A DNA stretch of 64,000 nucleotides, taken from NCBI GenBank assembly GCA_029860075.1, contig JAOUBX010000011.1, positions 11,031 to 75,030 on the forward strand, written 5' to 3'. Both the position numbers and the translations under genes were made by a program. Under the pieces are notes generated by a model, which saw nothing but the letters and a program-made list of their open reading frames with translations, did not search any database and was not told the origin of the DNA. Of the stretch, positions 1-64,000 are shown in pieces. How positions within the stretch are numbered: the stretch's first letter is position 1; every line of letters begins with the position of its first letter. This stretch comes from Deltaproteobacteria bacterium. Lineage in GTDB: Bacteria; Desulfobacterota; JADFVX01.

Positions 1-840
1 CCGTCTCCTTGCAAACCCTGCAACCGTCGCCACGACAAATAACACACTCAATGTCGACCTCAGCGCTGGGTTCGGTAAAAGGAAAGAAACTGGGCCGAAA
101 TCTCAGGTTGACATGGCTGCCGAACATTTTATGAACGAAGGCCGTTAGCAGTCCCTTCAATTGAGCAAAGGACACGTTTTTATCGACAACAAAACCCTCA
201 ACCTGGTGAAACATGGGCGTATGAGTAACGTCTGAGTCACACCGGTAGACCGTGCCGGGAGCAATAATCCTCATGGGAGGCTCATATTTCTCCATGGTCC
301 TTATCTGTACGGGTGATGTATGGGTCCTTAAAAGCAGGTCTTCCGAAACATAAAAAGTATCCTGCATTTCTCTTGCGGGGTGGTCTTTGGGAATATTAAG
401 GGCTTCGAAATTGTAGTAATCCGTCTCTATGTCGGGACCTTCCTCTACAGTAAAACCCAGAGGAATAAGAGCGGCACAGATCTCTTCCAGTATGGTCGTT
501 ACAGGATGAAGAGAACCGACGGAAACTCTCCTGCCCGGAAGTGTCAGGTCAACACCTTCCGACTGAATCTTTTTCTCTGTTGCAGCCCGGGAAATGTGGG
601 CAAACTTTTGAGATAAAACTTCTTCAATTTCTGCTTTTATCTCGTTTGCCCGTTTTCCGAGTTGAGGACGCTCTTTGGCGTCCAGTGAGCCTACCTTTTT
701 CAGGATATGGCTGATTTTCCCTTTTTTACCGAGATAGCCAACCCTGATTTTTTCCAGGCCCTCTTCCGAACGGGAACCTTCGATTGCTTCTTCCGCCTCT
801 GCTTTAAAAGCATCAAGACTGTCTAGGAGCTCACCAAGCA
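1..840 (-). CDS. pheS: Phenylalanine--tRNA ligase alpha subunit, 3'-truncated by window edge (N-terminal ~280 aa present)
   Basis: Minus-strand translation from ATG at 838-840 gives MLGELLDSLDAFKAEAEEAIEGSRSEE...FRPSFFPFTEPSAEVD, typical PheS. Conserved operon position after rplT. Absent from the ORF track because it runs off the window. Confidence 0.85.
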
Positions 841-847
841 TAGGGAA

Positions 848-1207
848 TCAGGCTTTGAGAGCACCTTTGGCTACGTCTGAAACAGCCGTAAAGCCTTTGG
901 GATCTGAAACAGCCATCTCTGCCAGAATTTTCCTATCGAGAGATACGGCCGCTTTTTTCAGTCCATTTATAAGCCTGCTGTATGAAATACCATTCATCCT
1001 GGCTGCCGCATTAATCCTGGCAATCCAGAGCTTTCTGAAGTCCCTTTTCTTAAGTTTTCTTCCTGTATATGCATAGGAGAGCGCCTTGTCAACAGCTTCT
1101 GTTGCTGTCCTGAAAAGCTTGCTCCTTGCCCCCCTGTAACCCTTGGCGAGTTTAAGTACCTTGTTTCTTCTTCTTCTGGCCTTAACACCTCTTTTAGTTC
1201 TTGCCAT
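848..1207 (-). CDS. rplT: 50S ribosomal protein L20
   Basis: 119 aa [26 protein letters not shown]... canonical L20. Lies in the infC-rpmI-rplT operon. Confidence 0.95.
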
Positions 1208-1287
1208 TTTTTAACGTGCTCCTTCTTTACTAATTGATATTGTTCCGGCGATTAGACTTTTTTTATTAAACAAATCGTAAAAATTTC

Positions 1288-1485
1288 TTACGCGTAAGGT
1301 ATCAACCTGGAAATGGATTTTTTATCGCTCTCTGCAACAAGTCCATCATGTCCAAGCTGTCTTTTCCTTTTTTGTGCCTTTTTGGTAAGAATGTGATTGG
1401 TATTGGCCTTTTGTCTTTTGATCTTGCCTGTACCGGTCACTTTGAATCTCTTGGCTGTTCCTCTGTTCGTCTTCATTTTCGGCAT
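1288..1485 (-). CDS. rpmI: 50S ribosomal protein L35
   Basis: 65 aa basic protein [24 protein letters not shown]... canonical L35. Confidence 0.95.
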
Positions 1486-1508
1486 TGCTTCTTTCCTCCA
1501 GCGTTAAA

Positions 1509-2057
1509 TTACTTGTTATTACTCGTCTTTTTGGGCGCAAGGATCATGAACATGTTACGTCCTTCAACCTTGGGAAGGAATTCCACAACGGCATCCTCTT
1601 TCACCTCTTCGGAAACCCTGCTCAGTATCTGTCTCCCCTTATCCATATAGGCCATCTCTCTCCCCCTGAAGATGACACTTATTTTGACCTTATTACCTTC
1701 AGCCAGAAACTGCTTGGCATGTTTTAACTTAAATTTGTAATCGTGTTCATCAATCTTTGGTCTGATTTTTATTTCTTTCAATATAACAACGGCTTGTTTT
1801 TTCTTCGCTTCATGAGCTTTTTTGCTCATTTCATACTTGTACTTGCCGTAGTCCATTATCTTACAGACAGGCGGGTCGGCCCCCGGCGCAATCTCAACCA
1901 GATCAAGTCCCCGGTCTTTGGCTTGTTCAAGCGCCTTATCAACAGAAATTATGCCAAGCTGGTTACCTTCATCATCAATTGCTCTGACCTCCCTGGCCCT
2001 GATGTCTTCGTTAACTCTTACCTTGTCCTTATTGTCTGCTGCTCTTCCTCGTTTAAT
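1509..2057 (-). CDS. infC: Translation initiation factor IF-3 with non-AUG (AUU) start
   Basis: Track ORF 1509..1856 is the C-terminal domain only. The frame stays open upstream, giving IIKRGRAADNKDKVRVNEDIRAREVRAIDDEGNQLGIISVDKALEQAKDRGLDLVEIAPGADPPVCKIMDYGKY. AUU at 2055-2057 is preceded by AGGAGG, matching the known autoregulatory AUU start of infC. Confidence 0.88.
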   Translation of the reverse strand: MKRGRAADNKDKVRVNEDIRAREVRAIDDEGNQLGIISVDKALEQAKDRGLDLVEIAPGADPPVCKIMDYGKYKYEMSKKAHEAKKKQAVVILKEIKIRPKIDEHDYKFKLKHAKQFLAEGNKVKISVIFRGREMAYMDKGRQILSRVSEEVKEDAVVEFLPKVEGRNMFMILAPKKTSNNK

Positions 2058-2088
2058 TATGGCCTGCCTCCTGTTTTAAATTAATGTT

Positions 2089-4014
2089 TTAAATACTAAT
2101 ATTGCATTCTTTTTTCAGCAAATCAACAAAAGATTGGGGAGTCATAGCACTTAGCGACTCACCTGACCTCGATCTTGGCGAAATAGTGCCCCCTTCAACC
2201 TCTTTATCGCCGATAACGATCATATATGGAATCTTCTGCAGTTGGGCTTCCCTGATCTTGAAGCCGAGCTTTTCATTCCTGTAATCACCTTCCACCCTCA
2301 TGCCTTCGCTTCTCAGTTTTTCCTCAACCTCTTTGGCATAATCCATTTGCTTGTCCGTAATATTAATTATCACTGCCTGAACAGGTGCAAGCCAGGTTGG
2401 AAAAGCGCCGGCAAAGTGCTCCGTCAATATACCGATAAATCTTTCAATAGATCCGAGAATGACCCTGTGGATCATAACAGGCCTGTGCTTCTCACCATCC
2501 TTACCGATATAGGAGAGATCAAATCTCTCGGGGAGGGTAAAATCACACTGGATTGTTGCACATTGCCATTCTCTTTCAAGACAATCCCGAAGCTTAACAT
2601 CTATCTTGGGGCCGTAAAAAGCGCCGTCACCTTCATTAAGATCATATTCGAGGCCCAGATCGTCGAGGGTTTTCATGAGCGCCCCTGTGGCCCTCTCCCA
2701 GTCTTCATCTGAACCGATCGATTTTTCAGGCCGTGTACTTACCTCCATCTTGTATGGAAAGCCGAAAATATCCATGATATGGCTTATAAATTCGATAACA
2801 CCTCTGATCTCATCATTGAGCTGTTCGGGTGTACAGAGAAGATGGGCGTCATCCTGGGTAAAACCCCGAACCCTCAAAAGACCGTGCAGCACACCTGACT
2901 TTTCGTGGCGATGTACGGTACCGAGTTCAAAATACCTGAGAGGAAGATCCCTGTAACTCCTCACCCTGGAGGCATAAATAATCATATGAGCCAGGCAATT
3001 CATGGGCTTTACGCCGTAACCTATACCCTCAACATCGGTAAAATACATATTTTCCCGATAGTTTTCATAGTGGCCCGACTTCTTCCAGAGATCTGTTCTT
3101 AGTAACTGCGGCCCCTGAACAATATGATAGCCACGTTTGATATGTTCTTTGCGCTCAAACTCTTCAAGCAGATATTTAAGCATGGCCCCCTTGGGATGAT
3201 AAATAACCATTCCGGCGCCTGCTTCTTCGTTTATTTCAAAGAGATCCAGGTCTTTGCCGACACGTCTGTGGTCTCTCTTTTTTGCCTCTTCCAGCCTGTT
3301 CAGGTAGGCTTTAAGCTCTTTTTCCGTAGAGAAAGCCGTGGCATAAATCCTCTGAAGCATGGGTTTGCTTTCATCACCCCTCCAGTAGGCGCCTGCCACG
3401 CTGAGAAGTTTAAATACGCCCGCCTTTCCTGTCGACGGAAGGTGCGGCCCCCTGCAAAGATCAACCCACTCACCCTGCCTGTAGAGAGAAACCTTATCAT
3501 CGGCAACGGAATTAATGAGTTCAACCTTATAGGATTCTCCCATTTTCTCAAAGAGCCTGACCGCCTCATCCTTTGAGACAATTTCCCTCTCTATGGGAAG
3601 ATCTCTTTTAACGATCTGAGCCATTTTCGCTTCGATCTTTTCAAAATCTTCCGGCGTAAACTGACCGTCAAAATCAAAATCGTAATAAAACCCGTTATCG
3701 ATAACCGGTCCTATAGTCACATGAGCATCGCCATAGAGCTCCTGAACGGCCTGGGCCATAATGTGAGAAGAAGAATGACGGTATATTTCAAGGCCTTCCT
3801 CACTCTTGACGGTAATAATCTCAATGGAAGCATCTTCTTCGATGGCCGTCGAAAGATCGACGAGATCACCGTTAAGCTTTCCCGCTATAGCATCTTTACC
3901 CAGCCTGTTCCCTATTGAGTAAGCAAATTCACCAACAGTAGAGCCTTTTGCGGCTTCTCTCGATGAACCATCGGGTAATGTAAGATTTACTGATTCCAAA
4001 ACTTTTACTTCCAA
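2089..4014 (-). CDS. thrS: Threonine--tRNA ligase
   Basis: 641 aa, TGS/ThrRS class II domains. Classic thrS-infC-rpmI-rplT-pheS order. Confidence 0.95.
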
Positions 4015-4131
4015 AACTTAACTAAAAACTCCAAAAAGAGAATGTAAAAAAGAGGCATCGCATGGCATTTGCACGATGCCCCTTTGTGTCGTATAAATCT
4101 TAAATTGACGGTTGATACGACACCAGATTCA

Positions 4132-4206
4132 TGGTAGGCGCGGGCGGTTTCGAACCGCCGACCTCTACCGTGTCAGGGTAGCGCTCTCCCCCTGAGCTAC
4201 GCGCCT
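4132..4206 (-). tRNA. tRNA-Val (anticodon GAC)
   Basis: Minus-strand sequence AGGCGCGTAGCTCAGGGGGAGAGCGCTACCCTGACACGGTAGAGGTCGGCGGTTCGAAACCGCCCGCGCCTACCA folds as a cloverleaf. It has a 7-bp acceptor, U8, GTTCGAAA T-loop and anticodon loop CTGACAC, with 3' CCA encoded. Confidence 0.85.
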
Positions 4207-4406
4207 TCAAATCCTTTATTTTCTTCTATTTACCTTTGTCAAATAAACGAAAAGCCTCAAACGCTTTCACCTTCATAAACCAAAGCAAGGCAAAAGTGAT
4301 TCAGGCAATGGCTGATTGTAACACAACCCGCGATTCTGTCAAGGAAAATTATCATTTTTTACAGCAATTTAAAGGGAAAAATGTCTATATTGATAGAGAT
4401 TAATAA

Positions 4407-5897
4407 TTATTTCCTCCGCCCACCACTGCCGCCGCGTCCCCGGTAGCCTCCCTTGCCGTAGCCACCTCCTCCGGGCCTTTTGTTTCCACCATATCTCTTC
4501 TGACCCCCGTATTGCTTCCGGCCGCCATACTGTGATTTAAACCTGTGCATCATTTTCTCAACGGCGCCACTGCTGAAACCTATCCTGTTGGGCCCCGCCA
4601 CCTTCTGGTCATCAAGAAGCAGGGAAAGGGCCTTGCAAGCGAGACTGGTTACATCCATCTCTCCAGAGAGGCCTTGAACCATATCCAGAATCTCATCATC
4701 AAAATCCCTGTCTTTAAGCCTGGCAAAGAGATCATCCATATAATTCTGTTTGACTTCATGAATAGAGGGAACCTCCCTGTACTTGATAGGGGCGCCGGAA
4801 ACCTTCATGATGCGACTAAGTTCCTTAAATTCCAGCGGCGTCACAAGCGTTATGGCCACCCCTTTTTTACCTGCACGCCCAGTACGTCCTATGCGATGAA
4901 TGTAGCTCTCAGGATTAAAGGGTATGTGATAGTTAAAGACATGAGTAACGTCAGTAATGTCAAGTCCCCTGGCGGCAACGTCTGTGGCAACAAGCATATC
5001 GGACTGACCTTTCTTGAAACTGGCTATCGTTTCGTTACGCTGGCGCTGCTCCATATCACCGTGCAGGGCACGGGCTGAATAGCCGCGGGAAACGAGAACG
5101 GTGGAAAGATTGTCAGCCTCCCTCTTGGTCCGGCAAAATACAATGGACTTGCCCGGTGACTCCGTATCAATAAGACGAACCATGGCCTCTTCACGCTCAC
5201 GCTCTTCAATAACGTAATAATGCTGGGCAATATCGACGTTTGTCGTTACCTCTTTAGGCGTTACATCGATAGAAACAGGAGTTTTGAGAATCTTATTGGC
5301 CAGCTTTCTAATGGCCGGCGGCATGGTTGCCGAGAAAAGAAGGGTCTGCCTCTCTTCGGGGAGAAACTTGAATATTGCCTCGATATCTTCCAAAAACCCC
5401 ATATCGAGCATTTCATCGGCTTCATCGAGAACGACGACGGAAGGTGCAAAATTTCTGAATCTCTTTGACCTTAAGTGATCGAGCAATCTTCCCGGTGTAG
5501 CCGTTACGACATTTGCCCCCCTCTGGATCATTTCCACCTGTCTCGATATGGATTGCCCACCATATACGGCAACGGTCTTCACCCCTGCATAGCGGCCCAG
5601 CCTGAACATCTCTTCACTCACCTGAGAAGCGAGCTCTCTTGTAGGTGCAATAATGAGAATCTCAACACCGCGCCCTCCCTTAATATTGTTCATAGAAGGA
5701 AGACCAAAGGCCGCTGTTTTGCCCGTTCCTGTCTGGGCCCGGGCAATGACATCACTCCCCTTCATAACAATAGGAATAGCCTGCTCCTGAATAGGGCTTG
5801 GCATCCTGAAACCGGCCTCCCTCACTCCTTTGGCTATATCCTTTTTAAAACCGAATGTATCAAAATTCACCTGTACATCATTATTATCAGTTGTCAT
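4407..5897 (-). CDS. deaD: DEAD-box ATP-dependent RNA helicase with C-terminal Gly/Arg-rich tail (DeaD/CsdA-like)
   Basis: Q-motif, AQTGTGKT (motif I), DEAD, SAT and HRIGRTGR motifs. C-terminal GGRGGYGKGGYRGRGG repeats. Long structured 5' UTR. Confidence 0.9.
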   Translation of the reverse strand: MTTDNNDVQVNFDTFGFKKDIAKGVREAGFRMPSPIQEQAIPIVMKGSDVIARAQTGTGKTAAFGLPSMNNIKGGRGVEILIIAPTRELASQVSEEMFRLGRYAGVKTVAVYGGQSISRQVEMIQRGANVVTATPGRLLDHLRSKRFRNFAPSVVVLDEADEMLDMGFLEDIEAIFKFLPEERQTLLFSATMPPAIRKLANKILKTPVSIDVTPKEVTTNVDIAQHYYVIEEREREEAMVRLIDTESPGKSIVFCRTKREADNLSTVLVSRGYSARALHGDMEQRQRNETIASFKKGQSDMLVATDVAARGLDITDVTHVFNYHIPFNPESYIHRIGRTGRAGKKGVAITLVTPLEFKELSRIMKVSGAPIKYREVPSIHEVKQNYMDDLFARLKDRDFDDEILDMVQGLSGEMDVTSLACKALSLLLDDQKVAGPNRIGFSSGAVEKMMHRFKSQYGGRKQYGGQKRYGGNKRPGGGGYGKGGYRGRGGSGGRRK

Positions 5898-6162
5898 TAT
5901 TCCTCTGTATTTAAATTAATTTTTATAGAATGCCGCAAGGGAAAAGAATCTGCCACAGGGACAAATCCCAACCATATAACGACCCCATATTGAATGGGTA
6001 ACCACTTTTCTTTTAACCTGGAAACAGCTGTTGAACATGGTTTCCAGATTTATGGACGAAGTGGCATTTTTTCCCGGAAAAGGCCTGAAGAAACTTCTTT
6101 CAGATTGAGCAGAAATTGATTGCAGAAATGAAGGAAAGTTTAAACCACTTTGTCTCTATATA

Positions 6163-6190
6163 AAACTACGCCCTGCCTGCATTGCAGGCA
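6163..6190 (-). terminator. Rho-independent terminator downstream of typA
   Basis: GC hairpin CCCTGCCTGCA-ATG-CAGGCAGGG just after the typA stop on the minus strand, followed by a U-rich tract. Confidence 0.55.
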
Positions 6191-6207
6191 GGGAAATCAC
6201 TCGAACA

Positions 6208-8019
6208 TCACTCCTTGTTACGAGGCCTCTTATTGGCCTGAAGGACTTTCTTTCTTAGCCTCATCGAATTGGGTGTTATCTCCAGAAGTTCATCTTCCTT
6301 AATAAAATCGATGGCCTCCTCAAGGCTAAGAAGTTTTGGAGGAATGAGTTGCAGTGACTCGTCAGAACCGGATGCTCGCATATTGGTGAGTTTCTTTTCC
6401 TTAATAACATTAACGTCAAGATCATTATCCCTGGAATTTTCACCAATAATCATTCCCTCATAAACCTCGGTCCCTTCTTTGACGAAAAGGATACCTCTCG
6501 GCTGGAGGTGAAAAAGAGCATACATGGTCGTTTTACCGGGACGGTCTGCAACGAGAGTACCGGTATTTCTTTTTGTCATAGGTCCATGCCACGGTTTATA
6601 GCCGTCAAAAAGATGATTCATGAGTCCTGTTCCTCTTGTATCTGTCAGAAACTGGGATCTGAAAGCGATGAGCCCCCGTGAAGGGATGCTGAATTCGAGG
6701 CTCACCCTGCCATGACCACCGTTTTGCATATTGCGCATCTTACCCTTTCTCTCACCGGCAAGCTGTGTTACGGCGCCTACGTACTCTTCGGGAACATCAA
6801 TAACCAGCAATTCCATGGGCTCATGAAGAGTACCGTTAATCTCTTTGGTAATGGTCTCAGGCATAGCAACAGAGAGTTCATAACCCTCTCTCCTCATCAT
6901 CTCGATGAGAATGGCAAGTTGCAGTTCTCCCCTCCCCATGACTTTAAAAGAATCGGTACCGTCGAAATCAACTTTAATGGAAACATTGTAGAGAAGTTCC
7001 TTCTCCAGTCTGTCCCTTAAGTTTCTCGACGTGACCAGTTTTCCGTCCCTGCCTGATAAGGGGGATGTATTAATGGAAAAAACCATGGAAATCGTCGGCT
7101 CATCAACCTGGATCCGAGGCAAAGGTAAAGGCTTTTCAATATCCGTAACGGTATCACCGATATTAATTCCCTCGATACCTGCAAGAAGAACAATATCACC
7201 GGCCGACGCTTTCTTCACTTCCTTACGGCCAAGACCATGGAATTTGTAGAGTGAGGTGATCTTTTTTCTCTCCGGTTCACCACCACTCCCTATAAGAGCC
7301 ACATTATCTCCAACGGAAACAGTACCGGAGAATATCCTTCCAATAGCAAGTCTCCCTAGAAAGTCATCGTAATCAATGTTCGTAATAAGAAGTTGAGCTA
7401 TTCCGTCCACCTCGCCCGTAGGTCCCGGAATAGTTTTAAGTATAAGATCAAAGAGGGGCCTTAAATCGGCAGACTCTTCTTCAAGTTCGTTTTTGGCAAT
7501 ACCATCCCTGGCAATGGTATAAATGATGGGAAACTCAAGCTGATCCTCATCTGCATCGAGGTCGATAAACATATCATAAACTTCGTTGAGTACTTCCTGT
7601 ATCCTCGAATCAGGCCTGTCAATCTTGTTAACAACGAGGATGGGTACCAATTTCAGTTCGAGCGCCTTTTTGAGTACAAAACGTGTCTGCGGCAAGGGGC
7701 CCTCTGAAGCATCGACGAGGAGCAGCACGCCATCGACCATTTTGAGGGTTCTCTCTACCTCACCACCGAAGTCAGCATGGCCCGGCGTATCAACGATGTT
7801 GATAGTAGTACCTTCATAATCAATGGCCGTACTCTTGGCAGCGATAGTAATACCACGTTCTTTTTCAAGATCAATATTATCCATCACCCTTTCATCGACT
7901 TTTTCGTTGGCCCTGAAGGTGCCGGCCTGCTTAAGCATGGCATCGACAAGAGTTGTTTTACCATGGTCAACATGGGCTACAATCGCTATATTTCTAAGAT
8001 CTTCGCGTATCATAAACAT
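6208..8019 (-). CDS. typA: Ribosome-associated translational GTPase TypA/BipA
   Basis: Track ORF 6208..8226 has a spurious N-terminal extension over a palindromic repeat. The real start is [26 protein letters not shown] at 8017-8019 (604 aa), matching BipA length and G-domain motifs. Confidence 0.9.
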
Positions 8020-8392
8020 TCCTGAATTTAAGTATTTTAATTTGAGAAAATGAACTGTAAGGTTTTGCAGATGGGGAGGAATAAATCTCTTCGAAAGAAA
8101 ATACCGCCTTGAATCCTTCTTTAAAACACTACTAAAAAAGGGAATTATAACATAATCAAACAAAATTAGACACAAGAAAATCTTTTGAGATGGGTCAGCG
8201 GGCTCATGCTTCGACAAGCTCAGCATGACAAAGTTTGAAACAGCATTTATAAAATGTCACCCTGAGCTTGTCGAAGGGGAATTTATATACGCCAATCATC
8301 CAGCTAACTTCTCATTTCTCTTGACAATTTCTTAATATTACTGTTATTTTAGCCGTTTCTTTTTACCAAATTTCTATCAGGAGGATTTATAA

Positions 8393-9406
<1,014 letters not shown>

Positions 9407-9412
9407 TACTCT

Positions 9413-10069
9413 ATGGATAGCAGGGAAAAGAACCGATCTACCATCTTCGCCGTTGAAGGACGTCCCTTTTACGGGACGCTTATTGCTGTTACCGTTATCG
9501 TTGCCATTGGCCAGTGCGCATGGTGGACACTATTGCTGGGCGGACTGACGGCCTTTGTCATGTACTTTTTCAGAAATCCTGAAAGGACCATCCCTGCTGA
9601 CGAGGGCGCCGTCATCGCACCGGCAGACGGTAGAATAGTCCAGAGAAGGCATGTGCAGGAAGATGAATTTATTGGCGGCGAAGCAATTAAGGTAAGTGTT
9701 TTCATGAACGTATTTAATGTTCATGTCAACAGGTCGCCTTACAAGGGAACAGTAAAAAAAGTCGTCTATCACCATGGCAAGTTTCTTAATGCCAGCCTTG
9801 ACAAAGCCTCCGAGCATAACGAAAGAAACGGTGTGCTTATGGAGACAGACAATGGGAAGAAGCTTCTCTTTGTTCAGATTGCCGGCCTTGTTGCAAGAAG
9901 GATTGTATGCTATGTTTCAGAAGGGGATAAACTGGAAAAGGGCGAACGCTTCGGACTCATCCGTTTTGGTTCCAGGGTAGATGTATATTTTCCTCCTGAT
10001 TCTAAAATTGAAGTCAACCTGGGCGATAAAGTTGTTGCAGGGGAGACGATACTTGGCTATATTGATTAA
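9413..10069 (+). CDS. psd: Phosphatidylserine decarboxylase (archaeal-type, short form)
   Basis: 218 aa with GLVARRIVCYVSEGDKLEKGERFGLIRFGSRVDVYFP, a PSD-family C-terminal self-cleavage region. Followed by pssA. Confidence 0.8.
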   Translation: MDSREKNRSTIFAVEGRPFYGTLIAVTVIVAIGQCAWWTLLLGGLTAFVMYFFRNPERTIPADEGAVIAPADGRIVQRRHVQEDEFIGGEAIKVSVFMNVFNVHVNRSPYKGTVKKVVYHHGKFLNASLDKASEHNERNGVLMETDNGKKLLFVQIAGLVARRIVCYVSEGDKLEKGERFGLIRFGSRVDVYFPPDSKIEVNLGDKVVAGETILGYID

Positions 10070-10071
10070 TC

Positions 10072-10848
10072 ATGGGCCATAAGCTTTCAAGAGACAACAT
10101 GAAGAAGGGAATTTATATCCTTCCCAACCTCTTTACGACGGGAGCTCTTTTTTTCGGATTTTATTCCGTCGTCTCTTCCTATAATGGTGATTATAAATGG
10201 GCAGCCATTTCCATCGTCATATCAGCTATATTCGATACACTCGATGGGAAAGTAGCCCGATTGACGGGAACAACAAGCAAGTTTGGTGTTGAATACGACT
10301 CACTTGCTGACCTTATCTCCTTCGGCATGGCGCCTGCCTTTCTTGCCTATACCTGGGCTCTTATCCCCTTTGGAAGATACGGATGGCTTGCGGCCTTCCT
10401 CTATCTGACATGTGCAGCGCTCAGACTGGCACGTTTTAACGTTCAGGTAGAAACGGTAGAGAAAACACGTTTTAAAGGTGTTCCTTCACCTGCCGCGGCA
10501 GGCATGATCGCCATTACAGTGCTGCTTTCCTACCACCTTGGAGGTATAGGAAGTACAAAGCATTTCACCATATTGCTTATGGTTTACTTCCTCGCCTTTT
10601 TGATGGTATCTAACGTTACTTACAGGAGCTTTAAAGAACTGGAGTTTTCCAAACGGCAGCCTTTCAGTCTCCTCGTCGTTGCAGTGCTTCTTTTGATACT
10701 CATCATTGCCGAACCGCAGGTCATGCTTTTTACCATCGGTGTAATCTACCTCATATCCGGCCCAGTAGAACTCATGCTTAACCTTGCAAAACGTAAAGCC
10801 AGAGATTCCAAGCTGTCTGAAACCAAGAAAAAAGACACCGGAATCTGA
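10072..10848 (+). CDS. pssA: CDP-diacylglycerol--serine O-phosphatidyltransferase
   Basis: 258 aa CDP-alcohol phosphatidyltransferase motif DTLDGKVARLTGTTSKFGVEYDSLADLISFGMAPA. Multiple TM helices. Confidence 0.85.
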   Translation: MGHKLSRDNMKKGIYILPNLFTTGALFFGFYSVVSSYNGDYKWAAISIVISAIFDTLDGKVARLTGTTSKFGVEYDSLADLISFGMAPAFLAYTWALIPFGRYGWLAAFLYLTCAALRLARFNVQVETVEKTRFKGVPSPAAAGMIAITVLLSYHLGGIGSTKHFTILLMVYFLAFLMVSNVTYRSFKELEFSKRQPFSLLVVAVLLLILIIAEPQVMLFTIGVIYLISGPVELMLNLAKRKARDSKLSETKKKDTGI

Positions 10849-10905
10849 CCGCAGTCTGTTCAGAAAATTCCAACAATATAATTCTCTATTTTTTGGAAAT
10901 CCACA

Positions 10906-12438
10906 ATGAAAAAAAGAATTAAAATATTTGACACCACACTGAGAGACGGCGAGCAATCTCCCGGCGCCAGTATGAATATAGACGAAAAAGTTCGTGTCGC
11001 CCACCAGCTTGAAAAGTTGAATGTTGATATTATCGAAGCAGGCTTCCCTATTGCTTCTGAAGGTGATTTTGAGGCGGTTAAAAAGGTAGCAGAGACAATA
11101 AAAAGTTGTCACGTTGCAGGGCTTGCGAGAGCAAATAATAAGGACATAGACAGGGCCTGGGAGGCACTTAAAGGTGCAAAGCATCCGAGAATCCATACCT
11201 TCATTGCCACTTCCGATATTCACCTCAAATATAAACTCAAAAAAAGCAGGGACCAAGTCCTTGAAGCGGCAGTTGCTGCTGTAAAGCATGCCAAAAGTTA
11301 TACTGATAACGTGGAATTTTCAGCCGAAGACGCTGTAAGGAGTGATGTCGATTATCTTTGCAAAGTCGTTGAGGCTGTAATCGATGCAGGGGCAACGACT
11401 GTTAACATTCCCGATACCGTAGGATATGCCATACCTACCGAGTTCGGCAAACTTATCAAAACACTCCATGAACGAGTTCCTAATGTGGACAAAGCCGTTA
11501 TCAGCGTCCACTGCCATAATGATTTAGGACTTGCCGTTGCCAACTCTCTGGCAGCCATAGAAAACGGCGCTGGTCAGGTAGAGTGTACCATTAACGGCAT
11601 TGGTGAAAGGGCCGGCAATGCATCCCTCGAAGAAATCGTCATGGCTATTCGTACAAGGAGTGACCTTCTCGGTTTTGAAACGGGTATCGATACCTCCAAC
11701 CTCTATCCCGCCAGCAGGCTCATTACCCATATTACAGGTATGGTAGTACAGCCTAACAAAGCCATAGTAGGCGCTAATGCCTTTGCCCACGAAGCTGGTA
11801 TCCACCAGGATGGCGTACTTAAGGAAAAAAGTACTTACGAAATTATGACACCCGAATCTGTCGGTGTTTCTCAAAACCTGCTTGTACTTGGCAAACATTC
11901 AGGCAGGCATGCATTCAGGGAAAGAATTAAAGACCTTGGTTATGAACTGGACGATGAAAATCTCGACAAGGCCTTCTCAAGGTTTAAAAATCTTGCCGAC
12001 AAGAAAAAAGAGATTTTTGATGAAGACCTTGATGCCATTATTGCTGATGAAGTCATCAGGATTGATGAAAAGTACAAGCTTGCCTATCTTAACGTAAGCA
12101 GCGGCACCGTCACCGTACCGACAGCAACGGTGCAGATGGAGATGAACGGTGATAAAATACAGGAAGCAGGTTTTGGCGTCGGACCTGTTGATGCTGTTTA
12201 TGAAACCATCGCTAAAATTACAAAGACAAAAAGCAAACTTATCAGGTATTCAGTCAGTTCTGTTACGAGAGGAATGGATGCGCAAGGCGAGGTGACAGTC
12301 AGAGTGGAAGAAGGGGGCAAGACTGTTATTGGCCAGGGGGCTCATACGGACATTATTGTTGCAAGCGCCAAGGCCTACATAAATGCCCTTAATAAACTGG
12401 AATACAGGAAGAAGAAGGTCTGGACCGATCTACCCTGA
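10906..12438 (+). CDS. leuA: 2-isopropylmalate synthase
   Basis: 510 aa [23 protein letters not shown]... HMGL-like TIM barrel plus LeuA dimerisation domain. Confidence 0.95.
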
Positions 12439-12461
12439 TTTATAGGGAGACTTTATGACAA

Positions 12462-12497
12462 AAAAAAGGGGCGCCTGTTAAGGGCGCCCCTTTTTTT
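12462..12497. terminator. Bidirectional rho-independent terminator
   Basis: AAAAAAAAGGGGCGCC-TGTTAA-GGGCGCCCCTTTTTTT is a perfect GC stem flanked by A-run and T-run. It lies between convergent leuA (+) and the BI-1 gene (-). Confidence 0.8.
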
Positions 12498-12511
12498 GAT
12501 TAATAGTACGA

Positions 12512-13225
12512 TTATCGTCTATCACCTATAATTCTTAAAAGCATAAGGAAGAGATTTATAAAATCCAGATACAAGGTAAGCGCGCCGCGTATAGCCTCCT
12601 TCGTATCCTCTTCCGTTCCTTCATTACCAAGAATATTCATCTTGAGGATTTTCTGCGTATCATATGCAGTAAGACCCACAAAGACGAGAACTCCCAGGTA
12701 AGTAGTGGCCCAGTAAATGGCAGGGCTTTGCAGAAAAATATTGACTACCGACGCAATAATTATCCCTATAAGACCCATAAAAAAGAAACTGCCCCAGGAT
12801 GTGAGGTCTTTCTTCGTTGTAGCGCCATAGAGAGACATGGCGCCGAAAGTTCCTGCTGAAACAATAAAGGCAGTAGCAATAGAGGACTGCGTATACACCA
12901 TAAAGATGAATGATAAAGTAAGACCATTCAAAATTGAATAACCCCAGAAAACAGCGGCTGCTGTAGAGGCCTTCATCTTCATTACCCAGCCGGCAAGAGC
13001 ACCAACCATAAGAAGTTCAACAATGATAAGTCCGAAAAATACCATCCTGTTTGAAAAAATAAGGCTGTTAATCGCTGAAACATTGGCCGCTGCATAGGCC
13101 ACAACACCTGTAAGGAGCAAACCTCCCGCCATCCAGTTATAGACCCTTAAAAGAAATCTGGCCTGTTCCGACTGTACATCACTGACTGTTTTTGTATCCC
13201 TGTAACTAGTTTCTTGTACTTCCAC
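12512..13225 (-). CDS. Bax inhibitor-1/YccA family membrane protein
   Basis: 237 aa, seven hydrophobic segments, BI-1/TMBIM-like sequence. Confidence 0.7.
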   Translation of the reverse strand: MEVQETSYRDTKTVSDVQSEQARFLLRVYNWMAGGLLLTGVVAYAAANVSAINSLIFSNRMVFFGLIIVELLMVGALAGWVMKMKASTAAAVFWGYSILNGLTLSFIFMVYTQSSIATAFIVSAGTFGAMSLYGATTKKDLTSWGSFFFMGLIGIIIASVVNIFLQSPAIYWATTYLGVLVFVGLTAYDTQKILKMNILGNEGTEEDTKEAIRGALTLYLDFINLFLMLLRIIGDRR

Positions 13226-13456
13226 TTTTAATTCCTCCGATAAAGGTTAATTATTTTTTTACGTTTACGACTTAATATCTCTTTACGAATTATAATAACG
13301 ATAAGATAAAAAGTAAAGATTAACCGGAAAAATATGTCTCTATAATATAAATTCGAATCTGCAAAAAGAGTGAGAAGAAGACGGGATAATTAATCCTGTC
13401 CCCTATATTTGGATTGACTAAATGGGGTAAATTTTATACAATTGCTTACTCTTTTA

Positions 13457-13533
13457 GCCCCCGTAGCTCAGGTGGATAGAGCGCCGGTTTCCTAAACCGT
13501 AGGTCACACGTTCGAGTCGTGTCGGGGGCACCA
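13457..13533 (+). tRNA. tRNA-Arg (anticodon CCT)
   Basis: GCCCCCGTAGCTCAGGTGGATAGAGCGCCGGTTTCCTAAACCGTAGGTCACACGTTCGAGTCGTGTCGGGGGCACCA. Perfect 7-bp acceptor, U8, TTCGAGT T-loop, anticodon loop TTCCTAA, CCA encoded. Confidence 0.85.
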
Positions 13534-13667
13534 TTTAACCTCCTTTAAACCCGGATTTCCCCCTAACAGCACCCATCTCTCTTTTCATCCATATCAACCT
13601 TTTCACAATCTATTAGAAGATGCATTAATTGTCTTTCATCAAAGATAACTGTTTTCTTCTGTGAGAA

Positions 13668-13700
13668 AAAAAGATCCCCTCCTGGGTTAAGAGGGGATTT
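13668..13700 (-). terminator. Candidate terminator for the radical-SAM operon
   Basis: The minus strand reads AAATCCCCTCTTAACCCAGGAGGGGATCTTTTTTT, a hairpin plus U-run about 300 bp downstream of the 13991 ORF end. Confidence 0.5.
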
Positions 13701-13990
13701 AAAATAGGAGAAAGGATTCGTAAGAAGAATCACCTTCGTTTCATTTTATAAAAACAACTACCGTGCCAAATAACGTGCGAACTGAAATAAAGTTGTGAAA
13801 TAAACAACCAAGGCACTAAGTCATTGATTTATTAAATGTTTTTCTTTCTTACTGCAAAAAGTTTTAAAATCAAAGGAACACTATTCATTAATGGTATTAA
13901 TATAACCAGCATAAATGACTGCCAGGCGGTTAATAAGCTACCAATTAACGAAATAATATTTACCATAGGAACATTATTTAACAAGCTGTA

Positions 13991-14176
13991 TTAACGATTA
14001 TTTCTGATGGATCCGACAATAAAAAGAATGATGCCTGAAAATAGAAAAAGTGTTGAAGTTTCAATGAGATGAAGACCACCACGCCAGGAAAGTAATAAAT
14101 TCAAGCTTCCCAGGAAGGTAAGAACAGCGCCAAGGATGCGTGTTTTAACGCCTTTTTTTAATTCAACGTCTTCCAC
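13991..14176 (-). CDS. Small two-TM membrane protein, hypothetical
   Basis: 61 aa, two hydrophobic helices. Its start overlaps the 3' end of the radical SAM gene by 14 bp, suggesting translational coupling. Confidence 0.4.
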   Translation of the reverse strand: MEDVELKKGVKTRILGAVLTFLGSLNLLLSWRGGLHLIETSTLFLFSGIILFIVGSIRNNR

Positions 14177-15389
14177 CGACCTTGCTCCTCATGGCTTCCA
14201 TAATATCAGGAGTAATTACCTGGTAACCTTTGGTTCGCGCATAGCGTTCCAGCCCCTTTTTTACCATCTTGCGTAAAAATATGGGTACTTTTTCGAGACG
14301 TTCCTTTGCTTCCGGCGTCCAGCCAAGTTCTCCCTTATGAGGGAGTGCTATGCCACTTTCGGCCTTGTCCGGTTCATAATCACACCAGGGATCTTCACCC
14401 ATTACATCCCCTGTGGCAGAAAGGGCCCTGGCACGGCAGCCACCGCAAACATCATTGTAGCGGCAATCACCGCATTTTCCATTATATTGAGGGGCCCTCA
14501 TCTGCTTGAATATGGGCGACCTGTCCCAGATTTCCACTAGTGACTCTTTTTTAAGGTTACCACCGGATGTGGTCATATAGGGACATGGTGTCACATCCGC
14601 CTCAGGAGAGATCCTGAAATAACCACTACCGGCAATGCAGCCGCTGGTAGCGCCTTTCATAATGGATGAGTCCGGTGAATTCTGCTGCACTACCCTCAAA
14701 AAATGCGGTGCACAGCGCGCCCTCACCATAGTTTTACCGGCATATTCTTCTTCTGCTTTAGCGAGCCAGGTAAGCATCTTTTCATACTGCGGGGGCGTAA
14801 TGTCCGTCATTTCCTGCCCCCGACCTGTGCAAACAAGAAAAAAGACATTTGCAACTTTGGCCCCTTTTTGAGAGGCAAATTCGATCAATTCGGGGATTTC
14901 ATCATAATTGTTTCGGGTCACGGTAAATTGCAGCTGAAATTCAAGGTCATTTTTTTTCAATAAGTCGATAGCGTCAACCGTCTTTTGCCAACATCCGGGA
15001 CTTCCTCTAAAGTCGTCATGACTTACGGGATTAATAGAATCGAGGCTCAAGCCCACACCCTGAAGACCGGCCAGTTTCATACGAAGAATAACTGCCTCAT
15101 TGAGCAGAGTTCCATTGGTTCCAAGTACGACATTAAGACCCTTATCTGAAGCATACTGTACAATATCAATCAGATCAGGCCTGGCCAGAGGTTCTCCCCC
15201 TGTTAGAATCAGCATGGCGCCGGGACAAAGTTCAGCTATCTCATCGACTATACCAAGAGCCTCAGCGGTCGTTAAATCGCCCTCCCCTCCTTCCAGCTCG
15301 GCAGCATCGAGGTAGCAGTGCTCACATTTCAAATTACAACGCTTGGTCAGGTTCCATGAGATTAAAAAGGGGACTGCGCTTCTGGTCAT
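14163..15389 (-). CDS. Radical SAM/SPASM protein of the AhbC/AhbD/NirJ family with a C-terminal PCP_red-like domain
   Basis: N-terminal ISWNLTKRCNLKCEHCY (CX3CX2C) is typical of AhbD/NirJ haem-modifying radical SAM enzymes. The Cys-rich C-terminal region CGDCRYNDVCGGCRARA is SPASM-like. The last ~50 aa (GWTPEAKERLEKVPIFLRKMVKKGLERYARTKGYQVITPDIMEAM) resemble the BchB C-terminal PCP_red domain. Confidence 0.7.
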   Translation of the reverse strand: MTRSAVPFLISWNLTKRCNLKCEHCYLDAAELEGGEGDLTTAEALGIVDEIAELCPGAMLILTGGEPLARPDLIDIVQYASDKGLNVVLGTNGTLLNEAVILRMKLAGLQGVGLSLDSINPVSHDDFRGSPGCWQKTVDAIDLLKKNDLEFQLQFTVTRNNYDEIPELIEFASQKGAKVANVFFLVCTGRGQEMTDITPPQYEKMLTWLAKAEEEYAGKTMVRARCAPHFLRVVQQNSPDSSIMKGATSGCIAGSGYFRISPEADVTPCPYMTTSGGNLKKESLVEIWDRSPIFKQMRAPQYNGKCGDCRYNDVCGGCRARALSATGDVMGEDPWCDYEPDKAESGIALPHKGELGWTPEAKERLEKVPIFLRKMVKKGLERYARTKGYQVITPDIMEAMRSKVGGRR

Positions 15390-16834
15390 GATAATGTCCT
15401 TTCCGTTGCATGTAGTACAGGGCTTTCCCTTTGACTTTTTTTAAACTTCACATGCTCTGCATCAAATTGACGCCCAATAGTTTCAGCAACCGTCTTTCCC
15501 TGTGAAATACAGGCCCTTACAGAAACACCCTGCAAATAATTACCCGTTACATGGAGTCCGGGAATAAGAGCCAGTTCTTCATCCAGTTTTTTCAGAAACA
15601 TTTGATGCCCCAGGTTATATTGAGGGAGCGCCTTTTTATGGCGAACAACACGAGTCAAAGAGGGGAAACCTTTTACTCCCACAAGCTGGCGTAAATCTTT
15701 AAGGCATCGATCGATGAGTTCCTCATCAGGAAGATCCACCAAATCCTTATTTCTCATCCCCCCCAAATAGGAGGTAAAGAGCACCTCATCACCCTTCGTC
15801 CGTCCCGGAAAAAGGGTTGAAGACCAGAGAGAGCCAAGGCTGGAAAATCCTTTTTCCCTTGCAGGAATCAAACAACCAATACCATCCAGTTTATGTTCTA
15901 CATCTTCTCTTTTGAAAGTGATATAGATTATATTCATTGAGGAATACTCGATACCTTTTAGCATCATGGACAGGTTGACCGATAGTTGATCAACAAGCCC
16001 GGCAGCAATACCGGCAGGAGTGGCCATAACGACGGCATCCCCCTTTATAATTGAGTTCCCGGCAGAACCGGTATGAACATACCATTCTTTACCGACACGC
16101 TCGATTTTTTCAATGGGACAATCGGTAACCAGCTTATCGCCAAGATAATTGCCAAGACCTTTAATGAGACTTTCCATACCGTCTTTAAAGGAAAAGACTT
16201 CAGCGGCACAGGCCGTCCTGATTCCTTTCATCTTCCTTGCAACAACTCCCTTAAGAATACTTCCGTGATCTTGTTCGAGGGCCGCAAATTGTTTAAAAGT
16301 GCTTTTCAGGCAAGCTTTTTCAGCATCACCGGCAAGCGTTCCTGTTACATAGGGTTCAATGGAACGATCAAAAACCTCACGCCCCAGCCGACGGGTAATA
16401 AACTGGGCCACCGTCTCTTCCTGCTCAGGTGCACTTTTAGGAATTAGAGGCTCCACCATGAGCCGCAGCTTTGCCTTTAAACTCCAGAGGTCACTAAAGA
16501 TAAGTTCCCCTATCTTCATGGGAACAACTTTGGGCTTACCATTTTTAACGAGATATCGTCGCTTTGCCGCTTCCTGCCGGGCAATTTTTTCAGGGCCTAA
16601 ACCGAGGGTATTAACCATAAAGTTAACTTCAGGGAGGAAATTAAAAACACAATTGGCCGCATGATCAATTAGAGCGCCACCAACTCTTTCACTCTTGATG
16701 AGCCCCCCGGCTCTGGCATTTCTTTCAAGGACAACAGCATGAAAGCCCTTTTGCTTCAGCCAGAAGGCAGCCGAAAGGCCTGAAATACCTCCACCGATGA
16801 TGATCACTCTTTTTTTGTTAAGATCAACTGCCAT
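15386..16834 (-). CDS. FAD-dependent protoporphyrinogen/coproporphyrinogen oxidase (HemY/CgoX-like)
   Basis: 482 aa, N-terminal VIIIGGGISGLSAAFWL dinucleotide fold, amine-oxidase-like HemY family. Overlaps the downstream radical SAM gene by 4 bp. Confidence 0.75.
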   Translation of the reverse strand: MAVDLNKKRVIIIGGGISGLSAAFWLKQKGFHAVVLERNARAGGLIKSERVGGALIDHAANCVFNFLPEVNFMVNTLGLGPEKIARQEAAKRRYLVKNGKPKVVPMKIGELIFSDLWSLKAKLRLMVEPLIPKSAPEQEETVAQFITRRLGREVFDRSIEPYVTGTLAGDAEKACLKSTFKQFAALEQDHGSILKGVVARKMKGIRTACAAEVFSFKDGMESLIKGLGNYLGDKLVTDCPIEKIERVGKEWYVHTGSAGNSIIKGDAVVMATPAGIAAGLVDQLSVNLSMMLKGIEYSSMNIIYITFKREDVEHKLDGIGCLIPAREKGFSSLGSLWSSTLFPGRTKGDEVLFTSYLGGMRNKDLVDLPDEELIDRCLKDLRQLVGVKGFPSLTRVVRHKKALPQYNLGHQMFLKKLDEELALIPGLHVTGNYLQGVSVRACISQGKTVAETIGRQFDAEHVKFKKSQRESPVLHATERTLS

Positions 16835-16860
16835 AGTTTTTTTGATAGTGCCTCATTTGA

Positions 16861-16962
16861 AGTGCCTAAAGTGAACTAAAGTGAACTAAAGTGCCTGAAA
16901 TGTAATTTCTACTTCTTAAATTTAGGCACTTTAAACTTTAGGCATTTTAGGCACTTTTACCG
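16861..16962. repeat. Palindromic array of AGTGCCTAAAGT-type units
   Basis: Left arm AGTGCCTAAAGTGAACTAAAGTGAACTAAAGTGCCTGAAAT. Right arm AAATTTAGGCACTTTAAACTTTAGGCATTTTAGGCACTTTT. This forms a long imperfect hairpin that overlaps the last codons of the cytochrome gene ending at 16947. Confidence 0.8.
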
Positions 16963-18479
16963 TTCTTCCTCCTGGCAGTGGTAAACCACCAGAACTCGCC
17001 CCCTATAATGACAGCGATCACCAAAAGGGGAATGTAGTAAACATCGGCCCCGGCCGCTGGTTTTAGGAAGAGCCAATACCAGGTTGACATGGTATGTTTG
17101 GAGCCTTTCTCGCTATTGCTGCCATCCCAGGCGGCAAAGGCAATGGGAACAAATCTGCCTGTAGGAATCTGAAGATCAGTCGAACCATCAGCCGTCGTTA
17201 AGGGTCTTTTCATAACAACACGCCATGCCCCCTTTTCATAGTGCGACTTAGCCTCAAGTCCGACTGTTGCGGCATCTCTTTTTTCTATGGCCCCAAAACC
17301 TTTACTATTAAGGAGTTGGATCATCTCGGGCTTTTCCGTAGTGCCACTCTTCCAGTGCCATACATTGACGGGGTTAGAAGCATCGCCCATCCCGAAATAG
17401 GGTTTTTCCATATCACTGGGATCATCGGATATGGCCAGGGGGAGCTGAACCGCCACTCCGTCCTCAAAGAGGTTTTCATCGGCAATATTGGCCGCTACAC
17501 TATCACCGGGAATACTTTTGGTCCTGTCATCCCACTCAAGAAGCATGGAAATTTCCTTATCATTGTAGAATGCCCGGAGTGTAATCGTGTCATTGGATGG
17601 TGTAAAGAAACGATCCTTGGCAATAATTTGAGGAAGCAGATAGAAGGTTGTCGGCTCACTGCTTGCCCATTTTTCATCTGTCGGTGAATGGGGAAGATCC
17701 CCTTCGAGTTTTTCCGCCTTAACTACTGTATTTTCACCTTTAACGACCTTCTCTGTCTTGGCAAGAGAAGCGGCATAATTGGCCACATGCCACCGCTCTT
17801 CGATAGAAAGCTTCTTTTTACTTGCCGGGTCGGCAAAAGAAGGCATCTGCGTGCCATGAATACCCACTGAAATACGGGAATAAATATCCCTGGGGTCATT
17901 GCTGCCCCTGAAAGTCCATGGCTTTGTCAGGTTTCTGGGCCAGGTCCTGAAACCGAGATCATCTTTCAGTTTCTTAATGGCGTTCCCCTTCCCTTCTTCA
18001 CCATGGCATTCGGAGCAGCGGTCAATAAAGAGTTCTTTTCCTTTTTTTATACTATCTTCAGATGATTGAATCTGCTTGCCATAATCAACCTGGTCCGTCG
18101 GTTTTTCCTCTTCATAACCGGCAAAGGTTTTGATATAGGCCACAAGATCCCACATGTCCTGTTCAGAGATAATATCGTCCCAGCCGGGCATTGCCGTTCC
18201 CGGCATACCCTCGGCAATCATTCTATAAATATCTTCATCATTGGGTACGGGATCATCAAAGCCGGTTGTTTTGATCTTGTACATGCCCGAACTAAAGTCC
18301 CTGGGCGGAGGATTGAGCCGTTCAGCGGCAGGACCATCTCCCTCTCCCTCTTCACCATGACACCAGACACAGCGTTTGTTATAGACCTTTGTCCCATTCT
18401 CTACATTGCCCGGTTTGGCTATGGCGTTACAGACCAACAAAGCTGAAATAATTAACGCAATAAGAACATGCTTTTTCAT
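16947..18479 (-). CDS. Dihaem cytochrome c with large C-terminal domain and C-terminal TM anchor (paralogue of 36673..38298)
   Basis: Signal peptide, CVWCH and CSECH motifs, ~300-aa C-terminal domain, terminal hydrophobic helix VYYIPLLVIAVIIGGEFWWF. Confidence 0.8.
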   Translation of the reverse strand: MKKHVLIALIISALLVCNAIAKPGNVENGTKVYNKRCVWCHGEEGEGDGPAAERLNPPPRDFSSGMYKIKTTGFDDPVPNDEDIYRMIAEGMPGTAMPGWDDIISEQDMWDLVAYIKTFAGYEEEKPTDQVDYGKQIQSSEDSIKKGKELFIDRCSECHGEEGKGNAIKKLKDDLGFRTWPRNLTKPWTFRGSNDPRDIYSRISVGIHGTQMPSFADPASKKKLSIEERWHVANYAASLAKTEKVVKGENTVVKAEKLEGDLPHSPTDEKWASSEPTTFYLLPQIIAKDRFFTPSNDTITLRAFYNDKEISMLLEWDDRTKSIPGDSVAANIADENLFEDGVAVQLPLAISDDPSDMEKPYFGMGDASNPVNVWHWKSGTTEKPEMIQLLNSKGFGAIEKRDAATVGLEAKSHYEKGAWRVVMKRPLTTADGSTDLQIPTGRFVPIAFAAWDGSNSEKGSKHTMSTWYWLFLKPAAGADVYYIPLLVIAVIIGGEFWWFTTARRKNGKSA

Positions 18480-18685
18480 AGTTACCGTCCTAAATCATTA
18501 TTGAAGAAAAATTGAAACTACTCATTTAATCCTTACTTCCCCTCTTTAGCAAAGGGGGGCGATGGGGAGATTTGAATAGCTATACCTTACTTAAATCCCC
18601 CTTAATTCCCCTTTACCAAAGGGGGAGAGTCCACATATCTTTCTCAGACTAATCCCATTACAATCTGCGCTTAGTTAATCATTAT

Positions 18686-19456
18686 TTAATGACCCTCTCC
18701 CCATGACCTCGGCGCCTGGCCTGTATAATCATAGAGAAAAAGAATAACCTTCCAAATTTCGTCTTCTGTCAGAAAATCCTCCCAGATGGGCATGGACGAT
18801 ATCCAGGGGGCAGCCTCTTTAGGCAGCCCCGGACCTCCCGTTGCTATTCTCCAAAAAAGAAAAGATTCCTGTAACTGGGCAATGGTCCCTACATCCTGAA
18901 AGTTGATGGGAAGTGGATTGAGTCTCTCCGCATAAGGTCCCCTGCCATCTAGCTTATCTCCATGACAATACTGACAGTTCTGGATATAAACATCTCCACC
19001 TTCCTTGACAAACTCTTTAAACTTTTCGGGATCTTCTTTTTCAAACTTCCTGTAGGGATTTTCAAGGGTCGACAGATCAAAACGCTTTCCAAAGGCTTTT
19101 AAAGTCGATGGTGGCGCAGGATGAATCGTTCTTAGTTCGACGGGGGCTTCAAAACTTGGAAGCATTTTTTGAAAGGTATAGCCTCCTATCAATAAAGGAA
19201 TAAGAGCAAAGACAATATTTCGAACCATCTTTTGTGAAGGGTCCTCAACGAGCGCCTTGATCGGTGCGGCAAGCTCCCTGGTACTCTCTTCCGTCGCCGT
19301 ATAGACCATTAGAACGCCTACGATAACGAAGAACATATACATGGTAAGCAGGCTTGATGGTATGAGCTGGCCAAGAATGACACCAAATATAATCTTGAAT
19401 GCGGCGTATATTCCTACAACAACTAAGACGGCCTGTAATAACTTGGGTATTTTCAT
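18686..19456 (-). CDS. Membrane-anchored monohaem cytochrome c (paralogue of 38380..39369)
   Basis: Two N-terminal TM helices and a single CQYCH motif. Clear similarity to 38380..39369 (shared GGPGLP and PINF motifs). Confidence 0.8.
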   Translation of the reverse strand: MKIPKLLQAVLVVVGIYAAFKIIFGVILGQLIPSSLLTMYMFFVIVGVLMVYTATEESTRELAAPIKALVEDPSQKMVRNIVFALIPLLIGGYTFQKMLPSFEAPVELRTIHPAPPSTLKAFGKRFDLSTLENPYRKFEKEDPEKFKEFVKEGGDVYIQNCQYCHGDKLDGRGPYAERLNPLPINFQDVGTIAQLQESFLFWRIATGGPGLPKEAAPWISSMPIWEDFLTEDEIWKVILFLYDYTGQAPRSWGEGH

Positions 19457-19470
19457 TTCTTAAGCTCTCC

Positions 19471-20280
19471 TTATTTCTGACTTGCCATATACTTAACGAG
19501 AATCTCCAACTCACTTGCAGCCATCTGCTCACCGAGGTCCGGCGGCATCATATCAGGCTCAAAGCCCTTTGCTATGTCGGCATTGGGATCAAGTATGGCC
19601 CTTCTCAGATAATTACTATCAACACTGGCACCTATTTTAGTCAGGTCCGGAGCGATGTCCCCAAGGTGACCTGCAATTTTATGGCACATGCCGCAGCCAA
19701 ATTTTTCAACAATCTCTTCCGGTGTTTTTAAGGCAACACGTACAGTCTCTTCCTCCCCTTCTTCCTCTGCAGGTGCATCAGTGGGGATCTCTACCGTTAC
19801 ATCGACACCGGCCGAATCCTGTAAGTAGGCAATAACGGCTTTTACCTCAGCATCTGAAAGTCCGATGCTCCCTGATGAAACATCGGGCATGGGACTAACC
19901 GTATCATTCGTCCCGGCCTTACCGAATCCGGCTACCACAAAGGCGGAGGGTTTAATGAGAGATTCCATAACATAGGCTTCCGAACTCTTTGCCTCCCCTT
20001 TGTAGCGGGCATCCTTCATCCGCTCTTCAGCAATGGCGGCAACCTTATTTATCATTGGCGCCCGCCCCAGTTCATTATGACAAAGCGTACAGGTTCCCTT
20101 TCCTTTATATATCTTTTCACCAAGTGCAATGAAGGTGTCCATCGTCATGGCACCCAGATCGAGTTTTTCCTCCACCGGCGGCGGAGCAGGCTTGACGTTG
20201 GGAATTCCATAGTTGGCATAGAGCGAAAAAGCTTCTATAGCCAAGACACTGAAGATCACTACCTTTAAAAAAGTCTTCAT
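19471..20280 (-). CDS. Dihaem class-I cytochrome c (paralogue of 39397..40371)
   Basis: Signal peptide, CTLCH and CGMCH motifs. Shares SLIKPSAFVVAGF / EVKAVIAYLQ blocks with the paralogue. Confidence 0.8.
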   Translation of the reverse strand: MKTFLKVVIFSVLAIEAFSLYANYGIPNVKPAPPPVEEKLDLGAMTMDTFIALGEKIYKGKGTCTLCHNELGRAPMINKVAAIAEERMKDARYKGEAKSSEAYVMESLIKPSAFVVAGFGKAGTNDTVSPMPDVSSGSIGLSDAEVKAVIAYLQDSAGVDVTVEIPTDAPAEEEGEEETVRVALKTPEEIVEKFGCGMCHKIAGHLGDIAPDLTKIGASVDSNYLRRAILDPNADIAKGFEPDMMPPDLGEQMAASELEILVKYMASQK

Positions 20281-20304
20281 CTAAATACTCCTTACTTGAA
20301 CGGC

Positions 20305-22161
20305 TCAGGTCGTGGCCGTTTTCTTCGTGCTTATCTGGGCAAGCCAGAAGATAAATATAACGAGGGCCATAAAGATGAGCGCCCCCGTCGAAACCACGTT
20401 AGCCGCATAACCGAGGGTCGGCGTAAATGCATCGGGAGAGGCATCTCTCATAATGTCCTTCACATGCCAATGCTGCCTGATTCCGGAGCGAATGTATCCC
20501 ATAAGGCCCATAAGCCAGGTAAAGGAAACGGCCAAAAGAAAAAGGGCATACTGCGACCGGTCCGGCACCTTTCCCCAGTTAAGAGGCGCCACTTCCTTTG
20601 CCCCCTTATACATAAAGGTGTCGATAACAGTGCATAAGACAATGATCACCAGCGTCGTACAGACCTGTGGAATGGAGGCTGCCACTTTGTAAACGGTATT
20701 GGTAAAGTAACCGTAATAAACACCAAGGATGAGAATATTGATGATACCCGCTGTAAAGATGGCCGACTGAGCGGCATTACCCGCCTTTTCCCAGCTTACA
20801 ACAGCCACTTTATTGCACCGCCGGTAAAGCATGAAGCTTAAGAAGGTAAAGGAGATCATAATATTTACAGCTGTATTCTTGGCAGGCATAATACCGAGAG
20901 GCCCGAGGTATTTATTGTAGGGACCACCCAGCGATTTAAGTTCTGCATTTGTCAGGATAAGTGTATGAGGTGTAAACCAGACCAAAAATGCACCGATGAC
21001 TGCAATGGCAATATACTTGATATACCTGGTATATCTGACAGCGCCTTCACTTCTCCCCATACAGCACCAGAGATAATAGTTTGCAGAGAGAAAAAGAGCC
21101 CCAATGAGGACGGCCTGAATAATAAAGAGCCAGGCAAAAACACCTCCCATGAGAGTAATTCCCATCTGTTGGCTATAGGCATAAATCTCGGCTGTCAGAT
21201 AATAGCCTGCAAAGGGCAATGGAAGCAGTGCCGATATGGCGATGAAGTTGGCATTATAGCCCATCCAGTCATAATGTGCTCTTTCCTCGGCCTTTGTTGC
21301 ACAGAGGAATTTATAGGCCGCATAGGCGCCGACAATGGAACCGCCATAGGCAACGTTGGCAATCACCCTGTGCAGGTTGATGGGATTCCATAAAAAATTA
21401 TGAATCACATCCCATTCGGAACCGAGGAATGCCCCCTTAATATCGACACCTGCCGGACTCATCATAAAGGTGACCCAGGCATTGGCCAGGAGCATCAAAG
21501 TGGTACCGACGGCATTAAGCATAAGCCCTATGGTGAGATGAACCCATTTTCTAAAACCTCCCTGCAGCCACTGCCAGCCATAATAATAGATGTAAAGGCA
21601 GGCGGATTCGGCAAAGAAGAGGAAAGCATAGGCCAGCATGGTCTTGCTAAATATGGATGAAAGATATTTAAAGAAATCAGGATAAAAAACGAGAAGTCCG
21701 AAAGCAGTAAGCCCGCCCAGGATAGCTGTTATGGAATAAGCCGTGAGACTAACCTTAATGAACTCATAGGCCATATCATCAAATTTTTTGTCCTTTGTCG
21801 CCATGCCGATAGATTCAATGATGAAGACAAAGATGGGAACGGCAAGAACAAAGGCGGCAAACCATAAGTGAAGCTGGGCGGCAAGCCAGACAAAGACCCT
21901 GCCGTTAATTCCGGGAATTTGCGGATAATCATCCGCTGTCAGTACCGGCGCCGGGGGATAAACTTTCGCAGCAACCGCTTCTTCACCGGCAGCGGGTTCG
22001 GCAGGAGGAGCCGCCTCTTCCTGCGAACTTGCAAGAGCCTCTGCAATACCGGAAAGTGATCTGTCAAAAGCGCCTAAATCGACTATCTGCACCAGGGCAG
22101 ATGCAATGAGAAGAAATAACAGTAACGCTCTCCACTTCTTAATAAAAGAAAGCAAGCTCAT
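20305..22161 (-). CDS. Cytochrome bd superfamily (CydA-like) membrane protein, CydB-less, copy 1
   Basis: 618 aa polytopic. N-terminal AAQLHLWFAAFVLAVPIFVFIIESIG aligns with the CydA His19/Glu helix-1 motif. NAWVTFMMSPAG aligns with the CydA NGWMQNP region. C-terminal GYIRSGIRQHWHV aligns with the CydA GWxxAExGRQPW motif. No cydB follows. Confidence 0.8.
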   Translation of the reverse strand: MSLLSFIKKWRALLLFLLIASALVQIVDLGAFDRSLSGIAEALASSQEEAAPPAEPAAGEEAVAAKVYPPAPVLTADDYPQIPGINGRVFVWLAAQLHLWFAAFVLAVPIFVFIIESIGMATKDKKFDDMAYEFIKVSLTAYSITAILGGLTAFGLLVFYPDFFKYLSSIFSKTMLAYAFLFFAESACLYIYYYGWQWLQGGFRKWVHLTIGLMLNAVGTTLMLLANAWVTFMMSPAGVDIKGAFLGSEWDVIHNFLWNPINLHRVIANVAYGGSIVGAYAAYKFLCATKAEERAHYDWMGYNANFIAISALLPLPFAGYYLTAEIYAYSQQMGITLMGGVFAWLFIIQAVLIGALFLSANYYLWCCMGRSEGAVRYTRYIKYIAIAVIGAFLVWFTPHTLILTNAELKSLGGPYNKYLGPLGIMPAKNTAVNIMISFTFLSFMLYRRCNKVAVVSWEKAGNAAQSAIFTAGIINILILGVYYGYFTNTVYKVAASIPQVCTTLVIIVLCTVIDTFMYKGAKEVAPLNWGKVPDRSQYALFLLAVSFTWLMGLMGYIRSGIRQHWHVKDIMRDASPDAFTPTLGYAANVVSTGALIFMALVIFIFWLAQISTKKTATT

Positions 22162-22182
22162 TTTAACTCCTTAGTGTATTAT

Positions 22183-22299
22183 TTAGTGATGAAAAAAGAG
22201 AGAGAGCCCCTGCGCTTTCATCAAACCAAAATCAAGGGCAAAGTAAATAACTGCTGATACGGCCAGAGAAACGATAAATGGGCCCATAAATGACTTCAT
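22183..22299 (-). CDS. Single-TM small peptide (38 aa), possible CydX-like accessory subunit
   Basis: MKSFMGPFIVSLAVSAVIYFALDFGLMKAQGLSLFFHH with GAGGAGG SD 5 nt upstream. Located 21 bp upstream of the cydA-like gene. Absent from the 60-aa-cutoff ORF track. Confidence 0.45.
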   Translation of the reverse strand: MKSFMGPFIVSLAVSAVIYFALDFGLMKAQGLSLFFHH

Positions 22300-22319
22300 A
22301 ATGCCTCCTCAATATATAA

Positions 22320-22409
22320 TCATAAAAACCAGATAAAAAATGCTGTAATGGCAATAAGCACGACAATAAACAGAGCCGGCCCTGCCAATCCTGCTTTTTC
22401 TGAACTCAT
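22320..22409 (-). CDS. Single-TM small peptide (29 aa), hypothetical
   Basis: MSSEKAGLAGPALFIVVLIAITAFFIWFL, lying between the sigma-54 promoter and the cydA-like gene. Confidence 0.35.
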   Translation of the reverse strand: MSSEKAGLAGPALFIVVLIAITAFFIWFL

Positions 22410-22595
22410 AAAGAACCTCGTATCATTATGTTTTTACCGCAGAGGACGCAGAGGATGCTGAGATTTAAATTCAATTGATGAAACGATCACATTATCAGGG
22501 GAATTACCATTCCTTTGCTGCCATCTCTGTGATCCCCACGTACTCTGCGGCTTTTGACCTGTTTATGCTTCCGACCCTTTCAGGTGTGGACAAAT

Positions 22596-22612
22596 TTGCA
22601 ACTGCCATGCCA
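22596..22612 (-). promoter_or_regulatory. Sigma-54 (-24/-12) promoter driving the cydA-like operon 1
   Basis: The minus strand reads TGGCAT-GGCAG-TTGCA, matching the TGGCAC-N5-TTGCW consensus. It sits about 190 bp upstream of the first small ORF. Confidence 0.7.
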
Positions 22613-22699
22613 TTCGTCTAAACCCGCTAAAAGTCGACAATCAAGGCGAGTTTTGCTAATAGGGCATCTTTTTTTCGGATAAAAAGCGAACAGTAAAGT

Positions 22700-22726
22700 G
22701 GTAACATTCTTACCAGTAAAAAGTGT
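22700..22726. promoter_or_regulatory. Candidate enhancer-binding-protein site (dyad GGTAA-N5-TTACCAGT)
   Basis: GGTAACATTCTTACCAGTAAAAAG lies about 100 bp upstream of the sigma-54 -24 element. The same dyad with the same spacing sits upstream of the second sigma-54 promoter at 53716. Confidence 0.6.
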
Positions 22727-23009
22727 AGTTAGAGTGGTAAAGTATTTTAAAATCCGGCAAGAATATAGTATCTTTAAGGTCTACAGCAAGACAGGCACAT
22801 AAAGAGACAAGTTGGTACTTTTTTTGCTCACGAAATGAAGGTATAAAAGATTTAAAAGGAGAATATGAATGATTAAAAAAGAACACCTGCCCAATATTGT
22901 TATCATGTCCGGCCTGGTAGTAAATGTTATCGTCATTGTGGCAATCCTCTACTTCTACCTCTAGGACTCATTCAAAGTGATAAACAACATGAAAGGGACA
23001 TGATCGAGG

Positions 23010-23639
23010 ATGCCTGAAAAAAAAACGTGCTTTTTAAATATAAGTCTCATTATCTTGGCACTAAGCTTCAGTTTAACGCTTTTACCTTTTTCCCATTTAA
23101 GAGCGAGTGAATCTCATGCAGAGGAAAATGTTTCACCTGAAATGCCCCCCGGTGGCAATTTCACACTAAACTCTGCCGACGGAGCAATATCCTTAAACAG
23201 ATATAAAGGCAAGGTAGTCGCCCTCCTCTTCGGCTACACAGAGTGCCCTGAGATTTGTCCCGGCTTCCTGACGGTAATGTCCAGGGCCTTTGCAGGGCTC
23301 AGCGAAGATGACGTTAAAAAGGTAAGGGGCTTTTTTATCAGCTTCGATCCGCAGCGGGACTCTCTTGAAAAACTCAAGGAATATTCGGCATACTTTCACC
23401 CAAATATAGCAGGCCTCAGCGGTTCAGTAGAAGAAGTTGAAAAGGTAGCGGAGCAATATGGTGCGCTTTACTATAAAATTGAGAAAGGCGGATCGCCCGG
23501 AGACTATCACTTTCTTCACTCAGCCAACATCTACCTCATAAGCCCGGAAGGCAAACTGGAATATATATTCAATGAAAACTCACCACCATCGGAAGTGACG
23601 GCAGCTATCCGGAGTCTGCTCGAAAAAGGGAAATTGTAA
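23010..23639 (+). CDS. SCO1/SenC family copper chaperone
   Basis: 209 aa thioredoxin-like protein with CPEIC (CxxxC) plus a downstream His. N-terminal membrane anchor. Confidence 0.8.
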   Translation: MPEKKTCFLNISLIILALSFSLTLLPFSHLRASESHAEENVSPEMPPGGNFTLNSADGAISLNRYKGKVVALLFGYTECPEICPGFLTVMSRAFAGLSEDDVKKVRGFFISFDPQRDSLEKLKEYSAYFHPNIAGLSGSVEEVEKVAEQYGALYYKIEKGGSPGDYHFLHSANIYLISPEGKLEYIFNENSPPSEVTAAIRSLLEKGKL

Positions 23640-23644
23640 TCTCT

Positions 23645-24094
23645 ATGATACGCATAATAATTATAACGGTCCTTCTTTCCCTTGCAGCCTGCACATCCAA
23701 AATGGCAATCCCTGCGCCTGAAGAGGCCTCCCTAATCAAGGTATCCAATCCATACATCCTGGAGCTTCCGCCTGTTTCAAAAAACAGCGCTGCATACATG
23801 GAGTTGCTAAACAAAGGCAACAGGGATGTATCTCTCATCGCAGTTTCAAGCCCTGCATCGGCTTCAGCCTCATTTCATGACCATATCCACAAAAATGGTC
23901 TCATGATGATGGAAAAACTCGACAAAGTAGCAATAAATAGCGGTGAGTCACTAAACTTCAAAGTCGGCAGCCTCCATATCATGCTGGCAGGGCTCAAAGA
24001 AAGCCTCTACAAAGGTGACATTGTTCCCCTGACATTTACCTTCAGCGACAGCAGTACACTTACAATCAATATTCCGGTACGAAAACGACAATAG
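23645..24094 (+). CDS. Periplasmic copper chaperone PCu(A)C (DUF461)
   Basis: 149 aa, lipoprotein-like signal (LAAC). His/Met-rich HDHIHKNGLMMMEK copper-binding motif. Confidence 0.75.
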   Translation: MIRIIIITVLLSLAACTSKMAIPAPEEASLIKVSNPYILELPPVSKNSAAYMELLNKGNRDVSLIAVSSPASASASFHDHIHKNGLMMMEKLDKVAINSGESLNFKVGSLHIMLAGLKESLYKGDIVPLTFTFSDSSTLTINIPVRKRQ

Positions 24095-24238
24095 CGGGCT
24101 AAGAAGTACGCCTTCAATGTAATACATCAATAATCCCACCGCAAGCAGAGAGGAATGCACCCGCCAGGGATTCTTATGCCTGATTTCTTGTTGAGAAAAT
24201 AATTGATAATTCTATCAAGTTGAAGTAACATGTAACCC

Positions 24239-24475
24239 ATGAAATTTGAAATAAGTGAAGAAACACGACAAAAAACGACAAAGTGTAAGAAAGATTTTTC
24301 ATGCCTGTCAGGTTTAGGAAAAGATATCTGCCAAGTTGATCATTTCCATGTTAAAGTAATTTGCTATATCAAATGTTCATCTACCGAAAATTGCAATTAT
24401 AGAACTGCCTTGTATGAAAGACCTATTTGTGCATGTCCCACAAGGCGAGAACTTCATGACAGGTATAATATATAA
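24239..24475 (+). CDS. Small Cys-rich hypothetical protein
   Basis: 78 aa with 9 Cys. No recognised family. Lies between the copper chaperones and the CcoQ-like gene. Confidence 0.3.
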   Translation: MKFEISEETRQKTTKCKKDFSCLSGLGKDICQVDHFHVKVICYIKCSSTENCNYRTALYERPICACPTRRELHDRYNI

Positions 24476-24681
24476 AGCAGCCTTATTATAGCTCTAAGCG
24501 CTCTTTCCTGCACTGATCAACACAACCCTTATCCTAAAAGCAGCAGTAAGCTTATTATTAATATCCCCATATAAAGACGTCACTAGCGCCCTTCTCCTAT
24601 TGAGTTAAACGTTTTCCAGCCACATCTCCTATCTCCGGCAACCGGGCATGATAGTCGAATTCATGGAAGGCGGGAATTTCC

Positions 24682-24882
24682 ATGAATAAAATTTTTGAAT
24701 CAAAGTGGGAGGCTATGACTCTAAACGATTGGATCGGGCTTGCTGTAACGGCAGTTATATTTATCTTCATGATAGTTGCTTACATCTATGTACTTAAACC
24801 AAATAACCGCGAAAAACTGGAAGCCCGCAGAAATATCATAATGAAGGAAGATTCCTCAGACAAGGATGGTGCAGATGACTGA
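24682..24882 (+). CDS. CcoQ/FixQ-like single-TM small subunit
   Basis: 66 aa, one TM helix (IGLAVTAVIFIFMIVAYIYVL). Overlaps the start of the CcoP-like gene, as in ccoQP. Confidence 0.5.
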   Translation: MNKIFESKWEAMTLNDWIGLAVTAVIFIFMIVAYIYVLKPNNREKLEARRNIIMKEDSSDKDGADD

Positions 24883-25741
24883 TAAACACGACCCCTACAA
24901 AGCAAAAGATACGGGGCATGTATGGGATGATGACATAAGAGAGCTTGATAACCCCCCACCCAGATGGTGGATATTGGGGATTCACCTTAGCTGGATCAGC
25001 ATACTTGTATACTGCATCCTTTATCCAAGCATACCCTTAATTAACGACTCAACCAAAGGCATCCTTGGATGGACGCAGATTAAAGAATTTAAATCAAAGG
25101 TGGCTGAGGTGGAGGCCATCAGAAAACCTTATAATGATAAGATAGCGGCAATGACGGCGGAAGAAGTATTAAAAGATGCAGAACTCCTCAACTTTGCTCA
25201 AATTTCATCCAGGGTCGTCTTTGGAGACTTTTGCGCCCCCTGCCACGGAGCGGGCGGACAAGGAGGGAAAAACTACCCTGTCCTCGCCGATGACGATTGG
25301 CTTTACGGCGGTTCACTGGAAGCAATAACGAAGAGTATTACTAACGGTAGAATAGGTGATATGCCGGGTCACAGTGAAATGCTGACGGAGCAGGAAATCA
25401 ACGATGTTGTCAAATACGTAGCAGGCCTCTCTACAGGACAAGTACACGAAGCGGGCAAGGCCGTCTACATGGGGAAGTCGGAAAATCGTGAGGCCAGGTG
25501 CTACACATGTCATGGCAGGGACGGTAAAGGAAAACAGAGCAAAGGCGCACCAGACCTGACCGATGCCATCTGGCGCTTTGACGGCAGCGAAGCAGGTATC
25601 AAACATACCATCGTACATGGAGTCAATTACGGAGGACCTCCAACAAGAAAGGCAAAAATGCCCGCCTTCAATAGAAAGCTGAGCGAAATTCAGATTAAAA
25701 AGCTTGCCCTTATGGTCTACCAATTCAGCGGTGGACAATAG
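24866..25741 (+). CDS. CcoP/FixP-like membrane-anchored dihaem cytochrome c (orphan, no ccoNO adjacent)
   Basis: N-terminal GHVWDDDIRELDNPPPRWW signature of cbb3 subunit III, a TM helix, then two haem motifs CAPCH and CYTCH. Confidence 0.75.
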   Translation: MVQMTDKHDPYKAKDTGHVWDDDIRELDNPPPRWWILGIHLSWISILVYCILYPSIPLINDSTKGILGWTQIKEFKSKVAEVEAIRKPYNDKIAAMTAEEVLKDAELLNFAQISSRVVFGDFCAPCHGAGGQGGKNYPVLADDDWLYGGSLEAITKSITNGRIGDMPGHSEMLTEQEINDVVKYVAGLSTGQVHEAGKAVYMGKSENREARCYTCHGRDGKGKQSKGAPDLTDAIWRFDGSEAGIKHTIVHGVNYGGPPTRKAKMPAFNRKLSEIQIKKLALMVYQFSGGQ

Positions 25742-25901
25742 TTAACAGTCATATATTTTTTAGGTCGGGATTTAAGTCCGGGATATCGGTTAAAGAAGGC
25801 AATCTAACAGGAATATGTGTGCTGATCCATAAACTTACCTTAATAGCAAAGGGCCTTTCCCTTGCATATACTTCAATCCATGCTACTATCATAATAGAGC
25901 A

Positions 25902-26282
25902 TTGAAAATCTTCCCAACCTCAGAGGGGGAAAAAGTGGATGAAAAGCTGAAGGAAAATATTAAAAGTCAAAGCACATGGATGAGGGGACTTTATATGCTC
26001 CTCTTTGCATTGATCTACAGTATAGCTGAAATAGTCGTCCTATTTATTGCGGTTTTCCAGTTTGTACTGACCCTGTTTACAGGTAAAGTAAATGAACGTC
26101 TTCTTAATTTCAGCGGGAGTCTGAGTACATTCATTTACCAGACAATGTTGTTTTTCATGTTTAACAGCGAAGAAAAACCTTACCCTTTCTCACCCTGGCC
26201 CAAAGGCGCACCTAAAACTTATAAGAGTTCAACTTCAAAAGAAAAAAGGAAGCCAAAAAGTATTAAGGAGGAAGATCAATAA
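25902..26282 (+). CDS. Hypothetical membrane protein (DUF4389-like)
   Basis: 126 aa, two hydrophobic helices, Lys-rich C-terminus. Confidence 0.4.
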   Translation: MKIFPTSEGEKVDEKLKENIKSQSTWMRGLYMLLFALIYSIAEIVVLFIAVFQFVLTLFTGKVNERLLNFSGSLSTFIYQTMLFFMFNSEEKPYPFSPWPKGAPKTYKSSTSKEKRKPKSIKEEDQ

Positions 26283-26519
26283 AGGAGGCTTTCCTATAGT
26301 CTCTTTATTAGCTATTTCAACATTTCTTCCTGAAGTCATCAAAAATACACTCTCTAGGAGCCTATGGGAAGTCGATTTAAAATTTACATCACTTTGAATC
26401 TATATTTGAATAATTTGTTGAAATTTCATATTAAAAGAATACTTTATTTAGCGCGTAGAAAAGATAATAAGATGAAGAGATGATGCAGTTTATCTAATGT
26501 ATGATTTATAGGTTCTGCA

Positions 26520-26816
26520 ATGGCTACAAGTGAAGGAGAGTATAACCCTAAAAGGCAGCATGTTCGAATAAAGGAAAAAAAGAAATGTATCTTGAGAGTC
26601 GCCTCTCTCAATTCAGAGGGGAGTGAGGCTATTTTTGTCGAAACATTAGATCACTCTAAAGGCGGGCTGGGCATTATTTACGATGGTGAAAAACTCTCAA
26701 TCGGTAATAGGTTTTTCGTATATATTGATACCTTGAATATTTCCAGCAAAGCGGCGGAGATTGTATGGTTGAGGCAGCTTAACGGAAATTATACAGCTGG
26801 ACTTCGGTGGCTATGA
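26520..26816 (+). CDS. PilZ domain protein (c-di-GMP receptor)
   Basis: 98 aa with RQHVR (RxxxR) and DHSKGGLG (DxSxGG) motifs. Confidence 0.65.
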   Translation: MATSEGEYNPKRQHVRIKEKKKCILRVASLNSEGSEAIFVETLDHSKGGLGIIYDGEKLSIGNRFFVYIDTLNISSKAAEIVWLRQLNGNYTAGLRWL

Positions 26817-26945
26817 GTCTGTCGGACTTAGGGTAAATCTAGTGCGAAAAAGAAGCTTTCCAGGTGGAAGCTTATCTTGAGGATTCACCACTTTTTTCCT
26901 GCATTGGGAATGCGCCTTTCTTAAAAGTCTTTTGAAAATAAGCAC

Positions 26946-26992
26946 AGAAACCTTGGTCAATAAAAAAATAGGGGCCCGGCCAAATCGGCCAG
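26946..26992 (-). terminator. Rho-independent terminator of the cytochrome c gene 27021..27344
   Basis: GC-rich hairpin GGGCCCGGCC...GGCCAGGCCC, followed on the minus strand by a run of seven T. Confidence 0.6.
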
Positions 26993-27020
26993 GCCCTGTA
27001 GGAGGGGGGGGTGAAAAATT

Positions 27021-27344
27021 TTAAAGTGTTTTCAGATACTCAACTACCGCCTTAACCTGATCGTCGTTTAGAAACCTGTTAGGCATTTTTGCCCTGGCCG
27101 TTACGGCTTTCGGATTTTTGATCCAGGTGAAGAGACCTTCTTCATCAAGCTTGTCCACATAAATTCCGCTTCGGCCGTAAACACCTTTCAGGCCAGGACC
27201 TACCTTCTTTTTCTCAGTCTTGTTGTGACAAGACATGCATTTTCTTTTAAAAATGTGCTCACCGTCTACCTTTTTTGCAAGAGCAGTACCTGCACTGGTT
27301 GATACAATAGCTGCAACGGCAATAGATGCTATAACTCTGGTCAT
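27021..27344 (-). CDS. Periplasmic monohaem class-I cytochrome c
   Basis: 107 aa, signal peptide, CMSCH. Confidence 0.8.
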   Translation of the reverse strand: MTRVIASIAVAAIVSTSAGTALAKKVDGEHIFKRKCMSCHNKTEKKKVGPGLKGVYGRSGIYVDKLDEEGLFTWIKNPKAVTARAKMPNRFLNDDQVKAVVEYLKTL

Positions 27345-27630
27345 TCTTTGTACTCCTTTTTCCTATTTTCTCAAAGTAGATGTATTTGAATATATAAGAT
27401 GCAACTGCCGCCAAAATTATTCCCAAAAAATAAAAAAACTTTAAATAGGTCTTTTTTTATTTAAACCTACTGTATTTGACACTGATTATCATAGATTGTC
27501 ATTGCGAGCGAAGCTCGGTGCCCTGAGCGTTAGCGAGGAAATCCCCCTGGTGTGCAATCTTGCACTAGAGATTGCTTCGTCATTTCATTCCTCGCAAAAA
27601 CATATATTGTTGGTTTCACACGATTAAGCT

Positions 27631-28143
27631 CTAATTGCTGGTGCACCCCTTGAACTCCAACTCCGGCTCTACAGTATGAGTGTAGGGAAGCCCATTTACC
27701 TTCCAGCCGTTGACTGTACGATGGCCTTTTTTATCCTTCGATCCCTCAAAGCTGTCCGACATATAATAGACCTTTTTGAAACCGGCTTCCATAAGCTTTG
27801 TGGCCGCCTGTTCCGCCCTGCCCCCACTTCGGCAGATCATAATGAGTGTCTTATCTTTGGAATATCTCTTTTCAACCATTTCGACAAATTCAGAATTTTC
27901 GTTCCACTTGGGGTAGAAACGAAGGGGAATATTGGGCACACCATTTGGCAAATCAGGGTGACCGACAAACTCATATTCAGCTTTAGTCCTCACATCGACA
28001 ATAAAAGTGTCCCTGGGACTATCCATAACCATCTTGTAGGCCTCTTTAGAATCAACCCCCTTCGCTTCCTCCTCTGCAAATGCAAAACTGCCGGCCATTA
28101 ATAAGAGAACCGAAACGAACACACTAATCCTTGATACCTTCAT
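27631..28143 (-). CDS. Periplasmic rhodanese-domain sulfurtransferase
   Basis: 170 aa, signal peptide, rhodanese fold with active-site loop CRSGGRAEQAA. Confidence 0.8.
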   Translation of the reverse strand: MKVSRISVFVSVLLLMAGSFAFAEEEAKGVDSKEAYKMVMDSPRDTFIVDVRTKAEYEFVGHPDLPNGVPNIPLRFYPKWNENSEFVEMVEKRYSKDKTLIMICRSGGRAEQAATKLMEAGFKKVYYMSDSFEGSKDKKGHRTVNGWKVNGLPYTHTVEPELEFKGCTSN

Positions 28144-28240
28144 AATCTCTCCTTTTTCCCTTAATTTTCATCAAAAAAAACTGCCTCTACCAGTACTACT
28201 TCAAAGTGAGAAGTTAGTATACATGGGTCAACTATGGTAC

Positions 28241-28360
28241 GGGCTGTTGCCCAAATCAAAAGAAGCCCTTCGACAAGCTCAGGGTGACCGTTTTTTAAAA
28301 CAAATATAACAACAATCCTGTCGTGCTGAGCCTGTCGAAGCACTTATCCGATTTGGGCAA
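28241..28360. repeat. Nested palindromic repeat element (family sharing CTTCGACAAGCTCAGGGTGAC)
   Basis: Outer inverted repeat GGCTGTTGCCCAAATC / GATTTGGGCAACAGCC encloses inner inverted repeat CTTCGACAAGCTCAG / CTGAGCCTGTCGAAG. The 22-mer is repeated at 8258-8280 in the typA leader. A diverged copy is at 27490-27545. Confidence 0.75.
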
Positions 28361-28384
28361 CAGCCTGTAGTAGTTCTAACTTTA

Positions 28385-28524
28385 TTTTCAATTTGGAAAG
28401 GAGGGATTTTTTGCAAGGTCAAGGAAATCAAGGGTTTCGCCGAGTCGTACTACTGTACGTCGCACAAGCAAATCTGAAAATTGACGCAGAGATTGCGAAA
28501 AGCACCCTTTCCGGATGAAAACTA
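28385..28524 (+). repeat. 140-bp dispersed repeat, copy A (candidate small RNA)
   Basis: About 93 percent identical to 35698..35839. Begins TTTTCAATTTGGAAAGGAGGG. Contains a hairpin CGTAC-TAC-TGTACG that shows a compensatory change in copy B. Confidence 0.7.
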
Positions 28525-28525
28525 A

Positions 28526-28720
28526 TTAGACTTCACATTTCTTGCATGTAGAAATCCCAAAAATCGTATAAAGTGGGCAATTCCCTACAAGACCCGTCAA
28601 GAGCGGAACTAGTCCCACCAGTCCCCAGAGCGTCTTTGGACCAACAACGACAAGGGATAGCAGAACAAGCCCGGCAACTACACGGATGACTCTCTCAGTA
28701 CTATTTTCATTGATTTTCAT
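28526..28720 (-). CDS. DUF2892/YgaP-like small membrane protein
   Basis: 64 aa, two TM helices, conserved GxVGxCP-like motif. Family commonly partnered with rhodaneses. Confidence 0.6.
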   Translation of the reverse strand: MKINENSTERVIRVVAGLVLLSLVVVGPKTLWGLVGLVPLLTGLVGNCPLYTIFGISTCKKCEV

Positions 28721-29182
28721 CTTTCCTTCCTCCTTTAGTTTTGTCCTTCTAAATATGAAGAACCGGATTTGCTAAAAAGGATTCAAAAATAAATCTGTAA
28801 AAAATATGTGTAAAGAATACACGCCCGGAGGACGTGGCCTTGCTTGAGCCCTAAAAGGGCTTGCTTTTCCTTCCCGTTAAAAGGCAGCCGAGTGTAGCCG
28901 TTGACTGAGGATGAAGGGCACAAACTGTCTGAGCGAAGCGAGTTTTTGTGCCCGCCGAAGGCAACGGTGAAAGGAGGGGAGTCCCGCCTTGGCGGGACCA
29001 AGTTTTAGGGCGGCCTTTCTTTTGTTACTTTTCTTTGTCCGCAAAAGAAAAGTAAAATTATTATGGCATACCCTTTTAACTCTAACCCCGCACAAAGGAC
29101 GGGGATTTCAAAGATTAATTAAAAAAGGGGTACACAAACTTCAATTAAGAGGAAAAAAGGAAGGGAGGACAGGACAAGAAAG

Positions 29183-29419
29183 CTACATTTTCTCCATCTC
29201 CCTCTGTATGAGTTCCTTAAGTCGCTTCCTGTCATCATGTGGTAATTTTTTTGTTTTTGTTCTCTTGATGAGAGCGACACTCTTTCGAAAGGTATCCAGT
29301 GTCTCTTTGCACTCCGTACAGTGGCCGATATGGCGCTCCGCCTCTTCAATCATGGCCAGGTCCATCTCACCGTCAAGATATTCCGACATTTTACCGAAGA
29401 GATCCTTACACTTTACCAT
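29183..29419 (-). CDS. Zinc-finger anti-sigma factor (ZAS, RsrA/ChrR-like)
   Basis: 78 aa with HIGHCTECKE (Hx3Cx2C). Immediately downstream of the ECF sigma gene. Confidence 0.7.
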   Translation of the reverse strand: MVKCKDLFGKMSEYLDGEMDLAMIEEAERHIGHCTECKETLDTFRKSVALIKRTKTKKLPHDDRKRLKELIQREMEKM

Positions 29420-29422
29420 ATT

Positions 29423-30016
29423 TTACCTCTTTGCCTTTTCGCTTCCAAAATAGTCCTTCAACTCATCTCTAACAAAGAGCCTCGCCCTGTGAAGACGTGA
29501 CTTTACAGCAGCCGTGGAGATATCAAGTACGCGGGCCGTCTCCTCTCCGCTCAGGCCTTCTGCATCACGAAGGACGATGACGAGACGGTATTTCTTGGGA
29601 AGCTTGCCTATTGCTTCCTCTATTTGGCCTGCCAGTTCGGCATTAAGCGCCTGACCTTCGGGCACTAGCGCTTCATCAGGTATCTCCAGAGCGGTGCCCC
29701 CTTCCTGCGGCAAAAACTGCTCCAGGGAAAGCTCGAAATTCGGTTCATTTACTCCCTTTCTCTTATATTTATAACAGGAATTGGCAGCAACCTTGTAAAG
29801 CCAGTTCTTGAAGCTCGCATCTCCCCGGAATTCGGCAAGATACCTGAAGGCATTGAGAAAGGTTTCCTGGGTTACATCAGCGGCCCCTTCCGGACATCGG
29901 CACATACGATAGAGAAAGCCATATATCCTGTCCTCATATCGGCTCAGCAGTTCATCAAATGCAGAAGCATCACCATTTTTAAAACGTTCTACAACTATGC
30001 GATCAGAGTCCGTCAT
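29423..30016 (-). CDS. ECF (sigma-70 family group IV) sigma factor
   Basis: 197 aa with sigma-70 region 2 and region 4 (SGEETARVLDISTAAVKSRLHRAR). Confidence 0.85.
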   Translation of the reverse strand: MTDSDRIVVERFKNGDASAFDELLSRYEDRIYGFLYRMCRCPEGAADVTQETFLNAFRYLAEFRGDASFKNWLYKVAANSCYKYKRKGVNEPNFELSLEQFLPQEGGTALEIPDEALVPEGQALNAELAGQIEEAIGKLPKKYRLVIVLRDAEGLSGEETARVLDISTAAVKSRLHRARLFVRDELKDYFGSEKAKR

Positions 30017-30266
30017 CTATTAATTATACCTTAACATAAGAAGTTAAGTATCAGTGGAGGGATTTTTTTCTCTAATGGAAAAAATTTCTGCCATATAATG
30101 ATTAAGCTCCCCCCTCACCTGCATCCTCACTTAATACCAAGGGCACTTTTCACTTTGTCCGTGCGCACTCGAAGTGACAGGTCAGTGCAATTTCCTAACC
30201 GTATATTGCTGACTTTGAGTCAGTATTGCTTAAAAAGATAATAATCACAAGGCTGAGATCATCAGA

Positions 30267-30713
30267 TCAAGCCCCCTGAGAGACTATCTCCACCAGCTTA
30301 ATCTCAAAGTTAAGCTCTTTCCCTGCCAGCGGATGATTGGCATCAACGGTTATAGTGTCATCCTTTATTTCGGTAATCCTCACATTGATAACGGTATTTT
30401 CATCGGCATTGGCCCTGAGTGTCATTCCGATCTTAGGCTCTAAACCTTCCGGCAGTTGGTCCCGGCCGATAAGAGTGAACATCTCCGCATTGGGTTCTCC
30501 ATAGGCCTCCTCCGGCGGTATGCTTATGTTTTTCTCCTTTCCCACTTCGAGACCAACAACAGCCTTTTCGAAAGCAGGGAGTACCATTTCTTTGCCGATG
30601 GTAAACTCAAAAGGCTTCGATTCATCTGAAGCGTCAAAAAGAGAGCCGTCTTCGAAGGTCCCTTTGTAGAGGACCTTTACCATATCACCATCTTTCGCTA
30701 TTTTCTTGTCCAT
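30267..30713 (-). CDS. FKBP-type peptidyl-prolyl isomerase (SlyD-like)
   Basis: FKBP domain with inserted IF (insert-in-flap) domain. Probable start is MDKKIAKDGDMVKV (residue 21 of the track ORF), preceded by AAGGA. Confidence 0.8.
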   Translation of the reverse strand: MDKKIAKDGDMVKVLYKGTFEDGSLFDASDESKPFEFTIGKEMVLPAFEKAVVGLEVGKEKNISIPPEEAYGEPNAEMFTLIGRDQLPEGLEPKIGMTLRANADENTVINVRITEIKDDTITVDANHPLAGKELNFEIKLVEIVSQGA

Positions 30714-30794
30714 CTTGTTATTCCTTTCAATTCTTATTAAAAAAGGCGGCAGGAACACCCTGCCGCCTCTCAAAAGCGCTTAACTCTGAAACAA

Positions 30795-31157
30795 TTACTT
30801 TCCTTTGCACTTACAAAGCACCCGCAAATGCTTGATCAAGGCATCTACCTCTTTATCAGTCAGGGTCTTCGACCAGGGAGGCATCATGGGTGACTTGCTA
30901 AGTGCAGGACCGCCATCAATAATAACATTCTTAAGATCAGCATTGGAGAGTTTATTCATCTCCGCTGCATTAGTAAAGTTCCTCGGTGTAACAGGCATAT
31001 CCTTTGTAACATTGGGCCCGTCACCCTTACCTCCCACACCATGACACTGGGCGCAGTAAAAACTATAAAGCTCCTTTCCACCAGCTGCATCAGCCTGAGG
31101 CGTTGCTGCCAGAAGGAAAGAAAAAACCGCTAATAAACATACAGTAATTCTCATCAT
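30795..31157 (-). CDS. Periplasmic monohaem class-I cytochrome c
   Basis: 120 aa, signal peptide, CAQCH. Confidence 0.8.
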   Translation of the reverse strand: MMRITVCLLAVFSFLLAATPQADAAGGKELYSFYCAQCHGVGGKGDGPNVTKDMPVTPRNFTNAAEMNKLSNADLKNVIIDGGPALSKSPMMPPWSKTLTDKEVDALIKHLRVLCKCKGK

Positions 31158-31182
31158 ATCAATCTCTCCTTATTCAACTATC

Positions 31183-31860
31183 TTATTTGAAGCTGGCAAC
31201 AAAGGCCGATACATTTTTCATGTCTTTATCCTTCAGAAGACCCTTAAATACAGGCATAATCTTGACAGGCTTGAAAACCTTTGGATTTACCATATAGGCA
31301 TAGATCCAGTCAGGATTGAGTCGTTTGCCGGCTCCGACAAGTGACGGACCGGTCATACCACCGGATATTTTTTTCTTGAAGGGATATTGATGACAACCTG
31401 AACAGGGCATTTTTTTCATAAATATAAGCTTACCCTTTGGATTTTTCTTAGGCTTGATAACCCCTGCTTTGACATCCTTAGAAGTGAGTGTCATAAGGTA
31501 ATCTGTCACATTTGCCGCATCCCCCCCTGAGAGTTTAGGATGATTTCCTGGATTCTTCTTTGTCAGGGAATTAAAGGCTAATGGTCTGATGGGCTTGGGA
31601 TCCTGAAGCCATTTGGCCATCCACTCCTTCTGAAATTTGCTTCCCGCATACCAGAGTTCAGGCCCTTTTTTCTTTTTCTGATCGGCTATTGTCTTCTCAC
31701 GGGCAGGGCCTTTCGTATAATGACAACTTCCACCGCATTTCTTTGCCTTAAAAACCTTCTTTCCTGCCGCCGCATCGGCCCAGCTCATCCCGTTTGCCGC
31801 CAGAATGAAAGCAAATACCGACACTACTGATACTGTTCTCTTCCAAGTCACCACATTCAA
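31183..31860 (-). CDS. Periplasmic dihaem cytochrome c
   Basis: 225 aa, signal peptide. Haem motifs CGGSCH (CX3CH variant) and CSGCH. Confidence 0.7.
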   Translation of the reverse strand: MNVVTWKRTVSVVSVFAFILAANGMSWADAAAGKKVFKAKKCGGSCHYTKGPAREKTIADQKKKKGPELWYAGSKFQKEWMAKWLQDPKPIRPLAFNSLTKKNPGNHPKLSGGDAANVTDYLMTLTSKDVKAGVIKPKKNPKGKLIFMKKMPCSGCHQYPFKKKISGGMTGPSLVGAGKRLNPDWIYAYMVNPKVFKPVKIMPVFKGLLKDKDMKNVSAFVASFK

Positions 31861-32048
31861 CCTCCTGATTATTTATTTAGGGAATCTCTAAATATTCCGG
31901 GCGAGAATATAAAGGAATCAAAAAAGTCAGATTCAAGGCAAAAATTGCAGTCTATAGTGAGTCTATAGGTCAAATTTTTAACGCAGAAGGTGGCTTTTTT
32001 GAACCTTTAGATGCCGGTCATGAATTTTTAGAGGTACCCTTTATACTT

Positions 32049-32465
32049 TTATCGATGTTTAGGTTCTACAGGGAAGCCTGCCTGAACCCAGGCATCGAAT
32101 CCTCCCTTAAGGACCTTAACATCCTTGAATCCCTTTTCTTTTAGTATCACCGCCGCACGGGCGCTGGTATACTCATTAGCTCAGGTGCAATAAGCAACTA
32201 TCTCACTTTCTTTTGAAAGCTCGCCCCATCTCGACTCTAAAGCACCTATCGGTATCCTTAGGGCTCCTTTGATCTTGTCATTTGACGCCATCCACGAGCC
32301 CGTCGTTCTTACATCGAGGATGACAGTGGAACCACCTTTGTCTATCCTGGCCTTAAGTGCTTCAACGGTCACCCTGGGAACATTATCTTCCGCCTGGATC
32401 ATGGCAGGCATAAAGAGAAATATCGATACTACCAGTGTCATGCACCGTCTTTTCAACATTATCAT
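32049..32465 (-). CDS. Periplasmic rhodanese with in-frame TGA at the active site (candidate selenoprotein)
   Basis: Track ORF 32181..32465 stops at TGA (plus-strand 32181-32183) exactly in the catalytic loop (IVAYCT-TGA-ANEYTSARAAVILKEKGF). The same frame continues uninterrupted to TAA at 32049-32051, encoding the rest of the fold (KVLKGGFDAWVQAGFPVEPKHR). A hairpin CAGCGCC-CGUGC-GGCGGUG starts about 14 nt after the UGA. Confidence 0.55.
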
Positions 32466-32493
32466 AGACCTCCTCTCTGTAATGATTTGAAAA

Positions 32494-33198
32494 TTAATGG
32501 CCGCTTTTTACCAGTACATACAGGAGAGAATCATCACTCCAGAATGTAACGTCATCACCATAAACGGGCATTTTATATGCCGTGTTTTTCTTCATGTCAA
32601 AAGTAATACTATGGGGATCGAGGATAAAAAGTGATGCCCTCTTTCCCTCCTCTTCATAAAAGAGATATGCAACGTCCTCGCGCCCCAGGCTGCACTTCCT
32701 TCCGCCAAGCAGTTGCAGCCCTTCATCAAAGAGCCCGGGTACTGAAACTTCAAAAGCTAGCTTTCCTACAAACCAGCCGGGGATATCACTTACCTGTCCT
32801 GCCTCAAAAGTCATAGCGTAGTTCTTATAGTGGTTTTCCATGGCAAAATGGACCAGCTTTTCGGGACTCCCAATATCACCGATAAAAGGATTTAGCATCA
32901 CCAGAAGTAGCACAGCCATAGCCAGGGCAGGCATAGCAATTTTCCATGGAAAGAATGGTTTTTCATCTTTCTCTTTTGCTTCCAGGGCACTAATATCCTG
33001 ATCAATACGATTTAATAATCCTTCCGGAAGGGGCGATTTTTTAAGACCATCCGCTATGATCTCCTCAAGCTTCCTGTCCGCATTCATCATGGCTGAGCAG
33101 TATTCACACTGCGAGAGATGGTCTTCCACTTCCTGAGGCGGCCCTTCCACTGCTCCTTTGCCGGATAAATATTTTTTAAAATCATCACATTTCATCAT
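32494..33198 (-). CDS. Membrane-spanning anti-sigma factor with N-terminal zinc-finger (zf-HC2) domain
   Basis: 234 aa, N-terminal CDDFKKYL...HLSQCEYC, central TM helix, periplasmic C-terminal domain. Overlaps the upstream ECF sigma gene by 4 bp. Confidence 0.7.
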   Translation of the reverse strand: MMKCDDFKKYLSGKGAVEGPPQEVEDHLSQCEYCSAMMNADRKLEEIIADGLKKSPLPEGLLNRIDQDISALEAKEKDEKPFFPWKIAMPALAMAVLLLVMLNPFIGDIGSPEKLVHFAMENHYKNYAMTFEAGQVSDIPGWFVGKLAFEVSVPGLFDEGLQLLGGRKCSLGREDVAYLFYEEEGKRASLFILDPHSITFDMKKNTAYKMPVYGDDVTFWSDDSLLYVLVKSGH

Positions 33199-33803
33199 TG
33201 TCTTAACCTCCTGTCAGGACGGTTAAAATCAACTTTCAGTATGTTGTTACCATAATCAAAACCGGATGATGCACTTAGCAGTTCCTTTTTGAGATGGTTC
33301 TTCCCCCTTGATATACGCGACATGACCGTACCTATCGGTATTTCCAGTGCATTGGAAATCTCCTGGTAAGCCATCCCTTCCACATAGAAGAGAAGAAGCG
33401 GTGTTCTATACTTTTCCGGTATTTTGGAAACACGCTCGCTCATCCTGTATCTCTCATTTTTTTCTGAGATCAACGCCTCCGGATTACGGGATTCATCGCC
33501 TGTCCTTGCCAGCATTTCCACATATTTTTCCTCATGCTCGGTAATAAACTCCCCTTTCCTGGTATTCCTTGCACTTTCCCTGAAAAAGAGGTTTCTCATA
33601 ATGGAAAGGAGCCAGTACTTGCACTTTTTTTCATCTTTTAGCTGATCAAAATTCTTAAATGCTCTGTAAAAGGTTTCCTGTGTAATATCCTCGGCATCGC
33701 TGCCGTTTCCCGTATAATAGAGCGCCATATTATAAATGAACTCTGCATGAGGATAGGCCACCTCCTGAAAACGCCTCTTTTTTCTATTCTTTGATGAAAA
33801 CAA
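33195..33803 (-). CDS. ECF sigma factor
   Basis: 202 aa with sigma-70 regions 2 and 4. Confidence 0.8.
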   Translation of the reverse strand: MFSSKNRKKRRFQEVAYPHAEFIYNMALYYTGNGSDAEDITQETFYRAFKNFDQLKDEKKCKYWLLSIMRNLFFRESARNTRKGEFITEHEEKYVEMLARTGDESRNPEALISEKNERYRMSERVSKIPEKYRTPLLLFYVEGMAYQEISNALEIPIGTVMSRISRGKNHLKKELLSASSGFDYGNNILKVDFNRPDRRLRQ

Positions 33804-33806
33804 ATC

Positions 33807-34328
33807 CTACTCCATGAGGCTCTGGAAGTGAGCACCCAAATCTTTGGGGAGAGCGGCATCCCTGTAACGTACTTTTCCACTCCGATCAACGATAATGATG
33901 GTCGGTGTCCCCATAACGTTGAAAGACTTTGTAATTTTGCTCCCCTCATCAAAAGCAAGAGGATAATCCATACCGTATTTTTTACTGTATCGCTTCATCT
34001 TTTTTTCGGAATCATTGATACCCACGTTGATGGCCAGAAATTCCATTCCTTTTGGATTAAAGGTGGAATAGAACTCTTTAAGTTTAGGTATCTCCTCCTT
34101 ACATACGGGACACCATGTGGCCCAAAATATCAGGAAAAGGGGTGCTTTTCCTTTTTTATCATCCACCTTAAAGAGATTCCCCTTCATCGTTTTTATTTCA
34201 AATGACGGGGCCATATCTTCTACTGTGACAGCAAAAACCCTGACGGAAAAAAGAAAGAGAAAGACGATAGTAATTAAAGCTATCAGTTCAAAGCGGATAT
34301 TTAAGTTCAATTTAAATTCATTCTTCAT
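33807..34328 (-). CDS. TlpA/ResA-like periplasmic thiol:disulfide oxidoreductase
   Basis: 173 aa, membrane anchor, thioredoxin fold with WCPVC active site. Confidence 0.8.
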   Translation of the reverse strand: MKNEFKLNLNIRFELIALITIVFLFLFSVRVFAVTVEDMAPSFEIKTMKGNLFKVDDKKGKAPLFLIFWATWCPVCKEEIPKLKEFYSTFNPKGMEFLAINVGINDSEKKMKRYSKKYGMDYPLAFDEGSKITKSFNVMGTPTIIIVDRSGKVRYRDAALPKDLGAHFQSLME

Positions 34329-35026
34329 AGCAGCAACTCTCCCATTTTAATAAGGAAGTACTCTCCCAGGCCGATCATAAGAAAACCTATCCCCTTTTTG
34401 ACTTTTACCATCCACTCTCCCGACCTTGGAAGCGCAGCAACAAGACCTGAAAAGGTCCCTACCAGGACCAGCAGCACGCCCATGCCTAATGAAAAAACAA
34501 AGAGCAGGCTCCATCCAAGGAGGATATTACCTGTGGAGGCAACGTAGGCCAGCATAACCCCGAGTACGGGGGCCGTACAGGGCGCTGCCACGAAACCTGA
34601 AGCCATCCCTATAATTATAGCACCTCCAATTCCTCCACGTTCCGATGAAGCGGACTTGGGAACAAATGAAGGTATGGTAAAAACGTCAAGCATGCTCAAT
34701 CCCAGCAGTATTATAATATTGGCCACAATGAGGTAAGCATAGGGATTGGTACTTACCTGCCCGAAAAAACGCCCCGTTGCAGCAGCAAAGACACCGAGAA
34801 AGGAGTATGTGAGCGCCACACCGAGCACATAAGAGAGGGAAAGAATAAAGCCCCTCACCTTTGAACCTCCCAGGTTCCTTGAGCCTACATATCCTGCCGT
34901 AATAGGAATCATGGGATATACACAAGGTGTAAAGCTTGTCAAAAGGCCACCTAAAAAAGCTGCGATAAAAGACATAAGTATGGAGGCCTGCAGATAGGCC
35001 TCCATACCGTTTATAAGTTCAGTCAC
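34325..35026 (-). CDS. ccdA: Cytochrome c biogenesis thiol-reductant transporter CcdA (DsbD beta-domain)
   Basis: 233 aa, six TM helices, the two conserved Cys (TPCVYP and APCTAP). Confidence 0.85.
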   Translation of the reverse strand: MTELINGMEAYLQASILMSFIAAFLGGLLTSFTPCVYPMIPITAGYVGSRNLGGSKVRGFILSLSYVLGVALTYSFLGVFAAATGRFFGQVSTNPYAYLIVANIIILLGLSMLDVFTIPSFVPKSASSERGGIGGAIIIGMASGFVAAPCTAPVLGVMLAYVASTGNILLGWSLLFVFSLGMGVLLVLVGTFSGLVAALPRSGEWMVKVKKGIGFLMIGLGEYFLIKMGELLL

Positions 35027-35035
35027 AATTCTATA

Positions 35036-35512
35036 TCAATGATCGTGTGCCATAGAAGGTGCTTCACCAAGCTTCCTGCTCGCAAGTCTCTTGGCCATAA
35101 GCATGTCTTCCTCGTAGGCCGCTTTCTGAATCTGGGCCCATGTAATACCCTCGACCTTGATATCATCAATTTCGATCATATTTGCCACGGGATAAATGTA
35201 GCCGGTGATGGTAGCTTCCTTCCCCTTTTTCCCGATCAGTTTATGGGTCCTGATCACTTCGTGTCCTTTTGCATTTTCGACAATATTCCAGATGGTTCCG
35301 TCAGCTGTTTTAAAGCCGATACCGTGCTGTGAATAGAGGCTGCATTGCGCATTTGCGCCGTCAAGCTTTTTCAGGCTGCAGCCTACGCAAAGTAAAGTAC
35401 CTTTAAGCGTAATTTTGTCTAAACCTTTCTTTTTGTCCCAACCACCAGCAACGGCCAGCGTAGCCGTCAACAATAATACTGTTACCGCAATAGCTCCTTT
35501 TCTAAACATCAA
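35036..35512 (-). CDS. Periplasmic hypothetical protein
   Basis: 158 aa, signal peptide, two Cys pairs. No recognised family. Confidence 0.4.
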   Translation of the reverse strand: MMFRKGAIAVTVLLLTATLAVAGGWDKKKGLDKITLKGTLLCVGCSLKKLDGANAQCSLYSQHGIGFKTADGTIWNIVENAKGHEVIRTHKLIGKKGKEATITGYIYPVANMIEIDDIKVEGITWAQIQKAAYEEDMLMAKRLASRKLGEAPSMAHDH

Positions 35513-35663
35513 TTGACTCCTTTATTTTTTTATTATTATTTTCGTCTTCCAAAAAAGTTACTTATTTACCCCACTCCCCCCTTTCTCTAATAAGATATAT
35601 ATAGAATAAGAGACAAGAGAAAGTCCTTTTATTCCCAAAACAAATAAAAAAATAATTATTTAG

Positions 35664-35708
35664 TTTCCATCCAGAAACTATAATAAATGAAACTTTGTTT
35701 TCAATTCG
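35664..35708 (+). promoter_or_regulatory. Shared promoter-like motif CCATCCAGAAAC-TATAAT...TGTTTTCAAT
   Basis: A near-identical 45-bp motif recurs at 60553..60598 directly upstream of the U32 peptidase gene. It contains a TATAAT / GATAAT -10 hexamer. Confidence 0.45.
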
Positions 35709-35839
35709 GAAAGGAGGGATTTTTTTGCAAGGTCAAGGAAATCAAGGGTTTCGCCGAGTTGTACTACTGTACATCGCACAAGCAAAACCGAAGATTGACG
35801 CAGAGATTGCGAAAAAGCACCCTTGACCGATGAAAACTA
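35698..35839 (+). repeat. 140-bp dispersed repeat, copy B (candidate small RNA)
   Basis: See copy A. Here it is preceded by a TATAAT promoter-like motif. Confidence 0.7.
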
Positions 35840-35903
35840 TTTATGATTTTCCGGCCAGATAGAGCCAATAGAAACAAGAACAGAGCAATTTTTCAGCATA
35901 TTT

Positions 35904-36395
35904 TTAAGCCGCCTTTGCATTCAGGGCCTCACCTTTTCCACTCAATAACAAGGCCCCACGATCCTCTTCCCCTGTAATATATTTTTGAGCCAGATCACCT
36001 ATAGTGTAGCTCTCCAGCTTGGAGATTAACGTTCGTTGTGTTTCTTCCAGAGACAGATGGACAGCACAATAGCCCCCCTTATGACAGGTATCGCCTCTTT
36101 CTGTACAACGTGTCATAATAATGGGACCATTCACCGCCTCAATAACATCCTTCAAGGTAATAAGCCGGGCATCTTTTGAAAGAGAAACCCCTCCGTCCCT
36201 TCCCCTGTACCCCTTTACAATTCCGGCATTAACCAGAGGAGGTATAACCTTTGCCAGGAAATAACGGGGAATTTCCTCCTCCTGCGCAATCTCCTTTATG
36301 GTAACAAGCTCCTTGTTATTCTTCATTGCCAGGTTAACAACAGACCGGATGGCGTAATCTGCAACTTTATTAAGCTTCATCTCATCACACCTCAT
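35904..36395 (-). CDS. Rrf2-family Fe-S transcriptional regulator (NsrR/IscR-like)
   Basis: 163 aa, N-terminal wHTH (KLNKVADYAIRSVVNLA). Three-Cys cluster ligand region CTERGDTCHKGGYC (Cx6Cx5C). Last gene of the cydA-like operon 2. Confidence 0.8.
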   Translation of the reverse strand: MRCDEMKLNKVADYAIRSVVNLAMKNNKELVTIKEIAQEEEIPRYFLAKVIPPLVNAGIVKGYRGRDGGVSLSKDARLITLKDVIEAVNGPIIMTRCTERGDTCHKGGYCAVHLSLEETQRTLISKLESYTIGDLAQKYITGEEDRGALLLSGKGEALNAKAA

Positions 36396-36405
36396 TTTGT
36401 AGTGA

Positions 36406-36669
36406 TCATTGATTGCCTGTATGGTTCATGGTTTCCTTACAGATACGCCTTCCTAAAACCTGGCCCGCCAGGGCTACTACAATAAAATAAGGAACACTCC
36501 AATATCCCAGTCCGACAACACGCCTCAATATGATAGTAATAACAATGGGAATATAGAGGCACCTTGCCCAGGGTTTTGAGTATCTCTCGTACCTTCCACC
36601 AATGAGGCCGAAGGAAATATGTATAAAAAATGTATATAAAATGATTGAAAGGAAACTATCATCAATCAT
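36406..36669 (-). CDS. Small two-TM membrane protein, hypothetical
   Basis: 87 aa, tightly packed between the cytochrome gene and the Rrf2 gene. Confidence 0.45.
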   Translation of the reverse strand: MIDDSFLSIILYTFFIHISFGLIGGRYERYSKPWARCLYIPIVITIILRRVVGLGYWSVPYFIVVALAGQVLGRRICKETMNHTGNQ

Positions 36670-36672
36670 CCA

Positions 36673-38298
36673 TTACTCCTCTTCCCTTCTGACTCTTCTT
36701 ACTAGCCAGAACTCACCGAGGCCCGTCAAAACGACACCGAGCAGTGCATAGATATAAACGTTCATCGGCGTGGGGGCCTCCATAAAGAGATAGTGCCAGG
36801 AGGAGAGACTCATAATAAGTCCATGCTCACCATTTGATCCATCCCATGCATTTAAAGCGAGAGGGATAAATTTGCCCTCTTCGAACTGGACGTCATTCTT
36901 GTCCTCTGTTTTAAGGGGGCGCTTCATAACCACTTTGTATGTAGCTCCCTTCCAAATCGCCTTTGACGTCACCTGCTGCTGGTCGGCCGGCTGTGACTTT
37001 ATGGGCTGTTTGTAACCCCTTGCAATAGAATCCTCTACAGCCGGTTCGCCGGCTGCATCCTTGTCGGCCTTCCATAGCCAGAGGTTCACCGGGTTTCCTG
37101 CATCACCTCTGAAGAAGTGAGGCTTCTTCGTCCCTTCAGCCATTTTGACGGGGAACTGTAAGGCGATGGAATCTCTGAAGTTATCAAAGTGTCGCGGGAT
37201 CATATCATTTGCCGCTACATATGAATTATATGCCCCTATTTTACTTATTTCCCTGGCATTAAACTCCTGCGATTCATCGTGTGTAAGATCCTGGAAAGGA
37301 TCATCCCACTCGACAAGGATGGCTATCTCTTTATCGTTATAGAGAGCCCTTACACTGGCAAGTTCGATACTTGGATTCTGCCATCTTGGCGCAGCAATAA
37401 CCTGTCCTGCCAGCCTTACATCCATAGGCTCGGCATTTTGCCACTGCGGTGCCTCGGGATCCTGAGGAAGTTCTCCATCGATCTTCTTTGCCTTCATTAC
37501 CGAGTGCTCTGTAGGGGTATACTGGAGCGACTTGATGTAGTTAGCCAGGTACCACCTTTCCTCATCATTAAAAGATTTTGCAAAGGAAGGCATGGGAGTA
37601 CCCATAATACCCGTTGAAAAGCGCATATAAATATCTTCAACTTCTGACCCTGCTTTAATTTTCCATGGCTGGGTAATATTCCTGATACGAATGGGAAAGC
37701 CCCAGTCATCTTCTTTTATATCCTTCTGACCATCACCCTTACCGCCTTTCCCATGACATTCAAAGCATTTTGCCCTCATAAAGAGTTCCTTGCCTTTTGC
37801 AATGGTATCTGCATTGTAGGGTGCTTTATTCGCGGGAAGACTTATTACTTTTTTACTTGGATCAAGCTCGGGATCTTCAAATTCCATGGCAAAGGTTTTG
37901 ATGTAATAGATAACCTGCCACCGTTCCTCTTCTGTAAGACCGTTCTTAATAATGTCATTATCAAAGGCCTGCATGGGAGTTCCCTGCAGACCACGGCTGA
38001 CAGTCCTGAAAAGATCTTCATCGGTAGGCAACTCACCACTTCCCGTCGTCCTGAACTTGAATACACCAAGGGTAAAATCTCTCGGTCTGGGATCCATATA
38101 ATCGGCAGCCGGGCCATTACCGTCCCCTAAAAGCCCGTGGCAGAAGCTGCACCTTTTGTAGTATATCTCTCTCCCTTTTTCAACGTTCTCAGGCGTCACA
38201 GGCGGCTTCGCCTTAGTCGGTTTTATGCCGGCCAGGGCACTAGTCCCAAACATAGTCATCAATATCGTTATTGCCAGAATGATTGCTCTTCTCTGCAT
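36673..38298 (-). CDS. Dihaem cytochrome c with large C-terminal domain and C-terminal TM anchor (paralogue of 16947..18479)
   Basis: Signal peptide, CSFCH and CFECH. Shares the conserved NPVNLWLWK / AWDGSN blocks with the paralogue. Terminal TM helix. Confidence 0.8.
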   Translation of the reverse strand: MQRRAIILAITILMTMFGTSALAGIKPTKAKPPVTPENVEKGREIYYKRCSFCHGLLGDGNGPAADYMDPRPRDFTLGVFKFRTTGSGELPTDEDLFRTVSRGLQGTPMQAFDNDIIKNGLTEEERWQVIYYIKTFAMEFEDPELDPSKKVISLPANKAPYNADTIAKGKELFMRAKCFECHGKGGKGDGQKDIKEDDWGFPIRIRNITQPWKIKAGSEVEDIYMRFSTGIMGTPMPSFAKSFNDEERWYLANYIKSLQYTPTEHSVMKAKKIDGELPQDPEAPQWQNAEPMDVRLAGQVIAAPRWQNPSIELASVRALYNDKEIAILVEWDDPFQDLTHDESQEFNAREISKIGAYNSYVAANDMIPRHFDNFRDSIALQFPVKMAEGTKKPHFFRGDAGNPVNLWLWKADKDAAGEPAVEDSIARGYKQPIKSQPADQQQVTSKAIWKGATYKVVMKRPLKTEDKNDVQFEEGKFIPLALNAWDGSNGEHGLIMSLSSWHYLFMEAPTPMNVYIYALLGVVLTGLGEFWLVRRVRREEE

Positions 38299-38379
38299 GT
38301 CAACCCTCTCTTAAAATTTTCAATTGTTTATTGACGATTGTTGAATGATTTTTCAACCATCAATCGTCAATCTTCAATC

Positions 38380-39369
38380 CTAGTGTTCCTCGCCCTCACC
38401 GTGAGATTCGGGGATGCGGGCTGTCTTCTCAGCCAGATCATACTCACCCATAATGATCTTCCATCTCTCATCGTCAGTGAGGTTGACTTTCCACTCAGGC
38501 ATTGCTGAGTCCCAGGGAGTCGCCTCTGTGGGCAGACCCGGGCCGCCGTTTGCAACCCTCCAGAAGGTATATCCCTCGACAATAACCTCAATTGTACCGT
38601 TATCAGTAAAGTTGATAGGCCTCAGCTTGAAGCCGTCAGCCATAGGCCCGTCACCGGCAACAGAGTCACCATGACAGGGTCGACAGTTCATTGCATAAAG
38701 AGCGCGTCCCTCAAAGAGATTCTTTTCATGCAATGCACCTCTGGCTGTCTCCCTGTCCACCTTACCTGATTCCACTTCCTTTATAAATTTCTTCCATGGC
38801 CCAGTAGGGATGAAAGACAAAGGATGGCCATCGGGATCAGGCCTCATTTCAAGCCAACTTTCAATATCGGCACTTACCTGGGGAATAAAATCTACCTCAC
38901 CGGCCTTTGCCTGTTCTACAAAGGCATCAATTTCCGCATCTGTCGGATTCTCCATGGGATTTTTCATGGACTCAAACTTTTTAGGAAAGTTCGATGAGGG
39001 GTGCTGTATCCTGAGGGCCACAGGAGGGTTCACTTTTGGAACCGTAAAATCGTAAACCTGCCATCCCACAACAAGAGGAACGACGGCTAAGACCACACTG
39101 CGCTGTAAACTGCCAAATTCACCTTTTAGCAGCCTAAGGATTGGCCTCAGGAACTCATTCATTCCCTCATCGGAAAATGTGACGTAGAGAAAAAGAGCAA
39201 CAAGCGTGAGTACCATATAGAAGAGCACCAACGTTCCCGGCACAGGAAGGGGGAAAGGCATCCCCGTTGCCTGCCTTGAGATGAAGGGGATGAGCCACTT
39301 TATAAGACCGTATATGACTAGCAGGGTCAAAACGATTGTCCAGAAGAAATTTAACTTTGATTTACCCAT
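38380..39369 (-). CDS. Membrane-anchored monohaem cytochrome c (paralogue of 18686..19456)
   Basis: N-terminal TM helices, CRPCH. Confidence 0.8.
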   Translation of the reverse strand: MGKSKLNFFWTIVLTLLVIYGLIKWLIPFISRQATGMPFPLPVPGTLVLFYMVLTLVALFLYVTFSDEGMNEFLRPILRLLKGEFGSLQRSVVLAVVPLVVGWQVYDFTVPKVNPPVALRIQHPSSNFPKKFESMKNPMENPTDAEIDAFVEQAKAGEVDFIPQVSADIESWLEMRPDPDGHPLSFIPTGPWKKFIKEVESGKVDRETARGALHEKNLFEGRALYAMNCRPCHGDSVAGDGPMADGFKLRPINFTDNGTIEVIVEGYTFWRVANGGPGLPTEATPWDSAMPEWKVNLTDDERWKIIMGEYDLAEKTARIPESHGEGEEH

Positions 39370-39396
39370 TTATATCTCCCTTATCGTATCAATTCT

Positions 39397-40371
39397 TTAT
39401 TTTTGAGCTTTTTGCATAATCAGGTAGGAAAGCACATCCTGATAATCCTTTACCGTAAGAGATTCGGAAAGGTCATCAGGCATTACGCTTGTACTCTCAT
39501 CTATCTTTGATTCTTTAATATCACTCTTGCTGATAGTGACAACGTCTCCATCTGCCTTGGTGATGTCGATTTCCGTCGCTTCATCACGGGTTTTAATCCC
39601 TTTGAACTGTCGCCCTTCTTTATTAACAACGACGTGGGTCTCAAAACCTTCAACAATAACAGTACCGGGCTGAACGATAGATTCGGAAATATACTTAAGA
39701 CCCTTCTTGCCTATTGCGGAAAGTTGGGGGCCTATTTCTCCTCCCTCGTCACCTATCATATGACACTCACTGCAGTTGTCCTCAAAAACAATCTTCCCGT
39801 TACCGGGGTCACCGCCTCCGGCTGCTGAAGCTGCTGCGATTTTGTCGTAATATTTTTTTGTTACCTCACTTGGATTATTGAGAGCATCCATGTCGAGATC
39901 TCCACCCTGACTCTGAAGATAAACAACAACGGCCTTGATCTCGTCGAGGCTTAGCGATATTGGCGGAGCAAAGACGATTGCCATCTCATTTTTATAGCCA
40001 TCTACCACGAAAGCTCCCGGATCGGCCAGACTCTCTACAAGATAATCGGTAGGTGAATAATTTTTTCCCGTCTGCTCACTGCGCTCTTTGGCCCTCTCAA
40101 CCGCTCTCGCACCGATGGGCAATGCAAACTTTTCTCCGAACTGACCCAAATTGGGACACCTGACGGCGCTTCCCCTGTCCCCAAGGCTGTGGCAGGTAAA
40201 GCAACGACCTTTACCCCAGAAGATGGCTTCACCCCCTTCGGGAGTGACCTCTACTGCACCGCCTCCACCCTTTTTTTCACCACCCGTAAGGTCGGTTATG
40301 GCCTTTCCTACATAAAGAAAGGTGGCCAGAACCAACAGCAGAAATATAAAAACATTAAGAACAGCTTTCAT
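39397..40371 (-). CDS. Dihaem class-I cytochrome c (paralogue of 19471..20280)
   Basis: Signal anchor, CFTCH and CSECH. Confidence 0.8.
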   Translation of the reverse strand: MKAVLNVFIFLLLVLATFLYVGKAITDLTGGEKKGGGGAVEVTPEGGEAIFWGKGRCFTCHSLGDRGSAVRCPNLGQFGEKFALPIGARAVERAKERSEQTGKNYSPTDYLVESLADPGAFVVDGYKNEMAIVFAPPISLSLDEIKAVVVYLQSQGGDLDMDALNNPSEVTKKYYDKIAAASAAGGGDPGNGKIVFEDNCSECHMIGDEGGEIGPQLSAIGKKGLKYISESIVQPGTVIVEGFETHVVVNKEGRQFKGIKTRDEATEIDITKADGDVVTISKSDIKESKIDESTSVMPDDLSESLTVKDYQDVLSYLIMQKAQK

Positions 40372-40503
40372 TGATAACCTCCAAAGAATAGTTCTGAAAA
40401 TGACTTGTAATCTCCCCTAACCCCTCTTTTTCTAAGAGGGGAACATTGCTCTTTCCCCCTTAGAAAAAGGGGGATTAAGGGGATTTTCAAATAACTTTAT
40501 TAA

Positions 40504-42615
40504 TCAATCCTTCTTTTTCTGCGAAGCAATACCGCCAAGCCAGAACATAAAGGCCACTCCAACGAGGAAGACCAGAACGGAAAGTCCTACCATCTGCGTC
40601 ATAGTGTAGTTACTGGGCGTATAGGCCCACTCCGATGTATCCCTCATTACGCCAAAGATATGCCAGTCAGTCCTGAGTCCTGAACGGATGAAACCCATAA
40701 GCCCCATATTCATGGTAATAACTATGGTCAAAAGAAGGAGCGCGTACTGACTTCTTACTGTCATCTTTCCCCACTTCAGCGGTCCGATCTCCTTGGCATT
40801 TCTGAAAAGGAAGGCATCAATGGCACTGACAAGGATCAAAGCGCTGATTAGCTGTAGAAACTGGCTAACAGCAATATTCCTGAGGAAGGGCGATGCTTTT
40901 TCCATCACAACAAAGCCATAAACACCCAGGAAACCTGTGACGCTTAAAGCCGTAAAACCGAGATAGAGATATTGACCTAAAACCCCTTTATCCTTTAAGG
41001 CAAGGAGAACAGCAACAACAGCTACTGCACAGTTAGCTAGAAGAAGGTAGCCCGTTGTTTTAAAATACTCGGTCCGGTCCGCCGGTAGATCGAGGCTACC
41101 TGGATCGAGGGTGATCATGGAGACGGCATACTGACCAACAATCAATATGGCCAACAGGCCTGCCATAGGGATCACAATTTTAGGCGCTTTTCCTTGCCGG
41201 CTGATTGGCAGAGTATCACCTTTATTCCCTCTTCTGTATAGGAGAAAGCTGAAAAAAGTAGCCAGGATGATCAGGTTAACAACCGCATTCTTTGCCGGCA
41301 TCAGTCCTAAATATTTCAAGGTGGGGTGATACTGGCTACCACCCATCTGGGATACCTCTTGACCGGTAAGGGGCAGATTGTGAGGCGTCAGCCACACGGC
41401 AAAGGAGATGATAATAGCACCGAGAATGAACTTTATATATTTATAATACCTCTCCGCCCCGGGTATCCTCGTCATGCCGCTCCATAGATAGTAGTTACTT
41501 ATAAGGAAAAGCGACCCTACGAGCATAGCCTGGATGATAAAAGTCCATGAGAAGTCACCGCCCATCATGTTGTTCCCCATAACGGCACTCGTTGAATAGA
41601 CCTCACGTCCGAGATAGTATCCAGCGAAGGGAAGAGGAATAAGGGCTGCTATAGCGACGAAGTTCGCAATATAGCCCATCCAGTCATAATGAGCTTTCTC
41701 TTCATCAGTTTTTGATCCGAGAAATTTGACTGCCGCATAGGAACCTGCAACCAATCCTCCAAAAGCAAGGTTCCCAAGCATTCTGTGAATGGCCACCGGT
41801 GTTGCAAGGGTGTTTTCGAATACCTGCCAGAGCGTACCCGTCAGTACTCCCTTCTGGTCAACACCTCCGGGGCTCATCATAAAGCCGACCCAGGAATTAG
41901 CCATCTGCATGATAGCCGTACCAACGACGTTTAGCAAAATACCTATCAGTATGTGGGTACTCTTCCTGTCCTTCACCATCATTAAACCGATACCAACAGG
42001 TAAAATGTAGAGAAAAGCCATAAAGGTTCTCGTATCAGTCCTCATTTGGGGACCGAATGCTCCAAAGAAGAAAGCTATGCCGATCAAAATGACAACGGCA
42101 CCGAGACCTTTCATGAACCACTGCACAGGTTTGCTGTACTCTTCTCCGCCACTGAGCCAGCCCCAGCCGTAATAGTATAGATAGAGGCAGAAGGTTTCGC
42201 CGAAGAAAAGGAGGGCATAAATGAACATGACGTCCTTGAAGTTGCCCGCCATATACCCCATGAATGTGGGATAAAGTGTAAAAAGGGCAAAGGCGAGAAG
42301 CCCGCCGAATGCAGCCGTTGTCGCATAGGCAACACTCAAAAGAGATGTAAACTCGTATGACAGCTTGTCGAACTTCTTATCTCCACCCTTCCAGCCTACG
42401 ATCTCGATTATCACCGCAAATAGCGGAACACCAAGAACAAAAGCCCCGAAAAATAGGTGCATCTGGGCTATAAACCAGACAACCTTCCTGGAGTCGAGGC
42501 CCAACACCTGCCGGTATACATTCTCTTCAAGGGCATATGCCGTTGATGATAGTACAAGCGCCATCAACAGGGCCGCAACGCCCCCTTTAACAATCTTATT
42601 AGATAACAAAGTCAT
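40504..42615 (-). CDS. Cytochrome bd superfamily (CydA-like) membrane protein, CydB-less, copy 2
   Basis: 703 aa. It has FIAQMHLFFGAFVLGVPLFAVIIEIVG (CydA helix-1 His/Glu motif), HYDWMGY, and C-terminal GFIRSGLRTDWHIFGVMRD, which aligns with the CydA GRQPW motif region. Collinear with copy 1. Confidence 0.8.
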   Translation of the reverse strand: MTLLSNKIVKGGVAALLMALVLSSTAYALEENVYRQVLGLDSRKVVWFIAQMHLFFGAFVLGVPLFAVIIEIVGWKGGDKKFDKLSYEFTSLLSVAYATTAAFGGLLAFALFTLYPTFMGYMAGNFKDVMFIYALLFFGETFCLYLYYYGWGWLSGGEEYSKPVQWFMKGLGAVVILIGIAFFFGAFGPQMRTDTRTFMAFLYILPVGIGLMMVKDRKSTHILIGILLNVVGTAIMQMANSWVGFMMSPGGVDQKGVLTGTLWQVFENTLATPVAIHRMLGNLAFGGLVAGSYAAVKFLGSKTDEEKAHYDWMGYIANFVAIAALIPLPFAGYYLGREVYSTSAVMGNNMMGGDFSWTFIIQAMLVGSLFLISNYYLWSGMTRIPGAERYYKYIKFILGAIIISFAVWLTPHNLPLTGQEVSQMGGSQYHPTLKYLGLMPAKNAVVNLIILATFFSFLLYRRGNKGDTLPISRQGKAPKIVIPMAGLLAILIVGQYAVSMITLDPGSLDLPADRTEYFKTTGYLLLANCAVAVVAVLLALKDKGVLGQYLYLGFTALSVTGFLGVYGFVVMEKASPFLRNIAVSQFLQLISALILVSAIDAFLFRNAKEIGPLKWGKMTVRSQYALLLLTIVITMNMGLMGFIRSGLRTDWHIFGVMRDTSEWAYTPSNYTMTQMVGLSVLVFLVGVAFMFWLGGIASQKKKD

Positions 42616-42785
42616 ATCTGTAACACCTCCATAAAAATCTCACATAGAAAGAAATTTGCAGGGGCAAACCCCTGTGTTTACCCTTTTTAAATAAAGGGCA
42701 AAGGCGGGGATCTAAATTGCCTTTTTTTATTTATTTTAAAACAAGGGCAGGCACGGGGGGCTGCCCCTACGGACAAATTAAATAG

Positions 42786-43331
42786 CTATTTCTCTCTTTT
42801 AAGCGCCCTTACAAACCTCACCACACCGGCAATCTCTTCCACCTCCATCTCTTCATCGTCGATATTCGTTTTACTGCAGATATTGATGGGTTCCGTCAAA
42901 TCCTTCAGTTTATCGTTAGAAGGAGTCTTGCTATTCAAAGGAGGAATGGATTGACTATGGCATTCCAGGCAAATTTCTTCAAAGAGCTTGTCACCTGTAA
43001 CGGCCCTGGCATAGAGGATCATGCTCTTCATTTCATCCTCGTTAATAACGTCCTTCCAGGGAGGCATTAGCTCTCCCTTTCCCTCCTTGATCGTCTTTAA
43101 AAGTTCCTCCTCCTTTTTATCGAGCCGTTCACCCTTTGCAAAGTTAGGGGCTTCAGGAAGAACTGAATTACCGTCAAAGCCATGACAGGCTGCACAGTTT
43201 TCTTCATAGATGGCTCTAGCCTTTTTTATTATTTCAAGTTTCTCTACCCACTTTGCATCTTCAGCGGCAAAGGCCGAACCTGTAAAAGCAGCTGCTAATA
43301 ACAATGCCAGAATGATAATTACTCTATTCAT
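42786..43331 (-). CDS. Periplasmic dihaem cytochrome c
   Basis: 181 aa, signal peptide, CAACH and CLECH. Confidence 0.8.
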   Translation of the reverse strand: MNRVIIILALLLAAAFTGSAFAAEDAKWVEKLEIIKKARAIYEENCAACHGFDGNSVLPEAPNFAKGERLDKKEEELLKTIKEGKGELMPPWKDVINEDEMKSMILYARAVTGDKLFEEICLECHSQSIPPLNSKTPSNDKLKDLTEPINICSKTNIDDEEMEVEEIAGVVRFVRALKREK

Positions 43332-43343
43332 CTTTTCTCCTCA

Positions 43344-45665
43344 TTAGTGTAATGTACCGGAAAGAGCCGAATAAAATTCCGCCAGTGCATCTATGCACAT
43401 CCAGTGATACTCCTCATAGTCGGCATCGTTAAGACGGTCCAGGAGTATTTGTGTACAATGTGGATCTTCCAGCCGTCTCAATGTCCTTGCAGCCTCACGT
43501 CGCAACTCCCCGCCATGATCAAATATGACATTCAGTACTTTTCCGCTAAGCTCCCCTTCTTCTTCATCTTCTGTTACAACATTGAGGGCCGCCCTCTTTA
43601 CCACCATCTCTTCATCATCAAGAGCCCTGGATAACAAATCCACTGCTGTCGAACCCTCCATAGAAGCGGCCACATTCAAGGCTCTCTCACGTACAAAGTA
43701 GTCAGGGTCACCTATTAGTATATGGAGCTTTTCTTCGATAACACTCTGAGCACCGAAACCCTTAAGGGCATCTATTGAAGCAAGTCTTACATCTCTGCTA
43801 TCAGATTCAAGCCCTTCCAGTACTAAAGGAAGTGACTTTTCATCACCTATCCTGCCAAGAGAAGTAATAACCTCCTTACAGATATCAGGATTATCAATAT
43901 CCACAGCCTCAGTTAAAGTCTCAAGCGCCTTTTCGCACTTCCTCTCTCCAAGGAGCCTTGCAGCAATAAGCTTCACTCTTATCTCTCTCTGTTCCATCTC
44001 AAAAGACCTGGCTTCCTCTTCAAGTTTGCGCTTTATCTCTCTATTCTCCTGAGCTTCAGGGGAAACCTGCGAAGCCATGATGGAAGCAAGAGTGGAAACA
44101 TCCTCCTTACCGATAGCCACCTCTCCATCGCCCAACAATTCTTCTACAGAGGGTTTATCTTCTTCACTCTCTTCCTCAATGGAGTTCATATCTTCCGATA
44201 TATGAGACACTTCACATTGGTCAACTGTTTCAGTCACAAAACCTTCTAGTAAGATATCTGCAAGTGTTTCCACTGATCCCTCAGGGTCTATCTCGGCAAG
44301 TGCCGTCATGGAAGCGATGGAAACGTTATCCTTCTTATCAAAAACAGTCCTCTTCAGCACCTCTACAGGATCAATGACTTCTTCCACACTTTCCACTGCC
44401 TCACCCTCTTCGTCTGAGGCATCTAAAAGCTCTTCTTCCCCAACAGTCTCATCCACCTCCCGGGACTCCATTCCCTTGCCCTTCAACATCCTGCCTAGAG
44501 CTATTGCAGCCTGAACTCTCACATTATTATCCATCTTTTCGTCATCGAGCATGGAGGCAATCTTTTCCTCAGGGCCCTCTTTAGCTATTTTTCCCAATGC
44601 TAAAACAGCGGCATAATTAAGGTCTCTATCATCGACGGAAAGATACATGCTGATTAGATCTACATATTCAGGACTGCCGATTTCACCCAGTATTTTCAGA
44701 ACTTTAGTGATGAGATAAGGGCTTGGGGAGTCACTCATCAACTTGATTAGTTTTTCGGCAACAGCCTTACCACGCATTTTTCCAAGAATTTCTGCTGCTT
44801 CCTCACAGACATTACTGTTGTTATCAGACAAAAGCATGGTAAGAGGAACAATGATCTGGGGACTCTTTGTGGCGCCCAGTGCCCTCGCCGCATATATGCG
44901 CACGTCCGGATCTTCATCCAGTAGCGCGTTACTCAATGATTCAAGAAGCCGGTTATCTATTTCACCGTTTTCGTTAGTTATAAAGTCAAGTTCTATAAAG
45001 GCCTTGGCCGCCCTTCTTCTGGCTAACCTTCCACCCTTTTCAAGTTGCTCAAGGAGGAAGTTCGTAGCCCTGGTACTGCTCAATTTGGCAAGCACCCTGA
45101 ATCCTTTTTCCTGGAGGTCTTCATATTCCTCATTGAGAAGAAGTTCTATTACACCATCGGCGGCATTTTCATCACCCAATTCACCGAGAGCATCGAGGGC
45201 CTGGCTCTGCACTTCCCATGCAGGAGCAAATTCCATATCATCCCCTTCACCGTCATAGATATCGAGGTAGCCATCCTCTTTGATACATTCCATCAAGACG
45301 TTAAGGGCCTTTTTCGACCTCATTTTACCCAGCGCGATAACGGCCTGGATACGCACCTCTCCATCGGGGTCATTCTTTAAGGTATCGATCAAAGGATCGA
45401 CGGCATCTTCCATATTCAAATTACCGAGCGCTTGCGCCGCATCCATACTCACATCAGGATCACTATCGTGCAAGGCATCTATAAGCTTATTTATGGATTC
45501 TTTATCAATAGCCTTCATTTTTTCAAGAGCCCTTACAGCACAACACCTTGAAAGAGAATTATCTCTGCTCAATACTTCCTGAAGATTTTCTATCACTGTT
45601 TCACGGTTTGCTTTTTTTATACTGTTCATAGGTTCCGTCATTTCAGTTATCATAATTAAGACCAT
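43344..45665 (-). CDS. HEAT/PBS-lyase-type repeat protein
   Basis: 773 aa of repeated ~30-aa units (AVRALGKIG-like) with acidic linkers. No catalytic motifs. Sits 67 bp downstream of the aioA-like gene. Confidence 0.6.
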   Translation of the reverse strand: MVLIMITEMTEPMNSIKKANRETVIENLQEVLSRDNSLSRCCAVRALEKMKAIDKESINKLIDALHDSDPDVSMDAAQALGNLNMEDAVDPLIDTLKNDPDGEVRIQAVIALGKMRSKKALNVLMECIKEDGYLDIYDGEGDDMEFAPAWEVQSQALDALGELGDENAADGVIELLLNEEYEDLQEKGFRVLAKLSSTRATNFLLEQLEKGGRLARRRAAKAFIELDFITNENGEIDNRLLESLSNALLDEDPDVRIYAARALGATKSPQIIVPLTMLLSDNNSNVCEEAAEILGKMRGKAVAEKLIKLMSDSPSPYLITKVLKILGEIGSPEYVDLISMYLSVDDRDLNYAAVLALGKIAKEGPEEKIASMLDDEKMDNNVRVQAAIALGRMLKGKGMESREVDETVGEEELLDASDEEGEAVESVEEVIDPVEVLKRTVFDKKDNVSIASMTALAEIDPEGSVETLADILLEGFVTETVDQCEVSHISEDMNSIEEESEEDKPSVEELLGDGEVAIGKEDVSTLASIMASQVSPEAQENREIKRKLEEEARSFEMEQREIRVKLIAARLLGERKCEKALETLTEAVDIDNPDICKEVITSLGRIGDEKSLPLVLEGLESDSRDVRLASIDALKGFGAQSVIEEKLHILIGDPDYFVRERALNVAASMEGSTAVDLLSRALDDEEMVVKRAALNVVTEDEEEGELSGKVLNVIFDHGGELRREAARTLRRLEDPHCTQILLDRLNDADYEEYHWMCIDALAEFYSALSGTLH

Positions 45666-45732
45666 TTCATCACATTTGTTAGAAAAATCAGGGGCACCCC
45701 CACATAAGGATGCCCCTGAAAGAAAACAGACT

Positions 45733-48450
45733 CTAGGCGATATCCCTCCGGATGAAGCTCATCTGGGAGAAGCTCTTCTTGAAAGGCGATTCACCGATCT
45801 TCTTAACCTTACCCATGGCAATCTTATAGTTGTAGTTCATTGTCATAGGATCAGGTACTCTTGGTGCAATCGAATTGAATGCCTGCTTTTTATCAAGGAA
45901 GTTGGTAAAGGTTACCCCCTTCTTAATGGCAGGTGTTACGATTGCCACGGCAGAGAACTCACCTGATTCAAACTTGAGGTGTCCACGCTTTTTGAGACCG
46001 TTGAAGTACATGTCGTCACCTTTCACACCAAGGTTGAAGTCCTTCTGGATTGCAACCCTGTCGTTGGTTACGGTCACCATATCACCGGACTCGATACCCC
46101 TCTTCTTAGCATCAGCAGGGTGAATCTCGATGAAGTTCATGGGCCATCTCTGTTGGATATAGGCACGTCTTTCCGTATCATCGAATCCGGATTGCCATAT
46201 CTCGTTGATACGACCGGCAGTTACCCAGAGTTCACCGTCCCTCGGCTTGAGATAGTCATGGTACTGGTTCCAATAGAAATTCCATGGCGTTTTCATCAGG
46301 TTCAGCTTACCTGTCTGTGATTTAAAGGCCATAATGTTCTTCTTGATAACCGTAGGACCCTCGGGACCGGTTTCCGGTATGGCGAACTTCTTATTTTTAT
46401 TACGGTCATACCAGTGCTGCCTCGGTGTTTCCATGATCTTGCCGTCAACCCAGAGAAGCGGCGCCTGATAACCCTGCGTACCTCTCTTGGCCAGGAAGTC
46501 ATGAGCTTTCATACCGGCCTTCCTTGCGGCAACCTTAATTGCGTTGAAGTCAGACCTGTGACCACGGCTGAACCTGCAAGCCTCCTCGAATACATCGTTG
46601 GAGTCTTTCCAGTCGTAACCGTCAAAGCCCATCTTCTTGGCAAACATAGAGACGATCTTCCAGTCTGGTTTGGCGTCACCCGGTGCATCGTAGAACTTAG
46701 AATAAAGACGGATACGCCTTTCACCGTTCTCCCTGGTAAAGCTGTCTTCACCCCATGTTGCGGCAGGAAGAATAATGTCGGCATACTGGCTGCCAACGGG
46801 ATCGATGAGGTAGATGTCCTGATTGACGACAACCATACCACCACTGTCTACCCTCTTCTTGAGTGTTTCGATAATTTCTTTCTTATCGAAGCTCTTTACC
46901 TGGTTCGGATTGAGCTTGACCTGTCTCTTAAAGCTATCCTGCATAGCTGCAGAACCGGCCATGGCCTGCATCCAGGTCGTTCCAACTACATAGGCAAATC
47001 GCAGGTGGCCCGCTTCAACCCAGCGGTCAAGATCCAGTCTATGACGCCTTCTGCCGGGGAACTTGTAAGGTGACCTGATACCGGGGTAAGGGCCACCGCC
47101 CCTGCCGCCACGCTGATGTCCACCGAGACGGGTTACAGCACTTCCGGGCTTTCCACCTGCACCGCAGATAATTCCAAGTACTCCAACTGAGGCAGTGTTA
47201 CCCCAGTTGTTTGACCAGTAATTACCTTTCTCGATACCGATTGTAAGCTTACGGCGCTTGCCTCTTTTCGGCTTAGCCATTAATTCAGCTGCTTTGTAGA
47301 TCTTCTTTACATCAATTCCGCAAATCTTGGCAGCAACCTTCGGATCGGCTGACTTTTCACCGAGGTTCCACTTTTTATAAGCTTCGATGCCGTTAACGAC
47401 GCCGATCTTACCCCATGTGGTTCTCCACTGCCATGGTGTATTACGCGTTCCCTGGCCGAATCCGGAGTCCGTCTCCCACTTATTGTTAACAAAGCGCTTG
47501 ATGAATTCCTTGTCTTCCCATCCTTTTTCAAGGATGACCCTTGCAATGGCGTTGTGCAGGGCCTGATCGGTTCCAGGCGTAATATCGATCCAGAGGCCGC
47601 CATTCTTTTCTATATGGGCAACACCGGCAGTTCTTCTGGGGTTGACCATGATAACCTTGGTCTTGTTTTTCTGGATTCCTTTGAGAATCCACTCATTCCA
47701 GACGATTGTTTTCGCTTCATAGGGATCGGTCCCTGAAAGGAAAATTGTGTCTGCAAGAGAGAAGTCCTCGTAGGCTGCGGGAAAGATGTCATAACCGATA
47801 TCTACCCAACCCGGAACGGAGTTAACGATTGCCGGGTGGTCATGATGTGCCACAGCCGGCGTCCCGATATTCCTGAAAGCAAGCTTGGTAAGTGCAAAAG
47901 TGTTCTCATAGTATTGGTAACTAAAGTACTTGAGACCCCATGCATTCTCACCGTGATTTTTAAGAACATGCCTCGAAACATCGGCCATAATGTCCAGGGC
48001 AAAGTCCCAGGTAACAGGCATGAGCGTATCATGAACCCTTACCATAGGATATTTGAGCCTGTCCTGGGTAGGGCTCTTAGGATTGTATACTTTCTGGGCA
48101 ATACATCCGCCACGTATACTGGCGTCTCCGCCGACGTTAACGACCTTTGAGTCACCATCAGGTACAACGGCAATATTGTAAAGCTTACCTTTATAGGCAG
48201 CCTGTGTTACCTGGGTTGGACTTACCCAGTTACCGGATCTTCCCGGAATGCTCGTAGAACCGGGCAGAACAAAATCCCTGTTTAGAGCATTCTGGCTCTT
48301 CTTGGGTCCACCGGGCTTTGCATTTGCAGGCCAGCGGTAGACCTTGTAGCCGCATGCAACGATACAGTAATCGCAACATGTAGTGAGCACCTCTGCGTTT
48401 TTAGGCGGAAGAGGCACTCTGTCTTCTGGCTGATAATGTGGTGTTGACAT
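45733..48450 (-). CDS. aioA: Arsenite-oxidase-type molybdopterin oxidoreductase large subunit (AioA-like)
   Basis: 905 aa. N-terminal RVPLPPKNAEVLTTCCDYCIVACGYKVYRWP closely matches the AioA 3Fe-4S motif region (CxxCxxxC...). Also NGERRIRL and EIWQS blocks shared with AioA. Preceded by its Rieske partner. Confidence 0.8.
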   Translation of the reverse strand: MSTPHYQPEDRVPLPPKNAEVLTTCCDYCIVACGYKVYRWPANAKPGGPKKSQNALNRDFVLPGSTSIPGRSGNWVSPTQVTQAAYKGKLYNIAVVPDGDSKVVNVGGDASIRGGCIAQKVYNPKSPTQDRLKYPMVRVHDTLMPVTWDFALDIMADVSRHVLKNHGENAWGLKYFSYQYYENTFALTKLAFRNIGTPAVAHHDHPAIVNSVPGWVDIGYDIFPAAYEDFSLADTIFLSGTDPYEAKTIVWNEWILKGIQKNKTKVIMVNPRRTAGVAHIEKNGGLWIDITPGTDQALHNAIARVILEKGWEDKEFIKRFVNNKWETDSGFGQGTRNTPWQWRTTWGKIGVVNGIEAYKKWNLGEKSADPKVAAKICGIDVKKIYKAAELMAKPKRGKRRKLTIGIEKGNYWSNNWGNTASVGVLGIICGAGGKPGSAVTRLGGHQRGGRGGGPYPGIRSPYKFPGRRRHRLDLDRWVEAGHLRFAYVVGTTWMQAMAGSAAMQDSFKRQVKLNPNQVKSFDKKEIIETLKKRVDSGGMVVVNQDIYLIDPVGSQYADIILPAATWGEDSFTRENGERRIRLYSKFYDAPGDAKPDWKIVSMFAKKMGFDGYDWKDSNDVFEEACRFSRGHRSDFNAIKVAARKAGMKAHDFLAKRGTQGYQAPLLWVDGKIMETPRQHWYDRNKNKKFAIPETGPEGPTVIKKNIMAFKSQTGKLNLMKTPWNFYWNQYHDYLKPRDGELWVTAGRINEIWQSGFDDTERRAYIQQRWPMNFIEIHPADAKKRGIESGDMVTVTNDRVAIQKDFNLGVKGDDMYFNGLKKRGHLKFESGEFSAVAIVTPAIKKGVTFTNFLDKKQAFNSIAPRVPDPMTMNYNYKIAMGKVKKIGESPFKKSFSQMSFIRRDIA

Positions 48451-48462
48451 AGTATATACCTC

Positions 48463-49002
48463 CTATCCTTTCAAGTTATCGTACCGGCCATAAATAAGAC
48501 CGATAAGTCCGACGGCATAAATGTCGTCTCCCTCGACTTCGAGGAGAACCTGTGGAAGGCTCTGCGTTGCATGACCGGTGACGATCATACCGTGCCTCGT
48601 CAGGTCAAAGGTAGACTGATGGAAAGGACAGGGTCCGAGAGCTTTGTCTGCGGACTGATAGAACCTTCCCATGGGGCCACCCATATGTGTACAGAGCGTA
48701 TTAAAAGCCACAACATCTTTCTTTCTTCCTATCCCGCCTCCGGCAGGCGTCCCGAGCTTAACAAGTATGCTCTGGGAATTTTTGCCGTCATCGGGATATT
48801 TGAAAGTCAAAGGCTTGTTGGCCTTCAGCTTACTGAGCCTTCCGATCTTCTTTTTCGGATAGGTAGTCACTTCAGCCGCTATGGCCTTTCCTTCCAGACC
48901 GGGAATATTGTTGAGAAGTACCGTAGTTGCTACGGCAGCACCGCTCCCGATAAGAAAGGCCCTTCGGCTTATGCAACGGTCATCATTTTTACTATTTTCC
49001 AT
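48463..49002 (-). CDS. aioB: Rieske [2Fe-2S] small subunit with Tat signal (AioB-like)
   Basis: 179 aa, twin-arginine motif RRAFLIGSG. Rieske boxes CTHMGG and CPFHQS. Confidence 0.8.
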   Translation of the reverse strand: MENSKNDDRCISRRAFLIGSGAAVATTVLLNNIPGLEGKAIAAEVTTYPKKKIGRLSKLKANKPLTFKYPDDGKNSQSILVKLGTPAGGGIGRKKDVVAFNTLCTHMGGPMGRFYQSADKALGPCPFHQSTFDLTRHGMIVTGHATQSLPQVLLEVEGDDIYAVGLIGLIYGRYDNLKG

Positions 49003-49015
49003 AGCTTAAACCTCC

Positions 49016-50260
49016 TTAATATTTGATGCCCTGGGCATCGAGGTAGAACTCGATTCCAGTGATTTTGGCCTTCTTCTGGGTCAGGCGCTTTACATCAGGG
49101 AAGGGCTTCATTTTGGGAACCTTGACGGAACCGATCTTGATTTCCTTACCACTGATCTCTTCGAGGAAAGCAACGAGAGCTTCCTTCTCACCATCAGTCA
49201 AGCCGAGAGGTTTGAGGATCTTCGTCTTGGTACCGTACTTTTTGGTAAAGTCGTTCTCACCACCACCATCGTTGTAGAAATCAATGACTTCTTCGAGGGT
49301 AAAGAACTGACCGGCATGCATATAAGGCGCCGTATACTTGAGATAACGAAGCGGTGCTGTCCTGAATTTACCGAGATCCTTTTTTTGCTTGGTTTGGAAA
49401 TAGAGGCCCAGGTCGTCTTTGTAGTTCCTGTATTTGTCCTCATAGACACCCTTGGCATAAAGCTCAAACCTGAAAGTGATCTGATTAAGACCTATCGTCT
49501 CCCACTCTTCAGGCCTCGGTACACCGATATTATAAAACTTCTCGTCAGTCAGCATAGGACCATTGTGACACTCAATACAGTTGGCCTTACCTTCGAAAAG
49601 CTTCATCCCTTTAACGGCCTTCTTGGAAAGGGCGCTCTTCTTACCTTTCAGATACTTATCAAGTGGAGACTCCCACTTGCCGACCTGCGAAAGCGCACCA
49701 CGCTCAAAAGCAGCAATTGCCATATAAGCCAGTGGACGAACATTAGGCTGCTCTGCACCGTAGACCTTTCTGAAAAGCTCTACATACTCAGGTGTTTGAC
49801 GAAGACGCTCATCCATCACGTCCAGTTCACCATTACCGGCAACACCACCCTGTGCGGCAGATTTAGCCTGCTTTTCGAGACTCGTTGTCGATCCGGCCCA
49901 GAAAACCTTGTTCAGGTACCCTGTATTGACAACGGTCTGGCAGTTTCTCCAGTGGACCGTACCGGGATAACCACGGCAGATCGGTTCGTTAAATCCCCAA
50001 CCCTGTTCGGGATGGTGACAGTCTACGCAAGCCAGACTTGCGTCACCTGAAATTTTAGGATCGAAATAGAGCATTTTTCCCAGCTCGATCTTTTCAGGCG
50101 TCATAGAGTTATCCATGGGATCCGGCACAGGGCCCAGAGGGGCGAGTGGCGGATCAAAATCAGGATCTCCCTTTGCAAAGGTGGACGAAGCAGCCATTAA
50201 AAAAGCAAGGCATGTCACCACCATCAGAGGGAGGGCCACTTTATAAATTCTTTTATTCAT
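49016..50260 (-). CDS. Dihaem cytochrome c peroxidase / MauG family protein
   Basis: 414 aa, signal peptide, CVDCH and CIECH in CCP-family context (GNGELDVMDER, PYMHAGQF). Confidence 0.8.
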   Translation of the reverse strand: MNKRIYKVALPLMVVTCLAFLMAASSTFAKGDPDFDPPLAPLGPVPDPMDNSMTPEKIELGKMLYFDPKISGDASLACVDCHHPEQGWGFNEPICRGYPGTVHWRNCQTVVNTGYLNKVFWAGSTTSLEKQAKSAAQGGVAGNGELDVMDERLRQTPEYVELFRKVYGAEQPNVRPLAYMAIAAFERGALSQVGKWESPLDKYLKGKKSALSKKAVKGMKLFEGKANCIECHNGPMLTDEKFYNIGVPRPEEWETIGLNQITFRFELYAKGVYEDKYRNYKDDLGLYFQTKQKKDLGKFRTAPLRYLKYTAPYMHAGQFFTLEEVIDFYNDGGGENDFTKKYGTKTKILKPLGLTDGEKEALVAFLEEISGKEIKIGSVKVPKMKPFPDVKRLTQKKAKITGIEFYLDAQGIKY

Positions 50261-50275
50261 GATTAAACCTCCCGT

Positions 50276-51403
50276 CTAATTCTTTTTATTGAGCCAGTCT
50301 TCGATCACAGGATATTCCTGCGGGATCTTGGGTGGATCAATTTTTCCAGGTTGTTTAGGACTGCTTAAACTCTCCAGGAAGGCAACGAGTTGCTTTTTCT
50401 CGCCGGAGCTGAGTCCTAACTTCTTAAGTTCCCTTGCTAGAGGATCATCATGCCCGCCACCGTTATTGTAGAATTCAACAACATCCTTCAATGACTTAAT
50501 GGTGCCGTTATGCATGTAAGGAGCGGTGTACTTGAGTTCCCTCAGCGTAGGGGTAATGAACTTTCCTACGTCAGCATATTTTTTGCTGGTAAAGAAATAA
50601 CCCACGTCTCTTCTCCACTGTCCCCCTTTGGGAACACCGTATGTGGTCAGAACCGCACGGTAGGTGGCATGCCTGACGGCATTTTTGAACACTTCGAGGT
50701 TCTCGGCAACACCCGTATTATGCGGTTTGCCATCTGAAAAGTAGGAGCCGTTGTGGCACTTGATGCAGCCTGCCTTACCTTTGAAGAGCTTCATACCGGC
50801 CTTGGCATCTTTTGACATATTACCTTTGTCGAAAGGTGCGTCACCGGTGGAAACAAGCGTTTCCACATAGGCGATCAATGCTTTCCTTGCCTTACCGGAA
50901 GAGCACTCACCGTTGAAGTTTTCCTTACACATTTTCACGTAAGTAGGATCCTGTTTCATCCGCTCATGAAGTATTCTCATGTCCAGGTTCAGGATAGTCG
51001 TTTCAGTGATCTGGTCCCTCATCACATCGTTCAGGCTGGAACCCATGCGGCCGTCCCATCCCCATCCCACATCCGAGAAGCCACTCTTATAAACGACATT
51101 TAAAAGCGTTGCCGAATTCCTGAAATAATCGGAACCGGGATATGCCTTTGACAGTGGCTGTCCATCACCGAAACCCTTTCTCGGATCGTGGCACGTAGCA
51201 CAGCTGATAGCGCCATCACCGGAAATCCTCGCGTCATAGAAAAGCCGCTTGCCCATTTCAACCATGGACGCCTTAGGGGCTTTCCTTTTCGGCAGGGGTC
51301 CGATGTCTTCACCGGCCATAGCTACCGTGGGAGCAGCAATGAAAAGAGTCACTGCACCCAACAGAGCGAGACCGGACATGGCTAAGATCTTTTTCTTCCC
51401 CAT
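50276..51403 (-). CDS. Dihaem cytochrome c peroxidase / MauG family protein (tandem paralogue)
   Basis: 375 aa, CATCH and CIKCH, PYMHNG motif. Confidence 0.8.
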   Translation of the reverse strand: MGKKKILAMSGLALLGAVTLFIAAPTVAMAGEDIGPLPKRKAPKASMVEMGKRLFYDARISGDGAISCATCHDPRKGFGDGQPLSKAYPGSDYFRNSATLLNVVYKSGFSDVGWGWDGRMGSSLNDVMRDQITETTILNLDMRILHERMKQDPTYVKMCKENFNGECSSGKARKALIAYVETLVSTGDAPFDKGNMSKDAKAGMKLFKGKAGCIKCHNGSYFSDGKPHNTGVAENLEVFKNAVRHATYRAVLTTYGVPKGGQWRRDVGYFFTSKKYADVGKFITPTLRELKYTAPYMHNGTIKSLKDVVEFYNNGGGHDDPLARELKKLGLSSGEKKQLVAFLESLSSPKQPGKIDPPKIPQEYPVIEDWLNKKN

Positions 51404-51421
51404 GTCTTACACCTCCATATT

Positions 51422-52201
51422 TTATTGTTTGCTAAATTCAAAGTTTGACTCGACTTTACCCTTTGCAGGCACGGTTACCTTGGTCTTCTGAACACCGAGC
51501 TTGGGGTGCCATGCCTTTAAAGTATATTCACCGGGCGGAACGTTATCAATTTTATAGGTCCCGTCGGCATTAACCACAACAGCATAGGGATGCTCAGGAG
51601 CCAGCATGAAACCGAACATGAAGTTATGGGCCTCACAGTTGAGCGATATATAGGAAGAACGTCTCGGCTTGAGCGCTTTCTCAATATCACCCTTATCAGG
51701 CTGACCGAAGTTAAAGAGCGTCCTTTTAATAGGTTTTCTTCCTTTTTTCTCGACTCCGATCATTTCACGCATATTGATGTTATGGAGTACGGAATCACTA
51801 TTCCTGATAGTAACGTTCCCCCGTTTAACTACCTGAGCCCAGGGAGTAAAACGACAGTCTTTCTGGTCGACGATATATTTGCCGCTTTTGGGAGCCGACC
51901 ACTTTTTCCCTTTTTTAACCTTGTCTAAAAAGACAAATGTCCCTCTAAGTGCGTTGCCCTTGATATCGACCCATACAACCTCACGGTAACCTTCACCGCA
52001 TATTTCAGGGTTTTTTGTAATGGATATCTTCTCCACTGCATTGTCAGGAGCAGCCCCTTTAAAGGAGACTTTACCTGATACACTGCCGCCATCACTGACG
52101 TCACCCTCTTTGTAAGCGGCATGACCTGCCATGGGCACGGCAATCATAAGGGCCGTCAAAAGTGCTGAAAGCTCAAATTTTATACCCCATTTCACTTGCA
52201 T
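51422..52201 (-). CDS. Secreted tandem beta-sandwich (CarboxypepD_reg-like) protein
   Basis: 259 aa, signal peptide. C-terminal DGTYKIDNVPPGEYTLKAWHP is typical of carboxypeptidase regulatory-like/transthyretin-like folds. Confidence 0.45.
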   Translation of the reverse strand: MQVKWGIKFELSALLTALMIAVPMAGHAAYKEGDVSDGGSVSGKVSFKGAAPDNAVEKISITKNPEICGEGYREVVWVDIKGNALRGTFVFLDKVKKGKKWSAPKSGKYIVDQKDCRFTPWAQVVKRGNVTIRNSDSVLHNINMREMIGVEKKGRKPIKRTLFNFGQPDKGDIEKALKPRRSSYISLNCEAHNFMFGFMLAPEHPYAVVVNADGTYKIDNVPPGEYTLKAWHPKLGVQKTKVTVPAKGKVESNFEFSKQ

Positions 52202-52264
52202 ACCTCCTATGCTGTTACATTAAGTCTAAACATGGCGGGCCTTAGCCCGCCATAGATCGACTGA

Positions 52265-53359
52265 TTAGAATTTAACGTTCAGGTTAACCTGAATCCTTGT
52301 ACGGTCATCTGTCAGGATCGCATCTTCTTCAACATACGTTGCACCTTTAGTCGTTAAACCGGCAATAGTGTAAGTACCATCAGCGTTATCTGTTACTTTT
52401 TCCTTGGGCTCCATATCATAGTAGCGAATATCCAGGGATACTTTGCTAGCCAATTTGAAATCGGCCTGAACGCGGATACCATCGAAGTTACTCACACCGC
52501 TGCCTCCCGGATTGGGGAAGTTGTCCTGAGACGCCATACCATCGTATGGAGCGGCAAATGCCCCGACAGAGTAGCTGTAAATCCTGAATCCGAGCCAATC
52601 GGTAGCCTTAATCCTGGCCTGGGCAACGATAGCCGTCTCTTCTTCGTCTGCATCAGATTGGATGTAGTCAACAGCAACTCTCCAGATTCCACCTTTAAGC
52701 TGTGCACTGGCAGTGCTGTGGCTTTCAGCCTGCAATGCATCGCCCTCATTGGCAATAGAGACAGCCCCAAGAGCCGCCTTCAGCTTAAGCCCTCCAAAGC
52801 CTTGACCGTAAACTACCTGAGCCGTTGTATAGATTTCGTCATCATTAGGATTATCAGGTGTCCATCCAGCCTCAGTAGCAATAAAATAACCGGCATGAAA
52901 ACCAACGGGGCCAGCTTTGTAGCCCAGTTGTATACCCTCATGTTGCAAATCCCCATCAAACACAACCTCTGTAGTGGCCCAGTATTTAGCCGCTGCCTTA
53001 CCGAAAATAGCATTAAAATCAGCTACCTTGTAAGAAATGTATGCCTGGTCAAGGCCAAAGCTGTCACTGCCGCCGTCTCCAAGCGTCTGGTGAGGCGAAT
53101 TTGCAGAACCTGCCTTGGTAGCGAGACGAATCTTGAGGCCCCAGTTTTCATCAACAGTGTACTTGGCGCCAATACGTGCACGAATACGATGACGATCACG
53201 CTCCTCTTTTGTAGTATGATCCCTGTCATCCTGCTCATACCTGTAACGTACATCACCGAAAAGCGAAAGATTGTCCCCAACCTCAACGCCCGCATAAGCA
53301 GGTAACGATGAGAACCCAAACATTAAAGCCATTAATAAAACAAAAAATCTTTTAATCAT
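52265..53359 (-). CDS. Outer-membrane beta-barrel porin
   Basis: 364 aa, signal peptide, alternating amphipathic strands, C-terminal Phe (NLNVKF). No haem motif. Confidence 0.65.
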   Translation of the reverse strand: MIKRFFVLLMALMFGFSSLPAYAGVEVGDNLSLFGDVRYRYEQDDRDHTTKEERDRHRIRARIGAKYTVDENWGLKIRLATKAGSANSPHQTLGDGGSDSFGLDQAYISYKVADFNAIFGKAAAKYWATTEVVFDGDLQHEGIQLGYKAGPVGFHAGYFIATEAGWTPDNPNDDEIYTTAQVVYGQGFGGLKLKAALGAVSIANEGDALQAESHSTASAQLKGGIWRVAVDYIQSDADEEETAIVAQARIKATDWLGFRIYSYSVGAFAAPYDGMASQDNFPNPGGSGVSNFDGIRVQADFKLASKVSLDIRYYDMEPKEKVTDNADGTYTIAGLTTKGATYVEEDAILTDDRTRIQVNLNVKF

Positions 53360-53613
53360 TTATAAACTCCTTTCATGAAATTGACTTAATCCCACACCCC
53401 GAAATCGAAATTAATCTTTCTTTATCACCTCCTTTTCTCAATTCCCGGCAGTTACATGTCCCTTTAGTTTCTTCAATGAGGAGGGGAATGCATTCTCTAC
53501 CTTCACGCCCCGGTGATTACAACAAGGCGTTTTTTTATTCACATATTTCACATTTAAAAAGATGATTAACAGATGAATCAAGTAAATCTGTCATTTAATC
53601 ATGAGTGGTAATA

Positions 53614-53628
53614 GCAACAGACATGCCA
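53614..53628 (-). promoter_or_regulatory. Sigma-54 (-24/-12) promoter of the porin/CCP/aioBA operon
   Basis: The minus strand reads TGGCAT-GTCTG-TTGCT, about 255 bp upstream of the porin start. Confidence 0.7.
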
Positions 53629-53715
53629 CACTTTTTTTCCTCATAATTTCAGGAACTTAATCAGTTTATGAATGGCGATAATGCTTGAGTGTGGTTGGAT
53701 GTTTACCAATAAGCC

Positions 53716-53742
53716 GGTAACCTTATTACCAGTTAAAAGCAT
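53716..53742. promoter_or_regulatory. Candidate enhancer-binding-protein site (dyad GGTAA-N5-TTACCAGT)
   Basis: GGTAACCTTATTACCAGTTAAAAG lies about 100 bp upstream of the -24 element. Same dyad and spacing as at 22700. An extra TGGTAAAC half-site is nearby. Confidence 0.6.
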
Positions 53743-53865
53743 AGTATACAAATGATATCATTGTATAGCAGAAGAGGAAGTGGCGAGTCTTAAAATAATT
53801 ATTCCCCGGACAAGGGGGCGAATTGATTCGCTGATTTGAGCAGGTATAATCAAAGGTTCCCTTAA

Positions 53866-55230
53866 CTATTTATGAAGACCATACTTCTTGAGCTTGTCCC
53901 GCAGGGTCAACCTCGATATACCGAGTAATTTGGCTGCCTTCGTTTTATTTCCACCCAGCATTTTGTGAACTTTAATAATATGATACTTTTCAACGTCTTC
54001 CAGTGTCATTTCATGGCTCTCACCCTGGGGCGCCGCTAAAGCATTTTCTCCGGCAGAAAGCAATTCACGGGGAAGTGAATCAATATCAATAGTCTCTCCT
54101 TTCGCGAGAATAACAGCCCGCTCCATAACATTTTTAAGTTCTCGTATGTTTCCCGGCCAGGAATAATTAAGAATCATATCTTTCGCTGCCCTGGAAATGC
54201 CCTTTATATTTTTTCCGAATACGGGATTATTCAAATCGATGAAATATTCAGCCAGAAAATGAACATCCTTTCTCCGCTCTCTCAAAGGAGGAAGCTCAAC
54301 AACCATGACTTTTAAGCGATAGTAAAGATCTTCCCTGAATTCGTTTTTCTTTACCATCCTTTCAAGATTCCTGTTTGTTGCTGCAATCACTCTCACATCA
54401 ACCGAGATATCACGTGTTCCCCCCAATTTTCTGAATGTCTGATATTCCAGAACCTGCAGCAATTTTGACTGCAGGTTAATGTCCATCTCTCCCATCTCAT
54501 CAAGAAAGATCGTTCCTCCATCGGCCAGTTCGAAAAGGCCTTTTTTGCTCTGCCTTGCATCGGTAAAGGCCCCTTTTTCATAACCAAAAAGTTCACTTTC
54601 AAGGAGGTTTTCCGGAATAGCGCTACAGTTAATTTTGATATAAGCATTATCCCTTCGTTCACTGTTGCAATGAATGGAATTAGCTACAAGCTCTTTGCCG
54701 GTGCCCGTCTCACCCATAATAAGAACAGATGTTTTCGGTGTCCCCGATACTATCTGAATAAATTCCCTCACAAGTTCAAAGGCAGGACTTTCTCCCACCA
54801 TATCGGGAGCGCCGAGGTCCTTCCGTTCATAGCGGCGCAACTCCACTTCCGATTTGAGCTGTCTGTTTTCCGTCGCCTTATCGACGAGAAGCTTTAACTC
54901 ATCCAGTTCAAAAGGCTTGTTTATATAATCATAAGCGCCTTCTTTCATTGCCAAAATGGCAGTTTTAACATCGGGGTAGGCTGTCATGACAATGACAGTC
55001 GTATCATCATCAAAAGACCTGAGTTCTTTCAAGACATCCAAACCGGACCTGTCGGGCAACCTCACATCGAGAAGAGCAATATCAACCTTCTGGCTTTTAA
55101 ATATCTCCAGGGCGCTGCCGGCCCTTTCCGCCGTAAGCACTCTGAAATCACGACGAACAAAGACCTCGGAAAGGGTTTTTCTCATTGTCTCTTCATCTTC
55201 TACAATTAACATGGATTGTTTCATAAGCAC
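53866..55230 (-). CDS. Sigma-54-dependent response regulator (NtrC/AioR-like)
   Basis: 454 aa with receiver domain (DEE...D), AAA+ sigma-54 activator domain (GETGTGKE, GAFTDA, ESELFGYEKGAF) and C-terminal Fis-type HTH. Confidence 0.9.
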   Translation of the reverse strand: MLMKQSMLIVEDEETMRKTLSEVFVRRDFRVLTAERAGSALEIFKSQKVDIALLDVRLPDRSGLDVLKELRSFDDDTTVIVMTAYPDVKTAILAMKEGAYDYINKPFELDELKLLVDKATENRQLKSEVELRRYERKDLGAPDMVGESPAFELVREFIQIVSGTPKTSVLIMGETGTGKELVANSIHCNSERRDNAYIKINCSAIPENLLESELFGYEKGAFTDARQSKKGLFELADGGTIFLDEMGEMDINLQSKLLQVLEYQTFRKLGGTRDISVDVRVIAATNRNLERMVKKNEFREDLYYRLKVMVVELPPLRERRKDVHFLAEYFIDLNNPVFGKNIKGISRAAKDMILNYSWPGNIRELKNVMERAVILAKGETIDIDSLPRELLSAGENALAAPQGESHEMTLEDVEKYHIIKVHKMLGGNKTKAAKLLGISRLTLRDKLKKYGLHK

Positions 55231-55248
55231 CTTTTTATATTTAAAATA

Positions 55249-57594
55249 CTATTCTATGTGGTTCACTGGAAATAACAGGTCAAATGTTGTGCCTTGACCA
55301 AGAATACTTTTAACTCTGATATCGCCTCCATGCTCTTCGAGAATTCGATGAACGATGGAAAGGCCAAGGCCCGTTCCATCAGATTTTGTAGTAAAAAAAG
55401 GATCAAAGACCTTACTCATATCTTCAGATGAAATCCCTTTCCCCGAATCTGCAACGGAAACCTTGAGCAGATCACCCTCTCTCTCTTCATTATTAATGAC
55501 GATGCTTCCGCCGGAGGGCATGGCGTGAATGGCATTGACAAAGAGATTGACAAAAACCTGTTTGAGCAGGTCCTCGCTTATCAATACCTCTGCCGGTTCA
55601 CTTTGCCGCTCATCTATAATGGCAATATCATTCTTCTCAGCCTCTTTTTCAATCATAAACAACACTTCATCCAGTACATAATCGATGTCACAGCTTCCAA
55701 TCTTCATGCTCACCCCGGGGTGGGCAAAGGTAGAAAATGTCTTGATAAAAAGGTTTAACCTGTCTATCTCTCTTAATATCCTGTCAATATACTCTTCCTG
55801 CTCCCCGCGAAAGGGGGCCACCTCTTCCATTGACTGGATCACTGTTTTGATTGCGGCAAGGGGGTTTCCGATTTCATGAGCAATCCCGGCAGAAAGTTCA
55901 CCAATAGTTACAAGCTTATCGGCATGAAGGAGCTGTCTTTCCATCATTATCGTTTCATCGATAAGGCGTTGACGTTCACTGACATCACGAACAACCATCA
56001 TCGATCCATAGCGTTTGCCTTCAAATGCAACAACAGCTGCACTGATCTCCAACTGCTGGGAACCGACAGTCATGGAAACCGTACTTGAGGGAACCGGTGA
56101 TTGCCCCGACAAAAGCGCCCTGATTTTGTCGGGGTTCTTGTGGCATCCCATGATAGATTGGCCTATCTTGCCGTCCTTTTTTACACCGAGGATTGCTTCG
56201 GCAGCAGGATTCATAATGAGAATATTATCTTCTTCATCAGCCACAATAATTCCTTCACTGGCACACATAAGAACACTTTCAAACTTGTTTTTCTCAAGTT
56301 CCAGTTCCTTCGTTCTCTCAGCTACTTCATCTTTAAGCGACTCATTCCAGTTAAGAAGCTTGTTTCTCGATTCCTTAAGAGTAGAGGTCATGTTGTTGAA
56401 CTGCTCCGCCAGCATCTCTATTTCATCACCTGTCTTGATATTGATTTTATGATCAAAATCACCCTCTGAGATGCTTTCAACGCCCCGGTGAAGCATAACA
56501 ATCGGTTTGGCAAAGCGCCTTGCCAGCCAGATACCCACAATAGAAACGGTAAGAATGGTAACAGCGCCTATCATCATATTCGTCTTTATAAGAGACGACA
56601 CGGAGGCAAAAATATTCTTCCTGGGATAAGCCATAGCCAGAACCCAGTAATCTTTCGAAGTCTTGTCACCGGTAAAAATGGGATGATAGGAAATAATCTC
56701 CTGCTCCGTTCTGACTGTACCGGGACTTCCCGACAAGAGATGGGCAACCACATTCTCTGAAAAGTCCCCGCTCAAATCATTGATTGATCCAATTTTAAAA
56801 GATCTGCTGTCAAGTTTAAGACTATTAATATGGGAAAGATAAAAGTGGTCTTTATTAACGAGAAAGGTCGTCCCCCCCTTGGTAATATCTGTCTTTTGAA
56901 TCTGGTTAATCAAATAGCTGGCAAAAAGATTGATAACGACAATCCCTTTTCTTTCCCGCTTGCTGTTAAAAACAGGCGTTGCCACCCTGACAACCGGTTT
57001 TTCAGGGAGTTCTATGACTCCGCGCTCAATGTTAAGATCCATGGGAGAAACGTAGCACTCCTCCGCCCAATAACTCATTGTTTTCTTAAAATAATAGCGG
57101 TCTCCCTTGAACTGGAGTTTTTCACGCGTGACAGCTTCCGCTTCATCACCCTGGTTATTGACCCTGACCAGTTCAAAGCCATTTTCGTCAATATAGCGAA
57201 TCTGATCATAATAAGGCCTTGTCTGGGCGATAATAAGAAAAGCCTTTTCCAGACGGTTTCTGAGTCTATGAAAGACTGATTTATATTCACCTTCCCCTAA
57301 ATCAACCATATCCCGCATAGCTACAGTTTTACTCAAGTACTGCACATCACGGTGTATCGTTTTCAGGAATTGCTCCGAATCATGCGCTTTAGAGGAAAGC
57401 TCAAATTCAAGGTGGCGAAGCGTTGCGTCTTCAAGAATATAAGTCGAATACTTTTCTCCGGAGATACCGGCCAGATAGGAAGGAACAATCGCAAAAAGCA
57501 GGAGGATGATAATCAGTTTCCTCCTGATGCCGAAAGGCTTTATTAACAGTTTTTTTAAATTCATTGCATTGCTAAATTCTTGATCTTTCAACAT
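55249..57594 (-). CDS. Sensor histidine kinase with periplasmic dCache-like domain, HAMP and PAS
   Basis: 781 aa with two TM helices bracketing a ~280-aa periplasmic region, HAMP, PAS, HisKA (HEIGNPL) and HATPase_c. Confidence 0.85.
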   Translation of the reverse strand: MLKDQEFSNAMNLKKLLIKPFGIRRKLIIILLLFAIVPSYLAGISGEKYSTYILEDATLRHLEFELSSKAHDSEQFLKTIHRDVQYLSKTVAMRDMVDLGEGEYKSVFHRLRNRLEKAFLIIAQTRPYYDQIRYIDENGFELVRVNNQGDEAEAVTREKLQFKGDRYYFKKTMSYWAEECYVSPMDLNIERGVIELPEKPVVRVATPVFNSKRERKGIVVINLFASYLINQIQKTDITKGGTTFLVNKDHFYLSHINSLKLDSRSFKIGSINDLSGDFSENVVAHLLSGSPGTVRTEQEIISYHPIFTGDKTSKDYWVLAMAYPRKNIFASVSSLIKTNMMIGAVTILTVSIVGIWLARRFAKPIVMLHRGVESISEGDFDHKINIKTGDEIEMLAEQFNNMTSTLKESRNKLLNWNESLKDEVAERTKELELEKNKFESVLMCASEGIIVADEEDNILIMNPAAEAILGVKKDGKIGQSIMGCHKNPDKIRALLSGQSPVPSSTVSMTVGSQQLEISAAVVAFEGKRYGSMMVVRDVSERQRLIDETIMMERQLLHADKLVTIGELSAGIAHEIGNPLAAIKTVIQSMEEVAPFRGEQEEYIDRILREIDRLNLFIKTFSTFAHPGVSMKIGSCDIDYVLDEVLFMIEKEAEKNDIAIIDERQSEPAEVLISEDLLKQVFVNLFVNAIHAMPSGGSIVINNEEREGDLLKVSVADSGKGISSEDMSKVFDPFFTTKSDGTGLGLSIVHRILEEHGGDIRVKSILGQGTTFDLLFPVNHIE

Positions 57595-57672
57595 GCGCCA
57601 GCGCTATTTATTAATAAGAATTTCAGGTTCTTTAAGAATGGCTTGACAGGCAAAACCGGACCACGGAGAGAG

Positions 57673-59472
57673 TTAACGGTCCATATGACCGGACATTTGG
57701 GCCTGCATCTTTTCTCTTGCCTCTACCAGACCCGCTTCCACCACCTCTTGATCAACATTTTTTATGCCCTTTAAACCGGCATACCCTTCAACACTCTTTC
57801 TCGCTGCATCACGCATAAAGCCCTCAGGTACACGCGCCAACCGCTTAAGGGCGCACTCTGTCCACTGAAGATTATCACCTGGCTCGACGCTGTCCTCACC
57901 TCTCGCTTCAAGTACCATCTCTTTAGAAATGACACTTAAATGCCTCACATGGGCCTGTTTTTCCAGCTTTAAACGTATCTGTTTTTTTTCCGCCTCATTA
58001 CCGATCTCCTGGAGGAGACAATGTGCTTCTGCGGTCCAGTTCAATTTACGGCCATCAAAGGTCTCACCGGCAATGGATCCTTCATCTCCCGTCCCGTCAT
58101 CGCGGGAAGCCTCTATTATTTTAAAGGTTTCCCCCCCTTTGGCGCAGACAGGACATACCTTGGGGCGCACCTCATGATGGACGTATTTACAGGCGGGACA
58201 CTCAAAAGAAAGAGAAAACGTTTTATATTCTTCCATTGTTTCCTCCTGCGGGCCGTCATCAAAGTTTATTCCCATGACCCTTATTGCTTCCGGTGGCAAA
58301 AGCTTTCTAACAGCATTATCGACAACGCCGGCAGTAATCATCGTATACCCTTCCGCAACGGCGTGCTGCTGAATAGCCTTCATAGCCACGCCTTTGGCCA
58401 TTGCCGGCACGGTCTCCATTTTAGCCTTCGCTTCTTTTGTCCACATGATAGTCTCATCGGCCTGATATTCCAGGGGCGGTTCAAACTTTGTTTCCGTCAG
58501 CAGAATGTTGCAGGGAGCCATACGCAGAATATTTTCCGCATTACTTCCAAGATCAATATCATCATCATTGTGAATCCCCGTCCGACCGAGGATGAGCAGC
58601 CAGGGCCGGTCTTTATTCACATACTCCAAAACCTTTTGCCAGGCCTTGCCGTCAAGCAAGGTTGTTTCTATTTTATGGCCATTATCATCTGCAATTCGTC
58701 CGGCAATATCGAGATTCCCCTGGTAAACCTTTGCCAGTCCCGAATCAATAATATCTTCATGCAGCTTTTCCTGCTCCTCAAACTTAAAAACTTCTTTCGC
58801 CTTTTCCGTTAATACCTCTTTTAGAGAATCAAACATGACGTAATGGTAATAGGGATCAAAGGCAGAAACCGCTTTTACCTTCTTGTTAAATTTATTAGCC
58901 AGATCAAGGGCGACTTTTAAAGCACCATAGGAGCGCTCACTCCCATCGAGACAAACGACAATGGTATCACTTTGATACTCGCTATTTTCTTTAACGATGA
59001 GCACATCCCGTTTGACTCTTCTTGTTACCCGGTCTGCCACAGAACCTAAGATTGCTCCCGGCACTCTGCCAAGACCATGAGCGCCCATAACGACCAGATC
59101 GTAGTTATTTTCCTCGATATCACGAACAAGTTCCTGCCAGTTTTTTCCCTCCAGCGAGACACCCTCAAATTGGAGACCAATCTTTGCACAACTTTTCGCC
59201 ATGACGCCTAAATAGGAATCCGTAATAAGCTCCAGGCCCTTGGTAATAAGCGAATCATGAATCTTTCGCTGCCTTTCCAGCCGGCTTTCTTCATGAAACT
59301 GCGCAGGAAGTCCGCTTTCCATCGTCTTAAAACGTTTATCATGCAGTTTGGCTGCATAAACGTGACTTCCCGTTAAACGTGATTTATTCATCCCTCCAAC
59401 TTTAAGGGCCAGGTCGACAGCGGCATTTGACAGATCGGAGTTATCAACAGGAACATAGATATTTTTATACAT
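57673..59472 (-). CDS. Tandem universal-stress-protein (UspA) domain protein with two PCP_red-like domains and a zinc ribbon
   Basis: 599 aa. Two Usp ATP-binding motifs (VVMGAHGLGRVPGAILGSVADRV and LILGRTGIHNDD). CPACKYV...CPVC ribbon. Two WT-E-A-LP repeats resembling the BchB C-terminal domain, which is also found at the end of the radical SAM protein at 14163. Confidence 0.6.
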   Translation of the reverse strand: MYKNIYVPVDNSDLSNAAVDLALKVGGMNKSRLTGSHVYAAKLHDKRFKTMESGLPAQFHEESRLERQRKIHDSLITKGLELITDSYLGVMAKSCAKIGLQFEGVSLEGKNWQELVRDIEENNYDLVVMGAHGLGRVPGAILGSVADRVTRRVKRDVLIVKENSEYQSDTIVVCLDGSERSYGALKVALDLANKFNKKVKAVSAFDPYYHYVMFDSLKEVLTEKAKEVFKFEEQEKLHEDIIDSGLAKVYQGNLDIAGRIADDNGHKIETTLLDGKAWQKVLEYVNKDRPWLLILGRTGIHNDDDIDLGSNAENILRMAPCNILLTETKFEPPLEYQADETIMWTKEAKAKMETVPAMAKGVAMKAIQQHAVAEGYTMITAGVVDNAVRKLLPPEAIRVMGINFDDGPQEETMEEYKTFSLSFECPACKYVHHEVRPKVCPVCAKGGETFKIIEASRDDGTGDEGSIAGETFDGRKLNWTAEAHCLLQEIGNEAEKKQIRLKLEKQAHVRHLSVISKEMVLEARGEDSVEPGDNLQWTECALKRLARVPEGFMRDAARKSVEGYAGLKGIKNVDQEVVEAGLVEAREKMQAQMSGHMDR

Positions 59473-60071
59473 AAGGCGTCCTTTATAAAGTTATATTCAG
59501 GGTAAAAGCCCATTAACGGGGAAAGATCTATCAAAAAACATACCGTTATATAAAATCATGAAAAGAATTTATAATTGCAGGAAGGCATTAACAGATAAAC
59601 AGCAATAAAAACTTTGAAAATTAATTTTTTATCTCATAGCAAAGAAGAGCCTTTCCTTACGGTAACTGCTATAAGAACAGAATTATCGGTAAATATCTTA
59701 CCACACCCCCCTGCCCTACTGGTAGTTTTTTTACCACACAGATCCTCCGTGTATGCCGTCAAAAAAATAATGAGAATTTAACTTTATGAAATCACGCTCA
59801 GAATAGCCCCTGCTGTGCACAGGGATGAAGGGCATCCCCCATGGCTCTCCCCCTTCACCAGGATGGCGGAGATCCTGTTAGAAAATTAGAGGCCCTCCCC
59901 TTTAAGGAGCAGGACATGGCGCTTTATGAATTTATTCCCCCTTTCATCAAATAAGGCCAAACAGTGAAAGAGGAATTATTTCCTTTTCTTATTTTTCATT
60001 TGATATTCCCTCTCCTATACTTTAGTATTAAGAATAACCTACCCTAAGGTCCTTAAAAAGGAGTCTTCTTT

Positions 60072-60479
60072 ATGAAAAAGAGTCTGAACTTTAAGTTTTT
60101 AGCCCTTACATTCCTCTTTTTCACACTTTTATCATACGGTTGCCTTAACAATAAAGCCTATGAAAACAAGGCGCATGTCGTATTCAAGTGGCAGCTTCAC
60201 ACGGAGAATACAACTTCCACCGGTTGGATAAAAGCGCATGGTTGGGTAATCAACAAAGGAAGCAAAAGAGCCGATTGGGTAACGGTTACCATCTATTCCA
60301 TCGACCCGGAAACGAACATTGTCGTTGATAAAAAAATGATTGATGTTCAAGGCACGGGGCCAAACAAACGGAGTGTGGAGCCCGGAGCAGCAGCTCGTTT
60401 TGACGCCAGGCTCAATTCCAAAAGGAAGCATCATTACAAATACAGGCGGGAAGTTACCTGGGTTGAAGCAGCACAATAA
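60072..60479 (+). CDS. Lipoprotein, hypothetical
   Basis: 135 aa, lipobox LLSYGC. No recognised family. Confidence 0.5.
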   Translation: MKKSLNFKFLALTFLFFTLLSYGCLNNKAYENKAHVVFKWQLHTENTTSTGWIKAHGWVINKGSKRADWVTVTIYSIDPETNIVVDKKMIDVQGTGPNKRSVEPGAAARFDARLNSKRKHHYKYRREVTWVEAAQ

Positions 60480-60613
60480 ACAAGCCTGCCGGTTAGCGAC
60501 TATTAATACCATTATTTCATACCTGCTCTCACCTTCCGGAATTTCCAGGCTATTTAGTGTCCATCCAGAAACGATAATCAATCAAACTATGTTTTCAATC
60601 AGGAATTAGCGCC

Positions 60614-62686
60614 ATGAAAGAATTTAAGGAAGCCGAACTGCTTGCGCCTGCCGGAAGTATTGAAGCTTTTTTTGCCGCCATTGATTCCGGCGCCGATGCC
60701 CTCTACGCAGGTTTAAAATCATTTAGCGCCAGGGGCAGAGCGCGAAACTTTTCTATTGCCGACCTGGAAAAAGTCATTCCCTACGCTCATTCCAGGGATA
60801 AAAAAGTCTATATTGCCCTCAACACCATTCTAAAGGAAGGGGAACTTGAAAAGGTAATCTATGATCTCTCTGCCCTCTCCTGCCTTGGAGCGGACGCTGT
60901 AATTATCCAGGATCTCGGCCTTTATCGTATATTAAGAACTTATTTCCCTGACCTTACTATCCATGCCAGTACGCAAATGACGGTCCACAACAGTGCCGGT
61001 ATTAACCAACTGGCTTCCATGGGATTTAAAAGAATTGTTGTTGCACGTGAAATGACGCTAAAGGAGATCAAAGCCGCCAAAAAGAAATCGGACGTTGAAA
61101 TAGAGGCCTTTGTTCATGGATCAATGTGCTTCAGCTATGCCGGTTCCTGTTTTTTCAGCAGTTATCTCGGAGGAAAGAGTTCCAACCGCGGCGTCTGTGT
61201 TCAGCCCTGCCGAAGAGAATATCGTGACGGCCGGGAGGAAATGAATCCCTTCTCCATGGGAGATCTCTCTACCATTGAACTCATTCCTCAAATCATAAAA
61301 GCCGGAATAGATTCCTTCAAGATCGAGGGAAGAATGAAATCGGTAGAATACGTGGAAAATGTGGTCAAGGCTTACAGAATGGTCATGGATGCCGAGAATA
61401 ACAATCAAAAGGATGCAATTGATCAGGCAAAGGAACTCCTTAAAGATGTCATGTCACGCCAGCGCACGTCAGGCTTCTTTCTCGATGAAAGACCGCTATC
61501 GATTACCGTTCCGGGACGAAGCGGTAATATGGGAAAATTTGCAGGAAAGGTAATAAAGTGCGTCGGCACAAGAGCGCTCTTTAAGTCAACCATAGACCTT
61601 CACACCAGGGACAGGTTAAGAGTACAAAATGTAAAAACAGGGGGAAGAACGGCTTTTTCACTCAGGCAGATATGGTTGAAAGGTAAAAAAGTAAACCAGT
61701 CAAAAAAGGGAGATACCATAGAGATTACTGTTCCCGGCAGTTTAAACAAAGGGGATGCCCTTTTCAAAACGACGTCCCATGAGCACCGCGGTAAAAACAT
61801 TGAAGCCAAAAGACGGCTTGATAAAATAAAAGGCATCAAAATTCAGGAGGAAAGCAAGCTACAGGCAGCCGGGCTTTTAGAGAAACTGCTGAGAGAAAGC
61901 ATAAGCCCGCCTAAAGATGTCCATCCGGCAGGAACGCTTGTTCGGGTAGGTGATCTGAGAGATGTACCGAGGGTTTCAAGCCAGTGCAATGGCCTTATCA
62001 TTCCTCTTGTGAGGGCCACCATTCATAACCTGAAAAAGCATCTAAAAAGGCTTAAAGCCATGAAGGAGCGTATTGTCTGGTCTCTTCCACTGGTCATCCA
62101 GGAAGGGGAAATCCCCTTTTATAAGGATGTTATTGACTTTCTTGGGAGGGAAGGGTTTGCCAACTGGCAGGTTTCCAACATCAGTCATTTTAACCTTTTA
62201 AAGGACGGTCACTTTAATATTAGCAGCAGCCACTATATTCATGCGCTAAACAGCGCTGCCATACAAAGCTTGTCCGACCTCGGCTGCTCCAGAATAACGC
62301 TTTCCATCGAGAGTGACGGCAATAACCTGGAGGCCCTTGTGAAAAAGGGAGCAACAGCCATGGGGGATCTCCTCGTCTATTCTCACCTGCCCCTTTACGT
62401 GTCACGGGTAAAATGGACAAAAAAGAAGAAAGGCCTCGGAGGACAGGAAGGCGGCGAATATATCCCGAAAGAGCGTGATGGCCTGACCTATGTTTTTGCC
62501 GAAAAGCCCTTTTCCTTCTTTGGCTATATGAAGCGATTCAAAAAGATGGGCTTTAAGAACTTCCAGATCGATCTCAGCGGCGAGAGCAGACAGCGTGACA
62601 ATTACCAGGAAATATTGAGCAGCTATAAAAGTGGAAAATGGCTTGAAGAATGCTCTTCCATGAATATGGAGACGGGCCTGGAATAA
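60614..62686 (+). CDS. Peptidase U32 family protein (long form)
   Basis: 690 aa. N-terminal ELLAPAGSIEAFFAAIDSGADALYAG and catalytic-core Cys cluster (CFSYAGSCFFSSYLGGKSSNRGVCVQPC) typical of U32/RlhA/UbiU proteins. Confidence 0.8.
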   Translation: MKEFKEAELLAPAGSIEAFFAAIDSGADALYAGLKSFSARGRARNFSIADLEKVIPYAHSRDKKVYIALNTILKEGELEKVIYDLSALSCLGADAVIIQDLGLYRILRTYFPDLTIHASTQMTVHNSAGINQLASMGFKRIVVAREMTLKEIKAAKKKSDVEIEAFVHGSMCFSYAGSCFFSSYLGGKSSNRGVCVQPCRREYRDGREEMNPFSMGDLSTIELIPQIIKAGIDSFKIEGRMKSVEYVENVVKAYRMVMDAENNNQKDAIDQAKELLKDVMSRQRTSGFFLDERPLSITVPGRSGNMGKFAGKVIKCVGTRALFKSTIDLHTRDRLRVQNVKTGGRTAFSLRQIWLKGKKVNQSKKGDTIEITVPGSLNKGDALFKTTSHEHRGKNIEAKRRLDKIKGIKIQEESKLQAAGLLEKLLRESISPPKDVHPAGTLVRVGDLRDVPRVSSQCNGLIIPLVRATIHNLKKHLKRLKAMKERIVWSLPLVIQEGEIPFYKDVIDFLGREGFANWQVSNISHFNLLKDGHFNISSSHYIHALNSAAIQSLSDLGCSRITLSIESDGNNLEALVKKGATAMGDLLVYSHLPLYVSRVKWTKKKKGLGGQEGGEYIPKERDGLTYVFAEKPFSFFGYMKRFKKMGFKNFQIDLSGESRQRDNYQEILSSYKSGKWLEECSSMNMETGLE

Positions 62687-63183
62687 TTATTTATAAAATA
62701 ATAAGCCTTTCTGCCGTTTATATCATTTTCCACGAAAACTGTGGAAAAAGCGCTTCTTTTTCTCATTTCCCCCCCTAAAAGTCCGTTCCAATGGGGTAAA
62801 AAGTAAAATGCCTCTTTTCAAGCATTTATTCCCGCCTTTTTTATGCCGACCTTTGAAGGGCTTGCCTTTAGACAAGTCTATCAAAGGGGCTATCTCTAAA
62901 ATTTCATGAGATAGAATTAATAGCGACTCACTTTATCCACAGCCGCTCTCTCAGCCTGTGGATAAGTACAAAAAATAAAGGTATTATCAGAACCTTATCT
63001 ATTCATCCTCTCATCTTAAGGGCAGCATTTTTTTCACTCTTTCAAAGAGGGCCGGGTTCTGTCTTGTTAAAGTAATGCAAAGATTGACAGTCCGTACCTT
63101 TTACATTATTGTAGTGTCACTTTTTTAATAACTCCCTTCCCGGGGATACATTGATATTTTCAACAAAAGGAGAAATAGCCCTA

Positions 63184-64000
63184 ATGAAAAAAGAGGCCAT
63201 TCAAAAAGGCGATAGATTATCAGGATTTATTGTGGATCGTATTGTAGAGCTCACTGATCTGTCTATGACTCTTTTCATGCTTTCTCATGAAAAAACAGGC
63301 GCCCAATATATACATATTAAAAATGACGATGAAAACAATCTTTTTTCCATTGCTTTCAGAACGACGCCCATGGATTCTACGGGGGTGGCTCATATTCTTG
63401 AACACACCGTGCTTTGCGGATCAAAAAAATTTCCTGTAAGAGATCCTTTCTTTTCCATGCTCAAACGGAGCCTCAATACCTTCATGAATGCACTGACGGC
63501 AAACGACTGGACTATGTATCCTTTTTCAACACAAAATGAGAAAGACTTTTACAATCTTATGGATGTCTACCTCGATGCCACCTTTTTTCCCAATATAAGG
63601 GAGCTTAGTTTCAAACAGGAAGGATGGCGTGTCGAATTTGAAGAAACTGAGAATCGGGAATCAAAACTCACCTACAAAGGGGTCGTCTACAACGAAATGA
63701 AGGGTGCCATGTCTGATCCTGCTTCACTCATGCACAGGCGGCTTCAAAGGGCACTCTACCCTTCAAGTACTTATCACCATAACTCGGGCGGCGAACCGGC
63801 AAACATACCTGACCTTAGCTGGGAACAGTTAAAAGAATTCCATGGAACCTACTATCACCCATCAAATGCAAAGTTCTTTACCTATGGCAACCTGCCTTTG
63901 GAAAAACACCTGAAGGTAATAGAAGAACGTGTCCTGTCAGGCTTTGAAAAGCTCCATGTCGATAGTGAGGTTAAAAGAGAGAGAAGATATGAATCACCGC
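63184..64000 (+). CDS. M16 family zinc metallopeptidase (inverzincin HxxEH), 3'-truncated by window edge
   Basis: Starts MKKEAIQKGDRLSGF. HILEH zinc-binding motif and downstream NAxT...YxF region. Runs past the window end, so it is absent from the track. Confidence 0.75.
   Translation, partial: MKKEAIQKGDRLSGFIVDRIVELTDLSMTLFMLSHEKTGAQYIHIKNDDENNLFSIAFRTTPMDSTGVAHILEHTVLCGSKKFPVRDPFFSMLKRSLNTFMNALTANDWTMYPFSTQNEKDFYNLMDVYLDATFFPNIRELSFKQEGWRVEFEETENRESKLTYKGVVYNEMKGAMSDPASLMHRRLQRALYPSSTYHHNSGGEPANIPDLSWEQLKEFHGTYYHPSNAKFFTYGNLPLEKHLKVIEERVLSGFEKLHVDSEVKRERRYESP

What the first reader, a model, noticed from the sequence alone, without database searches (positions are those of the whole stretch)
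16947..22161. Operon 1: CydB-less cytochrome bd-like protein hard-wired to three dedicated c-type cytochromes
A CydA-superfamily membrane protein is followed within 15-25 bp spacings by a dihaem cytochrome c and a membrane-anchored monohaem cytochrome c. After a hairpin-rich gap comes a dihaem cytochrome c with a ~300-aa extra domain and TM anchor. Canonical cytochrome bd is a CydAB quinol oxidase with no c-type cytochromes. Here cydB is absent, and the c-type partners imply that electrons enter from periplasmic cytochrome c rather than quinol. The complex is about 1,650 aa with 5 c-haems, plus presumably the b/d haems of the CydA fold. Divergent bd-like clades lacking CydB have been noted in comparative surveys (for example in Nitrospira), but this four-gene module and its substrate (O2, NO or other) are, to my knowledge, uncharacterised.
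Basis: partly seen in the sequence, partly recalled or inferred. Interest (0 to 1): 0.9.

Follow-up and report, generated by a model that had tools for sequence, protein, structure and literature searches.

The report
Known bd-like cytochrome c respiratory module
This is a real, strongly conserved operon for a membrane complex built around a cytochrome-bd-like protein and three c-type cytochromes, but it belongs to a kind already described in nitrite oxidisers and anammox bacteria, and its reaction has never been measured.

Summary
Four minus-strand genes encode a 618-aa CydA-fold protein, a dihaem cytochrome c, a 3-TM monohaem cytochrome c, and a dihaem cytochrome c fused to an EbdC/NxrC-type haem-b domain with a TM anchor. 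There are five CxxCH motifs and no cydB in the 64 kb window.

It is not a new kind. Residue signature, 14 TM helices, missing Q-loop and operon content match subfamily OR-N2 of Murali et al. 2021. The gene order equals Kuenenia kustd1712-1709, the Nitrospira bd-like_3/alt_NxrC_2 cluster and Manganitrophus TO_1. All of these are biochemically uncharacterised.

New details found here:
- Two conserved small single-TM ORFs sit just upstream, so the unit has six genes.
- A sigma54-type promoter-like site lies upstream of them.
- Gene order is kept in 66 of 67 genome loci from Alpha-, Gamma- and Zetaproteobacteria and related MAGs.
- The module is recurrently linked to two soluble cytochromes c, a HemY-like oxidase, an AhbD/NirJ-like radical-SAM enzyme and a Usp-PCP_red protein.
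- A paralogous module elsewhere in the window follows an iodate-reductase-type (idrP-idrP-idrB-idrA-like) cluster.

Most likely function: a cytochrome-c-fed terminal reductase, probably of O2 (about 0.45). The main rival is a link between cytochrome c and the quinone pool.

The parts
22597..22612 (-). sigma54-type -24/-12 promoter-like site (TGGCATGGCAGTTGCA), 188 nt upstream of the first small ORF
   Evidence: 3 sites with at most 1 mismatch in the window against 0.33 expected. A second site (53628..53613) lies upstream of the Idr-like/module-2 operon, next to a sigma54-dependent response regulator. Function is inferred, not shown.
22320..22409 (-). small ORF sp29 (29 aa, one TM: MSSEKAGLAGPALFIVVLIAITAFFIWFL), a candidate small subunit
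   Evidence: a homologue lies on the same strand within 900 bp upstream of the CydA-like gene in 73 of 75 loci; divergence at codon positions 1/2/3 is 0.35/0.26/0.58, the pattern of coding sequence.
22183..22299 (-). small ORF sp38 (38 aa, one TM: MKSFMGPFIVSLAVSAVIYFALDFGLMKAQGLSLFFHH), a candidate small subunit
   Evidence: ungapped hits in 66 loci, with a median of 35 nt upstream of the CydA-like start for the 38 hits that pass the positional filter (same strand, within 900 bp upstream). Codon-position divergence is 0.40/0.28/0.59. A GAGGAGG Shine-Dalgarno sequence is visible.
20305..22161 (-). CydA-like membrane protein, OR-N2 type (618 aa; an N-terminal helix plus 14 TM helices; no CxxCH; no Q-loop)
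   Evidence: Signature residues H98/Y178/E185/H208/H264/M425-K428-N429/S559/W565 match the OR-N2 reference H99/Y183/E190/H213/H269/M430,N434/S563/W569.
19471..20280 (-). dihaem cytochrome c with an N-terminal anchor or signal (269 aa; CxxCH at 64 and 196)
   Evidence: Homologous to Kuenenia Kustd1711 (PDB 7zs0, E=1e-15), whose haems titrate at about +350 mV.
18686..19456 (-). membrane-anchored monohaem cytochrome c (256 aa; about 3 N-terminal TM helices; CxxCH at 161)
18480..18685 (-). 206-nt intergenic spacer with two related palindromes; not a predicted terminator
16947..18479 (-). dihaem cytochrome c + EbdC/NxrC-type haem-b domain + C-terminal TM anchor (510 aa), the 'alternative NxrC' architecture
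   Evidence: TIGR03477, 1.1e-34; 6h5l_B E=3e-46; EbdC 2ivf_C E=2e-16; NxrC 7b04_C. The EbdC Met108 equivalent M364 is kept in 50 of 68 orthologues and the Lys201 equivalent H462 in 61 of 68.
15386..16834 (-). HemY-type protoporphyrinogen/coproporphyrinogen oxidase; an associated gene, 112 bp downstream on the same strand
   Evidence: TIGR00562, 282 bits against a cutoff of 97.85. Linked to the module in many loci.
14163..15389 (-). AhbD/NirJ-like radical-SAM/SPASM enzyme with a C-terminal PCP_red domain; its start overlaps hemY by 4 bp
   Evidence: best matches are AhbD (332 bits) and NirJ2 (321 bits), both below their 500-bit cutoffs. A homologue occurs in 37 of 54 loci with enough flank, and upstream of the module in the Zetaproteobacteria locus L080.
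30795..31860 (-). two soluble c-type cytochromes (225 aa dihaem with CcoO-like similarity; 120 aa) that sit directly upstream of the module in most other genomes
   Evidence: homologues at 40% identity or more in 63 and 67 of 80 loci (median about 66%). Also present upstream of the Nitrospinae variant L084.
36673..42615 (-). paralogous second module (703, 324, 329 and 541 aa; 46/27/31/39% identity to module 1)
   Evidence: It has the same OR-N2 signature. A paralogue lies directly upstream of module 1 in 41 of 49 loci.
57673..59472 (-). Usp x2 + PCP_red x2 protein; its homologue lies between the module and the rSAM gene in other genomes

Best explanation
The locus encodes an OR-N2-type 'bd-like' respiratory membrane complex. 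My confidence in this identity is about 0.95.

Shown:
- A 14-TM CydA-fold subunit keeps the His19 equivalent (H98, TM1). This is the ligand of the high-spin active-site haem in bd oxidases.
- It keeps the b558 His186 equivalent (H264).
- It keeps the proton-path residues Glu107 (E185) and His126 (H208).
- It has lost the Q-loop, Glu99 (now an invariant Tyr178) and Glu445 (now Ser559).
- It is co-encoded in fixed order with two small single-TM peptides, a Kustd1711-like dihaem cytochrome c, a 3-TM monohaem cytochrome c, and a dihaem cytochrome c fused to an EbdC-type haem-b domain with a TM anchor.

Inferred mechanism:
1. Periplasmic electrons arrive on soluble high-potential cytochromes c. The conserved 225-aa and 120-aa cytochromes at 30795-31860 are the obvious candidates.
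2. They pass through the five c haems and one b haem of the three anchored subunits to the b558-like haem (H264/M425).
3. They then reach the H98 haem, where an oxidant, most probably O2, is reduced.
4. Protons are taken from the cytoplasm via E185/H208, so a proton-motive force arises by charge separation, as in cytochrome bd.

The subunit logic parallels cbb3 oxidase: a catalytic b-haem subunit, an anchored monohaem c and an anchored dihaem c.

Transcription is probably sigma54-dependent and co-regulated with the paralogous module and the Idr-like molybdoenzyme cluster elsewhere in the window.
For: Identity:
- Pfam and PDB sequence matches.
- AF2 model pLDDT 87.5 with the top ten fold matches all CydA.
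- OR-N2 residue signature.
- Operon content as defined for OR-N2.
- Same gene order as kustd1712-1709, with c2 homologous to Kustd1711.

Complex formation:
- 66 of 67 loci are syntenic.
- Natural fusions of the CydA-like protein with the dihaem cytochrome exist (P0121, c2 region E=1e-33; P0138).
- All CxxCH motifs are invariant.

Cytochrome c donor and O2-type acceptor:
- There is no Q-loop.
- The cytochrome domains belong to the CcoP/CcoO-type families.
- The Kustd1711 haems sit at about +350 mV.
- The homologous clusters are among the most highly expressed genes in Nitrospira and Manganitrophus. Nitrospira lacks a canonical haem-copper oxidase, and Manganitrophus barely expresses its one.
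- In a Planctomycete, a cytochrome c plus a COX1-family protein occupy the place downstream of the Idr-like cluster where Proteobacteria carry bd-like modules.
- Carriers are mostly microaerophilic or oxygen-minimum-zone lineages.

Autonomy of module 1: it occurs without the paralogue in 8 of 49 loci, including Zetaproteobacteria and Magnetococcales.
Against: - No enzymatic assay exists for any OR-N protein.
- The same four genes sit in the nxr cluster of the strict anaerobe Kuenenia and are co-regulated with NXR. O2 reduction therefore cannot be the universal role.
- Two residues essential for the dihaem O2 site of E. coli bd are replaced (Glu99 to Tyr, Glu445 to Ser). A b595/d pair may not exist.
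- The Met393 equivalence (M425) rests on Murali's table and on conservation, not on a direct alignment made here.
- Five extra TM helices of unknown role could hold a quinone site.
- A relative is co-encoded with MrpD-like pump subunits, which would fit energy-coupled uphill electron transfer as well as oxidase-linked pumping.
- The sigma54 site is only a consensus match.
Confidence: 0.45

Rival explanations
1. Quinone-pool coupling module. The complex works like an alternative complex III. It moves electrons between the membrane quinone pool and periplasmic high-potential cytochromes c or molybdoenzymes, in either direction. In this organism it would feed the Idr-like reductase. In nitrite oxidisers it would run reverse electron transport.
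For: - Proposed for the homologous cluster by Luecker 2013 and Mundinger 2019.
- The module is present in anaerobic Kuenenia within the nxr cluster.
- The paralogous module lies in one operon-like string with an idrP-idrP-idrB-idrA-like cluster, which needs an electron supply via cytochrome c.
- A variant carries MrpD-like subunits.
- There are five TM helices beyond the CydA core.
- The Glu99 and Glu445 equivalents are lost.
Against: - All residues and the loop that bind quinol in canonical CydA are missing, and no alternative quinone site can be identified.
- The only residues retained from bd oxidases are those of the haem and proton-path core used for O2 chemistry.
- A COX1-family protein, not a quinol:cytochrome c reductase, replaces the module in Planctomycete L092.
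- Foldseek similarity to ACIII ActC is at noise level (prob 0.18).
Confidence: 0.3
2. Reductase or scavenger for another oxidant tied to the linked molybdoenzyme. Candidates are NO, H2O2, hypoiodous acid, or O2 released during iodate reduction. In this view the complex is not a general respiratory oxidase.
For: - The island couples bd-like modules to an Idr-type cluster with two dihaem peroxidases.
- The Pseudomonas SCT model for iodate respiration invokes O2 formed from HIO being respired by a terminal oxidase.
- The active-site Glu-to-Tyr change suggests altered chemistry.
Against: - Module 1 occurs without any Idr-like genes within 8 kb in Zetaproteobacteria and Magnetococcales loci, and with NXR or Mn-oxidation contexts elsewhere.
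- No data exist on substrate.
- Whether the molybdoenzyme is Idr or Aio is itself unresolved.
Confidence: 0.1
3. Membrane anchor for a type II DMSO-reductase-family enzyme. The NxrC/EbdC-like domain of the 510-aa subunit docks a soluble Mo-enzyme alpha-beta pair, as proposed for NXR, and the rest only wires it to the membrane.
For: - The EB_dh domain is the gamma subunit of EBDH, NXR and related enzymes.
- Mundinger 2019 suggests alt_NxrC as an NXR anchor point.
Against: - No type II DMSO-reductase alpha or beta genes occur in the 64-kb window or in the flanks of the 80 proteobacterial loci examined.
- The linked molybdoenzyme here is Aio/Idr-type with its own Rieske subunit, and that family does not use a gamma subunit.
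Confidence: 0.08
4. The cytochrome genes are unrelated neighbours of an orphan CydA-like gene and are separately transcribed.
For: The 206-bp structured gap before the fourth gene.
Against: - 66 of 67 loci keep all genes in order.
- Gene fusions exist.
- There is no terminator-like site.
- The gap is short in most orthologous loci.
Confidence: 0.01

Closest known systems
OR-N2 subfamily of the cytochrome bd superfamily (Murali, Gennis & Hemp 2021; bioRxiv 10.1101/2021.01.16.426971)
   Same: 14 TM helices, no quinol site and no CxxCH in the CydA-like subunit. The residue signature matches (H19 and H186 kept; E99 to Y; E107 and H126 kept; E445 to S; W near the C-terminus). The operon holds several cytochromes c and an EbdC homologue.
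   Different: The reference is from Nitrospira. A full-length relative in a cluster whose members are labelled Nitrospira sp. or Manganitrophaceae (P0141; not the reference sequence) is 38% identical. This copy belongs to a very tightly conserved clade (72-82% identity) spread over Alpha-, Gamma- and Zetaproteobacteria and 'Delta' MAGs. That clade usually occurs as two tandem paralogous modules. I did not run their HMM classifier or tree.
Kuenenia stuttgartiensis kustd1712-1709 / Nitrospira bd-like_3 + alt_NxrC_2 cluster / Nitrospina homologue
   Same: The same four genes occur in the same order: cydA-like, dihaem c, monohaem c, then dihaem c with an NxrC-like domain and a TM anchor. The window dihaem cytochrome is homologous to the crystallised Kustd1711. 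A usp gene lies nearby in both.
   Different: Those clusters sit beside nxrABC. Here there is no NXR in the window. Linkage is instead to haem-related genes (HemY, AhbD-like rSAM, Usp-PCP_red) and, for the paralogue, to an Aio/Idr-type enzyme.
Candidatus Manganitrophus 'TO_1' terminal-oxidase complex
   Same: A bd-like oxidase plus two cytochromes c plus a periplasmic cytochrome b. It is highly expressed and proposed to be an O2 reductase.
   Different: I did not verify homology to TO_1 gene by gene. The one Nitrospirota/Manganitrophaceae relative whose locus I fetched (P0272, L081) is a solo gene next to a NuoF-like gene.
Canonical cytochrome bd quinol oxidase (CydAB, with CydX/CydS/CydH)
   Same: The CydA fold, the His19 and His186 ligand equivalents, and part of the proton path. 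Small single-TM peptides are encoded with it, reminiscent of CydX/CydS.
   Different: There is no CydB, no Q-loop or quinol site, and Glu99 and Glu445 are replaced. It has five extra TM helices and dedicated c-type cytochrome subunits. The small peptides show no tested homology to CydX.
cbb3-type cytochrome c oxidase (CcoNOP)
   Same: The subunit logic is the same: a membrane catalytic b-haem subunit, an anchored monohaem c and an anchored dihaem c. The cytochrome domains fall in the CcoP/CcoO-type families.
   Different: The catalytic subunit is not a haem-copper oxidase. Copper chaperones are not consistently linked (SCO1 in 5 of 80 loci).

Membership tests
Cytochrome bd superfamily (CydA fold, PF01654) | Sequence match to the CydA profile above the curated threshold | tested here: met
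   65.8 bits against 26.2, E=3.4e-18. Only the N-terminal half of the profile matches (positions 5-231 of 418). PDB CydA chains at E=7e-9 and 2e-7.
Cytochrome bd superfamily (CydA fold, PF01654) | CydA three-dimensional fold | tested here: met
   AF2 pLDDT 87.5 and pTM 0.85. The top ten Foldseek PDB hits are all CydA (E 3e-9 to 1e-5, prob 1.0, TM-score relative to target 0.49-0.59).
Cytochrome bd superfamily (CydA fold, PF01654) | His19 equivalent (axial ligand of the active-site haem) | tested here: met
   H98 aligns with His21 of G. thermodenitrificans CydA. It is conserved in 36 of 39 diverse relatives.
Canonical quinol-oxidising cytochrome bd (qOR, CydAB) | Q-loop and quinol-binding site between TM6 and TM7 | tested here: not met
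   TM helices follow one another without a hydrophilic loop of Q-loop size. The Pfam match stops before that region. Luecker 2013 reports the same for homologues.
Canonical quinol-oxidising cytochrome bd (qOR, CydAB) | CydB subunit encoded alongside | tested here: not met
   None of the large ORFs of the window that were scanned, which include every one in the CydB size range, is CydB-like.
Canonical quinol-oxidising cytochrome bd (qOR, CydAB) | Glu99 and Glu445 (haem d / b595 site), and Met393 (b558) | tested here: not met
   Glu99 is replaced by Tyr178 (direct alignment). Glu445 is replaced by Ser559, and Met393 corresponds to Met425, by correspondence with Murali's Table S6. The Met393 equivalence is inferred only.
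OR-N2 subfamily (Murali et al. 2021) | 14 TM helices, no quinol site, no haem-c motif in the CydA-like subunit | tested here: met
   an N-terminal helix plus 14 TM helices; no CxxCH.
OR-N2 subfamily (Murali et al. 2021) | Residue signature H/Y/E/H/H/M,N/S/W at the E. coli positions 19/99/107/126/186/393/445/441 of Murali's Table S6 | tested here: met
   H98, Y178, E185, H208, H264, M425/N429, S559 and W565 correspond to the reference H99, Y183, E190, H213, H269, M430/N434, S563 and W569.
OR-N2 subfamily (Murali et al. 2021) | Operon with multiple cytochromes c and an EbdC homologue | tested here: met
OR-N2 subfamily (Murali et al. 2021) | Placement in the authors' phylogeny or HMM classifier | not tested
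A full-length 38%-identical relative falls in a cluster whose members are labelled Nitrospira sp. or Manganitrophaceae.
OR-C family | CxxCH haem-c motifs within the CydA-like subunit; 8 TM helices | tested here: not met
nxr-cluster bd-like module (kustd1712-1709 type) | Gene order cydA-like, dihaem c, monohaem c, dihaem c/NxrC-like | tested here: met
   c2 is homologous to Kustd1711 (E=1e-15).
nxr-cluster bd-like module (kustd1712-1709 type) | Linkage to nxrABC | tested here: not met
   No NXR or type II DMSO-reductase genes occur in the window.
Haem-copper oxidases (cbb3 and relatives) | COX1-family catalytic subunit with a CuB site | tested here: not met
   There is no COX1 match. SCO1 is linked in only 5 of 80 loci.
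Alternative complex III | ActB/ActC-type subunits | tested here: not met
   No such domains were found. The Foldseek match to 6btm_C is at noise level (prob 0.18).

The most novel reading that the evidence does not exclude
In Proteobacteria and in this MAG, the OR-N2 module may be the core of a transferable respiratory island that has not been described as such. The evidence does not exclude the following reading.

- Module 1 travels with its own tetrapyrrole-handling set: a HemY-like oxidase, an AhbD/NirJ-like radical-SAM enzyme carrying a PCP_red domain, and a Usp-PCP_red protein. It also travels with two dedicated soluble cytochromes c and two small membrane peptides.
- In many genomes it is fused, through a paralogous module, to an iodate-reductase-type (IdrP1P2BA-like) molybdoenzyme cluster with a HEAT/PBS-lyase-like protein.
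- On this reading the bd-like complexes are the dedicated membrane partners of that enzyme, either as electron feed or as oxidant sink, and carry a tailored, non-standard haem made by the island's own enzymes.
Probability: 0.2. Interest if true: 0.8.

Novelty: new member of a known kind. Interest (0 to 1): 0.5.

Why it matters
What 'bd-like oxidases' do has been an open question since the first Nitrospira genome (2010). They are among the most expressed respiratory genes of nitrite oxidisers, anammox bacteria and Mn-oxidising Manganitrophus, yet no activity has been measured. Those hosts are slow-growing and not genetically tractable.

This locus shows a very well conserved version in Alpha-, Gamma- and Zetaproteobacteria and relatives. 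There are 278 GTDB species hits and more than 7,000 protein clusters. Its partners are clearly delimited: two small peptides, two soluble cytochromes and haem-related enzymes. In many genomes, including this one, there is also direct linkage to an Aio/Idr-type molybdoenzyme.

That gives concrete constructs for heterologous expression. If a cultured carrier is found, it also gives a route to genetics.

The practical consequence for annotation is modest. These genes are labelled 'cytochrome ubiquinol oxidase subunit I', which is almost certainly wrong as to the electron donor.

Tried and rejected
1. Copper site or copper-chaperone link. SCO1 and PCuAC lie divergently upstream (23010-24094), but SCO1 homologues are near the module in only 5 of 80 loci and PCuAC in 1. 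I rejected this as a conserved partner. The chaperones may serve the adjacent ccoQP or another oxidase.

2. Obligatory CydA/CydA' heterodimer of the two paralogous modules. Module 1 occurs alone in 8 of 49 loci, so this is not required.

3. The hairpin gap as a terminator or known RNA. There was no terminator-like hit, no Rfam family, no other copy of the palindrome in the window, and only z=-1.97 on folding.

4. Plasmid carriage. tblastn against PLSDB found nothing.

5. NCBIfam. There is no model for the CydA-like protein.

6. Direct check of Nitrospirota gene context. The two relatives fetched (P0272 in L081-L083; P0147 in L086) are solo genes without cytochrome partners. The equivalence to the Nitrospira, Kuenenia and Manganitrophus clusters therefore rests on the papers' descriptions plus the Kustd1711 and NxrC/EbdC homologies, not on my own alignment of those operons.

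7. Deciding Idr against Aio for the neighbouring molybdoenzyme by database names. All homologues are auto-annotated as arsenite oxidase. Only the two-peroxidase synteny criterion of Reyes-Umana et al. points to Idr.

8. Crude hydropathy TM counting was too noisy. I used the AF2 secondary structure instead.

Full report
**1. What is in the sequence**

On the minus strand, four ORFs lie at exactly the coordinates given:
- 22161..20305 (618 aa)
- 20280..19471 (269 aa)
- 19456..18686 (256 aa)
- 18479..16947 (510 aa)

The gaps between them are 24, 14 and 206 bp.

Pfam assignments:
- The 618-aa protein matches Cyt_bd_oxida_I (E=3.4e-18). The match covers only residues 90-320, against the first 231 of 418 profile positions.
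- The 269-aa protein has two cytochrome c domains.
- The 256-aa protein has one cytochrome c domain, behind about three N-terminal TM helices.
- The 510-aa protein has a signal peptide, two cytochrome c domains, an EB_dh domain (E=7.9e-28) and a C-terminal TM helix.

CxxCH motifs number 2+1+2, with none in the CydA-like protein. All five are invariant in 68-76 orthologues. No CydB-like ORF is present among the large ORFs of the window that were scanned. The one correction is that the 'extra about 300-aa domain' is the haem-b-binding gamma-subunit fold of ethylbenzene dehydrogenase and NXR. The supporting matches are TIGR03477 at 1.1e-34, and EbdC 2ivf_C at E=2e-16 and NxrC 7b04_C.

**2. The CydA-like protein**

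- phmmer against PDB finds only CydA chains (9r2g_A at 7e-9, 5doq_A at 2e-7).
- In those alignments H98 pairs with His21 of the Geobacillus enzyme (E. coli His19), E185 with Glu108 (E. coli Glu107), and Tyr178 with Glu101 (E. coli Glu99). H264 pairs with the TM5 histidine that ligates haem b558.
- An AlphaFold2 model built on 39 diverse relatives is confident (pLDDT 87.5, pTM 0.85). It shows an N-terminal helix followed by 14 TM helices and no hydrophilic loop of Q-loop size.
- Its ten best Foldseek matches in the PDB are all CydA subunits, followed by CydB.
- Across relatives down to about 30% identity, the nearly invariant residues are H98, E116, Y160, Y178, Y190, Y192, W196, H208, H264, R265, D298, Y363, W365, P398, K428 and R558.

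**3. It belongs to a described kind**

Murali, Gennis & Hemp (bioRxiv 10.1101/2021.01.16.426971) divide the bd superfamily into qOR, OR-C and OR-N.
- Their Table S6 gives the OR-N2 reference as 14 TM helices with H99, Y183, E190, H213, H269, M430/N434, S563 and W569.
- The window protein has H98, Y178, E185, H208, H264, M425/N429, S559 and W565. This is the same pattern at a constant offset.

The same four-gene set was described earlier:
[quoted passage not shown] 14 transmembrane helices ... in place of the Q-loop three predicted membrane helices' (PMC3578206).
- Nitrospira moscoviensis: the bd-like_3/alt_NxrC_2 cluster, among the 40 most transcribed genes (PMC6606698).
- Manganitrophus: TO_1, at the 98th expression percentile.
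- Kuenenia: kustd1712 (cydA-like), 1711 (dihaem), 1710 (monohaem) and 1709 (dihaem) reproduce the order.

The window's 269-aa cytochrome is homologous to the crystallised Kustd1711 (PDB 7zs0, E=1e-15), whose haems titrate near +350 mV (PMC11791136). A relative that aligns over nearly the whole length (38% identity, E=4.5e-119) falls in a cluster whose members are labelled Nitrospira sp. or Manganitrophaceae. The function remains experimentally unconfirmed (PMC10839748).

**4. How widespread and how constrained**

- The protein search returned 7,445 clusters at E of 1e-5 or less. The best 120 are 72-100% identical.
- The 50%-identity library holds 200 clusters at E of 1e-30 or less.
- A scan of one genome per GTDB species found 278 relatives. 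The best 80 come from Alpha-, Gamma- and Zetaproteobacteria, Magnetococcales and 'Deltaproteobacteria' MAGs, many from oxygen-minimum zones, sponges and groundwater.
- In 66 of 67 loci with enough sequence, the three cytochrome genes follow in the same order and strand.
- Natural fusions of the CydA-like protein with the dihaem cytochrome exist: P0121 (889 aa) and P0138 (807 aa, from a metagenome labelled Nitrospinae).

Independent neighbours are thereby excluded.

**5.

(a) Two small ORFs lie directly upstream on the same strand. Both have Shine-Dalgarno sequences and one predicted TM helix.
- sp29 is at 22409..22320.
- sp38 is at 22299..22183.
- Homologues lie at the same place in 73 of 75 loci (sp29) and in at least 66 loci (sp38).
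- Divergence is concentrated at third codon positions (0.35/0.26/0.58 and 0.40/0.28/0.59), as expected for coding sequence.
- They are candidate small subunits, by analogy with CydX/CydS. Homology to those was not tested.

(b) A sigma54-type site (TGGCATGGCAGTTGCA, 22612..22597) lies 188 nt upstream of sp29.
- Only three sites with at most one mismatch occur in the window, against 0.33 expected.
- Another (53628..53613) precedes the operon that contains the paralogous module and adjoins a sigma54-dependent response regulator and histidine kinase.

(c) Two soluble cytochromes c (window 31183-31860 and 30795-31157) have homologues directly upstream of the module in 63 and 67 of 80 loci. The same pair precedes the Nitrospinae variant.

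(d) Three haem-related genes are recurrent neighbours:
- a HemY-type oxidase (15386-16834; TIGR00562 at 282 bits against a cutoff of 97.85);
- an AhbD/NirJ-like radical-SAM/SPASM enzyme with a PCP_red domain (14163-15389; below the equivalog cutoffs);
- a Usp-PCP_red protein (57673-59472).
They lie downstream of the module in Alpha- and Gammaproteobacteria and upstream in the Zetaproteobacteria locus L080. Linkage thus persists through rearrangement.

**6. The wider island**

The window holds a second, paralogous module (42615..36673; 46/27/31/39% identity) with the same OR-N2 signature. In 41 of 49 loci such a paralogue lies directly upstream of the module-1 orthologue.

In the window, module 2 follows these genes:
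- a cytochrome c;
- a 773-aa HEAT/PBS-lyase-like protein;
- a molybdopterin subunit with a Rieske_3 domain (TIGR02693 at 420 bits against a cutoff of 359);
- a Rieske subunit;
- two dihaem CCP/MauG-type proteins.

The same string is found in L087 (on the same contig as L008), L088 and L089. Reyes-Umana et al. use exactly this two-peroxidase synteny to separate iodate reductase (IdrABP1P2) from arsenite oxidase. The taxa of the closest homologues (Alpha- and Gammaproteobacteria, NC10, Planctomycetes) match their IdrA distribution. I could not place the protein phylogenetically, so 'Idr-like' remains a lead.

Among the papers found by my text searches, none that mention idrA or iodate reductase also mention a bd or bd-like oxidase (for two papers read directly). 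In a Planctomycete (L092), a cytochrome c plus a COX1-family protein occupy the position downstream of the Idr-like cluster. In a Nitrospinota MAG (L091), nothing comparable follows.

**7. Mechanism**

Shown:
- The fold and the retained and lost residues.
- The cofactor-binding motifs.
- The fixed gene set.

Inferred: the electron path runs from soluble cytochromes c, through five c haems and one b haem, to the b558-like haem (H264/M425) and then to the H98 haem. An oxidant is reduced there, with protons supplied through E185/H208.

I favour O2 as the oxidant (about 0.45) for these reasons:
- The only bd features retained are those of the haem and proton core.
- The cytochrome subunits mimic CcoO and CcoP.
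- Homologous clusters dominate expression in organisms that lack other oxidases or barely express them.
- A COX1-family protein can take the module's place.
- Carriers are mostly microaerophiles.

The main rival (about 0.3) is a quinone-coupled conduit, as proposed for nitrite oxidisers and anammox bacteria. In its favour:
- The module's presence in anaerobic Kuenenia.
- The loss of the Glu99 and Glu445 equivalents.
- The extra TM helices.
- The MrpD-linked variant.
- The operon logic with a periplasmic reductase that needs electrons.

Neither can be decided with sequence tools.

**8. Verdict**

The object is a new member of a known, named, but biochemically uncharacterised kind (OR-N2 / bd-like-alt-NxrC module).

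The value added here is:
- the extended parts list (small peptides, sigma54 site, dedicated cytochromes, tetrapyrrole-related genes);
- the very tight conservation across proteobacterial classes;
- the linkage of the paralogous module to an Idr/Aio-type enzyme.

Together these offer a more tractable route to an old open question.

Noticed in passing
window 45733-51403 (minus strand): The apparent 'arsenite oxidase' (Mo subunit 45733-48450, Rieske 48463-49002) is preceded by two dihaem CCP/MauG genes (49016-50260 and 50276-51403). This is the idrP-idrP-idrB-idrA synteny that Reyes-Umana et al. use to distinguish iodate reductase from Aio. The TIGR02693 score is only just above its cutoff (420 against 359). 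The same string precedes bd-like modules in L087-L089.
   Followed up: partly
window 43344-45665 (minus strand); L087-L091: A 670-790-aa HEAT/PBS-lyase-like (NblB/CpcE-like) protein directly follows the Idr/Aio-like Mo subunit in the window and in five of the six other loci fetched around homologues of the Mo subunit. The exception is Planctomycete L092, where a porin follows. Its role is unknown. It was not mentioned in either of the two iodate-reduction papers I checked for it.
   Followed up: partly
window 14163-16834 and 57673-59472; L006, L080, L003: A HemY-type oxidase, an AhbD/NirJ-like radical-SAM enzyme with a PCP_red domain, and a Usp-PCP_red multi-domain protein stay linked to the bd-like module through rearrangements across proteobacterial classes. 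This suggests a dedicated tetrapyrrole supply or tailoring route.
   Followed up: partly
window 24682-25741 (plus strand): A CcoQ-like 66-aa ORF and a bona fide ccoP (TIGR00782 at 246 bits against a cutoff of 180) lie next to SCO1 and PCuAC, but no ccoN or ccoO is adjacent. This is an orphan ccoQP pair.
   Followed up: no
L084 (Nitrospinae hydrothermal-vent MAG) 5851-16000: A variant island: two soluble cytochromes c, a CydA-like::cytochrome c fusion (807 aa), two MrpD-like antiporter subunits, a 761-aa multihaem c + EB_dh protein and a dihaem c. It resembles Manganitrophus TO_2 and hints at ion-pump coupling.
   Followed up: no
L092 (Planctomycetes MAG) 14202-16468: Downstream of an Idr-like cluster, after a porin gene, a 277-aa cytochrome c and a 454-aa COX1-family protein stand where Proteobacteria carry bd-like modules. 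The COX1-family protein has no NCBIfam match.
   Followed up: partly
window 18539-18625 (minus strand): Two related GC-rich palindromes (CCCCCTTTGGTAAAGGGG and CCCCCCTTTGCTAAAGAGGGG) occupy the 206-bp gap before the fourth gene. There are no other copies in the window and no T-tract. They may be a REP-like or mRNA-stabilising element.
   Followed up: partly
L081-L083 and L086: Some OR-N-type CydA-like genes are solo genes without cytochrome partners. One, in contigs labelled Nitrospira sp. or Manganitrophaceae, sits next to a NuoF-like gene. Another is from an unnamed MAG.
   Followed up: no
(protein hits and loci L001-L080): CydA-like orthologues are 72-82% identical across Alpha-, Gamma- and Zetaproteobacteria, Magnetococcales and 'Delta' MAGs. 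This is far more than expected for vertical descent at class level and suggests lateral spread of the island and/or very strong constraint.
   Followed up: no
window 13753-13768 (minus strand): A third sigma54-type site with one mismatch (TGGCACGGTAGTTGTT) lies downstream of the radical-SAM gene and upstream of a Bax1-I family gene (13225..12512).
   Followed up: no
window 35904-36395 (minus strand): An Rrf2-family regulator gene lies 278 bp downstream of module 2. This family is often responsive to NO or Fe-S status.
   Followed up: no

What the first reader, a model, noticed from the sequence alone, without database searches (positions are those of the whole stretch)
22596..22726. Sigma-54 promoter plus GGTAA-N5-TTACCAGT enhancer dyad upstream of bd-like operon 1, with the same pair upstream of the Aio-like operon
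Two -24/-12 elements match the RpoN consensus: TGGCAT-GGCAG-TTGCA at 22596-22612 and TGGCAT-GTCTG-TTGCT at 53614-53628. Each has the near-identical sequence GGTAAC-N4-TTACCAGT-(A/T)AAAAG about 100 bp upstream (22700 and 53716). A sensor kinase and NtrC-type sigma-54 activator pair sits immediately upstream of the second site. Together these predict a single two-component regulon that co-induces an arsenite-oxidase-like enzyme and a bd-like terminal oxidase, which is a complete substrate-to-acceptor chain.
Basis: seen in the sequence. Interest (0 to 1): 0.85.

Follow-up and report, generated by a model that had tools for sequence, protein, structure and literature searches.

The report
Sigma-54 regulon linking two respiratory operons
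A sensor kinase and activator pair very probably switches on an iodate-reductase-like molybdenum enzyme cluster and an uncharacterised bd-like oxygen reductase through shared DNA sites and sigma-54 promoters; the circuit is real and conserved, but its mechanism is conventional and the enzyme is probably not an arsenite oxidase.

Summary
The window's only two exact TGGCAY-N5-TTGCW elements (22597-22612 and 53613-53628, minus strand) each lie 95 bp from the centre of a TGGTAA-N5-TTACCA dyad.

I found further elements:
- a divergent -24/-12 element (22813-22828, +) sharing dyad 1
- a second dyad at site 2
- two tandem dyads upstream of the usp-kinase-regulator operon

Five independent orthologous kinase/regulator loci (a sixth, L168, duplicates L167) carry the same dyad plus sigma-54 element just downstream of the regulator gene. 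A 93% relative of bd-like operon 1 preserves the whole divergent architecture. No such pairing occurs in 2.25 Mb of control loci.

A single NtrC-type regulon is therefore well supported, though binding is inferred. The physiological reading needs correcting. The "Aio-like" operon has the idrP2-P1-B-A order of iodate reductases. Its Mo subunit is about 50% identical to that of the iodate reducer Azonexus NCP973, against about 29% for true AioA.

In two other genomes (L084, L174) the Mo cluster and the bd-like operons are contiguous. A kinase and sigma-54 regulator upstream of idr has already been noted in print for Azoarcus DN11. I found no description of the promoters, the motif or the extended regulon. 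This is a new member of a known kind, of moderate interest.

The parts
22597..22612 (-). Sigma-54 (-24/-12) promoter P_bd1, TGGCATGGCAGTTGCA. The predicted start is near 22587, with a leader of about 177 nt to the first small ORF.
   Evidence: It is an exact consensus match and joint top score in the window. L172 conserves it as TGGCATGACAGTTGCA. There is no sigma-70-like match in the whole 22150-23020 region.
22699..22715 (.). Enhancer dyad UAS1, TGGTAACATTCTTACCA. Its centre is 95 bp from P_bd1 and 106 bp from the divergent P_sco.
   Evidence: It is a perfect palindromic arm match. L172 conserves it as TGGTAAGAATATTACCA. It is one of 14 sites that give the consensus TGGTAA-N5-TTACCA.
22813..22828 (+). 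Divergent sigma-54-like promoter P_sco, TGGTACTTTTTTTGCT, about 31 nt upstream of a 31-aa ORF.
   Evidence: It is the third best -24/-12 score in the window. L172 conserves it as TGGTACCTTTTTTGCT in the same divergent position.
22869..24094 (+). Divergent unit: a 31-aa membrane peptide (22869-22964), an SCO1/SenC copper chaperone (23010-23639) and PCuAC (23645-24094).
   Evidence: Pfam hits are and ORF coordinates. L172 has a 31-aa ORF followed by DUF420 in the same position.
14163..22409 (-). bd-like operon 1. It comprises two small membrane ORFs (22320-22409, 22183-22299), a CydA-like 618-aa protein (20305-22161), cytochromes c (19471-20280, 18686-19456), a cytochrome c/EB_dh protein (16947-18479), an amine-oxidase-like protein (15386-16834) and a radical SAM/SPASM/PCP_red protein (14163-15389).
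   Evidence: Pfam hits are. The same gene order is found in L172, L173 and L174.
53613..53628 (-). Sigma-54 promoter P_idr, TGGCATGTCTGTTGCT. The predicted start is near 53603, with a leader of about 244 nt to the porin gene.
   Evidence: It is an exact consensus match. Equivalent elements lie downstream of the regulator gene in L084, L167, L169, L170, L171 and Azonexus L175. There are no sigma-70-like matches on the minus strand.
53692..53731 (.). Tandem enhancer dyads UAS2b (53692-53708, TGGTTGGATGTTTACCA) and UAS2a (53715-53731, CGGTAACCTTATTACCA). They are 23 bp apart, with centres 72 and 95 bp from P_idr.
   Evidence: Tandem dyads 20-25 bp apart also occur in L084, L167, L170 and L171.
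42786..53359 (-). Iodate-reductase-like operon. It comprises a porin (52265-53359), a 259-aa CarboxypepD_reg-like protein (51422-52201), di-haem peroxidases (50276-51403, 49016-50260), a Tat-Rieske subunit (48463-49002), the Mo subunit (45733-48450), a HEAT-repeat protein (43344-45665) and a cytochrome c (42786-43331).
   Evidence: Pfam and NCBIfam hits are. Synteny is seen in L081, L084, L167, L170 and L175.
36673..42615 (-). bd-like operon 2: a CydA-like 703-aa protein, two cytochromes c and a cytochrome c/EB_dh protein. It lies directly downstream of the Mo operon, with no -24/-12 element or dyad of its own.
   Evidence: Pfam hits are and the intergenic scan. The same contiguity is seen in L084 and L174.
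53866..55230 (-). NtrC-type response regulator (REC, sigma-54 AAA+, HTH_8). It has Asp55, Walker A at 173, a GAFTDA loop at 220 and the HTH sequence LGISRLTLRDKLKKY at 436.
   Evidence: Pfam hits are and motif positions. It is the only sigma-54 activator homologue in the window. Orthologues are 62% (L084) and 49% (Azonexus) identical.
55249..57594 (-). Sensor histidine kinase (dCache, HAMP, PAS, HisKA, HATPase).
   Evidence: Pfam hits are. About 40 clusters of full-length orthologues exist. The Azonexus NCP973 kinase upstream of idr is 34% identical over the full length.
57673..59472 (-). Usp/PCP_red protein (599 aa), the first gene of the usp-kinase-regulator unit. Its homologues belong to the bd-like supercluster elsewhere.
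   Evidence: Pfam hits are. Homologues lie at the end of the bd-like operons in L084 and L173.
59687..59736 (.). Tandem dyads UAS3 (59687-59703 CGGTAAATATCTTACCA and 59720-59736 TGGTAGTTTTTTTACCA). They are 33 bp apart and lie 215-260 bp upstream of usp. No canonical -24/-12 element follows them.
   Evidence: The only candidate, AGGCTCTTCTTTGCT, has GG-N9-GC spacing. The dyads are not conserved upstream of the kinase gene in L167, L169, L170 or L171. A half-site lies at the cut end of L084.

Best explanation
This is a two-component, sigma-54-dependent regulon.

Proposed mechanism:
1. The membrane kinase (dCache-HAMP-PAS-HisKA-HATPase) senses a periplasmic or redox signal and phosphorylates the NtrC-type regulator at Asp55.
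2. Regulator dimers bind the palindrome TGGTAA-N5-TTACCA, present as one or two copies 60-220 bp upstream of -24/-12 promoters. They assemble into the AAA+ ring and use ATP to open the sigma-54 closed complex.

Predicted targets in this genome:
- the porin / idrP2-P1-B-A-like / HEAT / cytochrome c operon, possibly reading through into bd-like operon 2
- bd-like operon 1, with its haem-related accessory genes
- from the same dyad, a divergent unit encoding a 31-aa peptide and the copper chaperones SCO1 and PCuAC
- possibly the usp-kinase-regulator unit itself, through two dyads that lack a recognisable sigma-54 promoter

The circuit therefore co-induces an iodate-reductase-like molybdoenzyme with cytochrome-c-dependent bd-like oxygen reductases.

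Shown here: the sequence elements, their statistical rarity, their conservation and co-occurrence with the regulator, and the gene content.

Inferred: binding of this regulator to the dyad, the transcription starts, the signal, and the physiological role. The role would be iodate respiration with oxygen or peroxide handling, rather than arsenite oxidation.
For: - **Rarity.** The two exact sigma-54 consensus matches are the only ones in 64 kb (expected 0.14). Together with the divergent element they are the three top-scoring GG-N10-GC sites, and all three are intergenic and correctly oriented. The dyad has 4 matches against 0.11 expected.
- **Background.** No dyad plus sigma-54 pairing occurs in 2.25 Mb of 160 loci that encode paralogous NtrC-type regulators. 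The exact dyad occurs at 0.89 per Mb there.
- **Conservation with the regulator.** L084, L167/L168, L169, L170 and L171 each have the dyad(s) and a -24/-12 element directly downstream of the orthologous regulator gene. The 14 sites give the consensus TGGTAA-N5(AT-rich)-TTACCA, with arms conserved in sequence and the spacer free.
- **Conservation at the bd-like promoter.** L172 (93% CydA-like identity) keeps the dyad and both divergent -24/-12 elements, while the flanking and leader DNA diverges.
- **Recognition helix tracks the motif.** LGI(S/C)RLTLRxK is shared by the regulators associated with TGGTAA dyads. The Azonexus regulator (LGINRVTLRNK) goes with a variant GGTTAA inverted repeat.
- **Regulator features.** It has all the domains of a sigma-54 activator and is the only one in the window. 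No sigma-70-like promoter is found on the relevant strand at sites 1 and 2.
- **Phasing.** Dyad-to-promoter distances cluster at about 95 bp plus or minus whole helical turns (Rayleigh p about 0.008 at 10.5 bp; weak, and the sites are not independent).
- **Independent functional link between the targets.** The Mo cluster and the bd-like operons are contiguous in L084 and L174, and bd-like operon 2 follows the Mo operon in the window.
- **Idr assignment.** The order is P2-P1-B-A (PMC10989891, PMC8692401). Identity is 49.9% to the Azonexus NCP973 large subunit against 28-31% to AioA. NCP973 has the same kinase, sigma-54 regulator, -24/-12 element and idr layout.
- **Expression in cultured iodate reducers.** idr genes are induced by iodate at 0.1 uM or more and by low oxygen (PMC11445184).
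Against: - No binding, transcript-start or expression data exist for this uncultured organism.
- Only 64 kb of the genome could be scanned, so the genome-wide specificity of the dyad is unknown. rpoN could not be checked.
- The AAA+ loop reads GAFTDA, not the canonical GAFTGA. The variant is shared by the L084 and Azonexus orthologues.
- Site 3 has dyads but no canonical sigma-54 promoter.
- The closest relative of the Mo operon (L081, 88%) lacks the kinase, the regulator, the porin, the dyad and the sigma-54 element. The Vibrio idr locus and the high-GC loci L173 and L174 lack them as well. The circuit is therefore lineage-specific and not intrinsic to the enzymes.
- In the two Nitrospirae loci the same kinase, regulator and dyad module drives a Rieske/cytochrome b plus multihaem cytochrome cluster instead. 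The signal may thus be a general redox or oxygen cue rather than iodate.
- Iodate reductase function rests on about 50% identity and synteny only. This clade also carries HEAT-repeat and 259-aa proteins that are absent from the Azonexus cluster.
Confidence: 0.72

Rival explanations
1. The promoters and the shared regulon are real, and the first reader's physiology holds. The Mo enzyme oxidises arsenite or another reductant and passes electrons through the co-encoded cytochromes c to the bd-like oxygen reductases. The regulon would then encode a full donor-to-oxygen chain.
For: The Mo subunit and the Rieske subunit pass NCBIfam's arsenite oxidase equivalog cut-offs (420.5 against 359, and 131 against 96 bits). 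The best solved relatives are AioA. Three of the four AioA substrate-pocket residues align as conserved: His, Arg and His. Tight and recurrent linkage with cytochrome-c-dependent bd-like oxidases and several soluble cytochromes c is what a donor-to-oxygen chain would look like.
Against: Identity to true AioA is only 28-31%, against 50-52% to idr-type proteins. Two peroxidase genes sit in the idrP2-P1-B-A order, which aio loci lack (PMC8692401, PMC10989891). There is no AioX. The AioA Glu207 position is Ser here. The Azonexus NCP973 orthologous cluster belongs to a strain used as an experimental iodate reducer (PMC13455634). The NCBIfam model predates the separation of the Idr clade, which is my inference from the modest score.
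Confidence: 0.15
2. The sigma-54 promoters are real, but the dyad is the site of a different DNA-binding protein. Candidates include the Rrf2 regulator at 35904-36395 or a global factor. The adjacent regulator would act from other, unrecognised sites, so the two operons would not necessarily share one activator.
For: No binding data exist. Site 3 has dyads without a sigma-54 promoter. L169 keeps the dyad although its regulator ORF lacks the HTH domain. L172 shows the dyad on a contig where no regulator gene is visible.
Against: The dyad follows the orthologous regulator gene in five independent loci whose other neighbours differ (Mo operon or bc/multihaem cluster). It lies at enhancer distance from a -24/-12 element in every case. 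The recognition helix co-varies with the motif in Azonexus. The regulator is the only sigma-54 activator in the window. The dyad is absent from 160 loci of paralogous regulators.
Confidence: 0.1
3. The dyad is an RNA or DNA structural element, for example the intrinsic terminator of the regulator gene or a repeated palindromic element, and not a protein-binding enhancer.
For: The site-2 dyad is flagged as terminator-like, lies about 135 nt after the regulator stop codon, and folds at -11.5 kcal/mol (z -2.1).
Against: Dyad 1 lies between two divergent promoters and upstream of both, so it is not expected to be transcribed by either. The other dyads fold weakly (-2.9 to -5.4 kcal/mol, z about -0.7) and none has a proper U-tract. 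The arms are conserved in sequence across two phyla rather than by compensatory change. No other copies exist in the window.
Confidence: 0.03

Closest known systems
AioXSR / RpoN control of arsenite oxidase aioBA (Agrobacterium tumefaciens, Rhizobium sp. NT-26, Herminiimonas arsenicoxydans; reviewed in PMC7533571)
   Same: A two-component kinase plus a sigma-54-dependent response regulator is encoded next to, and in the same direction as, a Rieske/Mo-subunit operon of the Aio/Idr branch. The operon is driven by a -24/-12 promoter with an upstream activator site.
   Different: There is no AioX periplasmic binding protein, because the kinase has its own dCache sensor domain. The binding motif TGGTAA-N5-TTACCA differs from the AioR site as I recall it (GT[CT]CG-N6-CG[GA]AC). 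That is from memory and was not verified here. The enzyme is idr-type, not AioA. The regulon also extends to bd-like oxidase and copper-chaperone operons.
idrABP1P2 iodate reductase clusters with upstream 'atoS/atoC' genes (Azoarcus sp. DN11, PMC10149662; Azonexus hydrophilus NCP973 plasmid NZ_CP151407)
   Same: The gene order is kinase, sigma-54 regulator, two peroxidases, Rieske subunit, Mo subunit. Identities to Azonexus are 49.9% (Mo subunit), 49% (regulator) and 34% full-length (kinase). There is a -24/-12 element (TGGCACAGTGACTGCA) with an upstream inverted repeat in the regulator-idrP2 spacer.
   Different: In the literature only the adjacency of the two regulator genes is mentioned. 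I found no description of promoters, binding sites or a regulon. The Azonexus repeat is GGTTAAAAAT-type, not TGGTAA-N5-TTACCA. The Azonexus cluster lacks the porin, the 259-aa protein, the HEAT protein and the bd-like operons.
NtrC, ZraR and AtoC-type bacterial enhancer-binding proteins
   Same: The architecture is REC-AAA+-HTH_8. The best NCBIfam similarities are AtoC, NtrC and ZraR, all below their cut-offs. Palindromic sites, often in tandem, lie about 60-220 bp upstream of sigma-54 promoters. A divergent promoter pair shares one enhancer, as at zraP/zraSR, which I cite from memory.
   Different: It is not an equivalog of any named family. The DNA motif and target genes are new, and the AAA+ loop reads GAFTDA.
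OR-N type cytochrome bd-like oxygen reductases of Nitrospirota and Nitrospinota (bioRxiv 10.1101/2021.01.16.426971; PMC10839748)
   Same: The CydA-like proteins match only the N-terminal part of PF01654 and are encoded with c-type cytochromes rather than CydB. These enzymes are described as uncharacterised, probably cytochrome-c-oxidising oxygen reductases.
   Different: Subfamily assignment was not tested here. I did not find linkage to an idr-type enzyme, or to a sigma-54 regulon, described in the papers read.

Membership tests
Sigma-54 (RpoN) dependent promoter | GG and GC doublets exactly 10 nt apart within TGGCAC-N5-TTGCW | tested here: met
   The matches are 22597-22612 TGGCATGGCAGTTGCA and 53613-53628 TGGCATGTCTGTTGCT (exact), and 22813-22828 TGGTACTTTTTTTGCT (one mismatch).
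Sigma-54 (RpoN) dependent promoter | Intergenic, oriented towards a downstream operon, with an activator site upstream | tested here: met
   All three elements are intergenic and point at operons. Dyad centres lie 72-106 bp upstream.
Sigma-54 (RpoN) dependent promoter | Conservation of the element in orthologous regions | tested here: met
   It is conserved in L172 for both divergent promoters, and in L084, L167, L169, L170, L171 and L175 for the promoter downstream of the regulator gene.
Sigma-54 (RpoN) dependent promoter | rpoN present in the genome; transcript start about 12 nt downstream of the GC | not testable with these tools
   Only 64 kb of the genome is available and no transcript data exist. 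rpoN is not among the window genes annotated.
NtrC-type two-component enhancer-binding protein | REC + sigma-54 interaction AAA+ + Fis-type HTH domains, with a cognate kinase adjacent | tested here: met
   The regulator matches PF00072, PF00158, PF25601 and PF02954. The kinase has HisKA and HATPase domains directly upstream.
NtrC-type two-component enhancer-binding protein | GAFTGA sigma-54 contact loop | tested here: inconclusive
   The loop reads GAFTDA at residue 220. The same variant occurs in the L084 and Azonexus orthologues. The functional consequence is unknown.
NtrC-type two-component enhancer-binding protein | Direct binding of the regulator to the dyad | not testable with these tools
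   Binding is inferred only from co-occurrence, position and helix/motif co-variation.
AioBA arsenite oxidase with AioXSR | Close sequence relationship of the large subunit to characterised AioA | tested here: not met
   Identity to plasmid-borne AioA genes is 28-31%. The best PDB hits are AioA, in a partial alignment. The protein does pass TIGR02693 (420.5 against 359 bits), far below what a true member would score, which is my inference.
AioBA arsenite oxidase with AioXSR | aioB-aioA without cytochrome c peroxidase genes; AioX periplasmic binding protein upstream of the kinase | tested here: not met
   Two CCP_MauG genes directly precede the Rieske gene. No periplasmic binding protein gene lies near the kinase; the upstream gene is Usp/PCP_red. 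The criterion is from PMC8692401 and PMC7533571.
AioBA arsenite oxidase with AioXSR | Substrate-pocket residues His199, Glu207, Arg447, His451 (NT-26 numbering; residue roles recalled from the structural literature) | tested here: not met
   His, Arg and His are conserved, but Glu207 aligns with Ser211. The position is variable (S, D, E, T) across the idr-like family.
IdrP2P1BA iodate reductase | Gene order peroxidase-peroxidase-Rieske-Mo subunit | tested here: met
   The genes are 50276-51403, 49016-50260, 48463-49002 and 45733-48450 on the minus strand. They correspond one to one with the Azonexus NCP973 cluster. The criterion is from PMC10989891 and PMC8692401.
IdrP2P1BA iodate reductase | Large subunit 50-80% identical to IdrA of confirmed iodate reducers (range given in PMC8692401) | tested here: inconclusive
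   Identity is 49.9% to the Azonexus hydrophilus NCP973 large subunit and 51.8% to Vibrio sp. THAF190c, at the lower edge of the range.
IdrP2P1BA iodate reductase | [3Fe-4S] motif C-X2-C-X3-C in the large subunit and a Tat signal on the Rieske subunit | tested here: met
   The large subunit has CDYCIVAC at residues 26-33 and matches PF18465. The Rieske N-terminus reads SRRAFL. The motif description is from PMC10149662.
IdrP2P1BA iodate reductase | Iodate-reducing activity and induction by iodate | not testable with these tools
   The organism is uncultured.
OR-N type cytochrome bd-like oxygen reductase | CydA homologue retaining the N-terminal haem/oxygen-site helices, encoded with c-type cytochromes instead of a quinol site and CydB | tested here: inconclusive
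   PF01654 matches only profile positions 5-231 and 3-239 of 418. Three cytochrome c genes follow each CydA-like gene. The quinol-site residues and the subfamily were not examined.

The most novel reading that the evidence does not exclude
The dCache kinase and its sigma-54 regulator are the so far unidentified sensor system that switches on iodate reductase genes in response to iodate or an iodate-derived oxidant. In this lineage the system deliberately co-induces two cytochrome-c-dependent bd-like (OR-N-type) oxygen reductases and their copper and haem maturation genes. That would mean iodate respiration by these enzymes is obligatorily coupled to oxygen or peroxide turnover. It would fit the disputed 'cryptic oxygen' model, and it would give the uncharacterised OR-N oxidases their first defined physiological partner.
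Probability: 0.25. Interest if true: 0.7.

Novelty: new member of a known kind. Interest (0 to 1): 0.45.

Why it matters
idr genes are known to be induced by sub-micromolar iodate and by low oxygen (PMC11445184). I found no sensor, promoter or operator described. One paper only notes that a kinase gene and a sigma-54 regulator gene lie upstream of idr in Azoarcus DN11 (PMC10149662).

This locus adds three things:
- a concrete operator motif, promoter positions and a candidate sensor domain, all testable in cultured relatives such as Azonexus NCP973 and Azoarcus DN11
- regulatory evidence, backed by gene-neighbourhood evidence, that an idr-type enzyme works together with OR-N-type bd-like oxygen reductases, whose function is still unproven
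- support for the published reinterpretation of marine "aioA-like" genes as iodate reductases rather than arsenite oxidases

The mechanism itself (enhancer-binding protein plus sigma-54) is textbook, so the value lies in the wiring, not in a new principle.

Tried and rejected
- **Collection scans with the regulator.** Scans of genome contigs and metagenome contigs returned only paralogues (at most 47%, one at 52%) with no shared neighbours. I reused them as a 2.25 Mb background set.
- **Exact look-up of the regulator protein.** It was not on record, probably because of a different called start.
- **Sigma-54 promoter at site 3.** None was found. The only candidate has GG-N9-GC spacing, and no sigma-70-like match lies on the minus strand.
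- **Autoregulatory dyads upstream of the kinase gene in other loci.** They are absent from L167, L169, L170 and L171.
- **Own promoter or dyad for bd-like operon 2.** None was found in the 170-bp spacer.
- **Riboswitch or other known RNA in the long leaders.** Rfam finds only two tRNAs in the window.
- **IHF site between dyad and promoter.** I saw no conserved WATCAA-N4-TTR match by eye. A conserved block, TTGTCGACTTTTAGCGGG, is left unexplained.
- **Terminator reading of the dyad.** Rejected on position and weak folding.
- **Nitrospinae kinase orthologue (L177).** It is an orphan kinase with no adjacent regulator, so it is uninformative for the motif.
- **AioA active-site residues as a discriminator between Aio and Idr.** Only the Glu position differs, and it varies within the idr-like family, so it discriminates weakly.
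Full report
**1. The observation**

Both -24/-12 elements exist on the minus strand: TGGCATGGCAGTTGCA at 22597-22612 and TGGCATGTCTGTTGCT at 53613-53628. They are the only exact TGGCAY-N5-TTGCW matches on either strand of the window, against 0.14 expected from shuffles. They are also the two best of 429 GG-N10-GC positions in a weighted consensus scan.

The dyads are as described, at 22700 and 53716. Refined to TGGTAA-N5-TTACCA with at most one mismatch, the pattern has 4 matches against 0.11 expected, and all four are intergenic. At both sites the dyad centre is exactly 95 bp from the 5' edge of the -24 element.

**2.

- The third best -24/-12 score in the window is TGGTACTTTTTTTGCT at 22813-22828 on the plus strand, 106 bp on the other side of dyad 1. 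It points at a 31-aa ORF, SCO1/SenC and PCuAC.
- Site 2 has a second, degenerate dyad 23 bp from the first.
- Two more dyads, 33 bp apart, lie at 59687-59736, upstream of a Usp/PCP_red gene that heads the kinase-regulator unit. No canonical sigma-54 element follows them; the only candidate has N9 spacing.
- A second bd-like operon (36673-42615) follows the Mo-enzyme operon directly.

**3. Gene content**

Site 2 drives the following genes, in order: a porin, a 259-aa CarboxypepD_reg-like protein, two di-haem peroxidases, a Tat-Rieske protein, a 905-aa Mo subunit with an N-terminal 3Fe-4S domain, a HEAT-repeat protein and a cytochrome c.

Site 1 drives two small membrane ORFs, a 618-aa CydA-like protein, three cytochrome c proteins (one with an EB_dh domain), an amine-oxidase-like protein and a radical SAM/SPASM/PCP_red protein.

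The regulator is REC-AAA+-HTH_8 and the kinase is dCache-HAMP-PAS-HisKA-HATPase. The regulator is the only sigma-54 activator homologue in the window.

**4. Comparative test of the regulatory model**

Scanning the genome and metagenome collections with the regulator returned only paralogues. I used them as a 2.25 Mb control set.

True orthologous loci came from exact-protein look-ups of homologues of the Mo subunit and of the kinase. In L084, L167/L168, L170 (Deltaproteobacteria) and L169, L171 (Nitrospirae), the spacer just downstream of the orthologous regulator gene carries one or two TGGTA-N7-TACCA dyads. A -24/-12 element scoring 17.8-19.7 follows them. L168 duplicates L167, so these are five independent loci.

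In the 160 control loci there are 31 dyads with at most one mismatch and 386 sigma-54-like elements. Not one pairing falls within 40-300 bp.

Fourteen sites give the consensus TGGTAA-N5(AT-rich)-TTACCA. The arms are conserved in sequence and the spacer is free. Tandem copies 20-25 bp apart are the rule.

The HTH recognition region (LGI(S/C)RLTLRxK) is conserved among the regulators that go with TGGTAA dyads. It differs in the Azonexus regulator, whose spacer carries a GGTTAAAAAT-type inverted repeat instead.

**5. The bd-like promoter**

The 618-aa protein is highly conserved, at 72-93% identity in many marine lineages. Its closest relative, L172, has the same divergent layout: a perfect dyad, TGGCATGACAGTTGCA towards the two small ORFs and the CydA-like gene, and TGGTACCTTTTTTGCT towards a 31-aa ORF.

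In the pairwise alignment the conserved islands are both promoters, the dyad and one further block between the dyad and P_bd1. The leader and the spacer towards the divergent promoter have diverged.

The high-GC proteobacterial loci L173 and L174 have the same structural genes but neither element. The circuit therefore belongs to a lineage, not to the enzyme.

**6. Rival readings of the dyad**

The site-2 dyad is flagged as terminator-like and folds at -11.5 kcal/mol. Three points argue against a terminator:
- Dyad 1 lies upstream of both divergent promoters.
- The other dyads fold weakly and have no U-tract.
- The arm sequence itself is conserved across phyla.

No sigma-70-like promoter is found on the relevant strand at sites 1 and 2. 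Dyad-to-promoter distances show modest helical phasing (Rayleigh p about 0.008 at 10.5 bp). The sites are not independent.

**7. What the enzyme is**

The Mo subunit passes NCBIfam's arsenite oxidase equivalog cut-off only modestly (420.5 against 359 bits). Its best solved relatives are AioA, and the AioA Glu207 position aligns with Ser.

Against annotated plasmids the identities are bimodal. They are 50-52% over the full length to Vibrio sp. THAF190c, Azonexus hydrophilus NCP973 and Thiothrix, and 28-31% to bona fide AioA.

The gene order peroxidase-peroxidase-Rieske-Mo is the idrP2-P1-B-A order. Published work treats it as characteristic of iodate reductases and absent from aio loci (PMC10989891; PMC8692401). 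Strain NCP973 is used as an experimental iodate reducer in PMC13455634.

Its plasmid carries, in order, a 760-aa kinase (34% identical over the full length), a sigma-54 regulator (49%), a spacer with an inverted repeat and TGGCACAGTGACTGCA, and then idrP2-P1-B-A, a cytochrome c and moaA.

The operon is therefore best called iodate-reductase-like. Function in this clade, which adds HEAT-repeat and 259-aa proteins, is unproven.

**8. The link between the two targets**

In L084 the Mo operon, a bd-like operon and a Usp/PCP_red gene are contiguous on one strand. In L174 the following are contiguous: HEAT, cytochrome c, bd-like type 2 operon, two cytochromes c, small ORFs, bd-like type 1 operon, amine-oxidase-like protein, porin and radical SAM protein.

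The window has the type 2 operon attached to the Mo operon, and the type 1 operon 14 kb away with its own copy of the promoter and dyad. This is independent evidence that the enzymes work together.

Two explanations are available:
- The model attributed to Yamazaki et al. has oxygen released from HIO and respired by a terminal oxygen reductase (quoted in PMC8692401, section 9).
- Idr has been reported to be oxygen-sensitive and to be induced under oxygen limitation (PMC11445184).

Neither is shown here. The bd-like proteins resemble the uncharacterised, probably cytochrome-c-dependent OR-N family (bioRxiv 10.1101/2021.01.16.426971; PMC10839748).

**9. Limits**

- In the two Nitrospirae loci the same kinase, regulator, dyad and sigma-54 module drives a Rieske/cytochrome b plus multihaem cytochrome cluster. 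The signal may be a general redox or oxygen cue rather than iodate.
- The closest relative of the Mo operon (L081, 88%) lacks the whole usp-kinase-regulator-porin segment and both elements.
- The AAA+ loop is GAFTDA rather than GAFTGA.
- Binding, transcript starts and the signal are all inferred.

**10. Novelty and verdict**

The mechanism is the standard enhancer-binding-protein/sigma-54 mechanism. The closest analogue is AioXSR/RpoN control of aioBA (PMC7533571).

The adjacency of a kinase and a sigma-54 regulator to idr has been mentioned once, for Azoarcus DN11 (PMC10149662). Searches found no description of promoters, an operator motif or a regulon extending to bd-like oxidases and copper chaperones.

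I file it as a new member of a known kind. The finding is real, conserved and useful for a niche open question: how idr genes sense iodate and what the OR-N oxidases do. It is not a new principle. I score interest at 0.45.

Noticed in passing
L084:2696-2711, L167:3044-3059, L169:12381-12396, L170:12312-12327, L171:12319-12334 (no counterpart in the window at about 55230-55250): A perfect sigma-54 consensus, TGGCACAGGTRTTGCA, sits 0-3 nt upstream of the first in-frame ATG of the regulator gene in all five orthologous loci. It lies either in the kinase-regulator spacer or over the kinase 3' end, in different reading frames. It is therefore conserved as DNA, not as coding sequence. It may be an internal promoter giving a near-leaderless regulator mRNA.
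   Followed up: partly
window 52265-59472 compared with L081:5484-6260: The segment usp-kinase-regulator-enhancer/promoter-porin is absent from the closest relative of the Mo operon (88% identity). There the 135-aa and U32 peptidase genes (homologues of window 60072-62686) directly abut the 259-aa gene. The regulatory module looks like an inserted or lost cassette.
   Followed up: partly
window 32494-35512; L169:3024-6010; L177:6429-9920: A block comprising a small protein, DsbD_TM, a thioredoxin/AhpC-like protein, an ECF sigma factor and a possible anti-sigma factor lies near this kinase family in the window, in a Nitrospirae locus and in a Nitrospinae locus. This suggests a wider conserved neighbourhood for cytochrome maturation and envelope redox.
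   Followed up: no
window 35904-36395: An Rrf2-family (iron-sulfur type) transcriptional regulator is encoded at the end of bd-like operon 2. It is a possible second layer of control, responding to redox state or NO.
   Followed up: no
window 14163-16834 and 57673-59472; L084:21266-22083; L172:6641-9312; L173:15055-20092; L174:15215-20991: An amine-oxidase-like flavoprotein, a radical SAM/SPASM protein with a PCP_red domain and a Usp protein with PCP_red domains travel with the bd-like operons in several genomes. They may make or modify a cofactor of these oxidases.
   Followed up: no
window about 22625-22650 (minus strand TTGTCGACTTTTAGCGGG); L172 about 893-920: A block between dyad 1 and P_bd1 is identical between the window and L172, although neighbouring DNA has diverged. 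It contains a GTCGAC palindrome. Its role is unknown, and it did not match the IHF consensus by eye.
   Followed up: partly
L169:12396-13697: The Nitrospirae regulator ORF is 433 aa, lacks the HTH domain and reads through the dyad. This may be a real truncation or an assembly error.
   Followed up: partly
window 43344-45665 and 51422-52201: A large HEAT-repeat protein and a 259-aa CarboxypepD_reg-like protein are conserved parts of this idr-like operon in Deltaproteobacteria and marine lineages. They are absent from the Azonexus idr cluster, which marks a distinct subtype of the enzyme system.
   Followed up: no
window 24866-25741: A FixP-like (cbb3 oxidase subunit III) gene lies downstream of the SCO1/PCuAC unit, after a gap of about 770 bp with no ORF of 80 aa or more (24094-24866). 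No CcoN or CcoO genes were identified nearby.
   Followed up: no

Follow-up and report, generated by a model that had tools for sequence, protein, structure and literature searches.

The segment at positions 23010-25741 of the window (the whole 64-kb stretch of DNA analysed here) consists of two abutting units: a cassette comprising sC31, SCO1 and PCuA_C, and a duplicated ccoQ-ccoP pair, hereafter called ccoQ2-ccoP2. The explanation that I favour, and consider probable, is that both units serve a cbb3 oxidase. The first would be a pair of periplasmic Cu(I) chaperone genes of an ordinary kind, appended to sC31, a gene of the neighbouring OR-N2 (bd-like) supercluster; a sigma-54-type promoter probably drives the unit, with an enhancer-like palindrome common to it and the bd-like operon. 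The second would be a duplicate, kept functional, of the two genes that stand last in the canonical ccoNOQP operon of the organism, and the CcoN and CcoO of that operon are the most likely partners of its products. The outcome would be a further cbb3 isoform, distinguished by its electron-entry subunit, by analogy with the orphan subunits of Pseudomonas aeruginosa. The most likely destination of the copper handled by SCO1 and PCuA_C would be the CuB centre of cbb3, reached by the SenC/PccA route of Rhodobacter capsulatus, and the two may serve other periplasmic cuproproteins too.

Gene content of the segment

All four genes, encoding SCO1/SenC, PCuA_C, CcoQ and CcoP, are present (Table 1). A preliminary description of this DNA had reported them as clustered without ccoN or ccoO and as divergent from a sigma-54-driven bd-like operon that itself lacks CydB, and it was right on gene content and orientation: tblastn detected no CcoN homologue in the window, the sole CcoO match was a 36-residue haem motif of an unrelated cytochrome c, and the operon contains no CydB. 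A sigma-54-like site precedes the operon. The block sits within about 7.7 kb of accessory genes at the junction between the small cytochrome c gene and sC31, a junction that is shorter than 0.5 kb in most other genomes. The Cys-rich 78-aa ORF has no Pfam or NCBIfam match and no homologue in any fetched locus, and is absent from the gene calls of the public contig. An Rfam scan of the whole window returned two tRNAs only, both outside the intergenic regions of interest.

Table 1. Features of the segment and of the adjoining bd-like operon (window coordinates)
Feature	Position	Strand	Remarks
OR-N2 module A, four genes	16947-22161	-	Pfam; gene order
Dihaem c + EbdC/NxrC-like haem b protein	16947-18479	-	OR-N2 module A
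Cytochrome c	18686-19456	-	OR-N2 module A
Dihaem cytochrome c	19471-20280	-	OR-N2 module A
bd-like protein	20305-22161	-	OR-N2 module A
Two single-helix peptide genes heading operon A	22183-22409	-	sB38 22183-22299, sA29 22320-22409
Sigma-54-like promoter of bd-like operon A, TGGCATGGCAGTTGC	22598-22612	-	One mismatch; kept in L087
Palindrome TGGTAACATTCTTACCA	22699-22715	.	Between the two divergent sigma-54-like promoters; kept in L087
Sigma-54-like -24/-12 element, TGGTACTTTTTTTGCT	22813-22828	+	About 40 nt upstream of sC31-SCO1
sC31, 31-aa single-helix peptide gene	22869-22964	+	First gene of the SCO1 transcription unit
SCO1/SenC-type periplasmic copper chaperone	23010-23639	+	209 aa; PF02630, E=2e-34
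PCuA_C (PccA/PcuC-type) periplasmic Cu(I) chaperone	23645-24094	+	PF04314, E=2e-29
Cys-rich 78-aa ORF, unverified	24239-24475	+	Mechanical ORF in the 588-bp PCuA_C-ccoQ gap
ccoQ2 (orphan CcoQ, small cbb3 subunit)	24682-24882	+	Overlap with the ccoP start, a feature of canonical operons too
ccoP2 (orphan dihaem cbb3 subunit III)	24866-25741	+	NCBI MDH3973686.1, start at 24875
DUF4389 membrane protein, 3' of ccoP2	25902-26282	+	PF14333, E=2e-27; public call begins at 25980
PilZ-domain protein, final gene of the plus-strand block	26520-26816	+	PF07238, E=2e-6

The orphan ccoQ2-ccoP2 pair and the canonical cco operon

CcoP2 scores 245.6 bits against the NCBIfam ccoP equivalog TIGR00782 (cutoff 179.95) over residues 13-291, and combines a FixP_N domain (PF14715, E=1e-15) with two cytochrome c stretches (PF13442); its haem motifs are CAPCH at 123 and CYTCH at 212. 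The small protein encoded directly 5' of ccoP2, and overlapping it, is sub-threshold against Pfam FixQ (19.2 bits, cutoff 29) but homologous to known CcoQ: its identity is 53-55% to the product of the small ORF that separates ccoO from ccoP in three canonical operons (L005, L088 and L090) and 65% to the orphan CcoQ of L002, and as a query it finds CcoQ in 31 metagenomic ccoNOQP loci. CcoP2 is 63-69% identical to the CcoP of canonical Rrf2-ccoNOQP-ccoGHI operons in relatives, and in the tree it forms with P0002, the orphan CcoP of assembly ERZ27251186, a clade nested inside the canonical CcoPs of the lineage. The two orphans share 87% identity in the N-terminal FixP_N/TM region, as against 68-69% with the canonical copies. 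Judged by these alignments and the tree, ccoQ2-ccoP2 is a recent lineage-specific duplicate of subunits of the canonical cbb3 operon.

Such an operon, complete and in the order Rrf2-ccoN-ccoO-ccoQ-ccoP-ccoG-ccoH-ccoI (ccoI encodes the Cu-exporting ATPase), lies on another contig. Both contigs come from run SRR7134660, the accessions of the canonical CcoP (P0010, MDH3974295.1) and of the window CcoP (MDH3973686.1) are 609 apart, GC contents are 45.8% and 45.0%, respectively, and the tetranucleotide correlation is 0.94. Judged by the shared run, the proximity of accessions and the match in composition, the operon probably belongs to the same MAG as the window; a REP-like element common to the cco contig and the window genome was looked for and none was found. 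Assembly ERZ27251186 likewise holds one orphan (P0002) and one canonical (P0008) CcoP copy. The preliminary description had allowed that the genes of the segment might serve an oxidase encoded elsewhere, should a canonical operon lack SCO, PCuA_C and CcoP genes of its own. This is so for the chaperones, neither SCO1 nor PCuA_C being found within 10 kb of the canonical operon, but not for CcoP, which that operon encodes.

Could the pair be a functionless, decaying remnant of a disrupted cco operon? The absence of ccoN and ccoO, and the 588 bp without a confirmed gene before ccoQ2, would agree with such an origin. Both reading frames are intact, however, and both CxxCH motifs are present. Moreover, comparison of ccoP2 with the orthologous orphan P0002 from another genome gives a dN of 0.15 for a dS of 1.9, and this dN/dS of about 0.08 indicates that ccoP2 is under purifying selection; the pseudogene reading was rejected on this ratio. 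An orphan ccoQP followed by a PilZ-domain gene is also kept in two diverged genomes, the gene being fused to a receiver domain in the second locus (L002-L004). Decay is the least credible of the readings considered. Upstream of the orphan pairs, the 588-bp gap has no significant nucleotide similarity to the region 5' of the L002 orphan ccoQ, and the 185-aa protein encoded upstream of the latter has no relative in the window.

The preliminary description had proposed a chimeric oxidase, in which the bd-like protein binds copper and/or has a CcoP-like cytochrome as donor. Spelled out, CcoP2 and CcoQ2 would be the electron-entry subunits of the bd-like protein, replacing CydB, and a CuB-like site would receive its copper from SCO1 and PCuA_C. 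The genes are indeed adjacent, divergent and possibly co-regulated, and the window lacks ccoN and ccoO. Several observations nevertheless contradict the part of this proposal that makes a CcoP-like cytochrome the donor. None of the 80 other bd-like loci contains ccoP, ccoQ, ccoN or ccoO, no bd-like gene was found in the 10 kb available around the second orphan ccoQP locus, and a metagenome scan with CcoP2 returned relatives (44-54% identical) that were in ccoNOQP-G operons in 33 of 33 cases, with no further orphan loci, so that the scan serves as a control only. The bd-like operon already has three c-type cytochrome proteins of its own, membrane-anchored or soluble, kept together with the four-gene order in 76-80 of the 80 other loci. 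The FixP_N region of CcoP contacts CcoN, and CcoP2, a recent duplicate of a canonical subunit, retains this region, and a canonical cbb3 operon is probably available as partner. I therefore consider the chimeric architecture very improbable. That ccoN and ccoO seem to be missing when one looks at a single window shows the risk of deducing new enzyme architectures from adjacency alone.

No FNR/Anr box (TTGAT-N4-ATCAA) was found 5' of ccoQ2 in 22100-27100, and the window-wide count of such boxes is at chance level. The interval between PCuA_C and ccoQ2 contains no predicted terminator, so that ccoQ2-ccoP2 could be read from the promoter of the SCO1 unit too.

The bd-like operon and the divergent sC31-SCO1 unit

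The operon facing the segment matches the description of the OR-N2 operons in the supplement of Murali et al. (2021): a CydA-like protein of about 14 helices, devoid of the quinol-binding Q-loop, accompanied by several cytochromes c and an EbdC homologue. Both the fold pattern of the window protein and the content of its operon have these features. Predictions give about 14 hydrophobic segments or helices, PF01654 covers only residues 90-320, CydA proteins of the PDB align only to residues 84-323, and the N-terminal haem positions H98, E185, H208 and H264 are kept. Module identity is 72-82% across many proteobacterial MAGs. The peptide genes sA29 and sB38, which are kept in 73 and 75 of 78 loci, respectively, are always co-oriented with the bd-like gene and just 5' of it. 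In the window the module is present as a duplicate and is linked to the arsenite oxidase AioAB. Neither the duplication, the AioAB link, the three small peptides nor the company of SCO1 was found in the accounts of OR-N2 by Murali et al. (2021), in PMC3578206 or in PMC6606698.

The third of these peptides, sC31, ends 45 bp 5' of SCO1. Of 77 informative loci, 66 have a homologue no more than about 1 kb 5' of the bd-like gene, divergent in 47 and co-oriented in 19; the copy in L087 is 74% identical. The element TGGTACTTTTTTTGCT upstream of it has one mismatch to TGGCAC-N5-TTGC and is kept as TGGTACCTTTTTTGCT in L087, where the intergenic region is 77% identical overall; the element probably acts as a sigma-54-type promoter of sC31-SCO1. 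The relative with the conserved operon A site TGGCATGGCAGTTGC is 93% identical. The palindrome TGGTAACATTCTTACCA is a candidate site for an enhancer-binding protein. Tandem members of the same palindrome family are found at 53692-53731 and at 59687-59736, where they too lie in promoter regions of the supercluster, and the window contains 10 matches for 2.5 expected, a number reached in none of 100 shuffles. The shared palindrome and sigma-54 architecture would tie the SCO1 unit to the bd-like regulon, the two being plausibly co-regulated.

The copper chaperones and their possible clients

Both chaperones have the complete set of copper-ligand residues. SCO1 (118.8 bits against PF02630, cutoff 22.8) carries C79-x3-C83 (CPEIC) and H170; PCuA_C (101.8 bits against PF04314, cutoff 29.4), whose N-terminus is lipoprotein-like, carries the strict motif H78-x10-M89-x21-H111-x-M113 (H111-I-M113). 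The public annotation of SCO1 is 'SCO family protein' (NCBI MDH3973683-like). A protein search with SCO1 gave 12 matches, the nearest of which are stand-alone SCO1-PCuA_C cassettes in housekeeping contexts; these cassettes are uninformative on the copper client.

SCO1 keeps recurring company with the OR-N2 cluster in other bacteria. A SCO1 gene with intact copper ligands (CxxxC and His), aligning with those of the window protein in all 11 cases, is present in 11 of the 80 other OR-N2 loci. These loci span Alpha-, Gamma- and 'Delta'-proteobacterial MAGs; SCO1 is always co-oriented and directly adjoins cluster genes, at no fewer than four different positions. In L012 and L014, for instance, it lies between sA29 and sB38, while the order in L008 is SCO1-PCuA_C-TlpA-like, the PCuA_C there being 44% identical to that of the window. 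By contrast, SCO1 is found in none of 40 cco loci (Fisher p=0.015), so that its client could be the bd-like system instead of, or besides, cbb3. Of the chimeric-oxidase proposal, the donor role of CcoP is not supported, and the copper link to the bd-like operon gains independent support from this recurrence and from a SCO1 unit that starts with an OR-N2 gene and shares promoter architecture with the operon.

On the strength of these data, SCO1, with PCuA_C, might be a maturation factor of the OR-N2 complex that inserts copper into the bd-like protein or a cytochrome partner, in which case its position beside the operon would be functional. The bd-like A family has invariant histidines beyond the known bd haem positions, namely H296, H399 and H566, to which H564 is added in the A type, and a CuB-type site has been proposed for a Nitrospira bd-like paralogue (Lucker et al. 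2010, as cited in PMC6606698). Yet SCO1 is missing from the surrounding 10 kb in 85% of OR-N2 loci, PCuA_C occurs in only 2 of 81, a copper site has been demonstrated in no OR-N protein, and the nearest relatives of the window SCO1 belong, as noted above, to housekeeping cassettes. Nor does the structure help, since the AlphaFold2 model, built from a 20-sequence alignment, is poor (mean pLDDT 54.9, pTM 0.49), and at position 416 the window protein has Asn in place of a further candidate histidine. Such a maturation role appears unlikely, though less so than the other alternatives.

Taken further, the OR-N2 complex itself would be copper-dependent, SCO1 (joined in some genomes by PCuA_C and a TlpA-like reductase) loading a site of invariant histidines or a partner subunit. 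The candidate site would consist of H399 and the H564-W-H566 motif, which a rough hydropathy topology places on the periplasmic side. This idea, which I regard as unlikely, would explain why SCO1 was recruited into OR-N2 operons at least four separate times and why, in the window, one enhancer and sigma-54 promoter region is common to SCO1 and the operon. If true, OR-N2 would add a third kind to the terminal oxidases or reductases that use haem plus copper, one that evolved independently.

SCO1 and PCuA_C are classical CuA assembly factors, and they might mainly serve another cuproenzyme, such as the CuA of a clade III (lactonase-type) N2O reductase, L-NosZ. In L007, whose bd-like protein is 81% identical to that of the window, the divergent sC31 unit is extended by a gene for a 581-aa protein that scores 707 bits against the L-NosZ equivalog NF052460 (cutoff 700) and has the CuA-type motif C-x3-C-x3-H-x2-M. 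L-NosZ is a recurrent neighbour of OR-N2, with homologues of 59-65% identity in 8 of 81 loci. However, L-NosZ, cox and other CuA proteins are all absent from the window, and SCO1 and L-NosZ are never found together within 10 kb among OR-N2 loci, which makes this client improbable. Delivery to cbb3 is still the reading that I prefer.

OR-N2 thus repeatedly attracts copper-related genes (SCO1, PCuA_C, clade III NosZ and DUF420). The module is believed to have a central role in the energy conservation of nitrite oxidisers and anammox bacteria and has had no biochemical characterisation so far. Its copper dependence is a concrete and cheap hypothesis, for the testing of which genomes with an operon-embedded SCO1 are well suited.

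Comparison with known systems

OR-N2 corresponds to a cluster of Nitrospira, Nitrospina and anammox bacteria made up of 'bd-like oxidase + two cytochromes c + alternative NxrC' (Lucker et al. 2013, PMC3578206; Mundinger et al. 2019, PMC6606698). As in that cluster, a CydA-like protein without Q-loop is followed in the window by cytochromes c and an EbdC/NxrC-like haem b protein. Unlike the NXR-linked cluster, the window module is duplicated, linked to AioAB and preceded by three small peptides, and SCO1 accompanies the OR-N2 module in 15% of loci.

Copper delivery to cbb3 is known to involve SenC, PccA and CcoI in R. capsulatus, and ScoI and PcuC operate in Bradyrhizobium (Andrei et al. 2021, PMC8475189). 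The window resembles R. capsulatus in having members of both the SenC and PccA families with all copper-ligand motifs, and the cbb3 operon with ccoGHI is a plausible client. It differs in that the chaperone genes adjoin each other and a spare ccoQP, and lie downstream of a sigma-54-type promoter, within a bd-like supercluster.

The orphan cbb3 clusters ccoN3Q3 and ccoN4Q4 of P. aeruginosa form hybrid isoforms (Jo et al. 2017, PMC5697931). Like these, ccoQ2-ccoP2 is a partial cco cluster located away from a complete ccoNOQP, is under selection and would be expected to mix its subunits with those of the complete set; the host here is an uncultured 'Deltaproteobacteria' MAG, in which hybrid assembly is presumed. 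In P. aeruginosa the orphan pair is ccoN-ccoQ and includes the catalytic subunit, whereas in the window it is ccoQ-ccoP and includes the electron-entry subunit. That the orphan cbb3 clusters described so far are of the ccoN-ccoQ type speaks against the preferred reading. If this reading is true, the diversification of cbb3 through orphan subunits would not be confined to Pseudomonas and would take in the electron-entry subunit CcoP as well.

Orphan ccoQ and ccoP genes behind a copper-chaperone cassette

ORF and domain analysis places four genes in one orientation at 23010-25741, encoding SCO1/SenC, PCuA_C, CcoQ and CcoP. The copper ligands of SCO1 are complete (C79-x3-C83 and His170), and PCuA_C carries the strict H78-x10-M89-x21-H111-x-M113 motif with no ligand missing. 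CcoP has two CxxCH motifs and passes the NCBI ccoP equivalog model (245.6 bits, cutoff 179.95). The 66-aa ORF that overlaps the ccoP start, as its counterparts do in canonical operons, shares 53-55% identity with the small gene intervening between ccoO and ccoP in the canonical operons of relatives, and is identified as CcoQ by this homology. Using the proteins of a relative as tblastn queries, no ccoN was found in the 64-kb window, and the sole match to CcoO was a 36-residue haem motif. The four gene identities and these searches thus confirm the observation of the preliminary description that copper-chaperone and orphan CcoQ/CcoP genes are clustered here without ccoN or ccoO. A 78-aa Cys-rich ORF inside the PCuA_C-ccoQ gap, not called in the public contig, has no family match and, in the loci collected, no homologue; it could be either spurious or the gene of a small metal-binding protein.

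Features of the window, with coordinates and strand
Feature	Position	Strand	Remarks
SCO1/SenC	23010-23639	+	PF02630, E=2e-34
PCuA_C	23645-24094	+	PF04314, E=2e-29
78-aa Cys-rich ORF	24239-24475	+
CcoQ, 66-aa ORF	24682-24882	+	FixQ match below threshold only
CcoP	24866-25741	+	FixP_N and two cytochrome c domains
PilZ-domain gene	26520-26816	+
Module A, four genes	16947-22161	-	618-aa CydA-like protein, two cytochrome c proteins, dihaem-c/EbdC-like protein
sB38	22183-22299	-	38-aa single-helix peptide, unannotated; kept in 75/78 loci
sA29	22320-22409	-	29-aa single-helix peptide, unannotated; kept in 73/78 loci
sC31	22869-22964	+	31-aa single-helix peptide, unannotated; kept in 66/77 loci
Sigma-54-like element TGGCATGGCAGTTGC	22598-22612	-	5' of sA29-sB38-bd-like
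Palindrome TGGTAACATTCTTACCA	22699-22715		between both sigma-54-like elements
Sigma-54-like element TGGTACTTTTTTTGC	22813-22827	+	5' of sC31-SCO1
Third sigma-54-like site	53614-53628	-	heads porin-Aio-module B operon
Tandem palindromes	53692-53731		upstream of third sigma-54-like site
Tandem palindromes	59687-59736		upstream of Usp/PCP_red gene
NtrC-type activator and sensor kinase	53866-57594
Module B	36673-42615		paralogous OR-N2 set
Module B operon including AioB/AioA	36673-49002	-
TlpA/ResA-like thioredoxin and CcdA (DsbD_TM)	33807-35026	-	between the two OR-N2 modules
X11 periplasmic protein	51422-52201	-
Radical-SAM/SPASM, amine-oxidase/HemY-like and Usp/PCP_red genes	14163-16834, 57673-59472	-	also in loci L009-L086
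~165-nt intergenic element, two copies	28365-28528, 35678-35843		83-95% identity

Relatives of the bd-like operon lack cco genes

The bd-like protein of module A, the operon divergent from the four genes, resembles CydA in its first four helices only. On its gene content the operon matches the description of the OR-N2 operon by Murali, Gennis and Hemp (multiple cytochromes c and an EbdC homologue), and the Nitrospira, Nitrospina and anammox literature describes the same cluster as "bd-like oxidase + two cytochromes c + alternative NxrC". I assembled 80 genome loci with bd-like proteins 72-82% identical to that of the window and searched these loci with the window proteins; their MAGs are Alpha-, Gamma-, Zeta- and "Delta"-proteobacterial or belong to Magnetococcales. 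The four-gene module is kept in 76-80 of the 80; none has a true ccoP, ccoQ, ccoN or ccoO. In the reverse direction, of the 33 metagenomic loci whose CcoP is 44-54% identical, every one shows ccoN-ccoO-ccoQ-ccoP-ccoG wherever flanks exist, and none contains SCO1, PCuA_C or a bd-like gene. Adjacency of ccoQP to a bd-like gene is not general, and these two surveys leave the idea of CcoP as donor to the bd-like protein without comparative support.

The orphan pair and a canonical cbb3 operon

The window CcoP (MDH3973686.1, from a "Deltaproteobacteria bacterium" MAG) is 52-57% identical to gammaproteobacterial and Nitrospinota CcoP among the matches listed. Its closest relatives form two groups. 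One is P0002, 76% identical and likewise from an orphan ccoQ-ccoP pair, with a PilZ-domain gene behind it; the other comprises P0003, P0008 and P0010, 63-68% identical and located in Rrf2-ccoN-ccoO-ccoQ-ccoP(-ccoG-ccoH-ccoI) operons. Neighbour joining groups the window CcoP and P0002 in a clade nested among canonical CcoPs, and their FixP_N/transmembrane N-termini are 87% identical to each other, as opposed to 68-69% between orphan and canonical proteins. Between the orphan ccoP copies dN is 0.15 and dS 1.9; the resulting dN/dS of ~0.08 marks the pair, as far as sequence can tell, as a functional, lineage-specific duplicate.

The canonical CcoP P0010 (MDH3974295.1) lies 609 accession numbers from the window CcoP, and both occur in run SRR7134660. 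Its contig matches the window in GC content (45.8% vs 45.0%) and tetranucleotide usage (correlation 0.94), and assembly ERZ27251186 holds a parallel pair, with P0002 as the orphan and P0008 as the canonical copy. It is therefore very probable that the canonical operon belongs to the same genome as the window. This operon includes ccoI, a Cu-exporting ATPase; neither SCO1 nor PCuA_C occurs within 10 kb of it.

Downstream of both known orphan ccoQ-ccoP loci stands a PilZ-domain gene. In the relative's locus L002 this gene (L002:3084-3791) joins the PilZ domain to a receiver domain and has GGDEF genes nearby, hinting at a c-di-GMP link to alternative cbb3 subunits.

SCO1 recurs in OR-N2 clusters

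SCO1 homologues occur in 11 of the 80 other OR-N2 loci, all with the CxxxC and His ligands, always directly adjoining cluster genes and in their orientation. They stand between sA29 and sB38 (L012, L014), 3' of the 83-aa gene (L043, L057), 3' of the amine-oxidase-like gene (L032, L034, L049, L051, L055, L071) or, as SCO1-PCuA_C-TlpA-like, just upstream (L008), and these differing positions argue for several independent recruitments. The 11 copies fall in 1.31 Mb of OR-N2 loci; the cco loci, 0.40 Mb in all, have none (11/80 vs 0/40 loci, Fisher p=0.015, shared ancestry uncorrected). In a large protein database, the nearest SCO1 homologues belong to SCO1-PCuA_C cassettes that stand alone among housekeeping genes, so that the cassette itself is general-purpose. 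The TlpA-like CxxC protein of L008 directly follows SCO1-PCuA_C, and a TlpA/ResA-like thioredoxin is encoded with CcdA between the modules of the window; TlpA reduces ScoI in Bradyrhizobium.

The gene after sC31 varies among close relatives of the window organism. In the closest, L087 (bd-like protein 93% identical), a DUF420 gene at the contig end (L087:2-418(-)) replaces SCO1; this family counts CtaM, a factor in haem-copper oxidase assembly, among its members. In L007 the position is taken by a clade III lactonase-type NosZ (L-NosZ; L007:55-1800(-); NF052460, 707 bits, cutoff 700) with a CuA-type C-x3-C-x3-H-x2-M motif. Since L-NosZ lies within 10 kb of module A in 8 of 81 loci (L007, L009, L031, L050, L063, L066, L085, L086), divergently in some (e.g. 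L007, L050), the bd-like module may be its electron-transfer partner.

Shared promoter architecture

L087 keeps both sigma-54-like elements and the palindrome of the divergent intergenic region, though this region is 77% identical overall. The palindrome family, TGGTAA-N5-TTACCA, has 10 matches in the window vs 2.5 expected (at least 10 in 0 of 100 shuffles) and marks three supercluster promoter regions, near sigma-54-like promoters. Palindromes and sites together look like a dedicated sigma-54 regulon, and from the shared conserved palindrome, the sigma-54-like sites and the NtrC-type activator encoded in the window it is reasonable to infer that the SCO1 unit is co-regulated with the bd-like operons. 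No terminator is predicted in the 588-bp gap between PCuA_C and ccoQ. The ~165-nt duplicated element, upstream of a rhodanese gene and of a 158-aa ORF beside Rrf2, has no Rfam match.

A conserved supercluster

Clustering all ORFs of the fetched loci yielded a conserved order: HEAT, beta-sandwich protein or small cytochrome c, module B, 225-aa cytochrome c, small cytochrome c, three small peptides, module A, 83-aa protein, Usp/PCP_red protein, radical-SAM/SPASM protein and amine-oxidase-like flavoprotein. The peptide genes sA29, sB38 and sC31 lie just upstream of the bd-like gene and are conserved across several proteobacterial classes, sC31 being divergent in 47 and co-oriented in 19 of its 66 loci. 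Like CydX, the peptides may act as small subunits, here of the OR-N2 complex; in some Gammaproteobacteria (e.g. L020, L042) the 29-aa peptide and a cytochrome c domain form one fused protein. Most genomes have less than ~0.5 kb between the small cytochrome c and sC31; the window has ~7.7 kb, and two convergent blocks fill the interval: FKBP, an ECF sigma/anti-sigma pair, YgaP, rhodanese and cytochrome c in one, and, from sC31, SCO1, PCuA_C, ccoQ2, ccoP2, DUF4389 and PilZ in the other.

Downstream of module A, 36-47 of 80 loci (varying with protein and method) encode a radical-SAM/SPASM protein with a PCP_red domain, an amine-oxidase/HemY-like flavoprotein and a Usp protein with repeated PCP_red domains, which could make or modify a cofactor, possibly haem, for the OR-N2 complex.

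The module B bd-like protein is 46% identical to its module A paralogue. Ahead of module B come a cytochrome c, a HEAT-repeat protein and AioBA, both arsenite oxidase subunits passing their NCBIfam equivalogs; two MauG/CCP-like dihaem peroxidases, a beta-sandwich protein and a porin are also encoded in the operon. Many loci show the module paired in this way with AioA or HEAT. Residence in one operon with AioB/AioA suggests that the bd-like module takes electrons from arsenite oxidation. The X11 cluster (22 loci) is a carboxypeptidase-regulatory-like beta-sandwich whose C-E-A-H-N-F-M motif and upstream His loosely recall a type-1 copper site; cupredoxin-like proteins have been reported from Nitrospina NXR/bd-like clusters (PMC3578206).

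Where copper might be used

Seven His are (nearly) invariant across the A and B bd-like families: H98, H208 and H264, which correspond to positions in the OR-N2 table of Murali et al., H296, H399, H416 and H566, with H564 added in the A family only. Position 416 is His in 97% of A-type proteins and Asn in the window protein. H296, H399 and H566 (with H564 in the A type) have no counterpart explanation among known positions, and in a rough topology drawn from hydropathy H399 and the H564-W-H566 motif face the periplasm. The AlphaFold2 model (mean pLDDT 54.9) is too low in confidence for use.

A bd-like system that needs copper is a real minority possibility, given the recurrent operon-embedded SCO1 of OR-N2 clusters and the promoter architecture shared here, and it is where most of the remaining interest lies. 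SCO1 and PCuA_C are ordinary copper chaperones. For CcoQ and CcoP, the chimeric oxidase of the preliminary description, in which the bd-like protein would use CcoP as donor and/or bind copper, lacks support: none of the 80 bd-like loci has ccoP or ccoQ. The best account of the pair is that they are spare subunits belonging to an ordinary cbb3 oxidase. That oxidase would also be the most economical choice of client for SCO1 and PCuA_C, via the SenC/PccA/CcoI route (PMC8475189). The orphan cbb3 subunits of P. aeruginosa (PMC5697931) provide a precedent for such spare CcoQ and CcoP.
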